In this document: piece after piece, positions 1-64,000 of the stretch
Position numbering within the stretch: position 1 is the first letter of the stretch
How the letters are laid out: each line of letters begins with the position of its first letter
Source of the DNA: a virus
Virus record (IMG/VR): IMGVR_UViG_3300044946_000220
Location: 38,035 to 102,034 of that record
Length of the DNA: 64,000 nucleotides
Reading direction: 5' to 3' (one strand)
Translations under genes and position numbers: made by a program
Notes under the pieces: model-generated
What the model was told of the DNA's origin: nothing
Seen by the model: the letters and a program-made list of their open reading frames with translations, nothing else
Database searches by the model: none

Positions 1-122
1 CAGAGGGTCCGATCGCCAATGCGCGCGCCGTACTTGTGCGCCGCGTCATGTTTCGGCATCGCGCCACCGAGAACTAGGCCGAACACCAGAAACCCCGTCG
101 TCTTGTCTGCTGCGTTGCTCAT
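1..122 (-). CDS. hypothetical protein, runs off the window edge (MSNAADKTTGFLVFGLVLGG...)
   Basis: Hand-translated open frame from ATG at 122, directly behind a promoter-like element. Confidence 0.5.
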   Translation of the reverse strand, partial: MSNAADKTTGFLVFGLVLGGAMPKHDAAHKYGARIGDRTL

Positions 123-129
123 GTCCAGC

Positions 130-157
130 AAGATAGCAACGCCACGAAGTCTGTCAA
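130..157 (-). promoter_or_regulatory. sigma70-type promoter, probably leaderless transcript
   Basis: TTGACA-N16-TATCTT with TGn extension; ATG lies 7 nt after the -10. Confidence 0.55.
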
Positions 158-226
158 CCGGTGCCAAGAAAGAAAGTGCAGGCCTGAGCAAAAAGGGCGG
201 GTTGACCTGGCGGTCAAGGGCCCGGG

Positions 227-400
227 TTAGGCGGGGTCAAACGGATGCTGAATCAACCGATCGGGCAAGCGCTCCGGATGGTTGAGGCGCACGCGATGCT
301 TGCTCGGTAGCTCGCGCTTTGAATTCCACCAAGCCCAGCCCCATTCAGGCTCGTTTATGATGATGTCGAAGATCGTAGGGTAGCGGGCCAGTGTAGGCAT
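227..400 (-). CDS. small hypothetical protein (MPTLARYPTIFDII...)
   Basis: 3' part of ORF 227..598; GGAGG upstream of ATG at 400. Confidence 0.5.
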   Translation of the reverse strand: MPTLARYPTIFDIIINEPEWGWAWWNSKRELPSKHRVRLNHPERLPDRLIQHPFDPA

Positions 401-1118
401 GTGGGCTAGGGTACCTCCTGCAGGCGGTAGTGGTGCTTGCACAAGCGCGAGCCAGTTGGGTGGGCCCAATGCGCCGTACGGTGGCAAAAGTCGCACGTCA
501 GTCGGACGATGCGATACCAGCCCACGGGAGGCGTGCACGGCGGTTCGGTAGAGATAGGCATGGTGCCCCAATGTAACGCGTAGCGTTGTGTGCGTCAATT
601 GTGGGGAGGGGGAAACCTTAAGGAAGGGGGTGGGGCGTAAGTGTGTAGGTTGGTAGTCGGTTGCGTTAGTGTCAGAGTGTTACGGTTTCTGTAACGTTCT
701 GCAGTCGCTGCAACCGATGGGAGTGCGTCAGTGTGGGTGTAGTTGCTGGGGTTGCGCTGTTCACGTGGGGTGTGTAGAAGGCGATTGTGGCGCAGTGCTT
801 TGGTGTAGGTTTGAGTGAGTCTGTTGTCTAGAAAGCGGGTGTTGCACGTTGTGCGCAACAGTGGGGTTTTAGGCAACAGTGCGGGTGTGGGTGTTTGGAG
901 CTTTTGGTTTGAGGGCGGTTGACGGTGGGCGCGGCCCCTAGCGGGTGTCTCAAACCCCGGACACTGAGCGTTCTGAAGTTTCAAAAGAAAGTGAAACATG
1001 CTTATTTGTACGCTCCGTTCGTCTCGAGCTATGCTCCGGCCGCGTACTTGGTGCACACTCGAGCGCCGGCGTCAAGCGCTAGTTGTTTCTAGCTTACGAC
1101 AAGGCCCGTTGTCGAAGG

Positions 1119-1439
1119 TCAGGGCACGTTTGACGCCTCACAAGCGATGCAAAGCGGCGAGTCAGTCCAAACCCGAGTACTGCAACGTATGCAGCGGTCG
1201 ATGGCGCACACCTCCGCCCTGACCGCCAGCTCGTCTTGCGGAAGCGCATAGCCCATGTCTTGGGCGTTCTGGAGTCGTCCCGTGCCGCGCCCCTGCTCCC
1301 ATCCCTCGCGGTGTATGCGGTCAAAGGCCCTTGCGAGGGCAGCCAAGGCGTGCGGCCTATCCTCGGCCACCATGTACACGTACCGATGCAGAAACGCCTT
1401 AGCGCGCCGTGTAGCGCCGGGAGAGGGTTGCTTGGCCAT
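1119..1439 (-). CDS. hypothetical protein with C-terminal CxxC...CxxC zinc finger
   Basis: CIRC...CIAC; protein-like composition. Confidence 0.6.
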   Translation of the reverse strand: MAKQPSPGATRRAKAFLHRYVYMVAEDRPHALAALARAFDRIHREGWEQGRGTGRLQNAQDMGYALPQDELAVRAEVCAIDRCIRCSTRVWTDSPLCIACEASNVP

Positions 1440-1484
1440 ACCCGCCCGTTCGATTGAGGCGGGGCGATCGAAGGCTGGGGCAGG

Positions 1485-1658
1485 ATGCTAGTTGACGTTC
1501 TCTTCGACGGTCCGCCCAGCGCCGAGGGCCCGCGGTTCGTCGAGGTCGAGTCGCCGCCAGGCCGCTCCATCCGAGCTGGCCAATGGGTCGACAGGGGCGG
1601 AGGGTACTGGGCGCTACGGCGGACGTGGCAGACTGTAAGCACGCCGCGTACAACGTAG
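1485..1658 (+). CDS. small phage hypothetical protein (57 aa, MLVDVLFDGPPSAEGPRFVEVE...GQWVDRGGGYWALR)
   Basis: Hand-translated, below ORF-track cutoff; resembles a small phage protein type I recall (FDGPP..RFVEVE). Confidence 0.6.
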   Translation: MLVDVLFDGPPSAEGPRFVEVESPPGRSIRAGQWVDRGGGYWALRRTWQTVSTPRTT

Positions 1659-1719
1659 CGGACCTTCCGCCCACGTGCGCGCAATGTGGTGCGACATTGT
1701 ACGCGACGGTAGTCAAAAC

Positions 1720-2133
1720 CTAGGCAGGCAAGGCGCGAGCCGACAACCGCGGGCGAGACTCAGGGACGGGAATGCCGATTCCGGCGCCGTGGCGGGGTCG
1801 CCAGGCGACTTTCGAGCTCCGGACGTACTCGCGGTCGTTTTCGGAAAACGGACGCGTCCTAGGGCCTACTGGTACGGCAGAGCTTGTCCAGCCCTCAAAG
1901 TAGCACCATGTAAACGGGTGTGCGTTCTCGTAGGCTGCCTTCCAAACGGCGGTCAACGTACTGTAGTCGGCCGTCCCTGTAGCTCGCCGAAACTGCACCT
2001 CGCCTTCCGCTAGGTCAAGCCGTGCGCACGCGTCTAGCCCATCGTCTATGGCTTCGGCTAGACACTCGTCGCACGTGCCATCCGCTACGATAGCCTCGCT
2101 ACACCGGTCGCAACGGTGCGCGCGCGCTACCAT
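1720..2133 (-). CDS. hypothetical protein with N-terminal zinc finger
   Basis: CDRC...CDEC; part of an overlapping leftward gene run. Confidence 0.55.
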   Translation of the reverse strand: MVARAHRCDRCSEAIVADGTCDECLAEAIDDGLDACARLDLAEGEVQFRRATGTADYSTLTAVWKAAYENAHPFTWCYFEGWTSSAVPVGPRTRPFSENDREYVRSSKVAWRPRHGAGIGIPVPESRPRLSARALPA

Positions 2134-2423
2134 GCCGCACCGTCAAGATACCGCCGCCATCGTGCACAATCGCCCTGCAATGCATCCGCCGACGGACAGC
2201 TACACTTGGCCAGGTGAGGCAACACGCTATCCGCACGGGACGGCAGAGGCCTGCCATTGGCCAACCTAAACGCATCGGCGCCGTGACGAACGATTCGCAC
2301 GACGCTTACCGCCCGACCGTGTCCCACACCGCCGCGCCGCATGGCCGTAGCCTCGTCATCGGCAAGTGTGTTGCAGATAAAGCCGCCAGACTCCACGTCA
2401 AACACGGCGTAAGCGCCTACCAT
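2127..2423 (-). CDS. hypothetical protein
   Basis: Overlaps both neighbours in the leftward run; start chosen at MVGAY. Confidence 0.5.
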   Translation of the reverse strand: MVGAYAVFDVESGGFICNTLADDEATAMRRGGVGHGRAVSVVRIVRHGADAFRLANGRPLPSRADSVLPHLAKCSCPSADALQGDCARWRRYLDGAAW

Positions 2424-2722
2424 GACGGGCCCGAGTAGTGGCGCGTCCCGACCGGAAACCCGCCAGGGTACGTGCTGCTGAAGTGGCACATGTTCGCGCT
2501 CAGCATTGGGTGCAGATCGTTGTCCAGCAACCGCATCGCATACTCCCGCGAGAGAACACCAGCGCTTACCAGCTGGCCTAGCTGCTCTAGCTTATGCGTC
2601 GGTTCGGGCGCATGTTCCGTCCCGCAGTAGCTGCACCGTTCCAGGCTGGCCACCGTCCCACTAGGCGCATGGCCACGGGGAGCGCCGCACCATCGGCAGG
2701 TGACGCGATCGTGCTGCCTCAC
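2417..2722 (-). CDS. zinc-ribbon protein
   Basis: CRWCGAP...CSYCGT. Confidence 0.6.
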   Translation of the reverse strand: MRQHDRVTCRWCGAPRGHAPSGTVASLERCSYCGTEHAPEPTHKLEQLGQLVSAGVLSREYAMRLLDNDLHPMLSANMCHFSSTYPGGFPVGTRHYSGPSW

Positions 2723-2889
2723 CAGCAGGGCCCCGGCCGATGCTCACGACGGCAATACTCGCAAAAACGCTCCGGCTTCTCTAGGGCCCACATTATCAGC
2801 GGGATGGACCACCATAGCGGCCAAGTCACCAAAAACCCTAGTACGGCTAGTTGCACGTACCACGGTCCAGCAGTCAGCGGTTTGCTCAT
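2719..2889 (-). CDS. small membrane protein
   Basis: MSKPLTAGPWYVQLAVLGFLVTWPLWWSIPLIMW hydrophobic stretch; 4-nt overlaps on both sides. Confidence 0.6.
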   Translation of the reverse strand: MSKPLTAGPWYVQLAVLGFLVTWPLWWSIPLIMWALEKPERFCEYCRREHRPGPCW

Positions 2890-3161
2890 TCCGGTTCGCC
2901 TCCCCTGGCATTGTCTAGGGCCGACATGACGGCGCCCCAATCGTACAGGCCGCCATACTGAAGGCAGCGCCTTAGCGCCCTGTACAGCTCGGGCGCCGCT
3001 GCAGCCAGCGTGATTGCCGCAGGCGCGCCGCACAGGTCGTGATTGCCTTCCGACGTCGGCTCGCCATACAGCACCAGTTGGCCGGCCTCGTTCTCTACAC
3101 GCACCGAGCCGTAGTCGTCCCGCGCGATCCACGTCTCCTCCCACGGCCTGCGCCCGCTCAC
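2886..3161 (-). CDS. phage hypothetical protein
   Basis: LAAAAPELYRAL motif typical of small phage proteins; coupled stop/start. Confidence 0.7.
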   Translation of the reverse strand: MSGRRPWEETWIARDDYGSVRVENEAGQLVLYGEPTSEGNHDLCGAPAAITLAAAAPELYRALRRCLQYGGLYDWGAVMSALDNARGGEPE

Positions 3162-3406
3162 GACCTACCCCGACACACCGCCACGTCATGGCACGACCCA
3201 TTAGGCAGGCCTGGCCAGCCGGTGCCAGACTGCGGCATGCGGACAGAAAGGTCCCCATTCCCGAGCCAGAGCGTCAACCCGCAGGCCTCTAGCTCTGCTT
3301 CCAGCGCATCGTAGCGCGGCCGACACATGGTAACCTCATGAATCGTAAGCCCTTCGTCACGAAGCCTGCACACGGTTGACGCCAGCCGTTCGCGCTCGCT
3401 CACCAT
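3158..3406 (-). CDS. hypothetical protein
   Basis: Coupled ORF in leftward run. Confidence 0.55.
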   Translation of the reverse strand: MVSERERLASTVCRLRDEGLTIHEVTMCRPRYDALEAELEACGLTLWLGNGDLSVRMPQSGTGWPGLPNGSCHDVAVCRGRS

Positions 3407-3678
3407 CGCATCACCGGCCCGCTAAGGTGGCTTCCGTGTCCTCCAAACGTCACCTGAACCGGCGAGGTATTGGCCGACGGATCGTGTGCCGCGTCAAGCT
3501 TGGCCTGCTCTGACTTCCCGCCCATGCTGGGATCAATCTCGTGCAGGAACACCATGGCCAGGTGGCGCTGCAGGCACTCCACCTGCTCGCGCGTCATGCC
3601 CTTGGCATTGCCCTCGTTACCGGCCTGAAACAGCTCTAGGTAGCCCTGTAGCCACCAGCAAAAGCCTTGGGAGGTCAC
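3400..3678 (-). CDS. conserved phage hypothetical protein
   Basis: FCWWLQGYLEL...EQVECLQRHLAMVFLHEID resembles a widespread phage family; GTG start overlaps previous stop. Confidence 0.75.
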   Translation of the reverse strand: MTSQGFCWWLQGYLELFQAGNEGNAKGMTREQVECLQRHLAMVFLHEIDPSMGGKSEQAKLDAAHDPSANTSPVQVTFGGHGSHLSGPVMRW

Positions 3679-3890
3679 CGCCCCCACCGCGGCTTGCTGT
3701 CCGTCATGGCCGCAAGCAGCGCCACGCCGATGAGCAGACCGACGATGCCCAGTCCAATCCAGGCAGGCGCTAGGACCCAAACCCAAGACCAATCAATGAC
3801 ATGGCCAAGCTTTAGGCCGACGAATAGGAGCAGCAGACCGCTGCTCAGGCCGATACCGCCAGAGCCGGACGACGAGCTAGAGTCGCTCAT
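3675..3890 (-). CDS. conserved small phage membrane protein
   Basis: SSSSGGIG...LKLGHVIDWSWVWVLAP motif, two hydrophobic segments. Confidence 0.85.
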   Translation of the reverse strand: MSDSSSSSGSGGIGLSSGLLLLFVGLKLGHVIDWSWVWVLAPAWIGLGIVGLLIGVALLAAMTDSKPRWGR

Positions 3891-4072
3891 GGCCGCTCCA
3901 TGCGCGCTCGACAGTATGCGTAGATGTCCTCTTCCGCCTCAACAGACCGCATAAGCTTGTCGCCAAGTGCGCTATCATGCTTGCCAATGTCGGCCGCCCA
4001 TTCGGCCCGCTCTTTCGGGCAGTAGCCCAGCCCCATGCTTTTCACGAACCCTCGAAACTCTTCTTTCGTCAT
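3887..4072 (-). CDS. hypothetical protein, first gene of leftward run
   Basis: ORF with 4-nt overlap to next gene, downstream of promoter. Confidence 0.6.
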   Translation of the reverse strand: MTKEEFRGFVKSMGLGYCPKERAEWAADIGKHDSALGDKLMRSVEAEEDIYAYCRARMERP

Positions 4073-4106
4073 ACCCTGCCCTTCGATTGGCCCACCTTGC
4101 GCGGGA

Positions 4107-4135
4107 ACCTTGGCATGCTAGCGCTGTCCTGTCAA
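4107..4135 (-). promoter_or_regulatory. sigma70-type promoter for leftward operon
   Basis: TTGACA-N17-CAAGGT with TGn, at the divergence point between leftward and rightward genes. Confidence 0.4.
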
Positions 4136-4152
4136 CCGATGGAGGTAGGACG

Positions 4153-4329
4153 ATGAAGCGAGAGCAGGCGGCAAAGGCAGCGTGGGACAAGGCGGCGATA
4201 ACCGTGGCGCAAGACAAGGAATATGAACGGCTTACGCGGCCGTCCATGGTGCACCCTCGGCCCGCGTGGATGGACGACAGGAGCGCGCTACCGAAGCGAC
4301 CGCCGAGCCGGCCGAGGGCAGACGGGTGA
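4153..4329 (+). CDS. small hypothetical protein
   Basis: GGAGG RBS before ATG 4153. Confidence 0.6.
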   Translation: MKREQAAKAAWDKAAITVAQDKEYERLTRPSMVHPRPAWMDDRSALPKRPPSRPRADG

Positions 4330-4826
4330 CCGCCAGCAACGTTGTGCCGATCCAGCAACCCACATGGGTTCGCATCGCTCTGCCTCGCTACGTCCGTCCG
4401 CACCGCATGATAGGTTGGCTGGGCAAGGCCGGCCTGCGGCTTCTGGCCCTTGTTATCACGCGTGAAAGCGGCGCGTGGACGTACGCCGTGTGCGCTGAGG
4501 GAGTGGACGCCTTGACCCCGCTTGTATCCGAGTGGATCGGGCTTCCGGTTTCGCCAGACGGTTTCGTCCGCCACTCCCATTGGCTCACGCATCGAACCGT
4601 CGCCGCACGTAACGACGACAGGTCGCAGCCTAAGGTATTCACGCGGTGCACACTCGCGTGCGGCTCAACCGACATAGACACACACATGCCGAACGTTGGC
4701 GTGCTGGTCATAGAGCAGGCGACGCGCACGTATAAGCCGTTGACATCTCTAGACGAAGTGGTCAAACAGAGCCCCAACGCAAGGCGGGAGCTTTGCAAGG
4801 CGTGCTTTATCGGCGGCGCGCCGTGA
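4326..4826 (+). CDS. hypothetical protein
   Basis: GTGA overlaps at both ends. Confidence 0.6.
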   Translation: MTASNVVPIQQPTWVRIALPRYVRPHRMIGWLGKAGLRLLALVITRESGAWTYAVCAEGVDALTPLVSEWIGLPVSPDGFVRHSHWLTHRTVAARNDDRSQPKVFTRCTLACGSTDIDTHMPNVGVLVIEQATRTYKPLTSLDEVVKQSPNARRELCKACFIGGAP

Positions 4827-5818
4827 CCTCCGCCCTCGCCCGCCTTCCGCCGAATCAACCGCTTGCAATCGTTGACCTCATCCCACGCGCCGAGGCCTAC
4901 GCGCTGGACAGCAAAGCGTCCAACACGAGGCGAGCCTACCGCGCGGCGTGGCTGCGCTTCTCAGCCTGGTGCGCCTCGGCTGGACTGGACGCCCTGCCTG
5001 CGAATCCAGCCACATTGGCGGTATATTTGGCGGGACTGGCCGAATCCGGCCTGAAGGTAGCGACCATCGAGCTAGCCGTGGCTGCTATCGCACATGCGCA
5101 TCACCGCGCCGACGTCCCTTCGCCCCACAGGTGAGCCCGTGTAACCGAGACCATGGCTGGCATACGCCGGGCCCTCGGGTGCGCGCCAACCGTCAAGGCG
5201 CCGCTCATGGCCAGCTCGTTACGGCTCATGTGCGCTACGCAATCCGGCGCAAAGACTCATGGATCGCACGAATGTAAAAACCTACTGTATGTTCGTGACA
5301 GGGCGCTGCTTTTGCTCGGCTGGGCTGGAGCCTTCCGTCGCAGCGAGCTTGTAGCGCTAGACGTGCGTGACCTGGCGTTCACAGACGAAGGCCTCGAAGT
5401 GACCATACGTAAGAGCAAGACGGACCAGCAGCGCGTTGGGCGGAAGATAGGCATCCCGCTCAGCGCCTCTCCCAGCGTCTGCCCCGTCCAGGCTGTACGC
5501 GCATGGCTTGACCTCGCTGGAATCGCGTCAGGGCCCGTCCTACGCGCAGTAAACAGGCACGGCCAGGTGTCCTCCACGCGCCTGACGGGTCACTCGGTGG
5601 CCCTGATAGTGAAGGCTCACGCCAAACGACTCGGCTTGGACCCTACACTGTATGCCGGGCACTCCCTTCGGGCAGGCTTTGCCACCAGCGCCGCCAAGGC
5701 TGGCAAGAGCGAGGCGTCAATCGCCCTCCAAACGGGACACAAGTCCATGACAATGCTTCGCAAGTACGTTCGCAATGCCAGCCTGTTTGAGAACAATGCC
5801 GGGCGCGGCCTGTTGTGA
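4823..5818 (+). pseudogene. Cre-like tyrosine recombinase/integrase interrupted by one in-frame TGA (5132-5134)
   Basis: N-part NTRRAYRAAW..F..WC (core-binding domain); C-part RDRALLLLG..GAFRRSEL, KSKTDQ, HSLRAG, TGHKS, KYVR; both ORFs share one frame. Confidence 0.85.
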
Positions 5819-6156
5819 CGCAATCCAGCCTCACCGCCGCCCTCATCCGCGAGTGCTCCGCCTGCCCACACGTCGCCGTGGCCTGGGTTTCGCCCTTGTC
5901 TACCGCCTGCACCATCGAAGCTGCCCGCACCCAGCGCTGGCGCACGCACAAGATGTGGCGGACCTTGGAGGTAATCTACGCAGATTCCATGCAATGGCGC
6001 GACTGCTCGGCCGTAGCGGCCAGCATTCGCAAGGCGTTTCCGGCGGTTGACGTAAGCGTGGTGTCCTACTCGTTTCACCCTGGCGGCGGGTGGAAAGACG
6101 TCTACCGCAAAGACGCGGTCAAGGCGCCGGTTGACACCAAGCGGTCGAGGCGCTAG
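5815..6156 (+). CDS. hypothetical protein
   Basis: GTGA-coupled to recombinase. Confidence 0.6.
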   Translation: MTQSSLTAALIRECSACPHVAVAWVSPLSTACTIEAARTQRWRTHKMWRTLEVIYADSMQWRDCSAVAASIRKAFPAVDVSVVSYSFHPGGGWKDVYRKDAVKAPVDTKRSRR

Positions 6157-6162
6157 GCTCAT

Positions 6163-6441
6163 GTGGTGGTACTTGACAAGACAGGGCGTAAGCGCGGGAC
6201 GGCGGCGTGGATGGGTTATACGCCATACGGGTACAAGGTGGGGCTAGTGCCGGATCACGTAGAGATGGAAACCATGGCGCGCGCGCACGAACTGAAAGAA
6301 CAAGGCCTTTCATTGCGAGACATTGCCTCTCAGCTCGCCGTTGAGGGGCGGCTCTCGCGCAAGGGCAAGCCGTTTCTGCCACAGCAGGTGAAGGTCATCC
6401 TTGGCGAAGGCACGCTCATTTCGATAAGGACGAAGAAATGA
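6163..6441 (+). CDS. stand-alone DNA-binding 'recombinase' domain of large serine recombinases, no catalytic domain
   Basis: GYTPYGY...GLSLRDIASQLAVEG..SRKGKPF...QVKVIL. Confidence 0.75.
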   Translation: MVVLDKTGRKRGTAAWMGYTPYGYKVGLVPDHVEMETMARAHELKEQGLSLRDIASQLAVEGRLSRKGKPFLPQQVKVILGEGTLISIRTKK

Positions 6442-6665
6442 ACAACATCATGCGGTTCCCAAACAGCGGCCTAGCCGTTGACCTCGACGACACGTTGGCG
6501 GACCCGCCGCGCCTGACGGAGGCCCAGCTGCGCACGCTGACGGTTTACCTGAAGCGGAGGTACGGCTTTCCGCTGACGCGGTGGGAGCTTGTAACCGAGG
6601 CGTGGGGGCGGTTTGCGGCGCGAGTAAGGCTGGCGTTTCGGAAGGCGTTTACTCGTGGATGGTGA
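6438..6665 (+). CDS. hypothetical protein
   Basis: ATGA-coupled ORF. Confidence 0.6.
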   Translation: MNNIMRFPNSGLAVDLDDTLADPPRLTEAQLRTLTVYLKRRYGFPLTRWELVTEAWGRFAARVRLAFRKAFTRGW

Positions 6666-6891
6666 GGATTTCGCGACGCATTGGGTGTGGGTTACGCCTG
6701 TCGGCTCGTTCGGCGACGCCTTGCTGTGTGAGCCCAGCAGTGGGCGTCTGAACCTTGTCGTCTTCAAAGAGGCTTCTGGCCAGTGGGCTCTATGGGATAA
6801 CGCGAGCCAAAGAACCGTTGCAAGCGGCCCGTTACGGAGCGCAGTCGAGGCGGCCTATAGGCTCCTCAGTGGAGGGTGCAATGTCCAGTGA
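6655..6891 (+). CDS. hypothetical protein
   Basis: Overlapping ORF in operon. Confidence 0.55.
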   Translation: MDGEDFATHWVWVTPVGSFGDALLCEPSSGRLNLVVFKEASGQWALWDNASQRTVASGPLRSAVEAAYRLLSGGCNVQ

Positions 6892-7411
6892 AGACATAGA
6901 CTTCGCCGCGTACAACGGATTCCGCAGGCCCGGCGGTCGCGAGGTCGTGCCAACGCGGGACGTGTTTGGGTACAGGCAGGACCAGCCGGCGTTGGCGCAC
7001 CACCGGCCTGGGCGCAGCTACCTAGAGTACAGGCGAGCGCTTGAGGACGCTCAAGAACTTGAGGACGCTCAAGAAAAGGTGATGCGTCGGGCGGCGGAAG
7101 TCATCAGGGCTGCTGGGCATGAGCACAAGTGGCGTGGTGCCTATGTCTTCAATGGGGATGAAACGTCGTTTTGCGAGTGCGGAGACGTGCGTACACAGCC
7201 GGCTGCTCCCACACCTGTGACGGAAGATTCGATAGGCGATACGTGTGAAATCAATGGGCGATTGTGGGGATGGAGTCCAGGTCATGTATGCGACTGGGTG
7301 CCGCTAGCTGGTTCCGATGGCGTGGATGAGTGCAGAGGGTGCGAGTGCACTAGATTCAAGGCCGAACTTGTGTGCACGGCGCCGAGCTATGTGGGCAAGA
7401 TTACGTGGTAG
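6881..7411 (+). CDS. hypothetical Cys/His-rich protein
   Basis: GGAGG RBS before ATG 6881; HEHKW...CECG and HVCDW...CRGC. Confidence 0.6.
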   Translation: MSSEDIDFAAYNGFRRPGGREVVPTRDVFGYRQDQPALAHHRPGRSYLEYRRALEDAQELEDAQEKVMRRAAEVIRAAGHEHKWRGAYVFNGDETSFCECGDVRTQPAAPTPVTEDSIGDTCEINGRLWGWSPGHVCDWVPLAGSDGVDECRGCECTRFKAELVCTAPSYVGKITW

Positions 7412-7498
7412 TGTCAAAAATCGCGGGACAGCGCTGCAATGCAGCGCTTCGTTTCCTTGGTGAAGCTGCTGGGTTGAGTCAATCGAACGCCATGATGA

Positions 7499-8218
7499 AT
7501 GGCGAAAAAGAAGGATGACGGCAGCATTGTCGGCGGGTTTATCCGCGAAGGACACGGGAGCGATCGCGGGAAGCCGCACATCGAGGTGGTGGCGGACGAG
7601 CTTCCATGGCCTGTACCGGCCCAGGTGGCGGCTCCAGCCCGTCCGATCGAGCGGCTGCCAGATGGCAAGCTAGCCAGTAGCGAGGCCGCCAAGGAACTCG
7701 GTAGGCTGGGCGGCGAGGCCAAGGCCCGCAGGGTGCGCATGGTGGACGCCCTTGGGCTGTCTAAGCTCGCCGAGAGCGCCGCATTCCTACCTTATCGCAC
7801 AGCGGCCGAGGAGTTCTCAAGGCACCATCTGGAAGAGTTGGCCGAGATGTCCGGTGGTGTGGTTGGGGCTGGGCCAAGCTCCATGGTTGCCAGCGCGGCG
7901 ATCCAATTGGGAGCCTCGCGCTTCCTCTTCGACAAGGGCAGCGAGGACGGCGACCCAGACCTGTTCGCTAGTGCCTCGCGCCTGGCCGACTCGTCTAGGC
8001 AGAATCTGCTGGCCGCGTATGCCCTCGCCGTACGTGCCGCCGAGTTGCGAAACAAGAGCAAGTCGAAGACGGTTGACTTCGACGCCCTCACCCGTCAAGC
8101 GGTGGCTGAAACTGAGGCTCGCCGGGAGTCTGAAAAGAAGGCGCGCCAGAAGGCGATAGACGCTGCCGATTCGGAAGACGAGTCTACGCGCCTTCGCGTA
8201 AGCGCAGGTGCGACATGA
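7499..8218 (+). CDS. putative terminase small subunit
   Basis: Helical protein coupled (ATGA) to the large terminase; assignment mainly positional. Confidence 0.55.
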   Translation: MAKKKDDGSIVGGFIREGHGSDRGKPHIEVVADELPWPVPAQVAAPARPIERLPDGKLASSEAAKELGRLGGEAKARRVRMVDALGLSKLAESAAFLPYRTAAEEFSRHHLEELAEMSGGVVGAGPSSMVASAAIQLGASRFLFDKGSEDGDPDLFASASRLADSSRQNLLAAYALAVRAAELRNKSKSKTVDFDALTRQAVAETEARRESEKKARQKAIDAADSEDESTRLRVSAGAT

Positions 8219-9771
8219 CCGCACTGTCGTTCCGTTCGTTTCTGGAATCCAAGCACTACTGCAACCTTGAGTTGTCTCCGCTCATCGGGGCCATTGCGGA
8301 CGCAGCCGACTCGATAACGCCGACAAGCATCGATGACCTCACCTGCCAGAGGCACTTTGGGTGTCCACTTTCCGGCCTGCCCGTCACGCGTAAGCGCACA
8401 ATCGCAGTGCGGGCCGGCGGTCGCGGCGGAAAGACATCACGACTCCTGGCTCCGAAGGCCATTCACTCTGCATGGACGGTTCCTCTGCCTACCCTCAATA
8501 AGGGTGAGGTGGCCTCCTCTATTCTAGTGGCTCCAGATCTCAAGCTGGCCAAGCAGACGCTGTCGTTCGTCATCGGGTACATAGAAGACTCTCCGATCCT
8601 TCGGCCGGCGCTGGTCAAAGACCCGACTCAGGACGCCTGCACGCTCCGGCGCCCAGACGGAAAGCTGGTTCGCATAGAGATTCTGGCTGCGTCTAAGGGC
8701 GGAAAGGCCTTGCGCGCCCGCACGCTTGTATTCGCTGGGATGGACGAGGCATGCTTCTTTTTTGACGAGCACTCCGGCGCGATAAATGACGCGGACATTT
8801 TCCGAGCCGTGGCCATGCGCGTCGTGCCAGGCGGACAGGTGTGGGTTGTAAGCACTCCGTGGCTTGCGAACACTGGAATCCTAGAGACATTCGTAGACAA
8901 GGATCTTGGCATCCACAAGCACGCGCTTGTATGTACTGCCGGGACTCGTGCGCTGAATCCTACTTGGGATCCTACTGGCGAGATCGAGTCCGTCATGCGC
9001 GAGCAGGATCCGGACGCCGCGCGAAGGGAGATAGACGGAGAACCGCTCGCTGGCGCTCTAACTACGTTTTTCGATTGGAAGAGCGTTGACGACGCCGTAG
9101 ATCGGACTATGTCTTTGCCTCGCACCGCGTTGCCTGGGGAAGAGATTACGGCGGGCGGTGACTTCGCTTTCACGTCTGACTCCTCGGCCATGGTGGTGGT
9201 GCATCGCGACCATGAGAAGTACCGTGTGGCGGACATACTGGAGCTTCGGCCTCAGTCCGACAAGCCGCTGAAGCCGTCGGAAGTTGTGAGTACGTACGCC
9301 GAGCGAATGATGCGTCACGGCGGGTTGACGCGCATCACGGCCGACGGCCATTACAAGGAGACGATTCAGGAGCACCTGAACAACGCGGACATGTCGTTGA
9401 AGCTTGCTCCGCCGGGTAGCGAGGGTGTGGCCGAAACGTATCAAAAGGCCAGATCACTTTTCAGGGAGGGCAAGGTTGTATTGCCAGACAATGCTAGGCT
9501 GATAGCCCAGATCAAGTCCATCAACTGGAAGGCTAATCCAGGCGGTAGCATTTCAATAAAGAAGCCGCACGACAGGAATGGAGGCCACTGTGACATCTGC
9601 GACGCTATGGTACTAGCGTTGTGGGAGGCATGCGGGCTTGCCGTGCCGTTGCCCAGGCCAAAGGTAGGCACAGCGGAATACTTCAAGCTGGAGGAGGAGC
9701 GGATGATTGAGTCGCTCGAAGCCAAGCTTAGCGCCAGCAAGGGCGGCGAGTGGTGGGAGCAGTACAAGTGA
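8215..9771 (+). CDS. terL: terminase large subunit
   Basis: Walker A AGGRGGKT, Walker B FAGMDEA, coupling motif VVSTP, nuclease motifs GGDFAFTSDS and HCDICDA. Confidence 0.9.
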   Translation: MTALSFRSFLESKHYCNLELSPLIGAIADAADSITPTSIDDLTCQRHFGCPLSGLPVTRKRTIAVRAGGRGGKTSRLLAPKAIHSAWTVPLPTLNKGEVASSILVAPDLKLAKQTLSFVIGYIEDSPILRPALVKDPTQDACTLRRPDGKLVRIEILAASKGGKALRARTLVFAGMDEACFFFDEHSGAINDADIFRAVAMRVVPGGQVWVVSTPWLANTGILETFVDKDLGIHKHALVCTAGTRALNPTWDPTGEIESVMREQDPDAARREIDGEPLAGALTTFFDWKSVDDAVDRTMSLPRTALPGEEITAGGDFAFTSDSSAMVVVHRDHEKYRVADILELRPQSDKPLKPSEVVSTYAERMMRHGGLTRITADGHYKETIQEHLNNADMSLKLAPPGSEGVAETYQKARSLFREGKVVLPDNARLIAQIKSINWKANPGGSISIKKPHDRNGGHCDICDAMVLALWEACGLAVPLPRPKVGTAEYFKLEEERMIESLEAKLSASKGGEWWEQYK

Positions 9772-10415
9772 AACTCGTCCTTATATCCGACACCCACGAG
9801 CAGCACCGCAAGCTCAAGACCCTTCCGTCCGCAGACGTCATCATCCACGCCGGAGACTTCACGTACCGTGGCGAACTGAAAAAGGTAGCCGACTTCGCCG
9901 ACTGGCTCTCGCACCAACCGGCCGCCGTGAAGATCGTCATCGCTGGCAACCATGACCTGAGCTTCGAGGACGTGCGCTACGAAGCCGCCCGTCACGAACT
10001 GCAGTCCCGCGGCATCGACTACCTCGAAGGCGGCTCACTCGAAACGGGTGGCCTCAAGTTTTACGGAGCGCCTTGGCAGCCTGAGTTCTGCCAGTGGGCG
10101 TTCAACGTTCCGCGCGACTCCGAAGCCATCGCAGCGAAGTGGGCCGCCATTCCAGACGACGTTGACGTGTTGATCACTCACGGGCCGCCCAGCGGCATCC
10201 TCGACTTGTGCAGCAACGGACATGTCGGGTGCTTGCGACTCCGCGAGCGCGTTGGCGAGTTGAAACAGCTGAAGCTTCACGTGTTCGGACACGTGCATGA
10301 GGGGGCTGGAATACGCATGCCAGCCAACGGACGCAGGTTTCCAATGTTCGTAAACGCTTCCCAGTTGGACGGACAGTACCGGCACGTCCATGAACCAATC
10401 GAAGTAGATCTGTAG
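9768..10415 (+). CDS. calcineurin-like metallophosphoesterase
   Basis: SDTH, HAGD, AGNHD, LITHGPP, FGHVHE. Confidence 0.95.
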   Translation: MKLVLISDTHEQHRKLKTLPSADVIIHAGDFTYRGELKKVADFADWLSHQPAAVKIVIAGNHDLSFEDVRYEAARHELQSRGIDYLEGGSLETGGLKFYGAPWQPEFCQWAFNVPRDSEAIAAKWAAIPDDVDVLITHGPPSGILDLCSNGHVGCLRLRERVGELKQLKLHVFGHVHEGAGIRMPANGRRFPMFVNASQLDGQYRHVHEPIEVDL

Positions 10416-10419
10416 GACC

Positions 10420-11262
10420 ATGAGCGGATCAGACAAGACAGCGTTAGGCGACCGCATGAAGGCATACGAAGACGCCTACCGCGTCTACCTGCCGAGGCGT
10501 GTGCCCATCCTTCTGCGCGTAGACGGCAAGGCTTTCCACACCCTCACGAAACATTGCGAGCGCCCGTGGTACGATCGCCTGTGTGCAGCCATGGACGCGG
10601 TGGCCCTTGCGTTGTGCGAAGAGATCCAAGGCGCACAGCTTGCCTACGTTCAGAGTGACGAGGTTTCCGTACTCATCCACGGCTACAGAACAATCACAAG
10701 CGAGCCTTGGCTGAACAATGGCCTTCAGAAGATTGTCAGCGTGTCGGCCAGCGTGGCTACGGCGGCGTTCAACGATGCGTACAGGTCGTCCGCCGTCAGG
10801 TGGCTTGTCCCTGCCGGCACAGATCTGGATGTGATGGACGGCAACATTGGTATCATTCGGTACGTGGGGCCGAACTGCGTGCCAGAGTTGGCGCCAACGA
10901 AGTCCGCACACTTCGACTCGCGCGCATTCATGATGCCGGAAGACGAGGTTGCCAACTACTTCCTATGGCGCCAGCGCGACGCTGAGCGCAACTCGATACA
11001 GATGCTGGCGCGGGCGCACTTTAGCCACACCGAATGCCACAAGAAGTCGTGCGTCGATCTGCAAGATATGCTGCACACGAAGGGTGTCAACTGGAACGAC
11101 TGTCCCACTGTGCACAAGCGCGGCAGGTGCGCCGTGCGCGCCGATTTTGAACGAGACGGCACCGTGCGCAGCGGATGGGTGATAGACAAGGAGATCCCGA
11201 TGTTCGGGCAGGATCGCGCGTACGTCGAACGCCACGTGAACGTTCACAAGGAGGCTGCGTGA
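10420..11262 (+). CDS. thg1: tRNA(His) guanylyltransferase Thg1-like protein (3'-5' polymerase)
   Basis: GDRMKAYE, RVDGKAFH, YVQSDEVS, FDSR, NYFLWRQRDAERNS. Confidence 0.95.
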   Translation: MSGSDKTALGDRMKAYEDAYRVYLPRRVPILLRVDGKAFHTLTKHCERPWYDRLCAAMDAVALALCEEIQGAQLAYVQSDEVSVLIHGYRTITSEPWLNNGLQKIVSVSASVATAAFNDAYRSSAVRWLVPAGTDLDVMDGNIGIIRYVGPNCVPELAPTKSAHFDSRAFMMPEDEVANYFLWRQRDAERNSIQMLARAHFSHTECHKKSCVDLQDMLHTKGVNWNDCPTVHKRGRCAVRADFERDGTVRSGWVIDKEIPMFGQDRAYVERHVNVHKEAA

Positions 11263-11516
11263 GCCTCGACATTGAGCCCGGCACACTTTCCGAGGACGAG
11301 TTCCAGACGCTCATCCGGCACCTAGACGCCTTCCCTGCCGCAGAAACGTGCCCCGTATGCTCTTTCACCGAATGGGACGTCCCCGCGATGAAGGAGCACC
11401 CCGTGTACGTGGAGGCTCGCGAAAAGCGTATGACTGGTACGCTGCTCGTGTCGCTAGTGTGCTCCACGTGTGCGTACGTTAGGCAGTTTGCGTGGAGGGG
11501 GGTTTGCCGTGAGTGA
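11259..11516 (+). CDS. small zinc-ribbon protein
   Basis: CPVC...CSTC; GTGA-coupled. Confidence 0.65.
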   Translation: MSLDIEPGTLSEDEFQTLIRHLDAFPAAETCPVCSFTEWDVPAMKEHPVYVEAREKRMTGTLLVSLVCSTCAYVRQFAWRGVCRE

Positions 11517-11880
11517 CGTCGTCTTTGTGTCCGTACCAATTCGCACGGTGTCCGAGGCCAACATTCGCGTTCACTGGGCTGTGCGGGCCAAACGCGTCAA
11601 GGCGCAGCGGCAGGCCGTAGCCATGACGCTGAGTGCGCGCCGCAAACATGTCCGCCAGCCTCCGTATACCGTGACGCTGTGCCGTGTTGCCCCCAGCAAG
11701 GGGCTTGACGGGGACAACCTATGCAGCTCACTCAAGGCGTCCAGGGATGCGGTAGCCGAAGTGCTGGGCATCGACGACGGGGACTCGCGCATCACATGGC
11801 GGTACCTGCAACGCCGAGGCAAACCGAAAGAGTACGCCGTGGAGATAACCGTCGAGAGCCAATCGAACCCTAGTACATGA
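11509..11880 (+). CDS. RusA-like Holliday junction resolvase
   Basis: SEAN...LDGDNLCSSLKASRDAVAEVLGIDDGD. Confidence 0.8.
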   Translation: MSDVVFVSVPIRTVSEANIRVHWAVRAKRVKAQRQAVAMTLSARRKHVRQPPYTVTLCRVAPSKGLDGDNLCSSLKASRDAVAEVLGIDDGDSRITWRYLQRRGKPKEYAVEITVESQSNPST

Positions 11881-12122
11881 GCCTTGACCAACTCATTCCG
11901 TGGCGAGTCAGTCCGCAGGTGCTTGCCGACTGGTGCGCCTACCAGATTCAGCACAACGGCAAGGCGGCGTCCTACTGCTCGGCGATACTCCGCATGATCG
12001 CGCACAAGAAGTGGCCGGTCGCCACGAAGGACGCGTACGGAACGGCGTGCGACTTGGGCAGCGAGTTGGGCGAAACGCTTGGGGAGACGGTGGGTGTTCC
12101 GATCGTATGGGACGAGAACTGA
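11877..12122 (+). CDS. hypothetical protein
   Basis: ATGA-coupled ORF. Confidence 0.6.
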   Translation: MSLDQLIPWRVSPQVLADWCAYQIQHNGKAASYCSAILRMIAHKKWPVATKDAYGTACDLGSELGETLGETVGVPIVWDEN

Positions 12123-12451
12123 TCGATGCGCTGGACAAGCTTCTCAAGCTGTACGACGACGCTTACGCGCGAGGTATCGACATTGCCATTGCAGAGGCGT
12201 GCGACGACGCAACGGGCTGGAAGATCCGGCAACTGTTTCGCGAGGAAGACGCGCGCTACGGCAAGTGCTGGCCGGAGATGCTTGGTAGTCCGGCGTGGCA
12301 GGTGGAGCTTTCGGCCGGACGGCTTGCGGTAATTCTACGACTGCGGAGACTGAAGAAGCGACTATCCAATGAGCAACGTAAACAAGCGAAAACGAGCAAC
12401 ACTCCCTGTGCTGACGGCGAAGCAAGCGGAGGAGCTGCTGCTGTACTTTGA
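12107..12451 (+). CDS. hypothetical protein
   Basis: Protein-like from MGRELIDALDK; overlaps next gene by ~80 nt. Confidence 0.5.
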   Translation: MGRELIDALDKLLKLYDDAYARGIDIAIAEACDDATGWKIRQLFREEDARYGKCWPEMLGSPAWQVELSAGRLAVILRLRRLKKRLSNEQRKQAKTSNTPCADGEASGGAAAVL

Positions 12452-12743
12452 CGGCAACCAGCCTTCGGAGCCAGGGGCCGAGTCAACGCACGGCGCTGTG
12501 GTGAAGTGGCTAGCGCGCGGGCAGTTGGAGGCTCCGGACATGCTGTCTTCGTCAGAAGACGAGATGCTTGAGTACCTGGATGCCAAGCGAGAGTGGGACA
12601 TGGTGGAGGCGAAGGTAGAGAAATGCTCAGACGCAACCCTAGGCGTTCTTGCAGCGTGGTTCGCGGCAAAAGAGGTGGATCGTCACCGAGTCGCAGACGA
12701 CGAGGTCTTGGCGGCGGCGTGCAAGGAGTACGCAGCAACATGA
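12369..12743 (+). CDS. hypothetical acidic helical protein
   Basis: ATGA-coupled to kinase. Confidence 0.65.
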   Translation: MSNVNKRKRATLPVLTAKQAEELLLYFDGNQPSEPGAESTHGAVVKWLARGQLEAPDMLSSSEDEMLEYLDAKREWDMVEAKVEKCSDATLGVLAAWFAAKEVDRHRVADDEVLAAACKEYAAT

Positions 12744-13195
12744 ACGTCATCGTCTTGAGTGGGTGCAGCGGGAGTGGGAAGTCCACATACGCCAAGAAGC
12801 TGCTGGAAGACGCCAACGGCCGCGCCACGTGCGTTAGTGCAGACCACTATTTTGAGCGTGGCGGGTACTATGATTTCAAGTCCGATGAGTTGCCACAGGC
12901 CCACGGCTACTGCTTCCGCCGGTTCATCAACGCCCTTCGCGACGGCAACGCCGGTGTGCTGGACACGATCATCATTGACAACACAAACCAGTCTGCGGCG
13001 AACATTTCGCCGTACTTCCTCGGCGCGCAAGCCTTCGGCTGGACGTCGGAGTTGGTGACGGTGCTGTGCGACGTTGAGGTGGCCGCCGCGCGCAACAAGC
13101 ACGGGGTTCCGCCGGAGAAGGTGAGACAGCAGGCCGCGCGAATTGCAAAGCGGCAGGTCCCGAAGACGTGGAAGCAAAGGACGGTGGAACTGTGA
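12740..13195 (+). CDS. P-loop kinase, polynucleotide-kinase-like (AAA_33 type)
   Basis: GCSGSGKSTYA, SADHYF, IIIDNTN, RNKHGVP. Confidence 0.9.
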   Translation: MNVIVLSGCSGSGKSTYAKKLLEDANGRATCVSADHYFERGGYYDFKSDELPQAHGYCFRRFINALRDGNAGVLDTIIIDNTNQSAANISPYFLGAQAFGWTSELVTVLCDVEVAAARNKHGVPPEKVRQQAARIAKRQVPKTWKQRTVEL

Positions 13196-14289
13196 CATTG
13201 GACATGAGTGTGTTTGGTCGAGAGCTTGGCCGTATTCTGAACGTGCCGAAGATGGCGGCCGAGGGGCATCCGCTGCTTGAGCGCGTGATGCGGAATGAAC
13301 AGTTTTACGGTAACACCCATGTGTCGCCATGCACCGACGGTCTGCCGTTGGGCAGAAGCGTCACATACACGAGCGTCCACGCGCACAAGCAGCCTCAGAT
13401 CAACTGGCTGACGCATCGCCTGAAGGACTACGAGCGCGTGGTGCTGGACTCATATCCGGAGCGCGCAATTGCGGACTGCAAGTTCGCCGTGAGATGCCTT
13501 GGCGATCGGCTGTCGCGGGCCCTGTACACGACCACCAAGTCCAAGGGTTTTGACGGAACGTTCACGACTGACAACGTGGTGGATCCGCTGAGCGACTGGG
13601 TGCCTCCGTATGCGCCGGGGAAAGGCGACTGTTGGCGCGGTGTAGATCGTACGACAGATCCCGCGCGTCTCGCTGGGCAACGACTGAACGCATCCGGCGC
13701 TGTGGCGTCAGAGGCCCTCATCCTAGCCGACCAGCTTGGCGTGCGCGAAGGGTCCGATGAAGACGAACCGTTGTACGTGAACCCGATCACGCACTGTCGC
13801 ATCCCCAAGTCGGACCGACGCGCCTCCATGGTGCTGGACTATTCGTGCCCAGAGGACACGATCTGGCGGCTGCCGGACGGATGTCTGGAGATTCTGAGCG
13901 CTTGGCACGCGCCGCAACTGCTGGACTGGGATAGTAGGCCCATTGTGCGGCGAGATGACGGCAAGATGGAGGTGCGACTGGGGTTCTACGGAAACACCGT
14001 TATGAAGAATGTGGGTAAGGTGGTACGCATTATGGGTTTGAGCCTACCGGAGGTGAAGCCCAGTGCGACGTGGGTCATCGGCAGCGGCAGACCGTTCAGC
14101 GAGTTGCCCACGCTGAAGGAGCCGGCGTCCGACGTGTGCGAATCCACAATTCTGTCCTACGGGAAGATGCCTGCGCCAGTGGTGACGCCGCCCGCAATCG
14201 CCGAGAAGGCGTGCCCCAATCCTACGTGCGGGAAGATGAATGACGTGGGCACGACTAAGTGCTGGTTCTGTACTGGGAGCTTGACGTGA
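13192..14289 (+). CDS. diverged paralogue of the major capsid protein with C-terminal zinc ribbon
   Basis: Colinear similarity to 29111..30370 across N- and C-terminal blocks; ends CPNPTC...CWFC. Confidence 0.8.
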   Translation: MTLDMSVFGRELGRILNVPKMAAEGHPLLERVMRNEQFYGNTHVSPCTDGLPLGRSVTYTSVHAHKQPQINWLTHRLKDYERVVLDSYPERAIADCKFAVRCLGDRLSRALYTTTKSKGFDGTFTTDNVVDPLSDWVPPYAPGKGDCWRGVDRTTDPARLAGQRLNASGAVASEALILADQLGVREGSDEDEPLYVNPITHCRIPKSDRRASMVLDYSCPEDTIWRLPDGCLEILSAWHAPQLLDWDSRPIVRRDDGKMEVRLGFYGNTVMKNVGKVVRIMGLSLPEVKPSATWVIGSGRPFSELPTLKEPASDVCESTILSYGKMPAPVVTPPAIAEKACPNPTCGKMNDVGTTKCWFCTGSLT

Positions 14290-14453
14290 AGCAACCCAAG
14301 AAACTGCGCCGCAAGGCATTGGCTCGCGCACGCCGCAAGCTGGCCGCACTCCAGTCGCGTAACGCGAGGCCGCGCACGATCAAGCGACAGAAGGATCGTT
14401 GGGCGAAGCGAACGGCGGCACAATTCATGTACGACAGGCTGCAAGATGGCTGA
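14286..14453 (+). CDS. small basic protein
   Basis: Lys/Arg-rich ORF filling the gap between two genes. Confidence 0.55.
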   Translation: MKQPKKLRRKALARARRKLAALQSRNARPRTIKRQKDRWAKRTAAQFMYDRLQDG

Positions 14454-15078
14454 TCTGCCCAAAGCGATCATCTGCGACCTCGACGGCAGTCTCGCCTTGA
14501 TTGGGCCGAGAAACCCTTACGACGCCGCCAAGTGCGAGGTAGATACGCTGAACTGGCCTGTAGCCGCTACCGTGCACGCCCTTCGCAACGCAGGCTACCG
14601 TGTCATATTCATGTCTGGCCGCAAGGAGTGCGATCGAAAGCCAACCGTTGACTGGATCCGCAAGAACATGCTCAGCGGCGTGTGCGGTTGGGTTGAATGC
14701 GTAGACTACGAGCTTTTCATGCGCGAAACGGACGATAACCGTCCTGACAATGTGGTGAAAGTCGAGCTTTTTGAGAAGTACGTGAAGCCTAGGTACGACG
14801 TGCTTCTGACGTTAGACGATCGCAAAAAAGTGGTCCGCGCGTGGAGGGACGCACTGGGGCTCGTATGCCTGCAGGTCAACGACGGTCCGCTAGAGAAAAC
14901 GGACTGCATTCATTGCGGAGGAAGCGGCACCAGTAAGGCCCTTGTAGGCGATGAGCAAGAAGCCGCGTTGGCGCTATGCGATCTGGTGGGTAAGCCGTCC
15001 TGGGAGCCGCACCTGCGTGAAGCCGAGTATGCAATCAAGTCGATTATCAAGGCTGTGAGCAAAGGGAGAGCGAGATGA
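14446..15078 (+). CDS. HAD phosphatase similar to the 3'-phosphatase domain of T4 polynucleotide kinase
   Basis: CDLDGSLA, FMSGR, MRETDDNRPDNVVK, LDDRKKVV...GLVCLQV. Confidence 0.92.
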   Translation: MADLPKAIICDLDGSLALIGPRNPYDAAKCEVDTLNWPVAATVHALRNAGYRVIFMSGRKECDRKPTVDWIRKNMLSGVCGWVECVDYELFMRETDDNRPDNVVKVELFEKYVKPRYDVLLTLDDRKKVVRAWRDALGLVCLQVNDGPLEKTDCIHCGGSGTSKALVGDEQEAALALCDLVGKPSWEPHLREAEYAIKSIIKAVSKGRAR

Positions 15079-15794
15079 TTTATGCACTGTGTTTGTGTCT
15101 TACGGCGGCCCTGATCGTCAGTCGAGTGCTTGCGCGACTCGGGCGCCTTAGACTAGCGGATGAAAACGAACTGCAGGCAAGCCGGTTACAGGTGGCCAAC
15201 AATGTTATCAACGCCGAGCGAATGCTACACAAAGAGTTGCGCGCCGAGCGAGACGGTTTGCGCGCCGAGCTTGCCGCAAAGGCCAATACGGTTGCGGTCG
15301 CCCCAAAGTGGGAGACGTGGCACAAGAGCGGCAATTGGCCGTCGTTTCGCGAGCGAGAAGAAGCTGGAGATCCGTGGGTGTCCACCCTAAATCAGTTGCG
15401 AAAAGAGCTGAGCGCCCTACAAAACCACGAGCGAACTATCTCCGATTTGCGAACGAAACAAAACGCTCTCGTGACGGAGATGCACTACGTGTCTGGTGCC
15501 ATGTTGAAGTCAGAGAAGGTGGCCGAGGAGTTGCGCTTCAGGTTGAAGCGCAGGGATGTGCGAATCAGGGTGCTGGAGGCCGAGGCTGTGCTTTACGGGC
15601 GCAAGCCGCCTGTGGCAAGGTTCGCCACACCCAAGGGCTGGGATGCGTGGGACGACAAGAAGCAAAATAAGTGGCTGCTTGACAACATGAAGCCGCTACT
15701 TGCGGCTCATCCGCCCTATCCGCTCGGCCGCCCACCGGAAGACGACAAGTCTCAATCGAAACCCAGTACAAGGAAGGCAAAGGCCAAGAAATGA
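15075..15794 (+). CDS. membrane-anchored coiled-coil protein
   Basis: Hydrophobic N-terminus then heptad-like helices. Confidence 0.65.
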   Translation: MIYALCLCLTAALIVSRVLARLGRLRLADENELQASRLQVANNVINAERMLHKELRAERDGLRAELAAKANTVAVAPKWETWHKSGNWPSFREREEAGDPWVSTLNQLRKELSALQNHERTISDLRTKQNALVTEMHYVSGAMLKSEKVAEELRFRLKRRDVRIRVLEAEAVLYGRKPPVARFATPKGWDAWDDKKQNKWLLDNMKPLLAAHPPYPLGRPPEDDKSQSKPSTRKAKAKK

Positions 15795-16099
15795 CGATCA
15801 ATAACAACAGCAACACCAATCGCAACGTCGACGTGAACAACGACACCCTCGCTTCGGCGATGCGGACGATTATCAACGATCGGCTGACGATTGATACGCA
15901 TACGCCGACCAACAACAACGTGAATGCCACCCAGAACGACGACTTCGAGCCCACGCACGTCATTGTCAGCGGCTTCGGCGTCACGATCAGCGAGTTTCTG
16001 GATCCGGACGAGTACACCAATAACGCGATCTACGGCGAGACGCTGGTGCGCATGGTGGCTGCGTACAACTCGGCGGACAAGGTGCTGACGGGAACGTGA
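15791..16099 (+). CDS. hypothetical Asn/Thr-rich protein
   Basis: Coupled on both sides. Confidence 0.65.
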   Translation: MTINNNSNTNRNVDVNNDTLASAMRTIINDRLTIDTHTPTNNNVNATQNDDFEPTHVIVSGFGVTISEFLDPDEYTNNAIYGETLVRMVAAYNSADKVLTGT

Positions 16100-16386
16100 T
16101 CGGGGACGGCGCCATCTTCGCCGAGGAGCTTGGTAGGCACTTGAAAATGTCTACCAAGCGCGCGCGAAGGCTGATGTGGGAAGTGTTTGCCAGATACGGC
16201 GAGACGGTTGTTTCCGCCGTGCCTGGCAAGCGCGGGTTCAGGCCTTGGACCACCTGGGCGGCGTGGGAAAGCAGGTTGCCTTCCCTTAGGTCTGGCGGAA
16301 AGGACATTTTTGACAGAGTTTCTACACTGGAGACTGAGATCGCTAGGCTAAAGGCCCACTTAGGGCCACAAGGTGGAGGAATCTAA
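16096..16386 (+). CDS. hypothetical, possibly DNA-binding protein
   Basis: GTGA-coupled; helix-turn-helix-like N-terminus (weak). Confidence 0.55.
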   Translation: MIGDGAIFAEELGRHLKMSTKRARRLMWEVFARYGETVVSAVPGKRGFRPWTTWAAWESRLPSLRSGGKDIFDRVSTLETEIARLKAHLGPQGGGI

Positions 16387-16734
16387 CCTTATAGGTAGGA
16401 GCATGTCGCAACAGGAACTGACTGGATCTCGCGCTTCTGCGCCTCCCAGCCTGTGCACGAAATGTGCGCCGCCCCAAACGGGACATCGGCGCGTCTTGCT
16501 CAGCTTTTCGACTAGTGCCAGCCGCGTTACGCTTGAGCCGGGCATCGACCCTCGCTCTGACGCTTTGTCCAACGCGGCGCGCACTAACCGGCCCGGGAAT
16601 GGGGGAACACCCCAGATGGGCCATTTTGCGGTCGCTACCCGTCTCGCTAGGTGCACGCGCTGGTCGCGTCCACTGGTACCCTGCGTGCGGTCGGCCGTTG
16701 CCGGTTATGTTCGGGTAGCTCCCGACTCCGGCGT

Positions 16735-16796
16735 GCAGTCGGCGGCGGTAAAGGGCCGCGCGACGTCCCCCAGTTCGACTCTGGGCGTCTGCACCG
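16735..16796 (+). ncRNA. tRNA-like element lacking an anticodon arm
   Basis: Acceptor-like stem GCAGTCG/CGTCTGC (one mismatch), hairpin GCGGC-GGTAAAGG-GCCGC, canonical T arm CCCAG-TTCGACT-CTGGG, then ACCG. Confidence 0.5.
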
Positions 16797-16857
16797 GGCG
16801 GCCACGGCCAGGACGATGGGCGCTTGCCTGTGGCGGGCAGCGCAGCGGTTGCGGGCG

Positions 16858-17112
16858 ATGAGGCGGCACTACGTCTTTTCGGCGATTGTGGCCGTCCTGG
16901 CCATCGCCTTCACTGTTTTCTCGTGTGGCGGCATCCTTGCGACACCATACTGCCTTGCGGGGCACCACTACTGCGGCGGAATCGCCGAAGGCGCCGCTGT
17001 TTGCTGCCCCAACACTGCGGTGTGCGGGACCGATGTAAATCGGTGTCCACGGGGCGAATGTTGTCCCCTGGCCGACGCCCCTCCCGGCACCAAGCCGGAC
17101 GGCGACTTTTGA
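16858..17112 (+). CDS. cysteine-rich lipoprotein
   Basis: Signal peptide ending VFSC, followed by eight more Cys. Confidence 0.75.
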   Translation: MRRHYVFSAIVAVLAIAFTVFSCGGILATPYCLAGHHYCGGIAEGAAVCCPNTAVCGTDVNRCPRGECCPLADAPPGTKPDGDF

Positions 17113-17267
17113 TCACGCAGGCCGTTCCCGTGACCCTCCTCCACGCGTGGGACGGCCGAACTCTTCGATGCGAGGTAGCACAATTGGCAGTGCTTTCGTC
17201 TGTTACACGAAATTATACAGGTCCGAATCCTGTCTTCGCAGCCGACATCGCCAATCGATACAAGTAG
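17109..17267 (+). CDS. small hypothetical protein
   Basis: TTGA overlap, fills gap. Confidence 0.45.
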   Translation: MITQAVPVTLLHAWDGRTLRCEVAQLAVLSSVTRNYTGPNPVFAADIANRYK

Positions 17268-17268
17268 T

Positions 17269-17724
17269 ATGCCTACCCGCAATCAGCCGATCTACCAGCA
17301 ACTCGTTGACGCCGTCATTGAGCGAGACGCGTCCTGCGGCGTGCAGTCGCTGCCTAGCGCGCGCGATCTGGCGATCAAAAGCTGCCTTGCGTCTACGGAC
17401 TTCTCGCTGTACTTTGCCTCTTCGGCTGCGGCCAAGTTTGGGGGCGACTACCGAGCTTCGTGCGACGGCCTCAACGTAACTGGCCTTCCTGGCCTTCCTG
17501 TTTCGCGCCACGGCCTTGAGCTGACCGCCCTTGTGCTGGCCGACGTGCGCGCACGCGAGGGCAACGGCTCGCCCGACGGTGGCCACCCTACGTTCAACAT
17601 CGACGACTACCTGACTGATCAACCGCACCTGGTGCCTGATCGTTCTAACTGGCGCAACCCAGACCCAGGCGGCGGCGCTGGCGCGGCACGCCCAGTTGAG
17701 TACGAGTACCGGAAGGCGGCATAG
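17269..17724 (+). CDS. hypothetical protein
   Basis: ORF in operon. Confidence 0.65.
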   Translation: MPTRNQPIYQQLVDAVIERDASCGVQSLPSARDLAIKSCLASTDFSLYFASSAAAKFGGDYRASCDGLNVTGLPGLPVSRHGLELTALVLADVRAREGNGSPDGGHPTFNIDDYLTDQPHLVPDRSNWRNPDPGGGAGAARPVEYEYRKAA

Positions 17725-18359
17725 TGGTTACGGCCGCCAAGCTACCGCATGGGTTCCGGTGCCACAGTTCCCTCGTGCACGGCCTAGAGCTTGTCTTCGG
17801 CGGCCTATACGAAGTGGACATGGAGCCGCACCCCGGCACCGTGCTGGACATCGGCGGCAACGCTGGCGCATTCACGATGTGGGCCCTTGGCCGCTGGCCG
17901 GGCGCGAGGATCACAACGTATGAGCCATCGGCAGCCACGCTGAGGAACCTGTACGAAAACGTAAAACCGGAGACGCGCAACGGCTTAGTCACAATCGTTG
18001 GCAAGGCCGTCACATCATTGCCGGGGCCGTACGCGTTTCTTCACGACGGACGCCAGAACACCGGTGAACGGTCTCTGTATGACATGGGCGACCAGCTTGT
18101 CACTGGCGAAAGTGTTGCCGTGGAGCACCCCGAGGACTTGCCGCAAGCGGACTTCCTCAAGCTGGATTGCGAAGGCGCTGAGCTGGACATACTGACCCAC
18201 TACCCGCTGCTGGACAAGTGCCGCGCCGTCGCGTTGGAGTGGCACATCCCCGAGCAGTTGCCGGACATCATCACGACGCTCGCGAAGGCTGGACTGCGCA
18301 TCTGCGCGCAAGACCGCCAAGAGCGTATGTTGAAATTCAAGCACCACACCGAACTGTGA
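17724..18359 (+). CDS. FkbM-family SAM-dependent methyltransferase
   Basis: VLDIGGNAGAF, YEP, FLKLDCEGAE. Confidence 0.93.
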   Translation: MVTAAKLPHGFRCHSSLVHGLELVFGGLYEVDMEPHPGTVLDIGGNAGAFTMWALGRWPGARITTYEPSAATLRNLYENVKPETRNGLVTIVGKAVTSLPGPYAFLHDGRQNTGERSLYDMGDQLVTGESVAVEHPEDLPQADFLKLDCEGAELDILTHYPLLDKCRAVALEWHIPEQLPDIITTLAKAGLRICAQDRQERMLKFKHHTEL

Positions 18360-18610
18360 TTGTGACAAAGCTTATCTCCGTCACGAACGCGCAGTGGACG
18401 CTGTTGCAGCGTATTGTTCGCGGGATCCGGCTTCCGCTGAAACGGTATAGCCACGTGACGAGCGCGCAGGTCCGCGCCCTTTCGCGCAAGCACTGCATTG
18501 CCCATGTCGGCCATGCCCACTGGGTTATCACCCGCTTCGGCCGCGAGCTAATCGCTGGCAAGGGCAAGGCCCTGTATTCGGATGCGGAGCACGGCGGCAA
18601 GTTCTTCTAG
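18356..18610 (+). CDS. small winged-helix-like protein
   Basis: VTNAQWTLL...WVITRFGRELI. Confidence 0.5.
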   Translation: MIVTKLISVTNAQWTLLQRIVRGIRLPLKRYSHVTSAQVRALSRKHCIAHVGHAHWVITRFGRELIAGKGKALYSDAEHGGKFF

Positions 18611-19021
18611 ATGGCGATCACTTCGACAATTGCGGTTACGGTGGACGTAAACGGTGATGGACAGGTCAGTGGGCCTGAATCCATTGGTACCGTTGCGAAT
18701 CCGGCCAGTCCCGCATCACTGCAGCAATATCAGCTTGTGCTCGGCAACATCGCCCTGGTGCTTCCACTTGGCTTTGCGGTGAACTACCTGATGATCGACG
18801 CGAACACCACGACGTCCGGACAGACCCTTACAATCAAGGGCAACTCAGGAGATGTTGGCGTGACGCTGTCCAGCTCGATGCCGAGCCTGATCCCGGTGTC
18901 CAATGTAAACCCGTTCGTGACGTTTTTCAACCCAGACTTCGACTTCCCAGAGCCAACGCCGGTTGGCCAGGTTTGGCTTGAGGCGACCGGGCCCGGGCTT
19001 CTTGGCGTTGGCTGGTTCTGA
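18611..19021 (+). CDS. putative beta-rich virion protein (paralogue of next gene)
   Basis: KGNSGDVGVTL shared with next ORF; structural-protein-like composition. Confidence 0.6.
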   Translation: MAITSTIAVTVDVNGDGQVSGPESIGTVANPASPASLQQYQLVLGNIALVLPLGFAVNYLMIDANTTTSGQTLTIKGNSGDVGVTLSSSMPSLIPVSNVNPFVTFFNPDFDFPEPTPVGQVWLEATGPGLLGVGWF

Positions 19022-19425
19022 TGTCTCGTTACGCGAATTTGCAAATCAACATCCAGTGCGTTGGCGGCACTGGGCGCCGCGACACGATTTGCCGCACGCC
19101 GCTGGCGTTGGTTTCGCAGACGCTCACCACGAACCCGTCAGCGCTCAGCAGCAACACGCCAAGTGAGCTTTCGTACATTCAATTTCAGGCCGGCTACAAC
19201 ACCGTCGCGCTGCCGAACTCGTTCACGCAGAACTTCCCCATCCTCTACGTCGTCATTGCGCCGCCCACTACGTCCACCAACGGCAAACTGCTGATGGGCA
19301 ACGCCGCTGACGTGGGCGTTAGCCTTGTGCCCAATCTTCCGATGGTGCTGGCCGTTGGGCCACAGGTGACGAGCTTTGGTATTCAAAGCCAATTCAGCGA
19401 GAATTGTGACTGGTGGGTGATCTAA
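19021..19425 (+). CDS. putative beta-rich virion protein (paralogue of previous gene)
   Basis: MGNAADVGVSL. Confidence 0.6.
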   Translation: MSRYANLQINIQCVGGTGRRDTICRTPLALVSQTLTTNPSALSSNTPSELSYIQFQAGYNTVALPNSFTQNFPILYVVIAPPTTSTNGKLLMGNAADVGVSLVPNLPMVLAVGPQVTSFGIQSQFSENCDWWVI

Positions 19426-19643
19426 TGGAAGCCGATGCGCCGTGCCTTAGCTGCATGTCTCTGACTGAGAAGATCAAGAGGCTGGAGCACAACCTGAAGC
19501 GCACGCAGGCCGACTTGGCGCACCAGAAGCACCTCAACAGCGGGCTTCGCGAAGAGCTTACCGAGAATCTGCCCGAGCCGGACACGGTTGCCGAGCCTGT
19601 GGATCCCACGCGCCGCTTCGTTCCGCGTCCGCCACTTTTCTAG
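19425..19643 (+). CDS. small coiled-coil protein
   Basis: TAATG-coupled; CLSC then heptads. Confidence 0.6.
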   Translation: MEADAPCLSCMSLTEKIKRLEHNLKRTQADLAHQKHLNSGLREELTENLPEPDTVAEPVDPTRRFVPRPPLF

Positions 19644-19648
19644 ACACT

Positions 19649-20074
19649 TTGACTCAACTCGACACACTTGAAGGCGTGCTGAAGATCCGCCCCGGGCAAC
19701 CTGGCGATCGAAGCTATGTGCTTAGGAGCTGGATCTCCAGCTTCAACAAGAGCCCACTGGCCAGAGCCCTGGGCGAGAACTACTACAAGGTGTACTCGCC
19801 CGTTGTTGAGCGCCAGTACGCGCGCAGCCAGATCCGCATTGCTTGCATGTCGGACGAGCCTGGGGCAATCGTTGGCTTCGCCGTGCTGGAGCCAGAGCGT
19901 TCCACGGTACATTTCGTGTGCGTTCGCGAGAAGTGGAGACGCAAAGGCGTTGCCTCACTTCTGCTTGCTAACGAGCTAAAGCAAACCGGCATTCAGTACA
20001 CGCACTCCGCGCCACCGTACATTCGCGCGCCTCAGGTGTGGTCGTACATGCCACTATCAGGAGCATTCAGTTGA
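19649..20074 (+). CDS. GNAT-family acetyltransferase
   Basis: IVGFAV...VHFVCVREKWRRKGVASLLL. Confidence 0.88.
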   Translation: MTQLDTLEGVLKIRPGQPGDRSYVLRSWISSFNKSPLARALGENYYKVYSPVVERQYARSQIRIACMSDEPGAIVGFAVLEPERSTVHFVCVREKWRRKGVASLLLANELKQTGIQYTHSAPPYIRAPQVWSYMPLSGAFS

Positions 20075-20087
20075 CAGGAGCAACAGT

Positions 20088-22568
20088 TTGAACTGCAGCG
20101 AAGTCTACCCGAACCTTTGGATCGGCGCCCATCCGCAAACGCTTGGAGGCAGCGTCAGCGAGATCAAGGAGGCCGGCTTTACGCTGCACCTCGATTGTCG
20201 CGGAGAATGTCCGCCAGTAGCCACGGCGCGCACTGAGATTCAGACGGCGTATCTGCCGCTTTGGGACGACGGCTCAACGCCGCTTACGCAGGACGTGATT
20301 GCGCGCGTCCGCCAGGCTGGGAAAAACATAGCCGCATGCGTGCGGGCTGGGCGCAAGACGCTGATCACCTGCATGGGCGGCTTCAACCGAAGTGCGCTTG
20401 TGGCGGCGTTCGCCTTGCACGAGCTTACCGGGAAGTCTGGCGCTGAGGTGACGGAGATCATCCGCGAAGCGCGCGGGCTCCCTACGCCGGAACTTGTCAA
20501 GGCCGCTGGCATCACCCACGATCCGCCGCGCCGTGCACTGAACAATCCACAATTCGTGGCCGCAATCTTGGCGCTAGAGACGAAGACTTACGACGCCGAC
20601 TGCCTCATCTACGACGCGGTTGGTGGGGCGTACACCGCGGCTGACGCCGACGGAAGCTTCGCGCTGGGCGGTAGCGAGCTTGAGGTGACGCAGATTGCGC
20701 GTGCCCTCGCCGCTAAGGGGCACAAGGTTACGGTTGCCACCGGCGCCACTGAGGCGAAGGAAATCGAAGGCGTCCGGTACGTCCCGCTCAAGCAAGCCGT
20801 GGGACAGCGCGTCAAGACTCTGTACGTCCAGCGCCACAGCCCCATGCCACAAGTGGATGCGGATCACACGATCATCCGCTCCACGGACATGAATGAGGCC
20901 GGCTATCGCACCCATGACGCGATTCTGGCAAGCGGCAACGCCGAGCTTCTGTGTGTGAGCAAGTGGCAGGCCGGCCAATTCCAGCATGCCATCCGCCGTG
21001 CCATCGTACCGTCCCCGCTTGGCGCCATGCCGAAGGTCGACAAGGTGCCCGGGCGCTTCGTATTCGCGTCCTCGGCGGCCAAGGGTCTGGAGCCCACGCT
21101 GGGCGTCTGGATGCACATGAAGGCCGCCTACGGCCAGGAGCTGGCGTCCGCAAAGCTGCTTGTCACGGCCCCCAGCTACAAGTTTGGCAGAGCCCCCACG
21201 CTAACGCAGTCCATGAAGGATGCGGGCGTTGAGTACGTGCCGGCCAAGTCGATGGCGCACTACCGCGAACTGATCGCCAGCGCCCGGGGTGTTTTCTACG
21301 CCTGCTGCTACCAGGAAACGGCGTGCATGATTGCCGCCATGTGCGAGCGAAGTCACACACGCTTCCACTTCTGGCCCATGACGGGCCTCGGCGGTGTGCC
21401 GGAGATGCTGACGAACAGTCGCCTCACCGCCGACAGTCAGGACAAGTTTGAGTCCGACTTTATGGCCGCCTGGCGTGAGCCGGACAGAGCCGAGTGGTAT
21501 GCCGCCGGCAAGCTGAAGGATCTCAGCGTGGACGCCGTGCTTCCGATCTGGGAGCACGCCCTCCATTTGGCGGATCACTCCGCGCACGAAGATAAACTGC
21601 CGCTTTACATTGCCGCAGACTCTATGGCGTCACGCCCCGGGATGCCACAACCGTTTATCGCCACGCCGGCCTACGGCGGCATGCTGACGATGCCGTACAC
21701 GACTTCGCTTGTGTCGCTCATGTGCGGCATGCAGAAGCTGGGGCTAGATCCAACCCTCCACCTTCTCGGCAACGAGTCGCTGATCACGCGCGCCCGCAAC
21801 AACTGCGTGGCAGACTTCCTCGCCTCCAGGTGCACGCACCTGTTTTTCATTGACTCTGACATTGGCTTCACGGCACAGCACGCCGTTGACATGATGACGT
21901 CCGGATTGGACGTTGTCTTCGGTGCGTACCCCAAGAAGTCCATCGAGTGGAACAACGTGCTTCGCGCGGCGCAGGAAGGCATCGCGAAGACGCCCGAAGA
22001 CTTGGCACAGTACATGGCCGGGTTCGCGCTGAACTTCACCGAGGACTCCGTCAAGACCGGCGAGTTCAAGGTGTTGGAGCGTGGCGGCCTGGCGTTCATG
22101 CCCGTCAAGGAAGCCTCCACCGGCTTCTGCTGCATTTCGCGCGCGGCGATTGAGCGCATGATTGAGGCGTATGGCAGCGAGCTTGAGTACGTCAGCGATT
22201 CCAACCTGGGATACGGCGAGAAGCGCTACGCCCTGTTTGATTGCCCCATCTGCCCAGAAGGCGACAGCGACGCGCCACTGATTGCGTTGCGCAAGGCAGC
22301 AAAGGCATACGCGATCAGTAGAGATGACGTCACCTCCAACGCCGTGCTGGATGCGGCAAGTGCGTTTGCGACGGCGACAGCTGCTGGCGCATCTCGCTAC
22401 TTATCAGAGGATTACGGATTCTCGCGTCGGTGGGCTAGCCTTGGCGGCGAAGTGTATGTCTACGTTGGGGCGGCGCTAACGCACACCGGTACGCACACCT
22501 TCTACGGCGACTTCCGAAAGATGTTCACCGCAAGTGTGGATGACGCCTCAACTTACACAGCTCCTTAG
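20088..22568 (+). CDS. fusion: dual-specificity phosphatase + GT-B glycosyltransferase + GT-A glycosyltransferase
   Basis: CMGGFNRS (CX5R); GGSELEV...ALAAKGHKVTV and YQETACM; ESLITRARN, FFIDSDIGF (DxD), YLSEDYGFS. Confidence 0.88.
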   Translation: MNCSEVYPNLWIGAHPQTLGGSVSEIKEAGFTLHLDCRGECPPVATARTEIQTAYLPLWDDGSTPLTQDVIARVRQAGKNIAACVRAGRKTLITCMGGFNRSALVAAFALHELTGKSGAEVTEIIREARGLPTPELVKAAGITHDPPRRALNNPQFVAAILALETKTYDADCLIYDAVGGAYTAADADGSFALGGSELEVTQIARALAAKGHKVTVATGATEAKEIEGVRYVPLKQAVGQRVKTLYVQRHSPMPQVDADHTIIRSTDMNEAGYRTHDAILASGNAELLCVSKWQAGQFQHAIRRAIVPSPLGAMPKVDKVPGRFVFASSAAKGLEPTLGVWMHMKAAYGQELASAKLLVTAPSYKFGRAPTLTQSMKDAGVEYVPAKSMAHYRELIASARGVFYACCYQETACMIAAMCERSHTRFHFWPMTGLGGVPEMLTNSRLTADSQDKFESDFMAAWREPDRAEWYAAGKLKDLSVDAVLPIWEHALHLADHSAHEDKLPLYIAADSMASRPGMPQPFIATPAYGGMLTMPYTTSLVSLMCGMQKLGLDPTLHLLGNESLITRARNNCVADFLASRCTHLFFIDSDIGFTAQHAVDMMTSGLDVVFGAYPKKSIEWNNVLRAAQEGIAKTPEDLAQYMAGFALNFTEDSVKTGEFKVLERGGLAFMPVKEASTGFCCISRAAIERMIEAYGSELEYVSDSNLGYGEKRYALFDCPICPEGDSDAPLIALRKAAKAYAISRDDVTSNAVLDAASAFATATAAGASRYLSEDYGFSRRWASLGGEVYVYVGAALTHTGTHTFYGDFRKMFTASVDDASTYTAP

Positions 22569-22576
22569 GATTCAAT

Positions 22577-22825
22577 ATGCCCGCAGTCAAACCCAAAAAA
22601 GACGTTGACTATACCGACACAGGCCTCCCGCCGCAGACTGACGATAAGGGCAAGCGCAAGCTGAGCCCCAGCGTGCAGAAACAGGTGAAGGCGGCCACCG
22701 GTGAACTGCCGAATTCGGTCGGTCAGCCCAAGGTTACTGGCGACGTCGAAGATGAGGCGTTCAAGAAGGCATACGAGCGCATTGAGCAGCTGAAGAAAGA
22801 CAAGTCTGGCGAGCAGTATTTCTGA
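22577..22825 (+). CDS. small hydrophilic protein
   Basis: AGGA RBS; ends GEQYF. Confidence 0.65.
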   Translation: MPAVKPKKDVDYTDTGLPPQTDDKGKRKLSPSVQKQVKAATGELPNSVGQPKVTGDVEDEAFKKAYERIEQLKKDKSGEQYF

Positions 22826-22843
22826 TCAGACTAACGCGTCCAG

Positions 22844-23101
22844 TTGGGCGTAAAGAAAGCGATTGATAACATGGGAGCACCCAGCGTTGCGAAGCCGTCC
22901 GGTCAGCCGGACTTCAAAGAACCCAAGGTCAAGGTTGGACCGCAGTCCCCTGGCACGAAGGTGCCCAAGAGTGGCACTAATGATTTTGAGGCTGGCGGTG
23001 GCAAGAAGCAAGTCGGCTCGGCTGGCGGAGACGCCAGTGACGCGACTGATGCGTACAAGCACGAGCGTCAGGCGCAGGAAACAGGGGACTCATATTTCTG
23101 A
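22844..23101 (+). CDS. small hydrophilic protein
   Basis: Ends GDSYF; TGATG-coupled to next gene. Confidence 0.6.
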   Translation: MGVKKAIDNMGAPSVAKPSGQPDFKEPKVKVGPQSPGTKVPKSGTNDFEAGGGKKQVGSAGGDASDATDAYKHERQAQETGDSYF

Positions 23102-23262
23102 TGCCGCTCAAGAATGGCTCTGATCCGGATACGGTCAGAAAGAACATCAAAGAGATGCGGTCTGCCGGCCACCCTCTTGACCAAAGCATTGCGGCGGCGC
23201 TGCGACAGGCGCGCGAAGATCACAACAAAGACAAGAAGAAAAAGAAGAAGGACGACAAGTGA
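23101..23262 (+). CDS. conserved small basic phage protein (MPLKNGSDPDTVRKNIKEMRSAGHPLDQSIAAALRQAR...)
   Basis: Hand-translated 53 aa; resembles the MPLKKG..NI.E...G.P..QA.AIAL type seen near head genes. Confidence 0.75.
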   Translation: MPLKNGSDPDTVRKNIKEMRSAGHPLDQSIAAALRQAREDHNKDKKKKKKDDK

Positions 23263-23591
23263 CCACAGGCGAACGGCACGTTTTCGACGACATTCAGGCC
23301 ATCAGCGACGTTACCATCGCAGAGATGCTTGACCCCGAAAAGAACACCAAGGGCGGGCTCATTCTGCCAGACACGGTGGCGAAGTCTCCGATCTGGTGGA
23401 AGGTGATCAGCGTTGGACCCAAGGTAACAGACGTGAAGGTGGGGCAGCGAATCCTGTTCTCCGCCAACGTGCCTCGCATTGAGCACGAAGGGCGCACCAT
23501 CATCTCGCTCAAGCCGGATCACATCATCGGCACGCTTCCTCCGCCCAAAGAGGCGGTTGTAGAGCGCGTGTTCGATCCTACTCGATACTAA
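23259..23591 (+). CDS. groES: GroES-like co-chaperonin
   Basis: TKGGLILPDT mobile loop, VISVGP, VKVGQRILF. Confidence 0.88.
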   Translation: MTTGERHVFDDIQAISDVTIAEMLDPEKNTKGGLILPDTVAKSPIWWKVISVGPKVTDVKVGQRILFSANVPRIEHEGRTIISLKPDHIIGTLPPPKEAVVERVFDPTRY

Positions 23592-23642
23592 TACAGGCGA
23601 ACGAATCCAGGCCAGGCGCCGCTTTGCACAGGTGATTGATAA

Positions 23643-24032
23643 GTGTCAGACCACAAAGAATCTCGACTTACCCGCATCAGCTTCCCGGCTCAAGACGCGG
23701 TTTCCCTTTTCTTCCAGCCGACGTCTTCGGCAGCCACGGGATGGGATCCGGTTTACGAGGCGGACGCGTGTGGATCTCCAGGCAAGAAGGCATGGGAGAT
23801 GTGGCTCTTTGAGAGCAGTCCCGGCGTGGGATACGTAAAGGTATATCACAAGGATAGGCCCACTGGTGCCGTCAAGGTGCCGCTGTCGTCGATCAAGTCC
23901 TATGAGGAACGTTGGGCTGAAGAGCCATACAAGTCCCTTTTGCTTCGCGAGGCCGCTGCCGCCAAGGCCGGCAAAGAGGCCAGGGAAGCGGCGGCGCTGA
24001 CTGAGGCGGACAAGGCTACTGCCAAGAAGTAA
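23643..24032 (+). CDS. hypothetical protein
   Basis: AGGTGA RBS, GTG start. Confidence 0.6.
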   Translation: MSDHKESRLTRISFPAQDAVSLFFQPTSSAATGWDPVYEADACGSPGKKAWEMWLFESSPGVGYVKVYHKDRPTGAVKVPLSSIKSYEERWAEEPYKSLLLREAAAAKAGKEAREAAALTEADKATAKK

Positions 24033-24041
24033 CGGTGTGAC

Positions 24042-24656
24042 GTGGGGCATCTTGTCGAAATAAGGCACGGTCATACGGCTTTGAACGCCGGTGGTGAGAG
24101 TGCCGAAAAAATACGTGGGTGGGCAGATGTGCCACTTGACGTAGAAGGCCGTAACGAAGCGACCAGACTTGCTCACCGTTTTGCCAAAGACAAGGTCGTA
24201 GAGATCTACTGCAGTCCTCTTGATCGTGCACAAGAAACCGCACGCGCAATCGCCAAGTCAACCGGCGCTCCGCTGCACATAAACTTCGCGCTTATGCCGT
24301 GGCATCTGGGCTACATGACTGGCGAGCCCGTAAAGAGCGTCTTACCGATCATGAACTACCACGTGGAGCATGAGGATGAACCCGTGCGCGGAGGAGAGCC
24401 GTTCTCCGTGTACCGAAAGCGCTTCCTCGGCTTCTTGAAGCGCAAAGCGGAAGAGTCGAGTCAACTGTACGACGGCAACTTCATCCTGCTTGTCACGCAT
24501 TCTCGAGGGCTTCAGATCACTAAGTCGTGGCTGAAGGCCGGATCGCCGGATGACCTGTCAATATCGGTCCCCAGGATGCTCGATTACAAAGACGAGACCA
24601 AAACTGGCGGCGAGCTGAGTCTATACGTCAAGTCTGGCAGGGCTGAGTCGGCATGA
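24042..24656 (+). CDS. histidine phosphatase (phosphoglycerate mutase-like)
   Basis: IRHGHT, SPLDRAQETA, GGEP, LLVTHS. Confidence 0.92.
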   Translation: MGHLVEIRHGHTALNAGGESAEKIRGWADVPLDVEGRNEATRLAHRFAKDKVVEIYCSPLDRAQETARAIAKSTGAPLHINFALMPWHLGYMTGEPVKSVLPIMNYHVEHEDEPVRGGEPFSVYRKRFLGFLKRKAEESSQLYDGNFILLVTHSRGLQITKSWLKAGSPDDLSISVPRMLDYKDETKTGGELSLYVKSGRAESA

Positions 24657-24931
24657 ATGTGAACGACTTGGTAGCGTTAGCAGATCTCTCCGGGGTCATG
24701 CGAAGCAACGGCATTCGCCGCGCTTGCTTTGCGACAGATGGCAGCGTTTCTGAGTGTGAGCTGGATCCGAAGTATGAGCCGCCGCCAGAGCCCGAGCGGG
24801 CGTTGACCCCTGAAGAGCAGGCGGTCGCCAAGGTGGAGCGAATGAAAGCCGCCGAGCGACAGAAACGAATTGACGACGCCCTGATGTTTGCTGCCGCAGA
24901 GGGGTTCCCAAGGGAGCTTATTGAGTCATAA
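24653..24931 (+). CDS. hypothetical protein upstream of portal
   Basis: ATGA-coupled. Confidence 0.65.
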   Translation: MNVNDLVALADLSGVMRSNGIRRACFATDGSVSECELDPKYEPPPEPERALTPEEQAVAKVERMKAAERQKRIDDALMFAAAEGFPRELIES

Positions 24932-25114
24932 TATGAGCCATAGAGTGGCCCGCAAAACTGCACACCCGGCATAGCGTCAGTAGTCGAATACACTCCTTCT
25001 AACGACTCCAGGGATCTTCGCTGGTGGGGCCGCGATGTCAAGGACGCCGAACGGTACACTAAGCTGATCGGGGCCGTCTCGCGGATCCGACAGAATCAGG
25101 TCGGCCGCAAGGAG

Positions 25115-26959
25115 ATGGATCTGCGCAACATGCGCCTGTACGGCAACGCGCCGACTATGGGCCTTGGGCTGATGAACTACTCGCGCTCCAGCGTGTTCGG
25201 CGAGTCTAAGGTTGGCCTCAACGTAGTCAAGAATTGCAGCGACGCCTTCGTTGCCAAGATTACGAAAGACAAGCCCAAGGTAACGTTCGTCACTAGTGGC
25301 GGAGACTGGGACCTACAGAACCGCGCGCGCGAGCTGGAGAAGTTCGTTGACGGCCAGTTCTACGAGCTTGACATCTACACCCAGTTCACGCGCTCCGTAC
25401 TGGATTCGTGCATATGGGGTACCGGATTCCTCAAGTTCTACATTGCCGGTGAAGGCAAGGAAACGCGGCTCAAGTGCAACCGAGTCTTCCCGTGGGAGAT
25501 GACGGTTGACGATCAGGAGGGCCTCTACGGAGAGCCGCGCAACCTGTATCAGTCCCGCTGGATTGACAGGCTGGTTGTGCTGGCCACGTACGGGGCGGAT
25601 GACGAGGAGTTGGCCAAGAAGATTCGTGCGGCCAAGCGCGACACGGACGAAACGGACGGCATCGGCTACAACGCCACGGCCGATCAGCTTCTCGTGCGCG
25701 AGGCGTGGCACTTACCTAGCAAGTCCGGCGACACGGACGCGGCCACCACGGACGGCAGACACACGATCGCCATTGAGAACGCAACGCTCTTCGATGAGCC
25801 GTATCTCTGCGACCATTACCCATTCGTCATCTACCGGCGCCTATACCCGCCCACTGGCTTCTGGGGCGTGGGGCTAGCCGAGGAGCTTACGGGACTTCAG
25901 ATTGAGCTGAACGTCCTCATGCAGAAGGTGCAGCGGTCGTTCCACCTGCTCGGCTTTGGCCACTGGTTCGTTGAGAACTCAAGCAAGGTCAATACGCAGA
26001 AGCTGGACAACGACATCTCGATCGTCCGCTTCACCGGCACTCAACCGAAGATTGAGGCTGCAGACCCCATTTCTGAGCAGATATTCCAGCATATCGATCG
26101 CATCAAAGCCAACTGCTACGAGATCACCGGCATCAGTCAGCTTGAGGCGCAAAGCCAAAAGCCGAAGGGCCTCGACAGCGGCAAGGCGATTGACTCGTAC
26201 CTGGACATCACAACGGAGCGGTTCAACGTCTCACTGCGCATCTTCCAGGACTGCTTCCTACAGGCCGCAAAGCTTGTGCTGGAGTTGTCACGCGTCATAA
26301 CCGACAAGTACAATCCAGACTTCGACGTCATGGCGCCAGACAAGGGTGGCCGCGCATCTCACGTTCACTTCAAGAAGAACGAGCTGCGTGACGACGAGTA
26401 CCTGCTCCAACTGTTCCTGACGAACAAGCTGTCCGATGAACCCGCGGAACGCATGGCGCAAGTACAGTCCATGGCGGAAGCCGGCTGGATTGACGCACAA
26501 GACGCAAAGAGGCTGCTTGACTTCCCGGATCTTGAGAGAGCGGCTGACCTAGATAACGCCTCGTACGATTGCGTAGAGCAATGTGTGTCGATCATGTTGA
26601 AAGAGGGTCGATACAAAACTCCGCAACCGTTTCTAAACTTGGCGCAGGGTATGCGTCAAGTCCAGCAACACCTGATAAAGGGGTGGATCGACAACGTCCC
26701 GGAAGACCGACTCGCCTTGCTGAGAAACTGGATCTTGGATGCGCAGGAACTAATGACCAGAGCGTTGCCAGCTCCACCGGTACCGTCTATGCCGGGGCTT
26801 GATCCGTCTATGCCTGGCGCCCCCGGCGGCGTCCAGCCAGGCTTGCCCGGCACTATGCAGTACGCGCCCGCGCCAGTAGCTCCCGCGCCTCAGATGGGCC
26901 CTCCAGCGCTGCCGACGGTGTCTATGCCTTCGCCGGCCGCTCCGCAGTTGCCCGCATGA
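25115..26959 (+). CDS. portal protein (true start probably further upstream; frame open from 24944)
   Basis: Size and position before scaffold/capsid; LNVVKNCSDAFVAKI, FWGVGLAEEL, YEITGISQL; Pro-rich tail. Confidence 0.85.
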   Translation: MDLRNMRLYGNAPTMGLGLMNYSRSSVFGESKVGLNVVKNCSDAFVAKITKDKPKVTFVTSGGDWDLQNRARELEKFVDGQFYELDIYTQFTRSVLDSCIWGTGFLKFYIAGEGKETRLKCNRVFPWEMTVDDQEGLYGEPRNLYQSRWIDRLVVLATYGADDEELAKKIRAAKRDTDETDGIGYNATADQLLVREAWHLPSKSGDTDAATTDGRHTIAIENATLFDEPYLCDHYPFVIYRRLYPPTGFWGVGLAEELTGLQIELNVLMQKVQRSFHLLGFGHWFVENSSKVNTQKLDNDISIVRFTGTQPKIEAADPISEQIFQHIDRIKANCYEITGISQLEAQSQKPKGLDSGKAIDSYLDITTERFNVSLRIFQDCFLQAAKLVLELSRVITDKYNPDFDVMAPDKGGRASHVHFKKNELRDDEYLLQLFLTNKLSDEPAERMAQVQSMAEAGWIDAQDAKRLLDFPDLERAADLDNASYDCVEQCVSIMLKEGRYKTPQPFLNLAQGMRQVQQHLIKGWIDNVPEDRLALLRNWILDAQELMTRALPAPPVPSMPGLDPSMPGAPGGVQPGLPGTMQYAPAPVAPAPQMGPPALPTVSMPSPAAPQLPA

Positions 26960-27776
26960 CGCCTATGGCCGGCCACTCTGCCGTCGCGGCATCGCGCAGG
27001 CCTCTCGCCTCAATCTCCCGCTCCTTCCAGTCGGCCACCGCGCGAAGCTCCTGTGGAGACGCGTCCGAAGAAATTCGGTTCGTCCTGTGATTTACCACCA
27101 CCACATTGTTCGGCACGTACCCCAGGGACGGAATCAGCTTGTCCAGAGACGGGGAATCTCCACACGGGCCCCCGCTGTTGACTCTGTATGGTCTGCCGGA
27201 GACAGGGTCCTCTCCTCCTATGAGTATGTCCTTGGCGCAAATGAAGTACGGCACACCATCCCTTCGGGATCTAGATTTCGCATGCTGGAGCATGTTCTTC
27301 CGCGGATCGCTTGCGTGAGCGGATCGCTTGTCGTTGCCAGTGCACGGCTTACACACGCGAGATGTGGCACCGGATCTGCTGGTGTAAAATTCGGATCGCG
27401 CAAGTGTCTCCCCGCAGTCTACGCACGTGCGCATGCCGTCCGGATCTTGGTCAACAACGCGCACGCCAAGCTTCGCGGCCCTGAGTCTGCAAGCTTGCCT
27501 CGTCCTACCAGGCAGAAGCGAGCACGTGTCGCTACCCATCTTCGCGTACACGGACAGAAGCAACTCATCCTCCTCAGCGGACCACTTGCAACAGAGGTTT
27601 CTCCTGGGTCCGGAACCGGGGCCGCCAAGCTTTCTCAAGCCAAGCACGAGCGCCCTGGCCTTCACGCTGTGGTCTGCCCTATTCGGCAGCAGCGTACCAG
27701 CCAGTGCCCCACCAAGTTCCGGGTAGCTTGAGCGCAGGATCTCGTCCTCTTCGCGTGTCCACAACCTGCCTCCCAT
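26922..27776 (-). CDS. HNH-type endonuclease with two Myb-like repeats and zinc finger
   Basis: WTREEDEIL / WSAEEDELL; CVDC...CKPC; PSLDKLIPSLGYVPNNVVVVNHRTN. Confidence 0.8.
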   Translation of the reverse strand: MGGRLWTREEDEILRSSYPELGGALAGTLLPNRADHSVKARALVLGLRKLGGPGSGPRRNLCCKWSAEEDELLLSVYAKMGSDTCSLLPGRTRQACRLRAAKLGVRVVDQDPDGMRTCVDCGETLARSEFYTSRSGATSRVCKPCTGNDKRSAHASDPRKNMLQHAKSRSRRDGVPYFICAKDILIGGEDPVSGRPYRVNSGGPCGDSPSLDKLIPSLGYVPNNVVVVNHRTNRISSDASPQELRAVADWKEREIEARGLRDAATAEWPAIGVMRATAERPAKA

Positions 27777-27861
27777 CCTACACCTCTAAGCTTCACATCT
27801 TACCAGATCTCCACAGGAAAGCGAGATCTTTCTTCCCAGGCGTAACTCCAGGTGAGTTGAC

Positions 27862-28977
27862 TTGACCATCCAGACAGCAGCACCCGCAGCACCCGTAGAG
27901 ACACCCGCGCCGGCAGGAGCCGAGGCGCCCGTTACTGAAGCGCCCGTTGAAGGCGCACACGCAATCGAAGCTCCCGCCACACCGGAGCCCACCGCCGAGG
28001 AGCTTGCCGCGAAAGCCGCGGACGAAGCGAAGGCAGCCAAAGAGGCCGAGGACAAGGCAGAGAAGGCAGCCCGACTTGCCGAGGTAAGGCGCCTCGCGGC
28101 CCAGACCAGGGCTCAGTATCTTGAAACGGACGCCGCCAAGCGGGCCCGTGCCCAGGCTGAGCAGGCTATTGCCGAAGCTCAGAAGTCCAGGGCCGACACG
28201 TCCGCCGAACTTGCGGAACTGAAGGCGCGCCTTGCGGAGGCCGAAAAGAACCCGTGGGCCTGGGCGAAGGGCAAGGGCCTTACCGCCCAACAGGTGGCCG
28301 AGCAGGAACTGTCCGAGAATACGGACGACGCGAAGCTGAAGGAGCTTAGCGAGCGAATCTCCGCCGCCGACAAGAGGGCTGAGGAAGCTGAGAAAAAGGC
28401 GCAAGCCATTCTCGATGCCAATCAGGCCCGCGCTGAGCGAGCTGCCCGAGTTGAGGCATGGGAAACCGCCAAGGCTGCGGCCATTGAGACCTTCGACGGT
28501 GCAAAAGAGAAGCTTGCTGACCTGCACGCATTCGTTGACAAGCAGGCTGCACGCAGCGGCGGCAAGCGCGCAGACATTCTCGTAGACGAGATGCTCGTTG
28601 CCGTCCAGAGAATCAAAAGCAATCCCGTCACGGCACCCTTCGCTGATCAGTACACGGACGCAGAGATTCTTGAGGCCGTGAACGCGAGATACGACGGCTA
28701 CGCAAAGCTAAACGCTCCTGCCGCAGCCGCAACCACCACTTCAATCGCGAGCGCTACCCAGGTGACGGCGCCGTCAACAACCCAGGCGAAAGATCCAAAA
28801 CCAGGCGCAACGCAAGCGAGCACCGGGACAGCTCCGAAGCCGCCACCTACGCTCACCAATGCGCAGTCATCGCAGACCGCAACCGGTTATCCGACCGACT
28901 TCGATCTGTGGCCAGACAAGAAGCAGAACGCTTGGCTGGCAGAGCAACTTCGCAACGGCACTCTGCCCAAGGGTTAG
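27862..28977 (+). CDS. capsid scaffolding protein
   Basis: Ala/Glu/Lys coiled coil between portal and capsid, ending PTLTN plus short helix. Confidence 0.8.
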   Translation: MTIQTAAPAAPVETPAPAGAEAPVTEAPVEGAHAIEAPATPEPTAEELAAKAADEAKAAKEAEDKAEKAARLAEVRRLAAQTRAQYLETDAAKRARAQAEQAIAEAQKSRADTSAELAELKARLAEAEKNPWAWAKGKGLTAQQVAEQELSENTDDAKLKELSERISAADKRAEEAEKKAQAILDANQARAERAARVEAWETAKAAAIETFDGAKEKLADLHAFVDKQAARSGGKRADILVDEMLVAVQRIKSNPVTAPFADQYTDAEILEAVNARYDGYAKLNAPAAAATTTSIASATQVTAPSTTQAKDPKPGATQASTGTAPKPPPTLTNAQSSQTATGYPTDFDLWPDKKQNAWLAEQLRNGTLPKG

Positions 28978-29110
28978 TCCCTAGGGGCACATAGAGCCAA
29001 CAGAGCGTCAGGCGCGCGCGGCTCAAAACTGACTTGTTACCGACGGCCAATAAGGGTCGCCGAGTGAGCGAGTCAGGGCATTTCCCGCTTACACGCGGAA
29101 CGAAAGCGCT

Positions 29111-30370
29111 ATGGCTACTACACTTGATACGACCGCACTCGCTGCGGTTCTGAAGCAGAAGTACACCCAGAGGAAGTTCAATCTCCTCTGCTACAAGAAA
29201 AACCCGTTCTACGCCCTGGTCAACAAGATTACCGACTTCGGCGGCAGCAACAAGCGTATTGGCGTGCGTAACGCCTCGCCGCAGGGTCGTGGTCCGACCA
29301 TCGCGGTGGCGCAGGGCAACAAGACGTCCAGCGCGTACCAGGGGTTCGTTGTCACCCGTACGTCGGACTACGCGACCGCGTCGATTACCGGAGAGGCCAT
29401 CAAGGCGTCAAAGGGCGATGAGAACTCGCTGATCGAGGGCCTCACCAAGGAGATCGACGGCAGCATTCACACCTGCATGCGCAACCTTGCCATCTGCATG
29501 TACCGCAACGGCGGTGGGCAGCGCGGGCAGATTGCCACCGTCAGCAACGTTGCCAGCACGGTGATCACGCTCGCCAATCTCGGCGACGTTGTGGATTTCG
29601 AGCAGGGCATGACCGTCGCGCTTGCGGCGGACGACGGCTACAACAACGGCGGCGCGCTTCTGGGCCTTCGTGGCGGCGGCGGCACTACGCTGCAGATCAC
29701 CGGCATCGACCGGGATCTCGGCACGCTGACGGCGGGACAGGTTTGGAGCACCATCTCTGGCGCCTCCACCGGCGACTACATCTTCCAGGCGGCTGCTGGC
29801 GTTGGCTCTGACTACGCCTCGATGGTTCGCGGTCTCGCAGCGTGGCTCCCCACGACTGCCCCGATCACGACCGACAACTTCTTCGGTGTGAACCGATCCA
29901 ACGACGTGACCCGCCTCGGCGGCATTCGCGTTGTGGGCTCGGGCGCCGACTACCAGGACACCCTCACCGACGCGGCCACCCGCATCTCGCGTGAAGGTGG
30001 CGAAGCAAGCCACGTCTTCATGAACCCGCTCGACTGGGCGAAGCTCGTGAAAGCCCTGGGCGCGAAGGTGGTCTACGACCGCGCTGCGCCGCTGGACATG
30101 CCGGAGTTTGCCTTCAAGGCAGTGCAGCTTGAGGGGCCCGACGGCCCGGTCAAGGTCATCGCGGATCTCAACTGTCCTCTCGGCACCGGCTATATGGTGC
30201 AACTGGATACCCTGAACTTCGAGTCTCTTGGTGAGGCTCCGATGATTCTGGACCTGGATGGCATGACCATCCTGCGTAACCCCACTACTGACTCGTACGA
30301 TGTGCGAATTGGCTACTACGGTCAGCTGACCTGTGAAGCCCCGGGGTGGAACTGCGTGATCTCGTTCTGA
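29111..30370 (+). CDS. major capsid protein
   Basis: 419 aa after scaffold, strong codon bias, LKQKY...NPFYAL, FMNPLDW, RIGYYGQL. Confidence 0.9.
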   Translation: MATTLDTTALAAVLKQKYTQRKFNLLCYKKNPFYALVNKITDFGGSNKRIGVRNASPQGRGPTIAVAQGNKTSSAYQGFVVTRTSDYATASITGEAIKASKGDENSLIEGLTKEIDGSIHTCMRNLAICMYRNGGGQRGQIATVSNVASTVITLANLGDVVDFEQGMTVALAADDGYNNGGALLGLRGGGGTTLQITGIDRDLGTLTAGQVWSTISGASTGDYIFQAAAGVGSDYASMVRGLAAWLPTTAPITTDNFFGVNRSNDVTRLGGIRVVGSGADYQDTLTDAATRISREGGEASHVFMNPLDWAKLVKALGAKVVYDRAAPLDMPEFAFKAVQLEGPDGPVKVIADLNCPLGTGYMVQLDTLNFESLGEAPMILDLDGMTILRNPTTDSYDVRIGYYGQLTCEAPGWNCVISF

Positions 30371-30403
30371 TTTTAGCGAAAGGACAAGGAAAGGAATAAC
30401 ACC

Positions 30404-30877
30404 ATGTACTCTCGCGACGCACACCCGAGCTACGCCTCGGTCATCAATCTCCGTAGCGCTTACTTCCAGCTCAAGCTGCCGGCCGCCAACGCGGCCCCTA
30501 CACTCGTGTACGGCGGCAACTGGATCGCCGGTACGGTTTATGGTCCTGGACAAGCTGTCCCGGCGACAGGGAACTTCGCCGCTACGACTCTGGCCAACAA
30601 TCAGATCGCATTCATCTCCAAAGACAACTTCTTTGGCATCATCGACGGCAGCGCGGACTGGCGCGACGCGGGGGCCAACGGTGCATACTGCACCATCTCC
30701 TACACGTCCAACTCCACCGCTGCGACTAACGAGGCCACTTCTAATCCTCAAGTCTTCATGCTCAACTTCTTCACGTCCGGGGGGTCGGCGGTAACGCCAT
30801 CCTCCAACCTCGTGGGGGTGGTTGGTGGGTTCATTGAGATCAACAACGGCAACATCACCACGCCGGGAGGCAACTGA
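30404..30877 (+). CDS. putative head decoration/minor virion protein
   Basis: Strong RBS directly after capsid gene; beta-rich. Confidence 0.55.
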   Translation: MYSRDAHPSYASVINLRSAYFQLKLPAANAAPTLVYGGNWIAGTVYGPGQAVPATGNFAATTLANNQIAFISKDNFFGIIDGSADWRDAGANGAYCTISYTSNSTAATNEATSNPQVFMLNFFTSGGSAVTPSSNLVGVVGGFIEINNGNITTPGGN

Positions 30878-31152
30878 TGGCCAAGCCCTCTCTCATGGGG
30901 GCTCTCGCAAGTCAAGACCCTCCCGATTCGGCTCCCGCGGATGGCGATGATGCCGCCACAAAGGATCCGGGCGTTCAGGCCGCACAAAGCGTTCTGGATG
31001 CCGTTCAGGACGGCGACGCCGAGTCCCTCTACGACGCGCTTTGCTCGCTCATCGACATGCACACCAGCAAGTCCAGTGACGGCGGCATGGGCGCGCCAGA
31101 ACCCAAACCCAAGCTCGTGATCGCCTTCGGCGGACACGGGCCGAGCAAGTAA
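30877..31152 (+). CDS. small acidic protein
   Basis: TGATG-coupled. Confidence 0.65.
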   Translation: MAKPSLMGALASQDPPDSAPADGDDAATKDPGVQAAQSVLDAVQDGDAESLYDALCSLIDMHTSKSSDGGMGAPEPKPKLVIAFGGHGPSK

Positions 31153-31177
31153 CTCAAAGGCTCCACAAGGATTTTCA

Positions 31178-32059
31178 ATGGCTCTCACTACTACAATTTC
31201 GGTTCAGGACGGCGCCTCCGCCGCAGTGAACCTTGCGGCGAACGTCTCGGCGAATGTTACGCCGGGCAACACTCTGGTCATCGCGCCCCAGGTGTCCACT
31301 GGATTCATTCAGTGGACCGTCACTCTTCAGAGTGACTACGGGCCCCTCAATGGGTTTACGCAGACCTTCCCCGGCCCGCTGTTTTCTCTCAGCCTGCCGC
31401 TTCCGCAACAGCCCTGTCGGCTGATCGTCACCAGCGAAGCGACGGACGGGAACAACATCTGGCAGACCACCAACATCCTTTACAACTACGCGCGCACCGG
31501 CGTTACCTCGCACTCGGCCCGACTCGTCGGGACTCTTGCGGTGACGATCGCCAATGCGAACGTTGTGTTCGACGGCGTTGCCGCAGCGCAGGGCGACGAG
31601 GTTCTGCTTGTGAACCAAGCGAACGGCGTGCAAAACGGTTTGTACGTCGTTGGCGTGCCCACGTCCAACGTCGCAGCGCTCACGCGTCCTGCTGATTACG
31701 GCAGCGGCCAGGTGCTCAAGGCGCCGGTTGTTTTCGAGATCAGCGAAGGCTCCTCCTTCTCCAATAGCACTTGGAAGATTACGTCTGCCAACGCTGTCAC
31801 GGTCGATACGTCGAACGTGCAGATCTACCCGCGTATGCTCAAGGGAGCCATTGCCAACGTCGCTTCGGCCAACGCCGCTGCGAACGTCACCGGCCTGTGG
31901 ATCCTGTCGAACACGTCCGTTGTTCTCGTGCAGTCCAACACGGCCGCCAACGCGGCCACGTACGTGAGTGCGAACGTCGGAAATGCGGCCAACGCCGGGT
32001 ACTTTACTGTACTCAGCACGGCAAACGCGGCCGGCACATGGCTGCTTATGAATTGGTAG
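31178..32059 (+). CDS. virion fibre/decoration protein
   Basis: GDEVLLVNQANGVQNGLYVV motif common in phage fibres; ANA-rich tail. Confidence 0.7.
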   Translation: MALTTTISVQDGASAAVNLAANVSANVTPGNTLVIAPQVSTGFIQWTVTLQSDYGPLNGFTQTFPGPLFSLSLPLPQQPCRLIVTSEATDGNNIWQTTNILYNYARTGVTSHSARLVGTLAVTIANANVVFDGVAAAQGDEVLLVNQANGVQNGLYVVGVPTSNVAALTRPADYGSGQVLKAPVVFEISEGSSFSNSTWKITSANAVTVDTSNVQIYPRMLKGAIANVASANAAANVTGLWILSNTSVVLVQSNTAANAATYVSANVGNAANAGYFTVLSTANAAGTWLLMNW

Positions 32060-32132
32060 GGTGATGTAGGTAAACACACTGCGTGGTCGCAAGACTGCGC
32101 AGTAGTTTGCTTCCAACTTCGTCAGGTAATCG

Positions 32133-32882
32133 ATGCCCGCTACCGTAAGCCTAGATTCAATGATGACGTCCGCCATACAGCGGGCAGGCATTGAAAACTT
32201 AGTGGCAGAGACAAACAGCGTCATCACCAAGCCAGAGCTGCGCGGGTACTTCAACGAGGCTTTGGCTGAGACGTATGACCTTCTGATTGCTGCGCGTGCA
32301 CAGGAGTTCTATCGCAAAGACTTCGTCTTCACCACGACCGGCAACCAGGCGGTATACCCGCTTCCGTCTGACTTCTACGAGCTTCTGTCCGTAGACATAC
32401 AGCTGGGCGCCAACGTTGTGCTGTCCGCGAAGCCGTACATGGAGAGCGAGCGAAACGCGTATAGGGTATATAGTGGCTGGTTCTACTATACCCCCGTCAT
32501 GTTTCGTTTGCTTGGAAACCCAGATACGACTGGCGCAACCCTGCAGGCGCCGATGATCTCATTCATACCTGCACCGAGCACCCTTACCGAGGTGGTCCTC
32601 CACTACATGCCCGCGTTCCGCGTGTTCCTCACCGACGGTTCCGAGGATAAGAACGTCTTCGACGGAGTGAACGCGTGGGAGGGCCACGCCATCTGGAACG
32701 TCGCCGCCATGTGCCTTGAGAAGCTAAAGCAGGACTCCGGTTTCGCTCGCGCACAGGTGGAGCGGTACACGAAGCGCATTGAAGCACTCGCACCAGATCG
32801 CCACGCCGGAGATCCAGAGCGAGTCCACGACTCGCTAAGCGACATCGACGGCGGTGCGTTCGGCTGGAACGGTTTGGCCTAG
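32133..32882 (+). CDS. head-tail adaptor (tail tubular protein A-like)
   Basis: ELRGYFNEALAETYDLL, YPLPSDFYEL; position. Confidence 0.8.
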   Translation: MPATVSLDSMMTSAIQRAGIENLVAETNSVITKPELRGYFNEALAETYDLLIAARAQEFYRKDFVFTTTGNQAVYPLPSDFYELLSVDIQLGANVVLSAKPYMESERNAYRVYSGWFYYTPVMFRLLGNPDTTGATLQAPMISFIPAPSTLTEVVLHYMPAFRVFLTDGSEDKNVFDGVNAWEGHAIWNVAAMCLEKLKQDSGFARAQVERYTKRIEALAPDRHAGDPERVHDSLSDIDGGAFGWNGLA

Positions 32883-33070
32883 ATCGGCGTCGCGGCCACC
32901 TTGCACGTCCACCAGCAGCCGACGCCTTGATCGCACACGCAAACGGCCTTGGCCTTTGCGCCGCACGCAGGCGGATTGTCGTCGCAACCCGTTGCCGCTC
33001 CATCGGCTCTACTTGACAGCGTAACGAAGCCCAACACGGCCAACGCAAGCACTACAGCAATCTTCTTCAT
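32879..33070 (-). CDS. secreted 63-aa protein with one six-Cys module
   Basis: GGAGG RBS, MKK signal peptide, C-x6-C-x7-CxC-x5-C-WWT-C. Confidence 0.85.
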   Translation of the reverse strand: MKKIAVVLALAVLGFVTLSSRADGAATGCDDNPPACGAKAKAVCVCDQGVGCWWTCKVAATPI

Positions 33071-33084
33071 GGACGCATCCTCCA

Positions 33085-33534
33085 TTACAACGGGCACTCC
33101 CACGAACAGCCAGCCTTCTCGCTGCATGAGCACGACGGGTGCAGTCCAGCGAAGCACTTCACGCTGGGCGCCTCTCGGCATGTCTTGTACACCGGCGGCG
33201 ATGGCGGCGGCTTCGGACAGGCCCACCAGCAACCCACACTTGGATCGCATTCGCAGTTGGCCGGCTTCGTGAACTGGTCATCGCAATACGGGCGCGTCGT
33301 TCCGCACGTAAACTCGGCGGTGGTCATGCACGCCCACTTACAGCCAGCCCCCGGCAGGCAATCGCAAAGCGGTTTTTCGTCACGCCAGCACTTGGCCTTT
33401 GGCTTCCCGGCACACTGGCCATACTCGTCGTTCGGGTCTTTTCCGCCAGCAGCGTAAGCCGTCGCCTCCTCTCCTGACGTAGCGAACGCCAGCCCGACCG
33501 CCGCCAGCGCCGCCGCAACCACTAGCTTCTTCAT
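33085..33534 (-). CDS. secreted protein with three six-Cys modules
   Basis: MKK signal peptide; three CxC-x4-GCxWxC repeats. Confidence 0.88.
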   Translation of the reverse strand: MKKLVVAAALAAVGLAFATSGEEATAYAAGGKDPNDEYGQCAGKPKAKCWRDEKPLCDCLPGAGCKWACMTTAEFTCGTTRPYCDDQFTKPANCECDPSVGCWWACPKPPPSPPVYKTCREAPSVKCFAGLHPSCSCSEKAGCSWECPL

Positions 33535-33547
33535 GATCCGTCTCCCT

Positions 33548-33949
33548 CTACCTGCAGATAGCGCTGTTCGGTGCGGTCAATCCAGACGCGCAGGTTGTTC
33601 CACGCGCACAGACGCAAATCGCCTCGCCTGGCTCAAACCTGACGTTCAATTCGTCCTGAGTGGCGCCGTCAATGGTTGTTACGGCAAACACAGCGCCTGC
33701 GGCGGACATGGGCTCGTCGTTCGGGGCGGCATCGGTAGGCACTGCCCCAACGAATTCCTTGGTGGCAACAATGGTCGCGTTTTCGCAAGTAAACCAGTCG
33801 CCATACACAGCGTAAGACGGGCAGGTTCCCGCGTAGATCCCGCTGTCCCCGTACTCGGGATCGAAGCCCGCAGGCTGAGCGGAAAACTCGCTGGTGCATC
33901 CGGCAGACATGAGCGCGATGAGCGCAATGGCAATGCGTTTCATGTTCAT
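33548..33949 (-). CDS. lipoprotein
   Basis: MKRIAIALIALMSAGC lipobox. Confidence 0.8.
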   Translation of the reverse strand: MNMKRIAIALIALMSAGCTSEFSAQPAGFDPEYGDSGIYAGTCPSYAVYGDWFTCENATIVATKEFVGAVPTDAAPNDEPMSAAGAVFAVTTIDGATQDELNVRFEPGEAICVCARGTTCASGLTAPNSAICR

Positions 33950-33956
33950 TCTCCCG

Positions 33957-34151
33957 TTATCGTTGCCAGCTTACGACACATCCCCAGTGTGGCGGGTTCC
34001 CGTGCGCCGTATCGAAAATGCACATGAGTTCCGTTTTGGGCGGACACTTGGGCTCCGGCTCCCAGCACCAGCCGCCCGCCGCCGCGTCCTCGGTTGACGC
34101 CAGCACGCAAACCACCAGCGCCAGCACCACGGTCGCCACCATCTTCTTCAT
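33957..34151 (-). CDS. secreted protein with a four-Cys variant of the module
   Basis: MKK signal peptide; C-x6-C-x7-C...WGC. Confidence 0.78.
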   Translation of the reverse strand: MKKMVATVVLALVVCVLASTEDAAAGGWCWEPEPKCPPKTELMCIFDTAHGNPPHWGCVVSWQR

Positions 34152-34174
34152 GTCGTCCACCGCCTTCTACACGC

Positions 34175-34202
34175 AGTCTAAGCACGTGCTTGGCTCTGTC
34201 AA
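34175..34202 (-). promoter_or_regulatory. sigma70-type promoter of the antisense secreted-protein cassette
   Basis: TTGACA-N16-TAGACT, 23 nt upstream of ATG 34151. Confidence 0.6.
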
Positions 34203-34205
34203 CTG

Positions 34206-34922
34206 GTGCGCGTGACTTCTGTCGTAAAAGCTACGCCGCGGGCCAGGACCAGCATCCTGACGCCACAGACGTCCACGGCGCCTCGCGCCAACGGGCAGGT
34301 GGGTTCCAAGGACACTGCTTTCTCTAACGAGCTGCAGCCTGTCCCGCCGCTTCACCTGGATCCGCAGGAGATCACGCCGGAAAACCTGCAAAAGCAGTTT
34401 ATGGACGCGTACGAGACGCTTCGGCGCGCTACGCTTCCCATGCGGCAGAACCCGGCTTCGGCGCCTAGCCACAGCCGCGGTATTCAGTGCACCGGCACGC
34501 CGGCACAGCCACAGATCATCCTTGTCCCCCATGCGCTCGGTCGCCCGTACACCGGCGCACATCCGGTGCGAAACCAGGGCGCCCCCTTTGTTGGCTCTGA
34601 AACGGTCCCTGGCGCGGTTGCGCACATCACCCTGGCCAACGGGGGCTCCGGCTACACGACGCCTCCAACGGTCTCTGTAAGCGGCGGCGGAGGCAATGGC
34701 GTCACGGCCGAGGCGGTGCTGGCCGACGGCGCGGTGTCCTACGTGAAGCTCAACGGCGCCGGGCAGAATCACACAAGCCCTCCGCAGGTTTCTTTCAGCG
34801 GTGGAGGCGGAACTGGAGCGGTGGCGAATGCCGTGCTGCCGCCCAGTTTTGACGCAACCAAGTTCGCTCAGTTCAGCACGACGAGTACCACGACGGCAGA
34901 CTTCCAACTTTTCGGAGATTAG
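34206..34922 (+). CDS. tail-associated protein with Gly-rich GGSGYT..PTV repeats
   Basis: NGGSGYTTPPTVSVSGGGG and GAGQNHTSPPQVSFSGGGG. Confidence 0.7.
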   Translation: MRVTSVVKATPRARTSILTPQTSTAPRANGQVGSKDTAFSNELQPVPPLHLDPQEITPENLQKQFMDAYETLRRATLPMRQNPASAPSHSRGIQCTGTPAQPQIILVPHALGRPYTGAHPVRNQGAPFVGSETVPGAVAHITLANGGSGYTTPPTVSVSGGGGNGVTAEAVLADGAVSYVKLNGAGQNHTSPPQVSFSGGGGTGAVANAVLPPSFDATKFAQFSTTSTTTADFQLFGD

Positions 34923-35593
34923 TGGCCGCCGCGAAGCCAAAGATATCCGAAGAGGAGCGACTTCAGAAGAATCGCGAATACCAGGCCGCATGGTACGCGA
35001 AGCTGACGCCCGAAAAGAAGGCGGAGCGCTTTGAGGCCAGCTACGCACGCAAACGCGCCAAGGGCGGCAGATCTGCCGAGGAGAAGGCTGCGCGGCGCGA
35101 ATATGAGCGCAAAGCTGCTGCTGAGCGTACCGCGGAAGAGAGGGCCAGGCGGGCGGCAAAGTCCAGAGAGTACTACCCGCGTTACCCGAAGCGCACGCGC
35201 AAGCTTAGCCCAGAGCAAAGAGAAAAGAACAACAGTCTGGCTCGCGCGCGCGGACGAACGTACACCGCCGAACAGAAGGAACGAAAGGCCGCGTACTTGA
35301 AGGAGTACCTTGCTAGCAAGAAGGAGAAAACCTACGCAGGTCATCTTGCGCGCAAATACGGCATGACCGCCAGCGACTATGCCAAGGCGCTAGAGGCGCA
35401 GGGCGGTGTGTGCGCGCTGTGCGGTGGGGTGAACTCTGACGGCAAACGTATTTTCGTAGACCACTCTCACGAAACGGGCAAAGTGCGCGCACTGCTGTGC
35501 AGGCTGTGTAATCTGGCCATCGGCTCAATGAGAGAAGACCCGGCTCTGATGCGCAGGGCGGCGGACTACGTAGAGAGCTGGGCAAAACTGTGA
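34922..35593 (+). CDS. endonuclease VII-family protein
   Basis: KYGMT...QGGVCALC...VDHSHETGKVRALLCRLCN. Confidence 0.92.
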   Translation: MAAAKPKISEEERLQKNREYQAAWYAKLTPEKKAERFEASYARKRAKGGRSAEEKAARREYERKAAAERTAEERARRAAKSREYYPRYPKRTRKLSPEQREKNNSLARARGRTYTAEQKERKAAYLKEYLASKKEKTYAGHLARKYGMTASDYAKALEAQGGVCALCGGVNSDGKRIFVDHSHETGKVRALLCRLCNLAIGSMREDPALMRRAADYVESWAKL

Positions 35594-38500
35594 GTAAGTC
35601 CCCGGCGGCGCCGGAATTTAGTATCATTGATATAAGCCTGGGGACAGGCCTCTCCCAGAAGTGGGACCCTCGGCTGCTGCCTTTGGGCCAAAGCGCTACT
35701 GCCACCAACCTTCTGGCATCCAAGCAGGGTAGCTTCAACAAGACGCAAGGATTTTCGACTCTCTCCTCCACCGATCCCGAAACCTCCGTCTCCGCCCTCG
35801 GCATCTCCCGCCTTACCTCGAAGGACTACGGCCTCGTAGCGGTTGCGGACGCCAACCCAGGCGGCGAATCGTGCGTTTGGTCTTACGACGAAGCTGGCAA
35901 CAACCTCTTCCTGAATGACAGGATCAGCGAAGTCTACATCCCGCCGACGGACACGGTGCTCGCTCAGAGCGACACGCCTGATGAACTGGACACGTGCGTC
36001 TGCCAGCTTCCAGGTTCGCCGTACGAACTACACGTGGGCCTCTTTGCCGACGGCCTGATCTACTACTCGGTCACACAAGCTACGGTGGAGGTTGGTACCA
36101 CTTCGGTTTCCCGCTCCTTCGTAGTGCCTACTTCCGGCGTTACCGTCCTCGATTCGCTGGGCCACACGTACGCCGCACCCAAGGTCATTCTCGTTGACAA
36201 CCAGGCCGTGCTTACGGTTGCGGACGCTGCCGGGGGCACAATCTACGGCACGAGCCTAGACATGCTGCAGCCGTGGCAGGGCTGGACGATTGCACGGACG
36301 CTCACCACGACAGCCGCGCAGCCAGCGTTTCCAGGCATCTCATTCGGCAACAACCCGACCGGCGTCTACGACACGTGCACGATCGACGACACGCCTTCCA
36401 GCGCGATCTTCCTTCTGGCGTACTTCAACACCAGCAACCTCTTCGTCATACAGCAGTTTGACAACACCTTCGGCGCGCTGTCCGTAGGCACGATCGCCGA
36501 TGCCGCCCTGTCCGGTAAGCTGCCAACGGCTATTGCGGTGCGTGCCAACATTTCGGACGGCGCCGCCTGGATTGCCTACGCGTACTGGTCCAACGGCTCG
36601 ACGACGCAGCCCACGACGACGGTCAACGCCGCCGCGCTGGTGTACCCGAGCCTTGCCGCGTCCTTCTCCACGCCATGCGTACTTGCCGGTGGCCTGACGA
36701 ACGGCAACAACTTCTACCCGCCGCCGCAGCTGATCGATATCAAGCCGGTTCCTGGCACGGTCAACGGCTTCGGCGACACGCAACAGGTTGTCTGGAGTCC
36801 GCCCCCGCTGCCGCGCTCTGGTGTGACGTCATACGCCTCTCCGGTAACGATCGGCGCCAACGAGTACAACAGCGACATCAGCTTTCCTTCCTCCTTCAAC
36901 ACGCCATGCGCCGCCATATTCCAGGCGGCCTGTTACCCGTTCTTCGGCGCCACCCAGCTGCACCATAACCAGCCGCGCTGGACGAACGGTGCCACGCTGG
37001 CCTCGCGCATGGCGGTGATTACGGATCCGCTGGGGGCCGCACACGCGTACCTAGCCGGCTGGATCCCGAGCAGCAACCTGATCCCAGGCGCCGACTCGCT
37101 ACAAAACTTCCAGGTGACTAATCCTGGTGGCGGGTACGCTATCAACGTCAACACCTCGTCAAACACTACACCGAATATCATTCAGGTTGCCTATCCGCCT
37201 CAGATCATATTCGACAACGCCGGCACGGGCGGCAGCGGCGCACAGGCTACGGTTGCCGTCAGCACTACGCCTGGCGCCACGTTTGGGCAAATCGTTGGGG
37301 TCGACGAAATCAGTGGCGGCTCAGGCTACACGTCGAAGCCTACCGTAAATGGTGGCTTCTCCGGCACGTTGGGCGCCGGTACGGCATCGTTTGGGACCGG
37401 GTTCTCTGGGACCGTAACCTATGGGTCGCTGGGCAACTTTATCGACGCCGCCGTTGTCTCCGGGGGCACCGGCTACAACACCGTGCCGAACTCCGTGCCG
37501 ATCATCCTAACGGCGCTGTCGGCACTCGACGTGACTGGGTTTTTCGGATATGCCGTAGTGAACGCTGCCGGCGTGATCGCTGGCATCAGCGTCGTGTCAC
37601 AGGGAGTGGCGGACGCGCCTGGGACATACTCCATTACGGACGCCACTGGCGGATTCTCTGGCACGATTTCATACGACCTTGCCGAAGTCACTTCGCAGGA
37701 CATCCAGGGCACCTTCTACCTGTTCTGTATGGACACGTTTTCGGACGCGACCTCGCCGAACGGGCTTGGCGGTACCGGCAACGTACCGCTTCGCATGTGC
37801 GGCCTCTGGCGCCCCCGCCTCGGCAAGATCGGCATGTTTGCGACGGCTCATGTCCTGCCACACCTGGTGGCAAACCCCAACGCCAGCGCTACGGGCAACC
37901 TATTCCAGACGGACTTGCCGATCGACGTCTCCTCCCTGGAGGCCGTAGGCACTGCGTGCAGCGCGGACTTTGGCAACGAGTACAGCTACCATGCCGACGA
38001 GCTGGGCGGCCTTGTGGGCTTCGCTGGCGGCCTCCCGTGCCTCTACGACGGTTGCCGCACCGCCGACTACGCCTTCCCTTACTACCCAGAGAACGTCGTC
38101 CAGGCGCCCAACTCGCCCAGCACGGTGGCCATTGGCGCCAACATACCGTCAGGCACGTACCAGTACATCGCGATCTATACGCGCAAGGACTCGCAAGGAA
38201 ACATCCATCGGTCCGGCCGCAGCGTAGCCGCAACCGTCTCGCTTCCCACAGGCGCGGGGCCGTACCTGGTCACGCTGAACGTCCCGACGATGGGCTACAG
38301 CACAGCTCAGCGAGGGCTTTCCGCCGAGGACGTAGCGCTGGGCATCCCGCTGGGGCCTGCCGAGACGGTGGAACTTTACCGCACGGAAAACGGTGGCACC
38401 AACTTCCACAGCATTCGCCCATGGACTGTGCCAGGTCAGTTGCCCGTTACGACGTTCCCAGCCAACAGCCTGTCTGTTCCATTCGTCCAGATCCAGGACG

Positions 38501-39699
38501 GCATCACCGACGCAGACCTCGTCAACAACCCGCTCCTGTACGGAGACGGAAGCGACGGAATCACCCCCGGCAGCATCGTTGACAACCTTTGCCCTCCTCC
38601 GCTTCAGGGCCTCATCACACACAAGCAGCGCTGGTGGGGCTACGACGGCAATCAGGTTTGGTACACCAAGGCCTGGACGGACGGCGAAGGCCCCGGCTGG
38701 AATGAGCTGTTCGCTTTCTCCGTAGACGACGGGCCCGGCAACATCACCGCGCTTGCCACGATGGACGAGCGTCTGTTCATCTTCAAGCGAGACCGTATCT
38801 TTTATGTTACGGGTGACGGGCCAGACGACAACGGAAGCCAGCAAGACCTGCAGCCGCCACAGCGCGTGCAAAGCGACGTTGGTTGTATCAACTGGCGCAG
38901 CGTTATCGGAACGCCCGCGGGCCTGTGGTTCCAGTCGGACAACGGCCTGTACGTCATGACGCGCAAGCTGGAAGTGCAGCCCTCCGGCAAGTTCGTAGAG
39001 GACACGCTTGCGGCGTATCCGGACATCACTTCTGCCACGCTGGACATGCGCAACGGACTGGTGGTTTTCACAGCCAACGGACCTTCGCCAACCGTGCCGG
39101 GAGATACGATTGGGACTCTGATCCTTTACAGCTGGGTCCTCGACACCTGGTCCACTGGCGTCCTGAACTCCGGAGATTCACTAGCTCCCGAGTTGGAGAG
39201 TGCGGTTCTTTCTGGCCCAAGCTTGGCGTATACCACGACGGATGGTGTTTCAGCTATATACCGTCAGACCACAGGCACTGGCGCTGGCTCCTACTTTGTG
39301 AACGGACAGTATCAATCTCTGGACTGGGTCTCGCCGTGGACACACTCTCCATCGCCACAGGGCTGGATGCGAGCGGAGATGATCAACCTTCTGTGGGACG
39401 ATCCGGATCCTCACGCACTTACGGTTCAGGTGGCGTACAATTATTCCAACGTGTGGGTAGATTCATGGACCGTTGGTGCCACGTCGCAGGCCGCAAGGAC
39501 GACGCCGTTGGTTCAATGGCAGTTCCAGCCGACGGTCACTCAGATAGAAAGCCTCAGAATACGAGTAACAGACGCAGCTGACGCTACGGTACCACCCATA
39601 TCCGGTGAAGGCCCCACGCTTATTGGCGTGTCGCTTCAGTACGTTGACTTGGGCGGAAATATGCGCTTCTCGATCAGTCAGAGAGGCTCTGCTCCATGA
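35590..39699 (+). CDS. tail nozzle (tail tubular protein B-like) with inserted domains
   Basis: 1369 aa beta-rich; GNITALATMDERLFIFK, DVGC; located after adaptor. Confidence 0.78.
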   Translation: MSKSPAAPEFSIIDISLGTGLSQKWDPRLLPLGQSATATNLLASKQGSFNKTQGFSTLSSTDPETSVSALGISRLTSKDYGLVAVADANPGGESCVWSYDEAGNNLFLNDRISEVYIPPTDTVLAQSDTPDELDTCVCQLPGSPYELHVGLFADGLIYYSVTQATVEVGTTSVSRSFVVPTSGVTVLDSLGHTYAAPKVILVDNQAVLTVADAAGGTIYGTSLDMLQPWQGWTIARTLTTTAAQPAFPGISFGNNPTGVYDTCTIDDTPSSAIFLLAYFNTSNLFVIQQFDNTFGALSVGTIADAALSGKLPTAIAVRANISDGAAWIAYAYWSNGSTTQPTTTVNAAALVYPSLAASFSTPCVLAGGLTNGNNFYPPPQLIDIKPVPGTVNGFGDTQQVVWSPPPLPRSGVTSYASPVTIGANEYNSDISFPSSFNTPCAAIFQAACYPFFGATQLHHNQPRWTNGATLASRMAVITDPLGAAHAYLAGWIPSSNLIPGADSLQNFQVTNPGGGYAINVNTSSNTTPNIIQVAYPPQIIFDNAGTGGSGAQATVAVSTTPGATFGQIVGVDEISGGSGYTSKPTVNGGFSGTLGAGTASFGTGFSGTVTYGSLGNFIDAAVVSGGTGYNTVPNSVPIILTALSALDVTGFFGYAVVNAAGVIAGISVVSQGVADAPGTYSITDATGGFSGTISYDLAEVTSQDIQGTFYLFCMDTFSDATSPNGLGGTGNVPLRMCGLWRPRLGKIGMFATAHVLPHLVANPNASATGNLFQTDLPIDVSSLEAVGTACSADFGNEYSYHADELGGLVGFAGGLPCLYDGCRTADYAFPYYPENVVQAPNSPSTVAIGANIPSGTYQYIAIYTRKDSQGNIHRSGRSVAATVSLPTGAGPYLVTLNVPTMGYSTAQRGLSAEDVALGIPLGPAETVELYRTENGGTNFHSIRPWTVPGQLPVTTFPANSLSVPFVQIQDGITDADLVNNPLLYGDGSDGITPGSIVDNLCPPPLQGLITHKQRWWGYDGNQVWYTKAWTDGEGPGWNELFAFSVDDGPGNITALATMDERLFIFKRDRIFYVTGDGPDDNGSQQDLQPPQRVQSDVGCINWRSVIGTPAGLWFQSDNGLYVMTRKLEVQPSGKFVEDTLAAYPDITSATLDMRNGLVVFTANGPSPTVPGDTIGTLILYSWVLDTWSTGVLNSGDSLAPELESAVLSGPSLAYTTTDGVSAIYRQTTGTGAGSYFVNGQYQSLDWVSPWTHSPSPQGWMRAEMINLLWDDPDPHALTVQVAYNYSNVWVDSWTVGATSQAARTTPLVQWQFQPTVTQIESLRIRVTDAADATVPPISGEGPTLIGVSLQYVDLGGNMRFSISQRGSAP

Positions 39700-40417
39700 C
39701 CGCTATGAGCGACCCTATTTCCCGCAACGCTTCGTCCGTCATGCCGCGCTTACGGATTGCATACTTGGCCACACGTAGTAGCGCTGCGGCGTCATCGGAA
39801 ACCTGTCCGATGGCCCTATTACACGCCGAGTGCAGCAATCCTCGTACGCAATTCCCGCAGGTTTTCCTCTTTGAGTCACAGCACGAGTGGTCATGATCGA
39901 CCTCAACAGTCATCGGGCCCCTGCCTCCCGCAATCATCGGCAGGTGGCAGGCGTCGCAGAGGCCCATCTGACGCTTCCACATGGCGTCTATGTCCAGTCC
40001 AAATCGGGACCTGTATCTGTTGCTGCGTTCCTTTTTCAACACGGCGGCCCGCTCCTTATCGTTGCGCCTCGCCGTCTGCGCAACGCTGGAGCATTGTTTA
40101 CACCAACACTCAAGACCAGAAGCCGTGCCTATGTTTTTTCCGAAGTCGTCTGATGACTTCGTTTCCCCGCACTTGGGGCATAACTTCTCTTTTACGGTGA
40201 CGCCAGGCAGTTCACCGGCCAGCCTCTTCGCTTTCACCACCTGCCGCCACTCCCTTGTTCTCTCGCTTGCATGCTTTCGGCAGTAGTGAGCGCGGCCAAA
40301 TTCGCCGCCACGCTGTGGACTGAACTCTTCTACTGGTTTACGGAAACCGCACATGTTGCACATCTTCAGAACCGGCGTCGACTCACCGAACAAGTCTGTT
40401 TGCTCCGTCATAAACAC
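39674..40417 (-). CDS. endonuclease VII-family homing endonuclease with two zinc-finger repeats
   Basis: CNMC, CPKC; VDHDHSCC...CGNCVRGLLHSACN. Confidence 0.9.
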   Translation of the reverse strand: MFMTEQTDLFGESTPVLKMCNMCGFRKPVEEFSPQRGGEFGRAHYCRKHASERTREWRQVVKAKRLAGELPGVTVKEKLCPKCGETKSSDDFGKNIGTASGLECWCKQCSSVAQTARRNDKERAAVLKKERSNRYRSRFGLDIDAMWKRQMGLCDACHLPMIAGGRGPMTVEVDHDHSCCDSKRKTCGNCVRGLLHSACNRAIGQVSDDAAALLRVAKYAIRKRGMTDEALREIGSLIAVMEQSLSD

Positions 40418-40449
40418 GCGTTCGATTGACGCGACCCAGGTATACTGAC

Positions 40450-42996
40450 ATGCCCAACATTGCTAGCGGGTTCAACTTACTTCCGCAAAACCAGGGTTTG
40501 CAGGGCGTTAGCCAGCAGGGCATTGCCGGCACTGGCGCTCAGAATAACGCTCTCGGCTTGGCGCAGCTTGCGGCCACAGGTCAGGTCCCGAGCGCCGCAG
40601 ACATGCAGATGCGGAGCGGACTTCAGCAGGCCCAGCAGGCCGCTGGCGCTCAAGCCGCCTCCACGCGAGGTTCCCTGGGTCTTGCCGGGGCCCAACGAGC
40701 TGCCATGGCAACTCAAGCCGGCCTTGCCCAGCAAGCAGTCAACGCGGGCGCAGCGCAGCGCGCGCAAGAGCAACAGGCAGCGCTGTCCCAATACGGGCAA
40801 CTGGCTGGACAGCAGCGCTCGCAAGATCTTCAGGGCGACACCAACACCCTTCAGCAGGCCCAGGCCAACGCTCAGTTGGCGCAACAGCAGCAGCTGGCCA
40901 ACCAGGGCATGAGCAGCAACATCCTCGGCGGCGTTGCTGGTCTCGCAATGAAGGCGGCGCCCGCGCTTGCGATGATGTCCGACGCAAACGCCAAGACTGA
41001 GCTGTCCTACGGCGACATGCCGGTTGGCACCTCCTACCTTCAGGAGCCTGGCGGCCCCCACGACGGGCATACTCCGGCCAGTTTCGCCTTCCGCGAGGAA
41101 AGCGCCGGCCCTGGCCACGAAGGCTTTGTCGCGCTGATCGATCACCAGAGCGGCAGGATCGGAAAGGTCCCGCAGGTGCCTCTTACGCGCTCAGAAGCAG
41201 CCCAGGTGATGGCCCCGCATGGCGCCGGCCCAATAGGCCGTCACGGTGACATGGCGCTCGGCGTTGCCGGCGTGGCTCCCGCTATGAAACAGCGGTACGG
41301 AGACATGCCCGTTGGCGAGCCCGATCACCAGCCGATTGGCAACGTCTCCACCTACCAAAACGCAGATGGAACCTGGGGACGTGACGAGCCTCAGTCCTCC
41401 AGCGGGCCTGCGCCTATGGGCATGGCCAACGCCAAGAATCCTGCGGACGAAGCTTCCGACGCATCTCTCCGCGCCATGACCGCTCCCGGAGGCTTCGCTG
41501 GTGGCTACCGTCCCGACAGGGGCAGCCTCACCTTCAGCGGCCCCTCCGAAGCGGCCGACGCGCAGAAGCCTGTGTCCTGGCTGGACAAGCCGCCGCCCGA
41601 AGGCATTAGCTCCGACGCCGCCTTGCAAAAGCTCGGCTTCTCTCTTGGCGTTGGCGGCGCACTCGGCTCCAGCGACAAGGGCCCCCGCTCAACTTGGGGC
41701 GCTGCCGACTACGGCATGAAGCCGCCCAGTCCTGGCATCGCCCGCTTCACCGGCCAGGAAGACCCTTCGGCCAACCAGACCTTTGACGAACTCGCACAGT
41801 CTCACGCGGGGCAAGGCGGCACCGTAAACCAGGCCGCGCTTGACGATCGCATGACGTCCGACGCTGGCGCAAAGGACGAAGCGCATTACCAGGGCTACCT
41901 GCGAGGAATCAAGGAAGCCACCGCTCCGGACAGCATCGCGAAGGTAAGCCACCTAGCCCCATACATGGATGCAGGACGTCCTGGCGACTCTTTCGTCATG
42001 AGCCCGCACGGCTATGTACCAGCCGAACCGCCTCAGCCCACGCAACCGCTTCTTGCTCCGTACAAGCCGGCTTCTGGCGACCAGCCAGCGCAGGTGCTTT
42101 CGCCCACTGGATACGTGCGCGCAGATCCGCCACCGCCTCCGCAGGAAGGGCCCGTCAGGTACGCGGATCGCATTTACAACGACGAGCCCATCGGCCCGCA
42201 ACCTTCTGCGCCCGCCCAAGACTATCGCGGCATGCAGATCCCTGCCGGCCAAGAAGGTGGCTGGTCCACGGGAGCACCGGCACCGGAAACGAACCCAATC
42301 CAAGCTGGCTTCGGCGCCGCGGTTGACAAGATGGATGCGGCACAGAAAAGCTATGCCAATTGGCGTAACGCGGCTTCGGTGGCGGACAGGCAGATCGCAC
42401 AAGATCAGCGCGCGCAGCCATCTCTACTGAAGACGGTTGGCAACAGCCACGCTTCCAACGCGGAAAAACCGTCCGGTTTCGCGTCTGCGTCCGGCACTGC
42501 ATTCAAGGATGCCTCCGGAACCGGGTACTACGTACCTAACGGCGGCCACCGTGCCCTCGAAATGCTTGCTGGGCCGACCGGAGTCGTACCCGCAGAAGGT
42601 CAGTTCCGAGGCATTGTGCGCCCAACAGCGGAACCTGATGCCGTTACATCCGACGCGCGCGCGAAGCAGATGGAGGCTTCGCATCCTGGGTTTGCGGCGG
42701 CTAGCCAATTCATGGATGCGCTCGAACCTCATGCCTATACATGGAGGGACAAGTCGGTTGCGCCCAATTCTGGAGCGGCCAACTCGCCGAACATCGGAGT
42801 GTTTGCGCAGGACGTAGAAAAGACCCCGTTTGGCGCCTCTATTGTACAGCGCGACCCGCACACCGGGTACCGCACGATGGACAAGTCAGCGCTGCTTGGA
42901 GCGCTTGCGGCCAGTGTTGGTGCAACCAAGAAGCTGAGCGACGATCACGCGATGCGAATCGAGCAACTTGAGCGCGCCATGGGCACGAGGCGATAA
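40450..42996 (+). CDS. internal virion/ejection protein with C-terminal peptidase S74 domain
   Basis: Gln/Ala/Gly-rich N-terminus; TSDARAK, YTWRD, IGVFAQDVEK, RIEQLE. Confidence 0.8.
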   Translation: MPNIASGFNLLPQNQGLQGVSQQGIAGTGAQNNALGLAQLAATGQVPSAADMQMRSGLQQAQQAAGAQAASTRGSLGLAGAQRAAMATQAGLAQQAVNAGAAQRAQEQQAALSQYGQLAGQQRSQDLQGDTNTLQQAQANAQLAQQQQLANQGMSSNILGGVAGLAMKAAPALAMMSDANAKTELSYGDMPVGTSYLQEPGGPHDGHTPASFAFREESAGPGHEGFVALIDHQSGRIGKVPQVPLTRSEAAQVMAPHGAGPIGRHGDMALGVAGVAPAMKQRYGDMPVGEPDHQPIGNVSTYQNADGTWGRDEPQSSSGPAPMGMANAKNPADEASDASLRAMTAPGGFAGGYRPDRGSLTFSGPSEAADAQKPVSWLDKPPPEGISSDAALQKLGFSLGVGGALGSSDKGPRSTWGAADYGMKPPSPGIARFTGQEDPSANQTFDELAQSHAGQGGTVNQAALDDRMTSDAGAKDEAHYQGYLRGIKEATAPDSIAKVSHLAPYMDAGRPGDSFVMSPHGYVPAEPPQPTQPLLAPYKPASGDQPAQVLSPTGYVRADPPPPPQEGPVRYADRIYNDEPIGPQPSAPAQDYRGMQIPAGQEGGWSTGAPAPETNPIQAGFGAAVDKMDAAQKSYANWRNAASVADRQIAQDQRAQPSLLKTVGNSHASNAEKPSGFASASGTAFKDASGTGYYVPNGGHRALEMLAGPTGVVPAEGQFRGIVRPTAEPDAVTSDARAKQMEASHPGFAAASQFMDALEPHAYTWRDKSVAPNSGAANSPNIGVFAQDVEKTPFGASIVQRDPHTGYRTMDKSALLGALAASVGATKKLSDDHAMRIEQLERAMGTRR

Positions 42997-44933
42997 TGGC
43001 CGATCCCAAGCCCGTAGTCGACATCGACAGCCCGAACCTCGAAGGACTTTCCGAGCCTGACGCATACGAGATGATGCGCAAGGGCAAGCTTGCCGAGTCT
43101 GACTACAACGCCGTTGTTATGGCCAACAAGGCGGCTCCAGCACCCGCCGCTGCGCCAGTTCCCGATCAGGAGGCGCCACCCGAGCCGGCGCCGGACGTAT
43201 TCAATGGCGTCTCCTCGCCGGAACCGATGGCGAATCCGCAGGCTGGCGGCGACGCGCCAACGCAGGCGTACAACAAGGAAACGGGCCGCTGGGATCTTAC
43301 TCCCGCCGGCAAAGAAGAGCGCTGGCGCAACCTTGCGGACGAAGAGATCGCAAAAGACAACGCCCGGCGCGTAGAGTCCGGAGAACGCCTCTCCGGCTCC
43401 GTTGGGTACGACAAGTCTCGCGACACAGAGGCCAGCGCCCCGGCGACTCCGCCACAGCAGACTATCAACGTCCCCGCAGGAAGCGTTGCCCGCGTTTCTC
43501 CTCGCATCGGCGAGTTGATTCGGCGCGGCGAAGGCGACCAGTACACCGGCGTTGGCGAGCAGGAAGAAGCGGAGTCCGATCAGGCCCAGGAGCTTGCCGC
43601 AGCCAAGGCGCAGGCCGCCGAGGACATGCGCGTCCGTCAGCTTCAGGACGAGCAGGATCGCTCCAGGGCTAAGGACACGCTGGATGCGCACCTCGCGCAG
43701 ATACAGGCACGCTCCGACGCCGTAGCCTCCAAGAAGGTTGACCCTGAAGCGTATTTCAAGGGCCTCAGCACTGGCCAGCGCATTCTTGACATCATCGGCA
43801 TGACGCTCAGCGGCGGCCTTGAGGGCTTCCAGGGGCGCGCCAACACGGGTGCAGACTTCATCAACAAGGGCATCAACGACAGCATCGAGGCCCAGAAGTC
43901 AAACCTGGAAAACGAGCGCCACGGCATCGACACAGACAAGGACATCTACGCACGCAAGCTAGAGATGTTTGGCGACACGGAGAAGGCGAAAGCCGCCGCA
44001 CGCCAGGACGCACTTGCCGCCTCCATTCAAGCAATCGACGCCCTTGCAGCCAAGTACAACTCGCCCATCATTCGCGCCCGCGCCGACCAGCTAAAGGGTC
44101 AGTTGCTCCAGCAATTCGGCCACGACCAAGCCACCCTGGAAACGTGGGTTCCGGCGCATACGGTTACCACTGGCGGCCCTGGCAGCGAAGGCATCATCTC
44201 CGACATAAAGCGCGAGCAGGTAATCAATCTCCCAACAGGTGAAGCTGTGGCCATTTCAGACACGGCTCAACGCGAGAAGGTTGATGGGGCGCTTACGGTG
44301 GCCAACGCAGTTAGCGACTCTATGGGCAAGATCAAGTCGCTGCTTGATCAGCCGGCTACCGCGCGCCTCACGCCCAGTTGGCAGCATGCGTACAGCGCGG
44401 CCACGAAGGTGTTCACCAGCCCTGAGATTCAGATGGGCGCAGGCAAGGGTGGCATCGGCACGTTCAAGGTGTTCGCCGATCCGCTCAAGCTCACATGGGG
44501 CGTCCTCGGCAAGAGCGGCGCGCTTGAGGCGGCTAACACGATTGTGGACGCCAAGCACAGGGAGGCCGAGGAGCTCCTGAAGCGCGCCAATCCGATCTCC
44601 GTAAAAGAGGTCTCACACCTGAACCCGAAGACCAAGGAGTATGAACAGAAGTTCATAGTTCTTGGCAAGCGCACCGGTTCTGCGTTTCCCGGCGGTGGCG
44701 CAGACGCTAGTGACGCCATTCGCAGCATGGGGGCTACGCCTGGCAACGACGCGCCTGTTGCGTTCACGCCAACGTCTCCCGGTGCCGGCGTCAACGTGAA
44801 GCCGTTTGACGTTGTAAAGCCGCCGCCCAAGGCGTCCGGTGGCGCCGCCGTTGCGCCCAAGGGCAAGGCGGCGGGTAAGGGCTCCGTACCGAAAGCTCCG
44901 GCAGACACATTTAGACTTCCGGCGCCACGCTAA
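42996..44933 (+). CDS. internal virion/ejection protein
   Basis: Helical, TAATG-coupled, positional. Confidence 0.7.
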   Translation: MADPKPVVDIDSPNLEGLSEPDAYEMMRKGKLAESDYNAVVMANKAAPAPAAAPVPDQEAPPEPAPDVFNGVSSPEPMANPQAGGDAPTQAYNKETGRWDLTPAGKEERWRNLADEEIAKDNARRVESGERLSGSVGYDKSRDTEASAPATPPQQTINVPAGSVARVSPRIGELIRRGEGDQYTGVGEQEEAESDQAQELAAAKAQAAEDMRVRQLQDEQDRSRAKDTLDAHLAQIQARSDAVASKKVDPEAYFKGLSTGQRILDIIGMTLSGGLEGFQGRANTGADFINKGINDSIEAQKSNLENERHGIDTDKDIYARKLEMFGDTEKAKAAARQDALAASIQAIDALAAKYNSPIIRARADQLKGQLLQQFGHDQATLETWVPAHTVTTGGPGSEGIISDIKREQVINLPTGEAVAISDTAQREKVDGALTVANAVSDSMGKIKSLLDQPATARLTPSWQHAYSAATKVFTSPEIQMGAGKGGIGTFKVFADPLKLTWGVLGKSGALEAANTIVDAKHREAEELLKRANPISVKEVSHLNPKTKEYEQKFIVLGKRTGSAFPGGGADASDAIRSMGATPGNDAPVAFTPTSPGAGVNVKPFDVVKPPPKASGGAAVAPKGKAAGKGSVPKAPADTFRLPAPR

Positions 44934-47900
44934 TTGGACCTTATAAATAGGCAATCGGGCGAACTCGAAGCCCTTCCGGACGACGGAGCCGCCGTTGAAA
45001 GCGCGTTTCGATCGGGAACGCACGCTTTCAAGCCAAACCAGCTCGTCCCAATCAAGGCGCCAGACGGTAGTCTTGTACAAGTACCGGCAGCACACGCGCA
45101 GAAGGCGCTGGAGCTTGGCGGCACCATTGCCAGCGAAGCTGAGTGGCAAAAGGCGGATGACGAGGCAAGGTACGGCGGTATTGGCGGTGGCTTAGCTGCC
45201 GCTGGTGAGGGCTTCGTCCGCGGGCTCAGCGTCGGCACGTCTGATATGGCCGCCATCGAGGCGGCACGGGCAGCCAAGGGCGACGAAGCCGCCGAAGCTG
45301 TCCGGAAGCACCTTGCCGGCGTCAAACGCGCGCACCCGTGGATTTCCACAGGCACGGAGGTTGGCGGTGCGGTTGTTCCAACGCTTCTCAGCGAAGGCGC
45401 CGCAGCACCCGAAGAGGCCGCGCTCATTGGCGGCGAGAAGCTTGCTGGTGCTGGGCTAGAAGCGGGTGCTGAGCGGGCCGCAGCAGAAGGCGTTGAGGGC
45501 GCTGGAGCCACTGCTGAAGGGACAGGCCTCGGCGCCGACGGCCTTGGCGGAACCCCGCCCAACGTTCCAAGCAAACCCCCTCTCGTAGCCGATCCCGCCC
45601 TCGAAGCCGCTCAGGCTGCCGAAGCCGCTCCCACAATCGCCCCCAAGGGCCATAGCTTCGTCTCCCAGGCGCTTCAGTACACTCCAGCGGGCCTTACCTC
45701 AAAGCTGGGCCTGGCCGCTGAGCACGCCGCTGGGCAGGTTCTAGGGGCCACTTCCGCCCGTGGGGCCATTGGCCGCATCATCGGTGCCGGCGTCCGCGCA
45801 GCCGCCTCTGGGGCGGTGGAGGGCCCCATCTACGGGGCCGGGGACTACCTTTCCGAAAGCGCGCTGGGGGACGAAGACCTCAACGGCGAGAAGTTCGTTG
45901 CGGCCCTTGGGCACGGGCTGGCTTACGGCCTACTTGCCGGCGGCGTTGGCGGGGCCTCCCTTCACGGCCTTGGTGAGGTTGGCCAGGCGCTCCTCCGGCG
46001 CGCCAGCCCGTACATTATGAAGTCCGCTGGCGAGGAGGCATTTCGCGCCACCGGCGCTGTGCTCAGCCAGTCAAAACGAGCGGAAGGTTTTGGCGGCATA
46101 GCAGACGCCGGGCAAACCTTTCTGAAGCACGGCATCATAGGAGACACGCTTTCCGCGGCTTATGATGCTTCTCCAGAGAACCTGGTCCCACGATTTGAAG
46201 TTGCGATTGAAGGCCTGCGCAAAGACATTGAAAACATCAGGCGAGTAAACAACCTCAATCGCCCAGCGGAAGTTACGGCGCAGGAGCTACACGATGCCAT
46301 TGACGCACACATATCCTCCCTGCGCAGAAGCGTAATCGGCAAGGATGATGCGAAGGCAGTAGAGAGTTTCAGAGACGATTTGCTGGAACACTTTGGTGCA
46401 CTTCAGCGAGACGTCGTTGCGCCTACGGAAGCTCCCGAGCGTCGCATGTGGAAGTCTCTGGAGCCTAATTCCAGAGCCACAGCCGAGGCTGAGAAGAGGG
46501 CAGGTGGCGTCGATGCCGTTGGCAAGTCGCTTCTGGACGCCGGGATAAAGCCGCTGGAGCCTGGCGCATCGTACGAGGACTTTTTCAACGAAATCGATAA
46601 GGCTACCGACGCTGCCGGCGCTCATGTCGGCAACCTTGCCACGCAGGCCAACGTTGCTGGGCGAGTGCCAGCGCAGAGCGTGCTCAACGCGGTTGACAGC
46701 GTCATTGACGAAGTGCGCGGCAAGGCTGGCCACGAGGGCATCGTATCAAGCCTTGAAGACGCAAAAATGTCTATCGCCGAGAGGCTTGGCATAAGGGTAG
46801 ACCGCGCTGGTGCGCACGACGATGCTGTGCGTGCCCTGCGTCTCAACATCGAAAAAACAGGCATTGAGCCTGGTACGGCACGCTGGCGGGAAGCCGTGAG
46901 TAACCTGGAAAAGTACAACATCTCCAGCCAGATAAAGAAGCAGGCCGCTTCAGACATTTCATTTGCCACGTTGCGCGGGGCGCGCCAGGACATCGACCAG
47001 ATTGCCTTTAGGGAGGCCAAGGCGCTTGATCCTAAGCTGCGCGTTGAGTACCTGCGCAACATCCGCAGCAAGCTAGCTGACGTTGAGCTGTCGATGATCG
47101 ACGATGCCCACCTCGGCGAGGAGTACAAGGCGGCCAAGAAGCAGTACCAGAGACTTCTGATCGCGCAAGAATCCGCAGACAACGCCAGGATGAAGCGCCT
47201 TCGCGGATTCTCTCCGAAGGTAAAGGGGCCAGAATTTGGACCGGCCAAGCTGATCGGCGACAAGACCATCTCCTTCAACGCCCTTGAAGAGCAGCGACTT
47301 TTGATGGGCAAGAAGCTGTACCCGCGAGGAATGCCGGACTCTGGGCACCTATATCCGGACAAGTCGCCTCGCACAATGGCAATGCGTGGAATCCACGAGT
47401 CTCTTGGCGACCTAACGCTAAAGGCGATGGATAATGCCGCCAAGGGCACTAAGCTTGAGGGCGTAAGCAGCGCGATAAAGAAAAAAATGCTGGAGTACGC
47501 ACAGCTCCAGATTGGAAGGGACGCTGCAGAGCATTCCCTAGCCAGGACAGCTACCAACAGGAAGCTGTCTCTAACAGATTACCTTTCACATAGTGGAGGC
47601 GGCGCCGCTGGACTAGTTGTTGGTCTGGCCACCGGACACGTTGGCGCAGGAATCATTGCGGGGCACGCGGCCAATTGGTTTGGCAGATATGCACACAAAA
47701 CCATACGAGAGCACGGTAACGCGCTCGCCGCATATAGCCTTGCCAAAATATCTAACCTGGACATGATCGCCCGCGCCACCAAGAGCGTAGACAGCGAACT
47801 GGACGCCAGTATCGCCTCGCTTACCGGCCGCGCAAAACCCCGTGCACGTGTACACCGCTTCTCCGGCCCAGACGACAAGGCGTCACCCGAGAAGAAGTAC

Positions 47901-48545
47901 GAAGATGCGCACCAGCAGATCAGCCCTTACCGTGACATCGCCGAGCAGCACGTGGAAGACGCGCTACCTGGCATGACGCAGCACGCGCCGAAGACGTCCA
48001 GCGCCGTTGTGCGCGCCGTCAACACGGGTGCCGTGTACCTCAAGTCCAAGCAGCCCACCGCCCTCAATGCGCCGTCTATCGTTGACCCGAATCCGAAGCC
48101 GCGCACAGACGACGTGTCCGCCGAGGAGTTCCACCAGGTGCGCAAGGCCGTGGACGATCCGGTTGGAGTGCTTCGTGACGGCATTGAGAACGGCAAGATT
48201 ACGCGCGCGCAGGTAGACGCGATCAAAGACACGAAGCCGGCGCTTCTGGCGGACGTGCAGCGCAAGCTTGTGACTGAGCTTTCCAAGCCGCGCAAAGAGC
48301 AGATCCCGTACGAGAAGCTGACAAGCCTGAGCCTCATCTTCGGCGTCGCCGCAGACCCCACACTGGACCCCGCGCACGTGCAGGTTTACCAGGCCTCGTA
48401 CCCGCCGCAGAAGGATCCGCTTGCGCCAGACGCCAGTAGCGGCGGCGCAATGAAGCCGTCTAGTTCTCCGGCGAAGCTGGGCGGTACCAAGGTTTTCTCG
48501 CAAAGCGCAATGACTGGGCTCGATAGAGCCTCCATGGCGCACTGA
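44934..48545 (+). CDS. large internal virion/DNA ejection protein
   Basis: 1203 aa Ala/Gly-rich helical protein, last of three. Confidence 0.75.
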   Translation: MDLINRQSGELEALPDDGAAVESAFRSGTHAFKPNQLVPIKAPDGSLVQVPAAHAQKALELGGTIASEAEWQKADDEARYGGIGGGLAAAGEGFVRGLSVGTSDMAAIEAARAAKGDEAAEAVRKHLAGVKRAHPWISTGTEVGGAVVPTLLSEGAAAPEEAALIGGEKLAGAGLEAGAERAAAEGVEGAGATAEGTGLGADGLGGTPPNVPSKPPLVADPALEAAQAAEAAPTIAPKGHSFVSQALQYTPAGLTSKLGLAAEHAAGQVLGATSARGAIGRIIGAGVRAAASGAVEGPIYGAGDYLSESALGDEDLNGEKFVAALGHGLAYGLLAGGVGGASLHGLGEVGQALLRRASPYIMKSAGEEAFRATGAVLSQSKRAEGFGGIADAGQTFLKHGIIGDTLSAAYDASPENLVPRFEVAIEGLRKDIENIRRVNNLNRPAEVTAQELHDAIDAHISSLRRSVIGKDDAKAVESFRDDLLEHFGALQRDVVAPTEAPERRMWKSLEPNSRATAEAEKRAGGVDAVGKSLLDAGIKPLEPGASYEDFFNEIDKATDAAGAHVGNLATQANVAGRVPAQSVLNAVDSVIDEVRGKAGHEGIVSSLEDAKMSIAERLGIRVDRAGAHDDAVRALRLNIEKTGIEPGTARWREAVSNLEKYNISSQIKKQAASDISFATLRGARQDIDQIAFREAKALDPKLRVEYLRNIRSKLADVELSMIDDAHLGEEYKAAKKQYQRLLIAQESADNARMKRLRGFSPKVKGPEFGPAKLIGDKTISFNALEEQRLLMGKKLYPRGMPDSGHLYPDKSPRTMAMRGIHESLGDLTLKAMDNAAKGTKLEGVSSAIKKKMLEYAQLQIGRDAAEHSLARTATNRKLSLTDYLSHSGGGAAGLVVGLATGHVGAGIIAGHAANWFGRYAHKTIREHGNALAAYSLAKISNLDMIARATKSVDSELDASIASLTGRAKPRARVHRFSGPDDKASPEKKYEDAHQQISPYRDIAEQHVEDALPGMTQHAPKTSSAVVRAVNTGAVYLKSKQPTALNAPSIVDPNPKPRTDDVSAEEFHQVRKAVDDPVGVLRDGIENGKITRAQVDAIKDTKPALLADVQRKLVTELSKPRKEQIPYEKLTSLSLIFGVAADPTLDPAHVQVYQASYPPQKDPLAPDASSGGAMKPSSSPAKLGGTKVFSQSAMTGLDRASMAH

Positions 48546-48577
48546 TTCGTCACGACAACTTACGTTACAGGACACGC

Positions 48578-49057
48578 ATGTCACAGAGCCTTTTTAGTAA
48601 ACTTTCGGACGAAATAACAGCGCCTACCGTTGGGACTATTTCGGTGCTCGTTGCCAACACGACGGCGCAGATAATCGACCTCGGGTCGCTCGGCAATCAG
48701 TCGCTTGATATGCGCAACGCAGACGCGCTTCCGGTTGCTGGAGATTATGCTTCGCCGGGCAGTGCAACAATCGCCAACCAGGGACAGTCTCAGGGTGGCG
48801 TCATCGGCCGTTTCGTAGAATTCTACTGTGACTCAATTGATGTTGGTCTCATCTTCGGGGCCAACGCTGCGGTGTTGGGTGGCGCAAATGCCGCCTCACT
48901 TTCTGCTGTTGGAACCAACGGCGCGGGCTGTTGCGCGCGCGTACCGGGAGCCAGTTTTCGCACGTATTTCGTACATCCAGCAGCTAGATTCATGAGTTAC
49001 ATCGCGGCCAACACTACGTCGAATATTCGTATCATGGCCACCTCCCGCACCGGCTGA
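48578..49057 (+). CDS. putative tail fibre adaptor/virion protein
   Basis: AGGA RBS; first gene of fibre cluster. Confidence 0.55.
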   Translation: MSQSLFSKLSDEITAPTVGTISVLVANTTAQIIDLGSLGNQSLDMRNADALPVAGDYASPGSATIANQGQSQGGVIGRFVEFYCDSIDVGLIFGANAAVLGGANAASLSAVGTNGAGCCARVPGASFRTYFVHPAARFMSYIAANTTSNIRIMATSRTG

Positions 49058-49060
49058 TCC

Positions 49061-50383
49061 GTGTCACTTCGCAGAAACGCACGCGGCGGCGACCGCAGGC
49101 TGAGTGGACTGCCGGCATTTGGGGCCGGCGGTGGACTGCCGTTTACGCCTGCCTCCATTGCTGGACTTGCGCTATGGCTCAGGGCCGACTCCGGCATCAC
49201 TACTGTCAACGGCGTTGTCACACAGTGGGTTGACAAAAGCTCAAACGGCTACGTCTTTACCGGCCAAGGCACTGCCGTAATTGCGTTTCTTGGAACCGGC
49301 TCTGCCACAAGCACAACGGTTACCGTTTCTGAGGCTGTGAACGCTGGCGACACCATACTCGTAGGCGTGGCCGGTGTGACGGCACCAACAGATAACGCGG
49401 TTGGCGGATCAAACGCGTACGTTGCGATTGAAACAGCGCTTGGCGGTACATTGAGCGTGTACGGATGCGTTTCGGCGAAGGCCGCGAGTGCGGGAGCACT
49501 TGTGATCACCGGAGGCGGCGCATCTCTCGTTACGTATGCCCACTATTCTGGCGTTGGCTCGTTTGACACGGCCGTCAGCGCCAACACCGGCGCGGCATCC
49601 AATCCAGACCCAGGAAACGTTACCCCAACAGCCGCTGGCGAGACAATTGTCGCCGTAACGATAGCGGCAACCGTAGAAACCGCCGGCTCTGGCTACGCTC
49701 TACGCGCTGCTGGATCGGCAACCGCGCCGGCTTGGCAGGACAAGATTGGTGCAGGAACCGGATCGACATCTGCGGCTTTCGGAACGTCCGCAACCTCCTG
49801 GTCTGCGGCGGCGGTCACGATGATACCGGCCAGTTCCCCGCCGTCTTTCAACGCCAGTGACGCTAACTACAATGGCACGCCTACGATCTCGTTCCTGTCT
49901 GCCAATAAGCAGCGACTGTCCGTTGGATCTCTTGCGTACACACAGCCAATAACGTACCTCGCCGTTTTCGAGGTCACAAACGCCAACGGGTCACTATTGG
50001 ACGGATCTTCGTCCAACTACAACAACCTTTACTTCGGCCCGGTAGTCACACCGCAGGTGCCGCGCATGTTCGCCCCCGCTCCTGCATTTGACTGGACCAG
50101 TGGTCCAAACTGCTCAACGAAGTCCGCGATTGCGGCGCTGTTCAATGCTGGTGGTTCCAAAATGTGGCAAGGGACTGTCGGCTCGGCGTCCCCGCTGAGT
50201 GGCTCATGTGGCGGACATGGCGTGGCCACATGGAGCATAGGTGGCGCAACCGGCGGCTCTGGCGATCCGTTTATGACCGGCAAGGTCGCGGAGTTCATCG
50301 CATACAACACGGCACTCACCAACGCTAATGTAGCGCAACTGTTTGCGTACTTCGCTGCTAGGTACGCAGTAACTGCCTCGTAA
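49061..50383 (+). CDS. lectin/LamG-like virion protein with inserted domain
   Basis: LALWLRADSG..QWVDKSSNG; GKVAEFIAYNTALT...YFAARY. Confidence 0.75.
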   Translation: MSLRRNARGGDRRLSGLPAFGAGGGLPFTPASIAGLALWLRADSGITTVNGVVTQWVDKSSNGYVFTGQGTAVIAFLGTGSATSTTVTVSEAVNAGDTILVGVAGVTAPTDNAVGGSNAYVAIETALGGTLSVYGCVSAKAASAGALVITGGGASLVTYAHYSGVGSFDTAVSANTGAASNPDPGNVTPTAAGETIVAVTIAATVETAGSGYALRAAGSATAPAWQDKIGAGTGSTSAAFGTSATSWSAAAVTMIPASSPPSFNASDANYNGTPTISFLSANKQRLSVGSLAYTQPITYLAVFEVTNANGSLLDGSSSNYNNLYFGPVVTPQVPRMFAPAPAFDWTSGPNCSTKSAIAALFNAGGSKMWQGTVGSASPLSGSCGGHGVATWSIGGATGGSGDPFMTGKVAEFIAYNTALTNANVAQLFAYFAARYAVTAS

Positions 50384-50393
50384 GGTCACTCCC

Positions 50394-52679
50394 ATGGCTA
50401 CAAACGGATTCGTTGTTTTTGGCGGCCAGGCTGTCCCGGTCAGCAACAGCCTTAGCATCGCCTTCGATGTCACCACGTTCGGGGCTGCTGGCAACGGCGT
50501 ATCTGACGACACGGCCGCCGTCAATTTAGCGGCAGCAGCGGTGACGTCTGCGGGCGGAGGGTTCCTGCACTTTCCGGCAACAACGTCGTTCTACAAACTA
50601 TCGTCCGCCATATCTATACCATCAAACACAACCGTTTTGGTAGAAGGTACCGTATCACAAACATCTGTAGGCAAGCACCTTTTCACGGCCACTGGCCAGA
50701 GCAACATAAAGGTGTCTGGTTCTGGGAAACTGCAGGGCTTGGGCGGCGCAACATTCCTGTCCACAGAACATGCACTTTTTTTCACGAACTGTCAGTTCGT
50801 GTCTATCGACAGCGGACTAGACATCAACACATTCGCAGGACACGGGATTTACCTAGTAGGCTGCTCTGACGTACAGATTGGCGCAGTCACCATATACAAC
50901 ATTGCGGGCGGCGTAAGGCTACAGGGCAACACGCGCGTATCCATCGTTGGTGCCACTCTTAGAGACCCATCTACAGCCCCATCAACGTTCACTGGCGGAT
51001 TCTTCCTCGACTCCACTGATGGGAACACTTATCCTCCAAATTCAGACGTCACATTCGTTGGGTGTCGATGTAAAGGCTACATCAACGCACAGAGCTTTGA
51101 GGCGCATGCTGGTGTTAGGGTAAATTACGTTGGCTGCACGGCCGAAAACTCAAACATAGGATTTTCAATAAATCCGTATTCGCCGGCCGCGACAGGCTAT
51201 TGTGTTCTGTCGTCCGGGTTTACCATGCCGCCCGTTGGACAAAGCGTTACGATTGGCTTCGGAACCGGTGCAGGCCCAACCGTAGGCCAGTATGTCATTG
51301 CCGCAAACGGAGTTCTTTCTGGTACCATAAGCGCCGCCTTCGGATCTACTTCCGTCACGTTCTCGAACTCGCAGAGTCTCGCCGCAGGTACGCTTCTAAA
51401 CATAAATGGCGTTGTGTACACGCTCGCCAGTATGGTGTCCAGTTCAACAACCGGTACGCTAGTTACTCCATATTCGTCAAGCACGGCTTCTGGTCTTTCC
51501 GTCACAACCTACGGCGGCTACATGCAGGCGACTGCGGTTGGTGGCGGCAACATAACGCTTCTCAACGTAGGTGACGAGTACAATGCCGCTGCCGGCGCCA
51601 CCGTGGCGTCCGGCGCCTACATTTTGCCTGGTGACATAGCTAGAAATATAAACTACACTGGATGTAGTTACCAGGGGCAGTCTACAACAACCGCTTACTC
51701 AGACTTAGTACAGCACGGATTTTTTGCCGGCGGTGATCCAAACAATCCTGTCAGAAACGTCTCTATCACCGGCGGCACCGTAGACAACGCTGGATATGGT
51801 AGCGCGGACATACCCGGTGCTGGGGTCTATACAACGAACGCACAGAAGGTCACGCTTACAGGCGTTACGTTTGACAACTGTTGGGGGAGTGCCGTTTACC
51901 TGGACTCAGGAACGCTTGACTTAGATGCATCAGCGTTCAACGTGTCCAATGTACAGACTGTGCTCGGATACGCTGCCGGAGTTTTTGTTGCTGCGCCAGG
52001 GATCACCGGACACGTCCACGATTTCACGGTTGACACTGCAATATACGGAGTGGAATTTTATTCTAGCGCAAATCCATTATCCCCATGGTTGTCAATAGAT
52101 CGCTTTTCGTCGATCGGCTGTTCTTCCGGAAGGGCTGGCGCCCCACAGTTTGGGGTTGTGGATGGAGTGCTTTATAAGCCAACAAACTCGACCACTGTTA
52201 CGCTGTCTCCGTACGTGAGCACTGTTCGACTAAACGATAACACGGCGACCACAATTACGCAGCCCATGGGTGGGGCGTTCAATGGACAGGAAATTGTATT
52301 CCAAGACATTAGCGGCAATTCCACGATAAACCGCGCGACCGCGTACCTGTCTGGAGAGACAGTATGGTCCGGAGCCGTGCCGCCGTCTCTGTCTGGAACG
52401 GCGAACGTTGTTACAGGATCTGCCAATGTTATGTTCTCTACGGTGCAGACACTTGCCGCCAATTCCCCGATCGTGTTTTCCGTACAGCAGCAGAAAGTGT
52501 ATAGGATACTGAACTCAATAAGCGCAAACACGGCCGCGCAACTGACAGAAACTTTTAGCGGTCAATCCAACCTTACATCTTCTATGGTCGGCTATCAAGT
52601 TGGTACCGGCGTATTGCGTCTAAAGTATAGTTCCGACTTGGGCGCGGCCGTGGAGCTTTTCAGAAACGTGAGTGGTTGA
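50394..52679 (+). CDS. tailspike, pectate-lyase-like beta-helix
   Basis: DVTTFGAAGNGVSDDTAAV...GGGFLHFP then beta-helix repeats. Confidence 0.85.
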   Translation: MATNGFVVFGGQAVPVSNSLSIAFDVTTFGAAGNGVSDDTAAVNLAAAAVTSAGGGFLHFPATTSFYKLSSAISIPSNTTVLVEGTVSQTSVGKHLFTATGQSNIKVSGSGKLQGLGGATFLSTEHALFFTNCQFVSIDSGLDINTFAGHGIYLVGCSDVQIGAVTIYNIAGGVRLQGNTRVSIVGATLRDPSTAPSTFTGGFFLDSTDGNTYPPNSDVTFVGCRCKGYINAQSFEAHAGVRVNYVGCTAENSNIGFSINPYSPAATGYCVLSSGFTMPPVGQSVTIGFGTGAGPTVGQYVIAANGVLSGTISAAFGSTSVTFSNSQSLAAGTLLNINGVVYTLASMVSSSTTGTLVTPYSSSTASGLSVTTYGGYMQATAVGGGNITLLNVGDEYNAAAGATVASGAYILPGDIARNINYTGCSYQGQSTTTAYSDLVQHGFFAGGDPNNPVRNVSITGGTVDNAGYGSADIPGAGVYTTNAQKVTLTGVTFDNCWGSAVYLDSGTLDLDASAFNVSNVQTVLGYAAGVFVAAPGITGHVHDFTVDTAIYGVEFYSSANPLSPWLSIDRFSSIGCSSGRAGAPQFGVVDGVLYKPTNSTTVTLSPYVSTVRLNDNTATTITQPMGGAFNGQEIVFQDISGNSTINRATAYLSGETVWSGAVPPSLSGTANVVTGSANVMFSTVQTLAANSPIVFSVQQQKVYRILNSISANTAAQLTETFSGQSNLTSSMVGYQVGTGVLRLKYSSDLGAAVELFRNVSG

Positions 52680-54157
52680 TGTCCACCATACCTGGTTTCG
52701 TGATCTTTGGCGGAGAGGCCGTCCCCATCGGCGTCGGATCCGCCCCTTCCGTCGTCGGCTCCGGCCTCTGGCACTCAACGCTGTCCGCGCTGGACTCGCT
52801 CGCTTACATCGGCGCGAACAACCAGATCCTGGTTACCAACAGCGCCGGGACTGACACCACGTGGATCACAGCTGCTGGCGACATAAAGTACGCTGCCAAC
52901 GTATGGACCGTCACCGGCCTGCAGGGCCGCGCGGTGTCCAATGCTGCGCCGAGCAATGCTCAAGTGCTTACTTGGAGCACCTCGGCCAACGCGTGGGGCC
53001 CAGCGTCTTCCGTAGGTGGCGCCCTCAACGCCTACGGCGGCGACATCTCGAGCACGTCCACGTCTAACGTCCAGTTCATCCAGTCTCTGAGCGCAAACGC
53101 TTCCGGCTTCGGGCACGGCGCTGTAGCGCCCATCGCCGTCAACGGCAGCGGTGCGGCACTAAACTGGGTGGACACGCAGGTCAAGCTACAGGATTCCAAT
53201 ACGACGGTGCTTCAACTCGGCGCGGCGGCGACGGACTACATCGCCCTCGGCGCCTCTGGACCCAACGCAGGTTTGGTACGCGTGGGTACCGGCACGCTTC
53301 CGATCAACATTATCGAAACCACGCTCTCTGGCGGCGCAACCCCGTTGATGACGCTGGACGGTAGCGGAAACCTAGACATCGGCCCCACAACAGCCGGCAC
53401 TGGCGTTGGCGTCAACACGAACATTTTCGCTCAGGGCGCGGGTGGCAGCGCTAACCCAGGCGGCAACATCGGCCTATTCCCTGGCGACGGCACTACCACC
53501 GGCACGCCAGGATCTGTTCTCGTCAGCCTTTCCCCTCCTCCCGGCGCAGGCAACAACCCACAGGGGCTCGTCATTGAGATGGGGGCCACTACTGACATTC
53601 AACTGGGACCGCTTGCTGGCACCAGCCTAACGCAGTCCGCGCTGTACATGTCGTACGGGTTCACCGCGAACACGTTTGCCAACACCACCAACTACACGCT
53701 CAAGGGCAACTCTTTCAACACCGTTCTGTCTGGGCCAAGCGAGGTTGACATTGCGGTTGCCGGTGGCGCGAAGATCGTAGAAGTCAACTCACTTGGCGTA
53801 TTCCTGGGCCAGCCGCTTGGCGGACTGCCCACGTCTAACGCGGCCACCTCTGCGCTTGCGTACCAGTTCGGCTCTGTGCCCATCACGGCAGGCGCCAACA
53901 ACGTGCTGACCAACGTACAGGTGGCCAACCCGATACTTCTCTTCACTGGAGCCTGCAACGCAAGCGCTACAGCCATCACGCTTCCTGGGGTGCGCACTGA
54001 GTGGATTGCAGACTTCACGCAATGCACTGGTCTTGGGTCCAACACGTTTACAGTGCAATGCCCTACGGCAACCAAGACCATCACCATCAGCAGCAACGTT
54101 GTTCATCGCCTCTACTCTGACGGCGTCTCCTCCGTGTACAACCTGACTTACTCTTGA
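52676..54157 (+). CDS. tail fibre protein
   Basis: Gly/Ser/Thr/Asn-rich; TVTGLQGRAVS..APSNAQVLTW. Confidence 0.75.
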   Translation: MMSTIPGFVIFGGEAVPIGVGSAPSVVGSGLWHSTLSALDSLAYIGANNQILVTNSAGTDTTWITAAGDIKYAANVWTVTGLQGRAVSNAAPSNAQVLTWSTSANAWGPASSVGGALNAYGGDISSTSTSNVQFIQSLSANASGFGHGAVAPIAVNGSGAALNWVDTQVKLQDSNTTVLQLGAAATDYIALGASGPNAGLVRVGTGTLPINIIETTLSGGATPLMTLDGSGNLDIGPTTAGTGVGVNTNIFAQGAGGSANPGGNIGLFPGDGTTTGTPGSVLVSLSPPPGAGNNPQGLVIEMGATTDIQLGPLAGTSLTQSALYMSYGFTANTFANTTNYTLKGNSFNTVLSGPSEVDIAVAGGAKIVEVNSLGVFLGQPLGGLPTSNAATSALAYQFGSVPITAGANNVLTNVQVANPILLFTGACNASATAITLPGVRTEWIADFTQCTGLGSNTFTVQCPTATKTITISSNVVHRLYSDGVSSVYNLTYS

Positions 54158-54201
54158 TCCCTTAGCTTCGCTTTTCGCTTACGCCCGAAAGAACGCCGGC
54201 C

Positions 54202-54747
54202 ATGTCTGACGTGTCCACGCTAGAGTTGAAGTCCCTGCTTGAGCAGGCGGCTGTACGCGACGATCGCCGAAGGGAGGCGGACGTTGAATGGCGCACGCGC
54301 CTGGAGGGCGTGGTCAAGTCTCTAGCTGACGAGATGAGTAACTTTCGTAAGCGGCAGGATAGACTTGAGCACAAGACCGAGCAGATCGAAGCGGAGCTGC
54401 ATGGTGTTTCCGCCAAGGCCAGTTCCGCCCTGGACGCCACGGACCACCTTGAGGGCAGGCTAATTGGGGCGGTTGGGTCCATGGCTACCAAGATGTCGCT
54501 GAATGTTGACTCTAAAATGTCGCAGGTTGGCGCGCGCCTTGACGCACAAGACCGTGATATTCTCCATATCCGCAAGGAGACCGACAAGCAGACGCCAATC
54601 CTCACGTCCCTCCAGCTTCACATGGCCGGCACGGAGTCTACGTTCCACTTTCTCAAGTTCGCCGTCCCGCTCATCGGCGCCGCGCTCACCGTCCTGGTGC
54701 CAGCCCTCTGGTGGCTATTCTCCACCATCTATGCAGTACATCACTGA
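54202..54747 (+). CDS. coiled-coil protein with C-terminal transmembrane helix (lysis-region protein)
   Basis: Heptads then FAVPLIGAALTVLVPALWWLF. Confidence 0.65.
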   Translation: MSDVSTLELKSLLEQAAVRDDRRREADVEWRTRLEGVVKSLADEMSNFRKRQDRLEHKTEQIEAELHGVSAKASSALDATDHLEGRLIGAVGSMATKMSLNVDSKMSQVGARLDAQDRDILHIRKETDKQTPILTSLQLHMAGTESTFHFLKFAVPLIGAALTVLVPALWWLFSTIYAVHH

Positions 54748-54795
54748 CGCGCGTCGATCGATCGCGCTGTCGTAACCCAAACTCTAAGGATCTAC

Positions 54796-55371
54796 ATGCT
54801 CTCGTCTTTGAAACTGCCGCACTGGTTGCAGATCGTTGTAAGCGCGCTCGTTGTTCTCACCGCCTGGGCCATGCAGCAGGAGTCGTCCGGAAGCCTTGTG
54901 CTCCCCGCCGCCGCTGTTTCCGCGCTCACCGTTGTTTCCACACTGTTGGGGCTGTTTAGTCCTGCCGCTGGGGCGCCTTCTGGCCCGAGTGCGTTTAGCC
55001 GCGGGTTTTCGTCCGTGCGGGCGCTTGCAGTGGCCTCGGTCATTGGGCTTGCCGCGCTTGTCGGTTGCTCTTGGTTCTCAGCGAACAAGCCCGTGGTTGT
55101 GTCCGATTTGGGCGCAACTGCGGCGTGCGTGCTGACACAGGTTCTGTCTGGCGACGAAGACCCGCTCGCCGTTACTGCTGCGTGTGCTCCGGCCACACTG
55201 GCTGACGTGGTAGAGATCGTTGAAAGCCTGCTCGCTTTCTACACCCAGCCGGCCGCTGATGCCGGAGTTGACGCTGCGCCGCACGTTTCTTCTGCCAATG
55301 TCGCGCTTGTGGGCCACCTCCAGGCGCTGCACCTTCGGGCTGCGCAGCTCCAGGCGGCGGGCAAGAAGTAG
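54796..55371 (+). CDS. holin-like membrane protein with internal lipobox
   Basis: Two hydrophobic helices, then LAVASVIGLAALVGC. Confidence 0.55.
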   Translation: MLSSLKLPHWLQIVVSALVVLTAWAMQQESSGSLVLPAAAVSALTVVSTLLGLFSPAAGAPSGPSAFSRGFSSVRALAVASVIGLAALVGCSWFSANKPVVVSDLGATAACVLTQVLSGDEDPLAVTAACAPATLADVVEIVESLLAFYTQPAADAGVDAAPHVSSANVALVGHLQALHLRAAQLQAAGKK

Positions 55372-56040
55372 CTACCGCCTAATGCACGGCGGACCAGCTG
55401 GAGTGGACAGTGTGCGTTCTGCTGACCATCCACGTCGAAGTCGACCTTTCAGAAGCGACACTTTGAATCCAAGCTCTCGCGCCCATTCGGCCATTGTCAG
55501 GCTCTTCCCGCGAAACAGTAGAATGCGGTTGTCTCTGCGGTTATTGGACTGAGTCTTCTTAGTGGCCCACCGGCAGTTTGCTGGCTCGTAGTTGCCGTTC
55601 ACGTTTATCCGATCAATGGACAGATCTGATGAAGTTCTTTCACCCATGTCTGCCATGAATCGCGCGAGTCCGTTGGGCCCCATCCACTCTTCGCATACTA
55701 GAATCCCGCGTCCGCCGTACCTGTCCCAACTGGGATCGTATTCTTGAGTGCATCGGCAGACCATTGCATACCAACTGTTCCAGGTGAGCCTGTGCTCGCG
55801 TTTTCTACTGGGCCCGTAAACGCGAACGACATTGTGGCCCACAATCCTTGCCTTTTGTCCGGGTGCCAAGTCTTTGGGACACCGTCTAGGCCCGTTTCTT
55901 CGCAAATCGTTGCCTGCAACAACGACCTCCTCTCCGCACTTGCACCTGCACAACCACGTTGCAAAGCCCCATCTATAGCCGTGTCTTCGGACTACTGTAA
56001 CATCGCCGATCACCGCATTGGTCATATCCACCAGTCGCAT
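55372..56040 (-). CDS. HNH homing endonuclease
   Basis: CRCKCG, SWYAMVCRC, YGGRGI.VCEEW, SIDRINVNGNYEPANCRWAT. Confidence 0.92.
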   Translation of the reverse strand: MRLVDMTNAVIGDVTVVRRHGYRWGFATWLCRCKCGEEVVVAGNDLRRNGPRRCPKDLAPGQKARIVGHNVVRVYGPSRKREHRLTWNSWYAMVCRCTQEYDPSWDRYGGRGILVCEEWMGPNGLARFMADMGERTSSDLSIDRINVNGNYEPANCRWATKKTQSNNRRDNRILLFRGKSLTMAEWARELGFKVSLLKGRLRRGWSAERTLSTPAGPPCIRR

Positions 56041-56047
56041 TTGCGAC

Positions 56048-56076
56048 TGCGTATCACAACCGAACATAGGAGTCAA
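56048..56076 (-). promoter_or_regulatory. possible leaderless promoter of the HNH gene
   Basis: TTGACT-N17-TACGCA with TGn, ATG 7 nt downstream. Confidence 0.4.
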
Positions 56077-56078
56077 GC

Positions 56079-57005
56079 TTGACGTTTGCATGTAGGCCAG
56101 TCACTGGGGCCAAGCCGTCTCACCAGGCGAAACTGGATCGGCGCGTGCCGCTGGAGCACCACCCAGCCGTCATGTCGGCGCTACTGTCCGACAGATACGG
56201 GTCGACAGCGCTGCCAGCGGCCTTCGACTTGGCGCCGCATCGTCCCGGCGTGTTCGATCAAGGGTCGTGCGGATCCTGCGAGCCTCATAGCGGATCTGCG
56301 GCGGCCTACACGGCGTTTTCTGCTGCAGGTAAGCCACTGGGTTTCGTTCCCAGCATGCGAGTTCTTTACGCAGCTGCGCGCGCGCGTGAACGGGCTGCGG
56401 CCACGCAAGTTGGCAGCCCTTTGCAACCACTGACAGACACTGGCCTGGAAACTGCCGATCTGGTCGCCGTGTTTTCCGAATACGGCGTAATGGACAGGCT
56501 ATCCACGCCTGGACTTGTCGGCGGGCTCACGCCAGACGGAAGATTTAGCGACATCTGGGGACCTCAGGACGTGTCGTCCGTGTCTCCGTCTGTTCCGCCC
56601 AACGTGAACGACGAGTCGAACCTGAAGGACCTGGAGGCGTCGGGGCGGCGTCTGATCGTTGGACAGTACGGGATCAATCTGTCCGGCGACAATTCTGAGG
56701 ATTTGCTGGCGGCTGCCATCGCGAACAACATCCCGGTTCAAATGGCGTTCTTCTGCGACACGGCGTTCCAGCAGTTGCAGCCAGGACAAGTCGCGGCGCC
56801 ACCCAACATGAACGACTCTAACGGTGGCGGTCACGCGGTGTATCTGTCTGGTTACCAAACACAAACTGATGGCTCGCGCGTCTTTACGCTGAGCAACAGT
56901 TGGGGGTTGGGGTGGTGCAACAAGGGGACGTGCCTTGTTGGCTCAGCATGGCTGAAGGCCGCCTGGGAAGCTTGGCCGTACGCAATCGTAGGAGCTTCGT
57001 CATGA
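56079..57005 (+). CDS. papain-family (C1) cysteine peptidase
   Basis: DQGSCGSC, GGHAV, NSWG. Confidence 0.9.
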   Translation: MTFACRPVTGAKPSHQAKLDRRVPLEHHPAVMSALLSDRYGSTALPAAFDLAPHRPGVFDQGSCGSCEPHSGSAAAYTAFSAAGKPLGFVPSMRVLYAAARARERAAATQVGSPLQPLTDTGLETADLVAVFSEYGVMDRLSTPGLVGGLTPDGRFSDIWGPQDVSSVSPSVPPNVNDESNLKDLEASGRRLIVGQYGINLSGDNSEDLLAAAIANNIPVQMAFFCDTAFQQLQPGQVAAPPNMNDSNGGGHAVYLSGYQTQTDGSRVFTLSNSWGLGWCNKGTCLVGSAWLKAAWEAWPYAIVGASS

Positions 57006-57403
57006 TTCGTTTCTCCATCTCCGTGCCTGCAATCGCCAGATCCGCCTTCTTCCTGCTGCTCGCGGTTGTCTTCGCTGGGTGGCTTGGCGGATGCCCATCC
57101 TCGCCGCCCGTAAGCCCCGTGGACGCGTCCGACGCCGCTGCCTTGGGGTTGCCCGACATGGCCCCCATCCCGCCCTCTACGCCCGCCTGCCAAAGCGCGT
57201 GCGCCAACCTGCAGCGCTGGTGCAAGGAAGGCTCAGATCCGCTCTGCCCGACCACGCTGGCAAAGGAAGAGGCTGATCGTCTCGTTGTGCCAACAGACTG
57301 TCCTGCCGGCGCTGGGTGCTCCATGACGTGCGCGTACTGCGCGAAGGCGTCTACGGCGGCAGAGGCCGTGGCTAGATGTGCAACATCTTGTCAGCCTCAG
57401 TAA
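57002..57403 (+). CDS. cysteine-rich lipoprotein
   Basis: Lipobox WLGGC; CQSACANLQRWC and further Cys. Confidence 0.8.
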   Translation: MIRFSISVPAIARSAFFLLLAVVFAGWLGGCPSSPPVSPVDASDAAALGLPDMAPIPPSTPACQSACANLQRWCKEGSDPLCPTTLAKEEADRLVVPTDCPAGAGCSMTCAYCAKASTAAEAVARCATSCQPQ

Positions 57404-57576
57404 CATCAGCAAAGCAGCTGCTCCTGAGCGCCTCCGAAGACTTGGAGGCCTTGCGCCCGCAGTTCAGCATGTGCATTGGCGGTGACTGTCCAGAAGACGA
57501 GCCTATCCGGCAGTCATGGATCTTGGCACTGGACCGCTTCCGTGCCGCGTGCGCCGCATATGTAGACGCCGGCTGA
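57376..57576 (+). CDS. small hypothetical protein
   Basis: Fills gap; start uncertain. Confidence 0.35.
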   Translation: MCNILSASVTSAKQLLLSASEDLEALRPQFSMCIGGDCPEDEPIRQSWILALDRFRAACAAYVDAG

Positions 57577-57599
57577 CTCAATCGAACCGTAGGACAGAC

Positions 57600-58145
57600 A
57601 TGCTTCGCTGGATCAAGGAGAACTTCGTGGTGTCAGACAAGCTCAAGGATCTCTTCGGTGCGGGGTGTTTCACGGTAGCCAGGTACCTTCTGGCTGCGAT
57701 CGTGCTGCTTGTGGCCGCGGTCGTGGCCTGCGGGTGCGCCAGCGGCGGCAAGGCAGCTGCGTATCCGGAGCGAAGCGACGTGCATGCTGCGCTGTTCGCC
57801 AGTGTGTGGGGTTTGAAAGTGCTCAACTCCCAGTGCTTCACCGCGGCGATGGCGTTGAGCCGAACGGGCGACCAAGAGAAGGCTTCCTGGCTCGCGCAGT
57901 CGTGCGACGATAGGCTCGTTGCCGCGCAAGCCGAGCTGGAGCCGGCGCTGGAGGAGATCTCCATCTACCGTCCAGACTCGTACGTGCGCATTGGGTGCCA
58001 CCTGAAGGACACCATGCTTGCATACAAGGACTTGCGCTTGGCCATGGAGTCGCGTGGACTGTATGACGCGGACATTGCGGACGGGCAAACGCAGACGGAG
58101 AAGTTGGTCAAGCTGGCAACGGTTGGCGGAGATTGTGGGAAGTGA
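57600..58145 (+). CDS. membrane/lipoprotein
   Basis: AGGA RBS; hydrophobic stretch ending VACGC. Confidence 0.65.
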   Translation: MLRWIKENFVVSDKLKDLFGAGCFTVARYLLAAIVLLVAAVVACGCASGGKAAAYPERSDVHAALFASVWGLKVLNSQCFTAAMALSRTGDQEKASWLAQSCDDRLVAAQAELEPALEEISIYRPDSYVRIGCHLKDTMLAYKDLRLAMESRGLYDADIADGQTQTEKLVKLATVGGDCGK

Positions 58146-58510
58146 GCCGCGGTTCTCCCCAAGATATGCGAGCGCCGCACCTGAAGCATGATCGAAAACT
58201 GTCTACTCCTAACTCGTTCCGCTGCGTGAAGTTTGGACCAGCGTGGGCTGAGTTTGAGATGATCGTACAGATGACGGATCAGTCTAAGCCAGTGACGGCA
58301 ACGGTGCTTGTTTCAAACGTGAGAGGGCACGGCGTGCGCGGTGCTGGTACGCGCTTCGGTTTCAGGCTAGACGAAGAGCGTTTTTGCGTTGAGTCTGGCG
58401 ACTTCTTTGGCGAAGACGGAAAGCAATTGAACCTGCCTCGCACGGGCCTTGTGCTCGTGGACGTGCCGGCGTGCGCGTGGGTGAAGCGCTTCGAGGAGCC
58501 GGCAAAGTGA
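58142..58510 (+). CDS. hypothetical protein
   Basis: GTGA-coupled. Confidence 0.55.
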   Translation: MSRGSPQDMRAPHLKHDRKLSTPNSFRCVKFGPAWAEFEMIVQMTDQSKPVTATVLVSNVRGHGVRGAGTRFGFRLDEERFCVESGDFFGEDGKQLNLPRTGLVLVDVPACAWVKRFEEPAK

Positions 58511-58511
58511 G

Positions 58512-58823
58512 TTGACAATGATCTACTGTACCTGCGAAGATCCTGGCTGCGATTATTGCCCACTGCATGCGCCTGAGCGGCACGACACAGCGCCTGGCAT
58601 GCCGGCGTTTCGCGAAGTTGTGGCGCACGACGATGAGGACGATCGATGGATCGTGCCGGCGGACATATTTGCCAGTTGGCTTGCCCTTCAGGAGCCGCGC
58701 ATTCCGTTGCGAGCTTACGTCGAGATGTTTGCCGAGATTGGCGAGGAGCTTCCAACCGTGCCGGAGACTCCGATTGCGATAGCCAGCGAGCACGACACGG
58801 ACCCGCCGCCTAGTGGACCATGA
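58512..58823 (+). CDS. hypothetical protein
   Basis: CTC...CDYCPLH N-terminus. Confidence 0.55.
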   Translation: MTMIYCTCEDPGCDYCPLHAPERHDTAPGMPAFREVVAHDDEDDRWIVPADIFASWLALQEPRIPLRAYVEMFAEIGEELPTVPETPIAIASEHDTDPPPSGP

Positions 58824-59101
58824 CGCTAGGGCCGGACGACCGGACCCCTACCGAGGGCTGGGGAGCGAAAGAGCTGCGATTGGCTCGGTTCAAGGCGATC
58901 AACATTGCTGACGACGAGCCCACTGGACGGCAGTGCCCCTGCTGCGATGGTCAAGGTCTTTTGTACGAGTCTACCGGAGTGTCTTACAGGGCTCTGGCAT
59001 GCCCTCTTTGTGAGCAAAATGGATGGGTTTCTGCAGAAGTAGCCCGCGAGTGGAGCATACGCAACTTGTCCAGTAAGGCCCAATCGATAGAGGCAGTATG
59101 A
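58820..59101 (+). CDS. zinc-finger protein
   Basis: CPCCDGQG...CPLCEQNG. Confidence 0.65.
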   Translation: MTLGPDDRTPTEGWGAKELRLARFKAINIADDEPTGRQCPCCDGQGLLYESTGVSYRALACPLCEQNGWVSAEVAREWSIRNLSSKAQSIEAV

Positions 59102-59601
59102 CGAAGACTCTCGCACTGGTATGGGCCCTCGTTGCGGCGATTCATCCAGGCGCCGCTCACACCGGCCAGGTCGGTACCGTGGCGCCCGCGATTGCGTACG
59201 TGGTGGATGCGGACCCTTTGCCTGACACGTGGGATAAGCCGCAAGCCGCCGCTGCGCTGGTGTCCATGGCGTGGAACGAGAGCAGGTTCGGGGCGAATCC
59301 GGTCGGCCCAGCGCGCTGCGACTCTCATGGAGACTGTCACGCATACGGCGTTTGGCAGGCAGAGCACAGGCCGTGGCTTGTAAAGGACGTCGTTGGTGCC
59401 GCTCGCTTCGCCTACAGCATGCTCCGCGTCGGCGTGCGCGACTGCCCCGAAGCGCCGCTGGCACCGATGATCGGCGGATGTTACTTCGCCGGGACGAAGA
59501 AGCCGAATTGGACGGCGCGGGCGATTAGCGACAAGAGGCTCACCGAGGCTGGGCGCATTCTTGACGAGGCGGAAGGCAACGAAACACAGGAGAACTTCTA
59601 A
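59098..59601 (+). CDS. lysozyme/lytic transglycosylase-like protein with N-terminal signal
   Basis: MAWNESRF (catalytic Glu) and AYGVWQ. Confidence 0.6.
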   Translation: MTKTLALVWALVAAIHPGAAHTGQVGTVAPAIAYVVDADPLPDTWDKPQAAAALVSMAWNESRFGANPVGPARCDSHGDCHAYGVWQAEHRPWLVKDVVGAARFAYSMLRVGVRDCPEAPLAPMIGGCYFAGTKKPNWTARAISDKRLTEAGRILDEAEGNETQENF

Positions 59602-59602
59602 C

Positions 59603-60295
59603 GTGATCCACGTAGATTTAGCCCCCCAGATCCGATGGGCAAAAGACGGTAGCGTAGTCGCCACTCCGCGCGAAGTATATGTGTCCAGCTTTTCGCAGTC
59701 AGCCGTGCGCAAGTTCCGAGAGGATGTGGCCGAGGCTGCGGGGTCTGGGCAACCTGTGATTCCACTGCACGTCCAAAGCTACGGGGGATCTGCGCATGGC
59801 CTGCTAGCCATGGTGGACATTTTGGACTCAATTAGAGGTCAGATAGGCATTGCGACTATCGCTACTGGTAACGCCATGAGTGCCGCCTGTGCACTGCTGT
59901 CCTGTGGCGACGAGGGCCTGCGCTTTTGCGCACCAAATGTCACGCTCATGGTGCACGAGGTAAGCTCTTTTTCTGCTGGCAAGACGATCGACATTCAGTC
60001 CGACGCTCGTGAAACGGCGCGGCTCAATCAATCCGTGCTTTCCGTCATGGACCGCGGCTGCGGGCATCCGCCCGGATATTTTAGTCAGCTCATTCACAGC
60101 AAGGGCCACGCTGACGTCTTCCTGTCTGCGAAACAAGCGCTCAAACACAACCTATGCAACGTCATCGGCCTGCCGCACTTGGCCCTCCAAGTCACGGCCG
60201 AGTACGCGTTTGGTGTGCCCGCGGTGCCGAAGCCGCACAAGCATAGCGCCGCCTGTAAACATGGGGGGCCGAAGTCGGGCAAGGCTGCCAAGTGA
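59603..60295 (+). CDS. ClpP-like (S14) protease
   Basis: SYGGS, GNAMSAA, MVHEVS, DVFLSAKQAL. Confidence 0.9.
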   Translation: MIHVDLAPQIRWAKDGSVVATPREVYVSSFSQSAVRKFREDVAEAAGSGQPVIPLHVQSYGGSAHGLLAMVDILDSIRGQIGIATIATGNAMSAACALLSCGDEGLRFCAPNVTLMVHEVSSFSAGKTIDIQSDARETARLNQSVLSVMDRGCGHPPGYFSQLIHSKGHADVFLSAKQALKHNLCNVIGLPHLALQVTAEYAFGVPAVPKPHKHSAACKHGGPKSGKAAK

Positions 60296-61266
60296 GTCTC
60301 GATCCGCAGACCCTGTCTCGCCTTCGCTCCGAGTGGGACGGCCGCCGCAACTCCTCGCTGCCGCCAGCCGCGCCGAGCATGCCGCCGCCGATTGACGAGG
60401 ACCTGCTGGACTTCTACGTGCAGCGCGCGCTCAAGAAGGCGATGCCGCATAAGGATAGTGGGGCTAGGGAGTTGCGGTTGCCTCCGCTGGCACCTGTCGG
60501 GCTTCCGGAACGCAAGTCCAGCATGGACGCGTGGCTCATCTTCAGTGACGCCCACATTCCCTTCGAGAAGAAGGAGTACCTGGACCTAGTTATTGAGATA
60601 GGCCGCACGCTTCGCCCGCACGGCATCGCAATCATTGGCGACTGGGGAGACTTGCTGAGTGTTTCGTCGCACCCCAAGCTGCCTCACCAACTGCAGTGGC
60701 AACTCAAAGACGAGTGCGAGGCTGTCAACGAACGCCTGGATCAGGTGGACGCAATTGGCGCGAAGGACCGACGGTTTTTCACTGGCAACCACGACATTCG
60801 CGGGCAACGTACGGCGTTGCGCCAGATGGTTGGCCTGTACGAGTCGCTAGACCCTGCTTATCTGTACAACCTCAAGAAGCGCGGCTGGATCTCATATCCG
60901 TATCAGCAGCATGCGCTTGTGGGTAAGCTGAATTTGGTGCACGATTGTGGGCACTCGGGCAAATACGCGGTTTGGCAAAACGCCGATGCATTCGGCGCAA
61001 GCACCGTGCAAGGACACGTGCACAACGCAGGCGTGCAATACTTCGGCAGCGTCCTGGGAGATCGCCACATTTCCGCGACCGTGGGCTGGTTGGGTGACGA
61101 TAAGTACGCGGAGTACATGGCGCCGATCAAGCGTACGCGCAACTGGCAGCACGCTTTCGGGTGGGCCTACGTTGAGCGAGACACGCAGAACACTCACATG
61201 CAGGTTGTGCCGATTATCGAGGGGCGCGCAGTGGTAGAGGGACAACTGTTTGAGGCAGCCAAGTGA
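60292..61266 (+). CDS. calcineurin-like metallophosphoesterase
   Basis: SDAHIP, GDWGD, GNHD, QGHVH. Confidence 0.9.
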   Translation: MSLDPQTLSRLRSEWDGRRNSSLPPAAPSMPPPIDEDLLDFYVQRALKKAMPHKDSGARELRLPPLAPVGLPERKSSMDAWLIFSDAHIPFEKKEYLDLVIEIGRTLRPHGIAIIGDWGDLLSVSSHPKLPHQLQWQLKDECEAVNERLDQVDAIGAKDRRFFTGNHDIRGQRTALRQMVGLYESLDPAYLYNLKKRGWISYPYQQHALVGKLNLVHDCGHSGKYAVWQNADAFGASTVQGHVHNAGVQYFGSVLGDRHISATVGWLGDDKYAEYMAPIKRTRNWQHAFGWAYVERDTQNTHMQVVPIIEGRAVVEGQLFEAAK

Positions 61267-61658
61267 TTCAACCCACGTGTAACTGCGCCGACGGGTCTGG
61301 CAGTCAGGTGGCCTCGTGTCAACTACACATGGGCGGTCTACTCCCACGTAACCGGCCCAACTACGATCCGCCCAACCTTACGCAACAGTCGCTGGCCGGT
61401 CAGGGTAGCCTCTCCCAAGCCGGACTCCAGTCGTACGCCTTCACCTGCGAAGGCTGCGGCACGAGCGTCCCCACCATGATGAACGGCCCCGTTCACCGCG
61501 TGGCCGAGTGCATCGCGTATCACAAGGGGTACCAGGACGGGTTGGAGGCCTCCCGCAGCCTCGCCTCCCAGGGCGCGCTCAACCAAAACGAGACGTACGC
61601 GTCCCAGGTACCGCAACGCCAGGCCTACCACGGCCAGCGGCTCGGGTGCATTCAGTGA
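61263..61658 (+). CDS. hypothetical Gln-rich protein
   Basis: Coupled on both sides. Confidence 0.55.
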   Translation: MIQPTCNCADGSGSQVASCQLHMGGLLPRNRPNYDPPNLTQQSLAGQGSLSQAGLQSYAFTCEGCGTSVPTMMNGPVHRVAECIAYHKGYQDGLEASRSLASQGALNQNETYASQVPQRQAYHGQRLGCIQ

Positions 61659-62266
61659 CCGCCTCACCGCTCACAACCTTCGCGCTCATCGTCGGCGAAT
61701 CCAAAGGCGAACGTCTAGCGCGCATCGTGCGCTCATTCGATGGCTGTAGCCTCAGCAACCGCCGCCAGGAGCTTGGCGAGCTTGTTGCGCGTGGCGTGGA
61801 TTCCGCGGACGAAGTGGTCGCGATTCGCACAAATTGCGGAACGTTTTCCCTAGGCATCCTAGCCTCCGCCTGCGCCACTACCTCTGTAGACGAAGCCAGA
61901 GCCGCTCACCCGCTCCTTGCGACGCCTTACGTCACCGGCATGGCCTTCGCTTGGCTTGAGACCATCGGCCGCTCCTGGGGCGCCTGGCGAGCCGCAAAGC
62001 CCGGTGACATCGTTCCGGTAGGCGCGCTCATGCACTACGGTATTGTCGGCAGAACGGTGGACCACGCCGAGTGGCTCCTCTCAGAGCCGGACGAACATGG
62101 CGGCGGCGGACGGACGAACAACGCTGTGTCTATTGGCCATGGGGATCCGCATTGGTCTCTCGGGCGCCCACTACTGGAGTGGATGGATCCTGAGCTAATG
62201 CCAATCCCGACGGTGGACACTCAGGTGCAGGTTTCCGACGCGGCTTCTGGGCGGGCACCTGCGTAA
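61655..62266 (+). CDS. possible NlpC/P60 or CHAP-like cysteine amidase
   Basis: TNCGTF ... PVGALMHYG ... DHAEW Cys/His spacing; gene is solid, function weak. Confidence 0.45.
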   Translation: MTASPLTTFALIVGESKGERLARIVRSFDGCSLSNRRQELGELVARGVDSADEVVAIRTNCGTFSLGILASACATTSVDEARAAHPLLATPYVTGMAFAWLETIGRSWGAWRAAKPGDIVPVGALMHYGIVGRTVDHAEWLLSEPDEHGGGGRTNNAVSIGHGDPHWSLGRPLLEWMDPELMPIPTVDTQVQVSDAASGRAPA

Positions 62267-62930
62267 GCGCCCGATCCACGCTCCATTTACTAACGTTTAG
62301 CCTGCTGGAGATCGTATACCGGCTGATGCCGGTTTTTGCCTCCCAGTCAGCTATGCACATAGTCTCGCCGTTGTGCGTAAGCAGCGTGTTGGCCGACCTG
62401 TTTCTAGCCTGTTCGCCTCGTGTCGCCCAGCGCACGTTCCCCGGCTCGTAATTGCCGGATTGGTTTGGGTATCTGTCCAAGGAATGTTGCGGTGTAGGCC
62501 GAGGCCCCATGTCACGCAGAAACTCAGCGAAGTCCTCGCGCCACGGGCCGTGTATGGTTATCCCGGCACCACCGTAGCGGCTATAAGCATCGTGCTTTTC
62601 GTTGCAACACCTAGCCACCATCGCCCGCCAGCAACGATACTCCGAAGACGCCCTCCGCCTATCCCCGTCTGTTGAGACGTTCGTGTGCCCGTGCCTCCAG
62701 TACGGAGCGCGTGGGTTGTACGGGAGCGGCGACGTTGCTGTGTACGTTGGCGGCGACTTTGGCGCGCAACCGCACGACCTAGAGTGGCCAGACAGCAGGC
62801 TGGGCACCAGAACGTTTCGCTCGGTCCCGCACGCGCACTTGCACGACACGCGCTTGCCGATCCTGACGCCGTTGACCGTCCATAGACCGAAAGCGTCACC
62901 CAGGGATATAGCCGTCCGCTTGCTCACCAA
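62130..62930 (-). CDS. HNH homing endonuclease (same family as 55372..56040)
   Basis: CKCACG, YRCWRAMVARC, YGGAGI, HSLDRYPNQSGNYEPGNVRWAT. Confidence 0.92.
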   Translation of the reverse strand: MVSKRTAISLGDAFGLWTVNGVRIGKRVSCKCACGTERNVLVPSLLSGHSRSCGCAPKSPPTYTATSPLPYNPRAPYWRHGHTNVSTDGDRRRASSEYRCWRAMVARCCNEKHDAYSRYGGAGITIHGPWREDFAEFLRDMGPRPTPQHSLDRYPNQSGNYEPGNVRWATRGEQARNRSANTLLTHNGETMCIADWEAKTGISRYTISSRLNVSKWSVDRALTQVPAQKPRRKPAPECPPSGLALAQDPSTPVVGARETNADPHGQ

Positions 62931-62961
62931 CGCTCCTTAGTTACTGCCACCCACCATTCCT

Positions 62962-62997
62962 AGCCCTCCCGGCCTTACGGCTCGGAGGGCTTTTTTT
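62962..62997 (+). terminator. intrinsic terminator ending rightward transcription
   Basis: AGCCCTCC-CGGCC-TTAC-GGCTC-GGAGGGCT followed by a T run. Confidence 0.85.
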
Positions 62998-63205
62998 ATT
63001 GTCCCTCAGCCCGCGCATACTGCCCGCACTCGCCGCACTTCGTCACAACGCAACCCTCCTGCCAGTTCGGGTGAATCTCGTCCCAGTACGCCTTGGCCTT
63101 TGCGAACGTCGCATACGGGCCCGCGTACGTCCAAGGCTGATCGGGCGGACGGTACCCGCTGCCGCTAGTTTCCTGGAACGTCCTATGCTTGACGAAGTAG
63201 TTCAT
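62996..63205 (-). CDS. hypothetical protein
   Basis: Purine-rich RBS before MNYFVK; CGEC. Confidence 0.6.
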   Translation of the reverse strand: MNYFVKHRTFQETSGSGYRPPDQPWTYAGPYATFAKAKAYWDEIHPNWQEGCVVTKCGECGQYARAEGQ

Positions 63206-63255
63206 CTCTTCTCTCCCGGCCCTCTCCCCGGCTTGTACTCCGCGCACCACGTATG

Positions 63256-63423
63256 CTACACCAGCGCGTCACGGCCTTGATCGTCAACCTTCGGCGCCTC
63301 AATCTCACCCTGCCCGCACGCTTTGCATTGCAGCACCACGTATCCCGTGTGCGTCACGAAAACAGGCACAATGCGGTGCTCCGAACACGGGATTGGGTTG
63401 CAGCCTACGCCGGGAACGTACAT
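63256..63423 (-). CDS. small zinc-binding protein
   Basis: GAGG RBS; CSEH...CKAC. Confidence 0.55.
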   Translation of the reverse strand: MYVPGVGCNPIPCSEHRIVPVFVTHTGYVVLQCKACGQGEIEAPKVDDQGRDALV

Positions 63424-63430
63424 CTCATCC

Positions 63431-63595
63431 TCATCTCCTCCGGTGGACCCACGCGTCTGTGTCGAAGCACACCACGCCAATCACCACGGCGTTGATCAGC
63501 ACGCCGAACGTGTACCCAATGGCGCACGAATACGCTATCGCGATTGCGCACCAAAACACGCCCACCACGCACCCCATGCGCTCGAATCGATTCAT
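63431..63595 (-). CDS. small membrane protein (MNRFERMGCVVGVFWCAIAIAYS...)
   Basis: Hand-translated 54 aa, hydrophobic. Confidence 0.5.
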   Translation of the reverse strand: MNRFERMGCVVGVFWCAIAIAYSCAIGYTFGVLINAVVIGVVCFDTDAWVHRRR

Positions 63596-63621
63596 ATTCT
63601 AACTTTCGCTAATCGGCCTTG

Positions 63622-64000
63622 TCAAACGTCAGCCTTCACAAGCTTGCCGTTTTGAGACTTGTACCAAGTGTCTTTGAGTATCCCGTACTCGCCGACGTTC
63701 CCCACGCAGGCCCGATACCGCTTCTCGTCCGGTACCCAATACGTCACGATGACGAGACCGTTCTCTCCGGCTTTCGCCATCCCGTTGTTGCCTATCGACG
63801 CAGCGATACCGGACGCACCATCGGACGCCGCCTTCGAGTAGTCGCCGCTGGACGCCGCCGTCGAGGAGTCGCCGCTGGACGCCGCCGTCGAGGAGTCGCC
63901 GCTGGACGCCGCCGTCGAGGAGTAGCCGCTGGACGCCGCCGTCGAGGAGTAGCCGCTGGACGCCGCCGTCGAGGAGTCGCCGCTGGACGCCGCCGTCGAG
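63622..64000 (-). CDS. C-terminal part of a phage protein with STAASSG(D/Y)S repeats (5' end outside window)
   Basis: Hand-translated; ends ...VGEYGILKDTWYKSQNGKLVKADV. Confidence 0.8.
   Translation of the reverse strand, partial: STAASSGDSSTAASSGYSSTAASSGYSSTAASSGDSSTAASSGDSSTAASSGDYSKAASDGASGIAASIGNNGMAKAGENGLVIVTYWVPDEKRYRACVGNVGEYGILKDTWYKSQNGKLVKADV
63841..64000. repeat. 27-bp coding tandem repeat, about 6 copies, truncated by window edge
   Basis: GT(C/A)GCCGCTGGACGCCGCCGTCGAGGA units. Confidence 0.95.

Follow-up and report, generated by a model that had tools for sequence, protein, structure and literature searches.

The 102-kb genome of an uncultured soil phage carries, in addition to the gene for its major capsid protein (MCP), a second gene of capsid type whose product we call mini-MCP. 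Profile alignment shows this protein to be homologous to the phage's MCP from end to end; as modelled, it is a minimal HK97 fold without the surface insertion and without the hairpin that follows the second A-domain helix, and it ends in a Pro-rich tether and a predicted zinc ribbon. Sequence comparison further places it in an old, rare and fast-evolving family, distinct from the SU10/PF17236-related MCPs yet related to them, and not as a recent duplicate of the phage's own MCP.

The gene and its genomic island

Coordinates refer to the window, that is, the whole stretch of 64,000 nt that was analysed. The features discussed are:

8215-9771, terL (phrog_2, E 2.6e-18)
9772..25114, plus strand, accessory island of 15.3 kb holding the mini-MCP gene, between terL and portal
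12740..13195, plus strand, P-loop kinase gene, polynucleotide-kinase-like (Pfam AAA_33, E 2.3e-13; phrog_2071, E 1.1e-21; kinase half of phrog_505, E 1.3e-10)
13192..14289, plus strand, mini-MCP gene (P0001, 365 aa; ORF from GTG 13192, MCP homology, codon-position GC)
13192..14046, plus strand, predicted minimal HK97-fold core, residues 1-285, with N-terminal helices, E-loop, spine helix, P and A domains (AF2, Foldseek, VIA-align)
14047..14211, plus strand, Pro-rich tether, residues 286-340 (about 55), predicted disordered, low pLDDT
14212..14271, plus strand, predicted four-Cys zinc ribbon (Cys341, 346, 357 and 360; C-x4-C-x10-C-x2-C)
14446..15078, plus strand, PNKP-type HAD phosphatase gene (Pfam HAD_PNKP, E 1.1e-43; phosphatase half of phrog_505, E 7.4e-44)
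25115-26959, portal gene (Pfam SPP1_portal and SU10_portal; 38% identity to a relative's portal)
29111..30370, plus strand, real MCP gene (P0002, 419 aa; database relatives, AF2, Foldseek to SU10 capsid)

The mini-MCP gene starts at a GTG (13192) that overlaps the kinase stop codon as GTGA, in line with the coupling to the kinase gene that had been proposed; GTG 13168 and ATG 13204 are alternative starts, and the stop is TGA 14287-14289. Its codon-position GC (0.60/0.49/0.74) is like that of the neighbouring genes. The phosphatase gene, whose product continues for about 60 residues past the C-terminal end of the HAD domain, begins 156 nt 3' of the mini-MCP stop, and no convincing promoter or terminator was seen around the mini-MCP gene. 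Among sequencing runs, no RNA dataset carrying it was listed. We considered, and set aside, an insertion of homing-endonuclease type that would have split a fused pnkp gene: no nuclease domain was seen, and kinases and phosphatases of this kind also form families of their own (phrog_2071 and phrog_415).

On the same strand as terL and portal, and within a run of genes with 4-nt overlaps, mini-MCP lies about 15.9 kb upstream of the real MCP gene, between the kinase and phosphatase genes. The island that holds it contains genes of RNA end-repair type (Thg1-like, kinase, phosphatase and metallophosphoesterase). In two relatives, L007 and L006, terL, portal, scaffold and MCP are contiguous without a break. 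The original prediction had located the gene outside the head module; this stands in so far as the gene is remote from that of the MCP, but its island is itself wedged between terL and portal. A conserved second capsid copy, for which a survey of related phages had been suggested, did not emerge: five related records with the same MCP type, one of them a complete 55-kb genome, lack it, so the MCP alone can close shells. Mini-MCP is thus an accessory gene. It neither sits in the block of portal, scaffold and MCP nor occurs in every relative, the two marks by which we recognise the shell builder. No GenBank phage was matched by tblastn with either P0001 or the phage's own MCP, hence no cultured relative is available.

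Capsid homology and architecture of the product

For the real MCP 748 relatives were found, about one third of those listed carrying a precomputed PF17236 (SU10_MCP) assignment. Its AF2 model (pLDDT 90.6) has the SU10 capsid as its top Foldseek match (E 1.1e-10), and its gene lies 3' of the portal gene and of an Ala/Glu-rich scaffold-like ORF. That the ORF at 13192-14289 aligns with this protein, as originally predicted, is borne out by BLASTP (E 5e-14, 28% identity, 169 residues) and by hhalign between the short-family and MCP-family profiles (probability 100, E 3.9e-47), in which P0001 3-283 pairs with MCP 8-419. Identity between the two proteins is 23.7% across 278 aligned columns, and each of the motif pairs that had been put forward falls in register. 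Against the MCP of one relative, the short-family profile gives separate N-terminal (E 1.7e-11) and C-terminal (E 4.5e-39) matches. Three segments are aligned: P0001 3-119 with MCP 5-138, 129-209 with 238-317, and 210-282 with 346-419. Missing from mini-MCP are MCP 139-237, 99 residues that are beta-rich in the MCP model, as had been said of the absent central insertion, and MCP 318-345, a 28-residue hairpin in keeping with the further deletions that had been proposed. The wording that the insertion was stripped away is not supported, since the tree described below is unrooted and reads equally as loss of the insertion or as its never having been gained. Most MCP-conserved positions are kept in P0001 (W136, P138, R153, L160, G162, D216, P220 and R262), as are the family motifs W-x-P, G-V-D-R, R-L-A-G, D-x-x-C-P and E-x-R.

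General databases returned little. A Pfam hmmscan at E up to 1 assigned no family to P0001, P0002 or ten members of the short family, PF17236 included, and PHROGs gave no match for P0001 or P0002. The PDB sequence search was likewise empty for both, the short-family A1 profile reaching E 0.048 to 7f38; the ESM Atlas gave no usable match, and a k-mer protein search with P0001 returned itself only.

The AF2 model of mini-MCP has a pLDDT of 83, exceeding 90 over most of residues 1-285, and takes the HK97 fold with the parts missing that had been expected to be missing. Its Foldseek matches include the HK97 prohead (E 1.3e-10) and the SU10 capsid (E 1e-9). VIA-align scores it highest against the MCP of cyanophage A-1(L) (Z 18.8), followed by encapsulins (17.4), HK97 (15.8) and SU10 (15.1), with an overall range of Z 15-19 and 206-247 residues aligned. 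The best encapsulin, that of Dendrosporobacter (9i8e; Z 17.4, rmsd 3.9), aligns over 239 residues from residue 3 onwards and so takes in the N-terminal helices; several others reach Z 15-17.

Beyond the part aligned with the MCP, mini-MCP extends by about 80 residues, where the Pro-rich linker and four-Cys tail of the original prediction were both recovered. The tether has block-mean pLDDT values of 44-55, with stretches below 50 from residue 315 on, and no relatives of it were found by phmmer among the matches listed. The arrangement C341-x4-C346-x10-C357-x2-C360, with four Cys, two knuckles and short spacing, is that of a predicted zinc ribbon, and fits the RanBP2-type consensus; against Pfam zinc-ribbon models, the tail gives sub-threshold scores only (DUF7577, E 0.04). 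The motif occurs once in the 102-kb genome.

Family membership and selection

A phmmer search with mini-MCP gave 271 matches, mostly MCPs of about 400 aa; among the 150 listed, 11 sequences of 245-365 aa form the mini-MCP family. Apart from P0123, a 962-aa repeat protein that is the second-best match but is aligned through the tail alone and was set aside as an artefact, all listed relatives are phage-type MCPs or MCP-derived proteins. Members other than P0001 come from Logan or JGI contigs of 1.2-69.6 kb, and one of them, P0271, was contributed by a k-mer protein search with the short-family A1 profile. Viral contigs scanned with P0124, P0128, P0125, P0151, P0200, P0272 and the phosphatase, metagenome contigs scanned with A2 and A6, and genome contigs scanned with A5 and P0200 yielded no relative. 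The family is apparently undescribed, no paper on it having been found.

In the tree, the mini-MCPs have a single origin, apart from all 55 sampled full-length MCPs (SH-aLRT 97), and most of them stand on branches of about 1.0-1.8, versus 0.1-1.0 for most MCPs. The original term, MCP paralogue, therefore holds in the sense of an HK97-fold capsid homologue and fails in the sense of a copy of the phage's own MCP, the clade being old and separate. Family members are intact ORFs with a common architecture and 24-35% identity to P0001, a degree of divergence that implies long-term selection on the fold. None of the other members has the zinc ribbon. A similar one occurs instead at the C-terminus of P0155, a half-MCP protein that is unable to build a shell (26-residue match with the Cys arranged alike, 46% identity, pairwise E 6e-5); there too, Pfam zinc-ribbon models stay below threshold (DUF7577 0.014, DZR 0.059, Zn_Ribbon_1 0.071).

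Selection can also be followed over a shorter distance, in a soil relative, about 90-93% identical, that shows no indels in the parts covered. The changed codons, as listed, comprise 12 synonymous versus 11 non-synonymous overall, with a synonymous majority in the N-terminal half (codons 82-123, 9 versus 3) and a local non-synonymous excess at codons 237-270 (3 versus 8). From these patterns, the gene looks functional. Decay, to a functionless duplicate or a capsid-gene fragment, might be read into the long branches and into P0125, the closest relative, which is called at only 178 aa and whose N-terminus fails to align; frameshifts in its contig could account for this. Against such decay stand the intact 365-codon ORF with its coding-type composition, eleven intact family members of the same architecture, the retained MCP core motifs, and the diverged strain just described. 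This explanation is largely refuted and, in our judgement, very improbable; the neutral drift that would have undermined the original prediction was not seen.

Possible roles and known counterparts

The role we prefer, tentatively and well short of even confidence, is that mini-MCP may be a minor co-assembling capsomer or vertex subunit, by analogy with SaPIbov5 Ccm, T4 gp24 and the Jabs penton protein. With the assembly-competent fold retained in full, the protein can probably still form contacts of capsomer type. It would enter the head in small numbers beside MCP hexamers, the likeliest form of this being a dedicated pentamer or vertex subunit; the curvature or size of the shell of this 102-kb phage would thereby be influenced, and the zinc ribbon on its tether would come out close to the centre of the capsomer. 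In favour of this role, the homology to the MCP is full-length and includes the N-arm and E-loop, beyond a mere binding epitope. The confident HK97 model, the conserved positions kept, the signs of selection and the position of the gene between terL and portal, on their strand, point the same way. A complex prediction of the MCP with P0001 1-285 gave weak support, with a score of 0.32 versus 0.00 for the best control, which likeness to solved HK97 shells may explain; of 80 solved complexes 58 attain this mark, as do 2 of 110 mismatched pairs, but scores of 0.60 or less belong to only 7 of those 80 and to both passing mismatches, and unless the guess was a likely one to begin with, a pass at 0.32 is wrong more often than not. 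Runs agreed in at least 89% of contacts, with a partner pLDDT of at least 72. Precedents are at hand: Ccm, which shares 24% identity with the capsid protein of its helper, occupies the pentamers and turns a prolate head into an isometric one (PMC8569155), and Jabs is reported to make a T=9 head from separate hexon and penton proteins (10.64898/2026.07.24.740622). In SU10, whose MCP forms prolate heads, the main difference between the subunits of hexamers and those of pentamers lies in the annular loop of the axial domain (PMC9509320), and the hairpin missing from P0001, placed by topology only, sits at that loop.

Several observations weigh against a vertex subunit. Five relatives with the same MCP type manage without a second copy, and SU10 uses one protein for hexamers and pentamers alike (PMC9509320). 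The family is rare (11 among the 150 matches listed of 271) and its branches are long. The T4 gp24 gene adjoins the MCP gene and is a core gene of its lineage, unlike mini-MCP, which is flanked by kinase and phosphatase genes 15.9 kb from the MCP gene. To our knowledge, it is unusual for a virion surface to bear a Cys4 zinc ribbon at the end of a long disordered tether, and the likeness of this ribbon to that of the shell-incapable P0155 suggests that a common job may not need shell formation. The non-synonymous excess at codons 237-270 also speaks against this role.

Several of these points turn in favour of the main rival, a soluble capsid mimic that never enters heads and binds whatever recognises unassembled MCP. 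Its target could be a host immune sensor, for which it would be a decoy or sponge, or an assembly factor of phage or host, the zinc ribbon providing a second contact or blocking sensor oligomerisation. We consider this rather doubtful as it stands, despite the patchy, accessory distribution, the fast evolution and the same local non-synonymous excess, all of which it would accommodate. So would the island, with its genes of RNA end-repair type, a class that in T4 counters anticodon-nuclease defence; the existence of shell-incapable half-MCPs, one of which shares the zinc ribbon, also fits. Several defence families are reported as MCP sensors, among them Avs7 and Dsr1 (10.64898/2026.01.04.697583) and, as cited in 10.64898/2026.06.04.730250, type I Thoeris. 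Yet a protein that resembles the trigger might activate the sensor itself; conservation extends to the entire fold with N-arm and E-loop, which exceeds what mimicry of an epitope requires; no domain or partner related to defence was identified for mini-MCP; and no MCP-like decoy was found in the literature. The broader proposition, that phages keep cut-down capsid genes, both mini-MCPs and half-MCPs, as soluble look-alikes intercepting capsid recognisers, is one that we would also rate as improbable; were it true, the chief targets would be host immune sensors such as Avs7, Dsr1 or those of CapRel type, and the zinc ribbon would be a handle.

Mini-MCP might also be a weapon, a dominant-negative or geometry-shifting capsomer subunit that co-assembles with the MCPs of related co-infecting phages or prophages and spoils their heads while the phage's own MCP is insensitive. 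Ccm, a homologue 24% identical to the helper capsid protein that suppresses that phage (PMC8569155), is the obvious precedent, and P0001 is an accessory, fast-evolving protein with no specific relation to its own MCP. We hold this unlikely all the same: nothing shows the own MCP to be resistant and the weak predicted contact was with that very protein, the carrier is a full phage rather than a satellite, and the zinc ribbon is left without a role. Less probable again is an encapsulin-like shell or capsomer platform, borne by the phage, that would organise RNA-repair enzymes or RNA substrates, zinc ribbons being binders of nucleic acid. Size and fold match those of shell proteins (Z 17.4, 239 residues aligned), the phosphatase has its C-terminal extension, and a shell-type gene lies directly beside enzyme genes as in encapsulin operons (10.1101/2021.03.18.436031). 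But no encapsulin Pfam family such as PF04454 was matched at E up to 1, the protein groups with phage MCPs by sequence, no cargo-targeting peptide was recognised on the neighbouring enzymes, and the other family members lack the zinc ribbon. We know of no phage-encoded encapsulin.

Whichever role applies, the finding defines a rare, old and still-selected family of minimal HK97-fold proteins from one MCP lineage, and it brings to light a similar zinc ribbon on mini-MCP and on an unrelated half-MCP. The extra capsid homologues whose importance is known are few, namely T4 gp24, the penton protein of Jabs and Ccm, the satellite weapon. If the preferred role as a vertex or geometry subunit is true, this phage would be treating its own head much as Ccm treats that of a helper. 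As a soluble mimic, mini-MCP would instead be the first decoy known to imitate a capsid protein, while the list of immune systems found to sense MCPs is growing. Under the general look-alike proposition it would stand for a novel class of anti-defence proteins, and its island, with the RNA-repair genes, would be one of counter-defence. Mini-MCP is compact and should be easily expressed.

Among known systems, the phage's own MCP, with its solved relatives SU10 (7Z45-7Z48) and cyanophage A-1(L) (7F38), shares the fold and the end-to-end homology; mini-MCP differs from it by the absent 99-residue insertion and 28-residue hairpin, the C-terminal extension of about 80 residues and its separate clade. 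Encapsulins (Families 1-4) likewise have a minimal HK97 fold of about 280 residues with no insertion domain and adjoining enzyme genes (10.1101/2021.03.18.436031), whereas mini-MCP is phage-encoded, falls outside the encapsulin sequence families and has no recognised targeting peptide around it. T4 gp24 and the Jabs penton protein are, as mini-MCP is, phage-encoded second HK97-fold proteins diverged from an MCP. Theirs fill pentameric vertices; mini-MCP is far more reduced than either and has a zinc-ribbon tail, and, unlike gp24, it lies 15.9 kb from the MCP gene, in an accessory island, and is absent in relatives. Ccm of SaPIbov5 offers a further parallel, being a smaller homologue with the HK97 fold that has about 24% identity to the shell protein and is encoded away from its gene (PMC8569155), and in both cases the MCP type that is met builds prolate heads. 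Ccm forms pentamers that change shell geometry, as mini-MCP may do. Finally, Ccm is satellite-borne, is used against a helper, and has a cleaved N-terminal delta (scaffold) domain and no zinc ribbon, whereas mini-MCP is encoded by the phage itself, lacks a delta domain and ends in a C-terminal tether and zinc ribbon.

Setting of the mini-MCP gene

The mini-MCP gene, whose codon-position GC is that of the real genes of this genome, belongs to a tightly packed, co-directional gene run, as indicated by five consecutive junctions at which the start and stop codons overlap by 4 nt (ATGA or GTGA; at 12740, 13192, 15075, 15791 and 16096). The sole gap in this run is the 156 nt between mini-MCP and phosphatase. 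The original prediction coupled the gene to the kinase gene, and the GTG start at 13192 does overlap the upstream kinase stop codon (GTGA). The features concerned are as follows.

8215-9771: terL
9772-25114: accessory island of 15.3 kb, between terL and portal
Flanking the mini-MCP gene upstream: kinase gene (AAA_33, phrog_2071, phrog_505 N-terminal half)
13168/13192-14289, + strand: mini-MCP ORF (product P0001, 365 aa)
Flanking the mini-MCP gene on the other side: phosphatase gene (HAD_PNKP)
25115-26959: portal gene
29111-30370, + strand: true MCP gene (product P0002, 419 aa), preceded by the portal gene and a scaffold-like ORF

In two related virus records (L006 and L007), terL, portal, scaffold and MCP genes are contiguous; here, 15.3 kb lie between terL and portal. 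The mini-MCP thus resides in an accessory island surrounded by the head genes and encoded on their strand, and is not simply outside the head module as had been proposed. Five related records (one complete, 55 kb) carry the MCP only. The island holds a metallophosphoesterase and a Thg1-like gene, both upstream of the kinase, mini-MCP and PNKP phosphatase genes, as well as a methyltransferase and a phosphatase-glycosyltransferase fusion. The PNKP-type phosphatase extends some 60 residues past its HAD domain (residues 148-210, window 14887-15078); this extension opens with C-x2-C and gave no family match.

The window takes up bases 38035-102034 of a 102,034-bp virus record (IMG/VR). The 'direct terminal repeat' of that record is an exact identity of 33 bp (1-33 versus 102002-102034), which looks less like a physical repeat than like an overlap left by assembly of a circular or permuted genome. 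Three other soil metagenomes contain identical fragments, and a fourth holds a relative about 90-93% identical. No GenBank phage matched either P0001 or the MCP, which therefore represent an uncultured soil lineage.

Homology, predicted fold and tail

P0002 is the phage's true MCP: many of its 748 relatives carry a precomputed PF17236 assignment, and the top PDB match of its model (pLDDT 90.6) is the SU10 capsid. The homology of the mini-MCP to this protein, noticed in the original prediction, is borne out by BLASTP (E 5e-14 across 169 residues) and by comparison of the short family (the mini-MCP and its short homologues) with an MCP alignment (hhalign probability 100, E 3.9e-47; P0001 3-283 on MCP 8-419), with an identity of 23.7% over 278 columns of the joint alignment. 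Run against related virus records, the profile of this family matched the N-terminal (E 1.7e-11) and C-terminal (E 4.5e-39) parts of the MCP separately, skipping the middle.

Two stretches of the MCP are missing from P0001 in the joint alignment: residues 139-237, a beta-rich module in the MCP model, and residues 318-345, a hairpin following the second A-domain helix. Placed by topology rather than coordinates, this hairpin probably corresponds to the annular (A-) loop, which lies at the capsomer centre and is where the hexamer and pentamer subunits of SU10 chiefly differ (PMC9509320). Unlike most members of the short family, P0001 retains a nearly full-length E-loop. Its AlphaFold2 model (65-row alignment) has a pLDDT of 83, exceeding 90 over most of residues 1-285, with low confidence in the last 80 residues. 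Foldseek matched this model to the HK97 prohead (E 1.3e-10), the SU10 capsid and encapsulins, and VIA-align returned Z scores of 18.8 for the cyanophage A-1(L) MCP, 17.4 for encapsulins, 15.8 for HK97 and 15.1 for SU10. The predicted structure is that of a minimal HK97 fold, in agreement with the suggestion of a capsid fold stripped of its central insertion.

The tail consists of a Pro-rich stretch followed by Cys341, 346, 357 and 360, in a C-x4-C-x10-C-x2-C pattern occurring once in the whole genome. The cysteine arrangement of the proposed zinc ribbon is thus present, but all matches of Pfam zinc-ribbon models to the tail were sub-threshold. A similar ribbon ends P0155, a database relative of 261 aa made of the C-terminal MCP half only and a helical linker; 12 of 26 ribbon residues are identical (pairwise E 6e-5), so that one zinc ribbon type is carried by two kinds of MCP derivative. 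P0155 groups with the half-MCPs P0194/P0272 and P0176/P0277 (36-38% identity). Together with P0200, these proteins from outside the window measure 179-261 aa and retain no more of this MCP type than its C-terminal half; P0200, found on 19 contigs (up to 50 kb), has an N-terminus rich in Cys, and P0272 is found on 8 contigs (up to 60 kb). In the ~90-93% identical soil strain, one contig diverges just upstream of 14313, with 71 unlike letters (window 14236-14312), and the zinc-ribbon end, stop codon and first intergenic bases therefore differ.

Family and descent

A HMMER search of 1.84 billion representatives with P0001 gave 271 matches, the majority being MCPs of about 400 aa that match in three stretches; among the best are complete proteins of 245-346 aa aligning end to end with P0001. 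A maximum-likelihood tree built from 70 proteins places the 11 short proteins, mostly on long end branches, on one side of a single branch (starred; SH-aLRT 97). The MCP of the phage itself is found deep within the full-length MCPs, beside an 84%-identical protein. P0001 thus did not arise by recent duplication of P0002, and the term 'paralogue', in the sense of a copy of the phage's own MCP, is not supported. Because the tree is unrooted, an insertion lost reads the same as one never gained. The closest mini-MCP relative, P0125 (JGI contig, 69.6 kb), shares 47% identity over 113 residues; its gene call gives just 178 aa, with an N-terminus that fails to align, and the gene of that phage may carry a frameshift or be broken.

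Possible functions and precedents

Beyond identity, fold, family and setting, which the analyses establish, we infer what the mini-MCP might do. Our tentative preference is that it co-assembles with the MCP as a minor capsomer or vertex subunit, because conservation extends over the whole assembly-competent fold, the gene is situated among the head genes and a predicted complex with the MCP passed weakly. This complex scored 0.32 against 0.00 for the best control; at that level such predictions fail more often than they hold, and the score may come from likeness to HK97 shells already solved. The rarity of the family, the absence of the gene from relatives, its fast evolution and its RNA-repair neighbours tell against such a subunit and in favour of a soluble capsid mimic, as do the Cys4 ribbon of cytoplasmic type at the end of a flexible tether and the half-MCP (P0155) with a similar ribbon; we nonetheless consider the mimic rather doubtful. 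Reports of immunity that senses MCPs are by now widespread (10.64898/2026.01.04.697583).

It is improbable that the mini-MCP is a weapon against other phages in the manner of Ccm, the capsid-protein homologue of the staphylococcal satellite SaPIbov5, and an encapsulin-like compartment is more improbable still. A decaying duplicate is hardly credible: compared with the ~90-93% identical soil relative, the covered parts of the gene contain zero indels, and the codon differences listed on low-depth contigs (at least 12 synonymous and 11 non-synonymous) argue against neutral decay. Among these listed changes, 9 are synonymous versus 3 non-synonymous in codons 82-123, and 3 versus 8 in codons 237-270 (window 13900-14001; including W238G, W246C and P250F), a hint from low-depth contigs that the latter may form a variable surface patch.

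A literature search brought up no paper on genes of this sort in phage genomes. The closest precedents for a capsomer or vertex subunit are Ccm, the penton of mycobacteriophage Jabs and, third, the T4 vertex protein gp24. Ccm, which shares 24% identity with the capsid protein of its helper, occupies the pentamers and makes a prolate head isometric (PMC8569155); P0001 resembles it in being a capsid-protein homologue, with 23.7% identity to its own MCP. In Jabs, hexon and penton are reported to be separate proteins (10.64898/2026.07.24.740622). Extra capsid-protein homologues are already known as a kind, and the mini-MCP belongs to that kind.

Follow-up and report, generated by a model that had tools for sequence, protein, structure and literature searches.

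An uncultured soil phage with a 102-kb genome and a podovirus-type (SU10-like) adaptor and nozzle carries a genuine antisense unit of four genes, g1 to g4 (34151..32879, minus strand), which is best read as an accessory operon of the phage. The cassette most likely alters the envelope of the infected cell. By analogy with the Llp protein of phage T5, we favored an early-expressed operon aimed at the envelope, acting in superinfection exclusion or in blocking entry, and we gave this explanation a probability of about 0.4. Coordinates refer to the window, the whole 64-kb stretch of DNA that was analyzed, unless genome positions are stated.

Antisense cassette between the adaptor and nozzle genes

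The ORFs and coordinates of the original prediction, which had placed four antisense genes for exported, Cys-rich proteins between an adaptor gene and tail genes, were reproduced. To the left of the cassette lies the SU10-type head-tail adaptor gene (32133..32882, plus strand; Pfam PF24175, E 2.9e-10), which is convergent with g4; both stop codons overlap within the palindrome CTAG. The closest homologues of the adaptor are 41-78% identical to it. To the right lie the gene for p238, a 238-aa virion-type protein (34206-34922, plus strand), an Endonuclease VII-family gene (EndoVII; 34922-35593, plus strand), and a nozzle-like gene of 1369 aa (35590-39699, plus strand). The likely receptor-binding genes, one fibre-like (40450-42996) and one encoding a spike-like beta-helix protein (50394-52679), are 6-16 kb away from the cassette.

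The four genes are closely spaced, and each is preceded by a Shine-Dalgarno site (GGAGG/GGGAGA-type bases, 5-7 nt before the start). Gene g1 (34151..33957, minus strand) encodes a predicted exported peptide of 64 aa with four Cys in its mature part, and g2 (33943..33548, minus strand; alternative start 33949) encodes a predicted lipoprotein of 131 or 133 aa. Gene g3 (33534..33085, minus strand) encodes a predicted exported protein of 149 aa with three tandem six-Cys modules, with short linkers between them, including a Pro-rich one. The predicted exported product of g4 (33070..32879, minus strand; 63 aa) contains a single module. The mature products of g4 and g1 would be very small, at about 41-45 aa.

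Signal peptides had been predicted on all four proteins and a lipobox on one, and a heuristic check found the corresponding tripartite signals. Each protein begins with MKK or MKR, followed by a hydrophobic core (mean Kyte-Doolittle value of 2.8-3.7 over 10 residues) and an AXA-like cleavage site, and g2 has the lipobox L-M-S-A-G-C with Thr at +2. When the whole 102-kb genome was scanned in six frames for ORFs with both a Shine-Dalgarno site and a signal-like N-terminus, 12 were found; four of these were the consecutive g1-g4, and the remainder were mostly shadow ORFs. The mature proteins contain 18, 6, 6, and 4 Cys, all even numbers. Judged from their sequences, the g1-g4 products are probably exported and would form disulfides once exported. 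In g2, a variable tether is followed by a six-Cys domain ending in C-x-C-x5-C-x11-C; these six Cys, which are additional to the lipid-bearing one, include C-x-C-x5-C, an arrangement matched by 0.9% of shuffles and therefore weak evidence.

Six-cysteine module and coding evidence

The module C-x6/7-C-x7/9-C-x-C-x4-G-C-x-W-x-C had been reported three times in g3 and once in g4, and a regular-expression search of the 102-kb genome returned exactly these four matches (33328-33414, 33217-33306, and 33094-33180 in g3, and 32903-32986 in g4, all on the minus strand). No match occurred in 30 shuffles. Between copies, identity is 42-52% at the nucleotide level and 30-39% at the amino-acid level, yet every copy retains all six Cys, the Gly, and the Trp, and the loops vary freely. 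A hidden Markov model (HMM) of the module scored the g3 copies at 55-62 bits apiece. The AF2 model of mature g4 had a pLDDT of 79 and a beta-hairpin across C3-C6, and the single-sequence model of g3 was poor (pLDDT 49).

The proposal that g1 represents a degenerate module held at the level of pattern and failed at the level of profile. The g1 product preserves the spacing C-x6-C-x7-C ... G ... W-x-C without C4 and C5, and MAFFT aligned its C2, C3, Gly, Trp, and C6 with those of the modules, with C4 replaced by Phe and C5 by Asn. This spacing occurred in 0.03% of composition-preserving shuffles in a post-hoc test. However, g1 scored -3.6 bits against the module HMM, which detected neither g1 nor g2. 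A putative C4-C5 disulfide in the module is a reasonable inference from these sequences.

The invariance of the Cys, Gly, and Trp residues despite nucleotide identities of 42-52% indicated that these are genuine coding genes. GC3 of the cassette genes (0.68-0.78) matched that of the phage's confident genes, and the coding log-likelihood was +36.6 bits for g2 and weakly positive for g1, g3, and g4 (+3 to +7 bits; g1 ca. +6). Neither of the public gene callers predicted g1 or g3, both miscalled the start of g4, and a plus-strand shadow ORF in the same phase as g1 (34018-34215) scored +20 bits versus +6 for g1, as would be expected if g1, and possibly g3 or g4, were shadow frames of plus-strand coding or non-coding DNA. 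However, no Shine-Dalgarno site was found before this plus-strand ORF, and its high GC3 is uninformative because its third codon positions are common to it and g1. Shine-Dalgarno sites, signal peptides, and promoter all coincide on the minus strand, and the module residues remain invariant in four copies near saturation at the DNA level, with none arising in shuffles; that some of the four ORFs are not genes is scarcely credible.

The domain had been called unrecognized, and no described family matched it in profile, sequence, or fold searches. The module had no match in Pfam, PHROGs, NCBIfam, PADLOC, or PDB, and Pfam returned nothing for g3 or g4 at E ≤ 1. For g1, Pfam gave only sub-threshold matches, to Kazal_C6 (14.8 bits versus a cutoff of 27) and to MDH (15.4 bits versus 27, mainly over the leader). 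NCBIfam matches to Bd0108, Phr, and SE2200, which covered leader regions only and fell under the cutoff, were rejected. Searches of 50,697 phage records with 30000-37000 (blastn) and with g3 (tblastn) found nothing. A word-based search of 5.8 billion proteins with g3 and g2 returned g2 itself alone, and the module profile retrieved only the phage's own g4 from 1.84 billion protein representatives. Six-frame module scans of viral and prokaryotic genome contigs gave no confirmed copy, and among the matches listed from a degenerate DNA-pattern scan of viral contigs there was just TG-repeat and low-complexity noise. A protein atlas held nothing for g3 and, for g2, weak leads (≤ 0.83) to hypothetical Myxococcota proteins rich in Cys, which were not counted as evidence. 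A PDB profile search gave no relevant match, fold searches with the module model (Foldseek PDB, VIA-wide, Foldseek BFVD) gave nothing, and no description of such a module was found in the literature searched. The module therefore appears to be an orphan, found in no other searched sequence.

Lineage-specific insertion and promoter

In a relative (L125), a nozzle homologue (33% identity, E 2e-82) comes straight after the capsid, decoration, and adaptor genes, with no cassette, p238, or EndoVII gene between adaptor and nozzle. This adjacency indicated that the cassette lies within a lineage-specific 2.7-kb insertion, the remainder of which consists of p238 and EndoVII (34206..35593, plus strand), as judged from the one relative with similar gene order and enough sequence. 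None of 10 related loci encoded g1-g4. One soil contig is without exactly the 464-nt g3 unit, which is skipped at a 10-nt repeat, and in another strain variation is concentrated in the g2 tether.

The cassette had been credited with a promoter of its own, and the predicted site was recovered before g1 (34175..34209, minus strand), with TTGACA at 34202-34197, a 16-nt spacer, and TAGACT at 34180-34175. It is the sole sigma-70-like site within 32500..34600. Its TTGACA is covered by an exact 15-nt motif, GCACCRGTTGACAGA (34209-34195, minus strand), of which the 102-kb genome contains three copies, all on the minus strand; the other two head leftward small-gene blocks, at 38198 and 36534 in genome coordinates. 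The leftward units bearing this motif look early, and early timing of the cassette is suggested by the same sequence. A promoter class common to leftward, early-looking units pointed to early lytic rather than prophage expression.

Possible functions of the cassette

In superinfection exclusion, host RNA polymerase would transcribe the operon leftward from the sigma-70-type promoter. Since this promoter shares its sequence class with those of the phage's other leftward, early-looking small-gene blocks, the operon would switch on early and independently of the surrounding rightward structural genes, and late convergent transcription may later silence it. Three products would be exported via Sec as soluble proteins, and g2 would pass through the lipoprotein pathway and become anchored in the membrane. 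Outside the cytoplasm, they would be oxidized into rigid all-disulfide mini-domains. The modules would most likely be binders attaching to components of the host envelope, with the g2 lipoprotein acting at a membrane face and its partners, g4 with one module, g3 with three, and g1 with the variant, in the periplasm or wall space. Their joint effect would be to alter what the infected cell takes in, keeping further phages from adsorbing or entering and protecting progeny from debris, in the way that T5 Llp acts on FhuA.

The T5 Llp protein is a small, early, disulfide-dependent lipoprotein whose gene adjoins that of the receptor-binding protein (bioRxiv 10.64898/2026.03.26.714494; PMC9586334). 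Llp is produced as soon as the phage genome has been injected. Similarly, g2 would be a small lipoprotein, encoded in the tail region under an early-class promoter; besides its lipobox, it contains six Cys that would form disulfides. Its sequence bears no resemblance to Llp or to the Cor proteins of T1, phi80, and N15. It also differs from them in its length, which is about double, in its distance from a receptor-binding gene, and in having three soluble Cys-rich partners. Spackle (Sp) and Imm of the virulent phage T4 offer a second likeness, being small exported proteins that are made early and guard the infected cell against further phage entry, whereas Sp is a single helical protein rather than a tandem disulfide module and shares no sequence similarity with the cassette products. 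The distance to the likely receptor-binding genes argued against exclusion, as did searches of Pfam, PHROGs, NCBIfam, and PADLOC, which showed no relationship to Llp, to Cor, or to other exclusion proteins. To our knowledge, four genes also exceed the needs of any known exclusion system. A role as a virion component was rejected, as proteins with export signals would not be expected to assemble in the cytoplasm.

More tentatively, the module may be a previously unseen, phage-born scaffold of ~28-30 residues and three disulfides, a modular and fast-evolving binder used in one-headed, three-headed, degenerate, and lipid-anchored forms within a single early operon, so that several envelope targets would be neutralized at once. 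If this were true, the cassette would represent a multi-component system of envelope take-over or exclusion with no described counterpart, largely hidden from standard gene calling in GC-rich phages.

It is unlikely that the products are instead periplasmic enzyme inhibitors, directed at proteases or peptidoglycan hydrolases of the host or of a rival phage, with g3 as a multi-headed form. Small, rigid, all-disulfide domains with conserved Cys and variable loops, arrayed three-fold in g3, would suit inhibitors, as would predicted export and an early-class promoter. T4 Spackle acts against the tail lysozyme, and tandem small-inhibitor proteins offer a comparable mode. The pacifastin, Kazal, Bowman-Birk, and knottin families, which are mainly eukaryotic, share with the module a length of ~30 residues, its three presumed disulfides, a Gly after C-x-C, tandem repetition in a single chain, and Cys that are conserved while the loops vary. 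However, the spacing of the module fits none of these families, and there was no Pfam, PDB, or fold match to them; no profile match came near threshold for the Pfam Kazal, pacifastin, Bowman-Birk, EGF, knottin-type, and other families. No Pfam or NCBIfam inhibitor family was matched even at E ≤ 1, except for the sub-threshold Kazal_C6 in g1, and solved inhibitors matched in neither sequence nor fold.

A strict lysogenic-conversion moron, expressed from a prophage and conferring an envelope trait such as stress, metal, or serum-type resistance or a surface change, was considered improbable. The cassette had been described as moron-like, and this stood insofar as the unit is antisense, has its own predicted sigma-70-like promoter, and is inserted between genes that are neighbors in the relative. 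Morons such as lambda bor and lom, in the Juhala/Hendrix definition, are likewise extra units with their own promoter, often antisense, inserted between neighboring genes, and they often encode envelope proteins. The description did not hold for composition, and lysogeny is uncertain. No terminator-like site was found on the minus strand near the cassette, where the g4 stop overlaps that of the adaptor gene, and the GC content of the cassette (0.617) was not distinct from that of the genome (0.605 +/- 0.023), by which recent foreign DNA was also rejected. The genome does encode a tyrosine recombinase, but it is split over two ORFs, and a search of 185,579 species genomes with the adaptor profile found no related prophage or host. 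Moreover, the promoter motif is common to the phage's own leftward small-gene blocks, which are typical of early lytic units.

Diffusible products freed at lysis, acting as signals, decoys, or bacteriocin-like toxins on neighboring cells, are a quite improbable alternative. The small size of mature g4 and g1 would suit such a role, and disulfide-rich mini-proteins are typically stable outside cells. However, processing, export, or receptor genes are absent nearby, no signaling or bacteriocin family matched beyond the leader regions, and with a lipoprotein in the operon, the cell envelope is the more plausible site of action. A RiPP precursor of the SCIFF/ranthipeptide type was rejected, given the Sec-type signals and the absence of a radical-SAM maturase nearby and of any NCBIfam match.

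Accessories of lysis, in which g2 would regulate lysis or serve as outer-membrane spanin and its three partners would be antiholin-like periplasmic sensors, are very improbable: a lipoprotein gene does sit within a tight operon of envelope-directed proteins, and the rest of the window showed no lysis cassette, but there is no adjacent holin, endolysin, or membrane-anchored coiled-coil partner, a tail-module position with an early-class promoter is atypical of lysis genes, a relative with the same structural genes has no cassette, and g2 was rejected as a spanin because its neighbors are soluble proteins with cleaved signals.

Disulfide-rich mini-proteins are rare in bacteria and phages. With three presumed disulfides and variable loops, this compact module is a candidate new binding scaffold, and the promoter motif provides a concrete handle on when the cassette is expressed. 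As gene callers miss genes of this kind, such families would be under-represented in protein databases, and apparent orphans therefore need six-frame checking.

Coding status of the cassette

The four minus-strand genes, g1 (34151-33957), g2 (33943-33548), g3 (33534-33085) and g4 (33070-32879), ran head to tail, separated by no more than 14 nt, and everything that the original prediction had described in their sequence was present. SD-type bases (GGAGG or GGGAGA) stood 5-7 nt ahead of each ATG, and all four products began with the expected signal peptide, comprising an MKK or MKR start followed by a markedly hydrophobic core and by cleavage sites with small residues; the single lipobox, LMSAGC, was that of g2. 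When the genome was scanned in six frames for SD sites followed by signal-like N-termini, one third of the matches were these four genes, in direct succession, and most of the others were shadow frames.

The six-cysteine module, C-x6/7-C-x7/9-C-x-C-x4-G-C-x-W-x-C (cysteines C1-C6), had exactly four copies in 102 kb, of which g3 contained three and g4 one, as had been claimed; 30 shuffles yielded none. Each copy scored 55-62 bits with an HMM built from the same four copies. Identity between copies was 42-52% in nucleotides and 30-39% in residues, while all six cysteines, the glycine and the tryptophan were invariant in all four. At such low nucleotide identity, only selection on the protein can maintain this pattern, and we regard it as the decisive sequence argument for real coding genes.

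Codon statistics derived from the long genes of this phage were clearly positive for g2 (+36.6 bits) and weakly positive for the cysteine-rich g1, g3 and g4 (+3 to +7 bits), and cassette GC3 (0.68-0.78) equaled that of confident genes. Neither public pipeline (IMG and Logan) called g1 or g3, and both extended g4 to a false start further upstream, so that it overlapped g3 and measured 117 and 123 aa; a crude gene finder made for this analysis committed the same errors. Cysteine-rich small genes in GC-rich phages are masked by shadow ORFs, and their omission by gene callers may leave them under-represented in protein databases. A plus-strand ORF at 34018-34215 shares the third codon positions of g1 and outscores it, but has no SD site. 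In favour of g1 are its SD site, the promoter-like site ahead of it, its signal peptide and the cysteine spacing described below, and we regard it as a real gene, less certainly than g2-g4.

The proposal that g1 contains a degenerate module stood in part. A MAFFT alignment agreed with it, retaining C2, C3, the glycine, the tryptophan and C6, with C4 replaced by Phe, C5 by Asn and a two-residue insertion, and the cysteine spacing of g1, tested post hoc, occurred in 0.03% of shuffles. However, the module HMM gave g1 -3.6 bits, which leaves kinship plausible without establishing it. That C4 and C5 are lost together would fit a C4-C5 disulfide across a hairpin turn. Beyond its lipid cysteine, g2 has exactly six more (C-x11-C-x56-C-x-C-x5-C-x11-C), of which C-x-C-x5-C equals module C3-C5, an apparent resemblance that is weak, having been noticed post hoc and occurring in 0.9% of shuffles. 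Mature g4 was modeled by AlphaFold2 from a five-row alignment (mean pLDDT 79) as a beta-hairpin in which C3/C4 lie on one strand and C5/W/C6 on the other, either side of the x4-G turn. The model had no fold match in the PDB (Foldseek, exhaustive VIA search) or in BFVD, which for 41 residues indicates neither novelty nor kinship.

Lineage-specific presence and strain variation

The domain had not been recognized when it was first described, and the module matched no known family in the databases searched. Pfam, PHROGs, NCBIfam and PADLOC gave no significant match for the cassette, the few weak ones covering leader peptides, and a PDB profile search with the module gave no relevant match. When 1.84 billion proteins representing a set of 15 billion were searched exhaustively with HMMER, the one match was g4 of this phage itself; six-frame searches confirmed the module in none of 2.9 million viral contigs or 185,579 species genomes, and a protein atlas gave no match for g3.

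The source IMG/VR virus record (102,034 bp with direct terminal repeats, the window being bases 38035-102034) is represented over this stretch in soil metagenomes from several studies. The genes flanking the cassette are structural: a capsid-type gene (29111-30370; homologues 41-57% identical in related contigs), a decoration-like gene (31178-32059; PHROG 2647) and an SU10-type adaptor (32133-32882; PF24175) on one side, and a nozzle-like protein of 1369 aa (35590-39699) on the other, with fibre-like and beta-helix spike-like genes further rightward. Apart from the cassette, the only minus-strand gene of the late region was at 26922-27776; it overlaps the end of the portal-like gene, and its 284-aa product contains a Myb-like DNA-binding domain. 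Two stretches towards the right end of the genome (56421-57005 and 59705-60295) encode a papain-family cysteine protease domain and a ClpP-family protease.

Adaptor homologues comprised 18 proteins, with identity down to 27%. In L125, the one related contig that was long enough and had its genes similarly arranged, the capsid, decoration and adaptor genes were followed directly by a nozzle homologue (33% identity over 700 residues), as an insertion between adaptor and tail genes would require; the cassette, the gene for a 238-aa virion-type protein (34206-34922) and the Endonuclease VII-family gene (34922-35593; PF02945, E 1.6e-23) between it and the nozzle gene were all absent from that locus. 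Ten related loci encoded no products like g1-g4. Together these results placed the cassette within a 2.7-kb lineage-specific insertion, and since its GC equals that of the genome, the insertion was not recent. The Endonuclease VII-family gene may encode a mobile, free-standing nuclease that was carried along with the insertion.

Near relatives carrying the cassette were present in contigs from other soil studies, and two of these, each a single low-depth contig, were strain variants. One (239 nt, 96% identical) differed solely in the g2 tether immediately past the lipobox, with five replacement and two silent codon changes and all nine listed differences within 16 codons (33838-33883), so that the tether looks hypervariable. 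The other (216 nt, 94% identical over g4) joined 33061 to 33526 at a 10-nt repeat, and the 464 nt that it skips correspond exactly to the interval between the start codons of g3 and g4; this weakly suggests that module number differs among strains.

Promoter class and transcription

The cassette's own putative promoter was located as predicted, TTGACA-16-TAGACT at 34202-34175, the only sigma-70-like site of the region. Genome-wide there were six such sites, five on the minus strand, against 2.3 expected. The site lies in an exact 15-mer, GCACCRGTTGACAGA, an extended -35 element with three exact copies in the genome, all on the minus strand: one ahead of the cassette (34195-34209) and two directly before leftward small-gene blocks (window 150-164, genome 38198; and genome 36520-36534, outside the window). 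A further copy with three mismatches (4128-4142, genome 42176) precedes another leftward block. Chance cannot account for a 29-bit motif recurring three times without mismatch in 204 kb of sequence, and the common 15-mer gave the cassette the promoter class of the phage's leftward, early-looking units. As every copy precedes a leftward block, the motif probably marks an early promoter class that belongs to the phage itself, and we infer that these units would be expressed early and read by host polymerase.

The stop codons of g4 and the adaptor overlap in the palindrome CTAG (32879-32882), leaving no space for a terminator on either strand, and none was found at the cassette. Transcription from the two sides would therefore have to meet head-on here, and the onset of late transcription could silence the cassette through this collision.

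Proposed role at the cell envelope

We tentatively propose, with a probability of about 0.4, that the cassette encodes envelope-directed binders that would change the surface or periplasm of the infected cell. This reading draws on the early-class promoter, export signals and one lipid anchor, on presumably rigid cysteine frameworks whose loops are free and whose module occurs once, three times or not at all, and on the cassette's restriction to this lineage, its variation between strains and its position in the tail region. Inhibition of periplasmic enzymes by the same products is an unlikely alternative, and a true moron expressed from the prophage appears somewhat less likely still. A tyrosine recombinase was found over two ORFs (4793-5134 and 5153-5818), the SAM-like N-terminal domain lying in one and the catalytic domain in the other. 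This could reflect either a frameshift in an integrase gene or two distinct genes, a point that bears on whether the phage is temperate. Released signals or toxins are improbable, lysis accessories even more so, and that the ORFs are non-genes is hardly credible given the invariant module.

The best documented case of envelope-directed phage proteins altering the infected cell is the T5 lytic-conversion lipoprotein Llp. Made early and dependent on a disulfide, Llp is encoded next to the receptor-binding gene and acts on the periplasmic side to block FhuA (PMC9586334; bioRxiv 10.64898/2026.03.26.714494). Unlike the llp gene, the cassette does not adjoin a receptor-binding gene, and its products have no homology to Llp; envelope-directed binders from this cassette may thus act like Llp without being members of its family.
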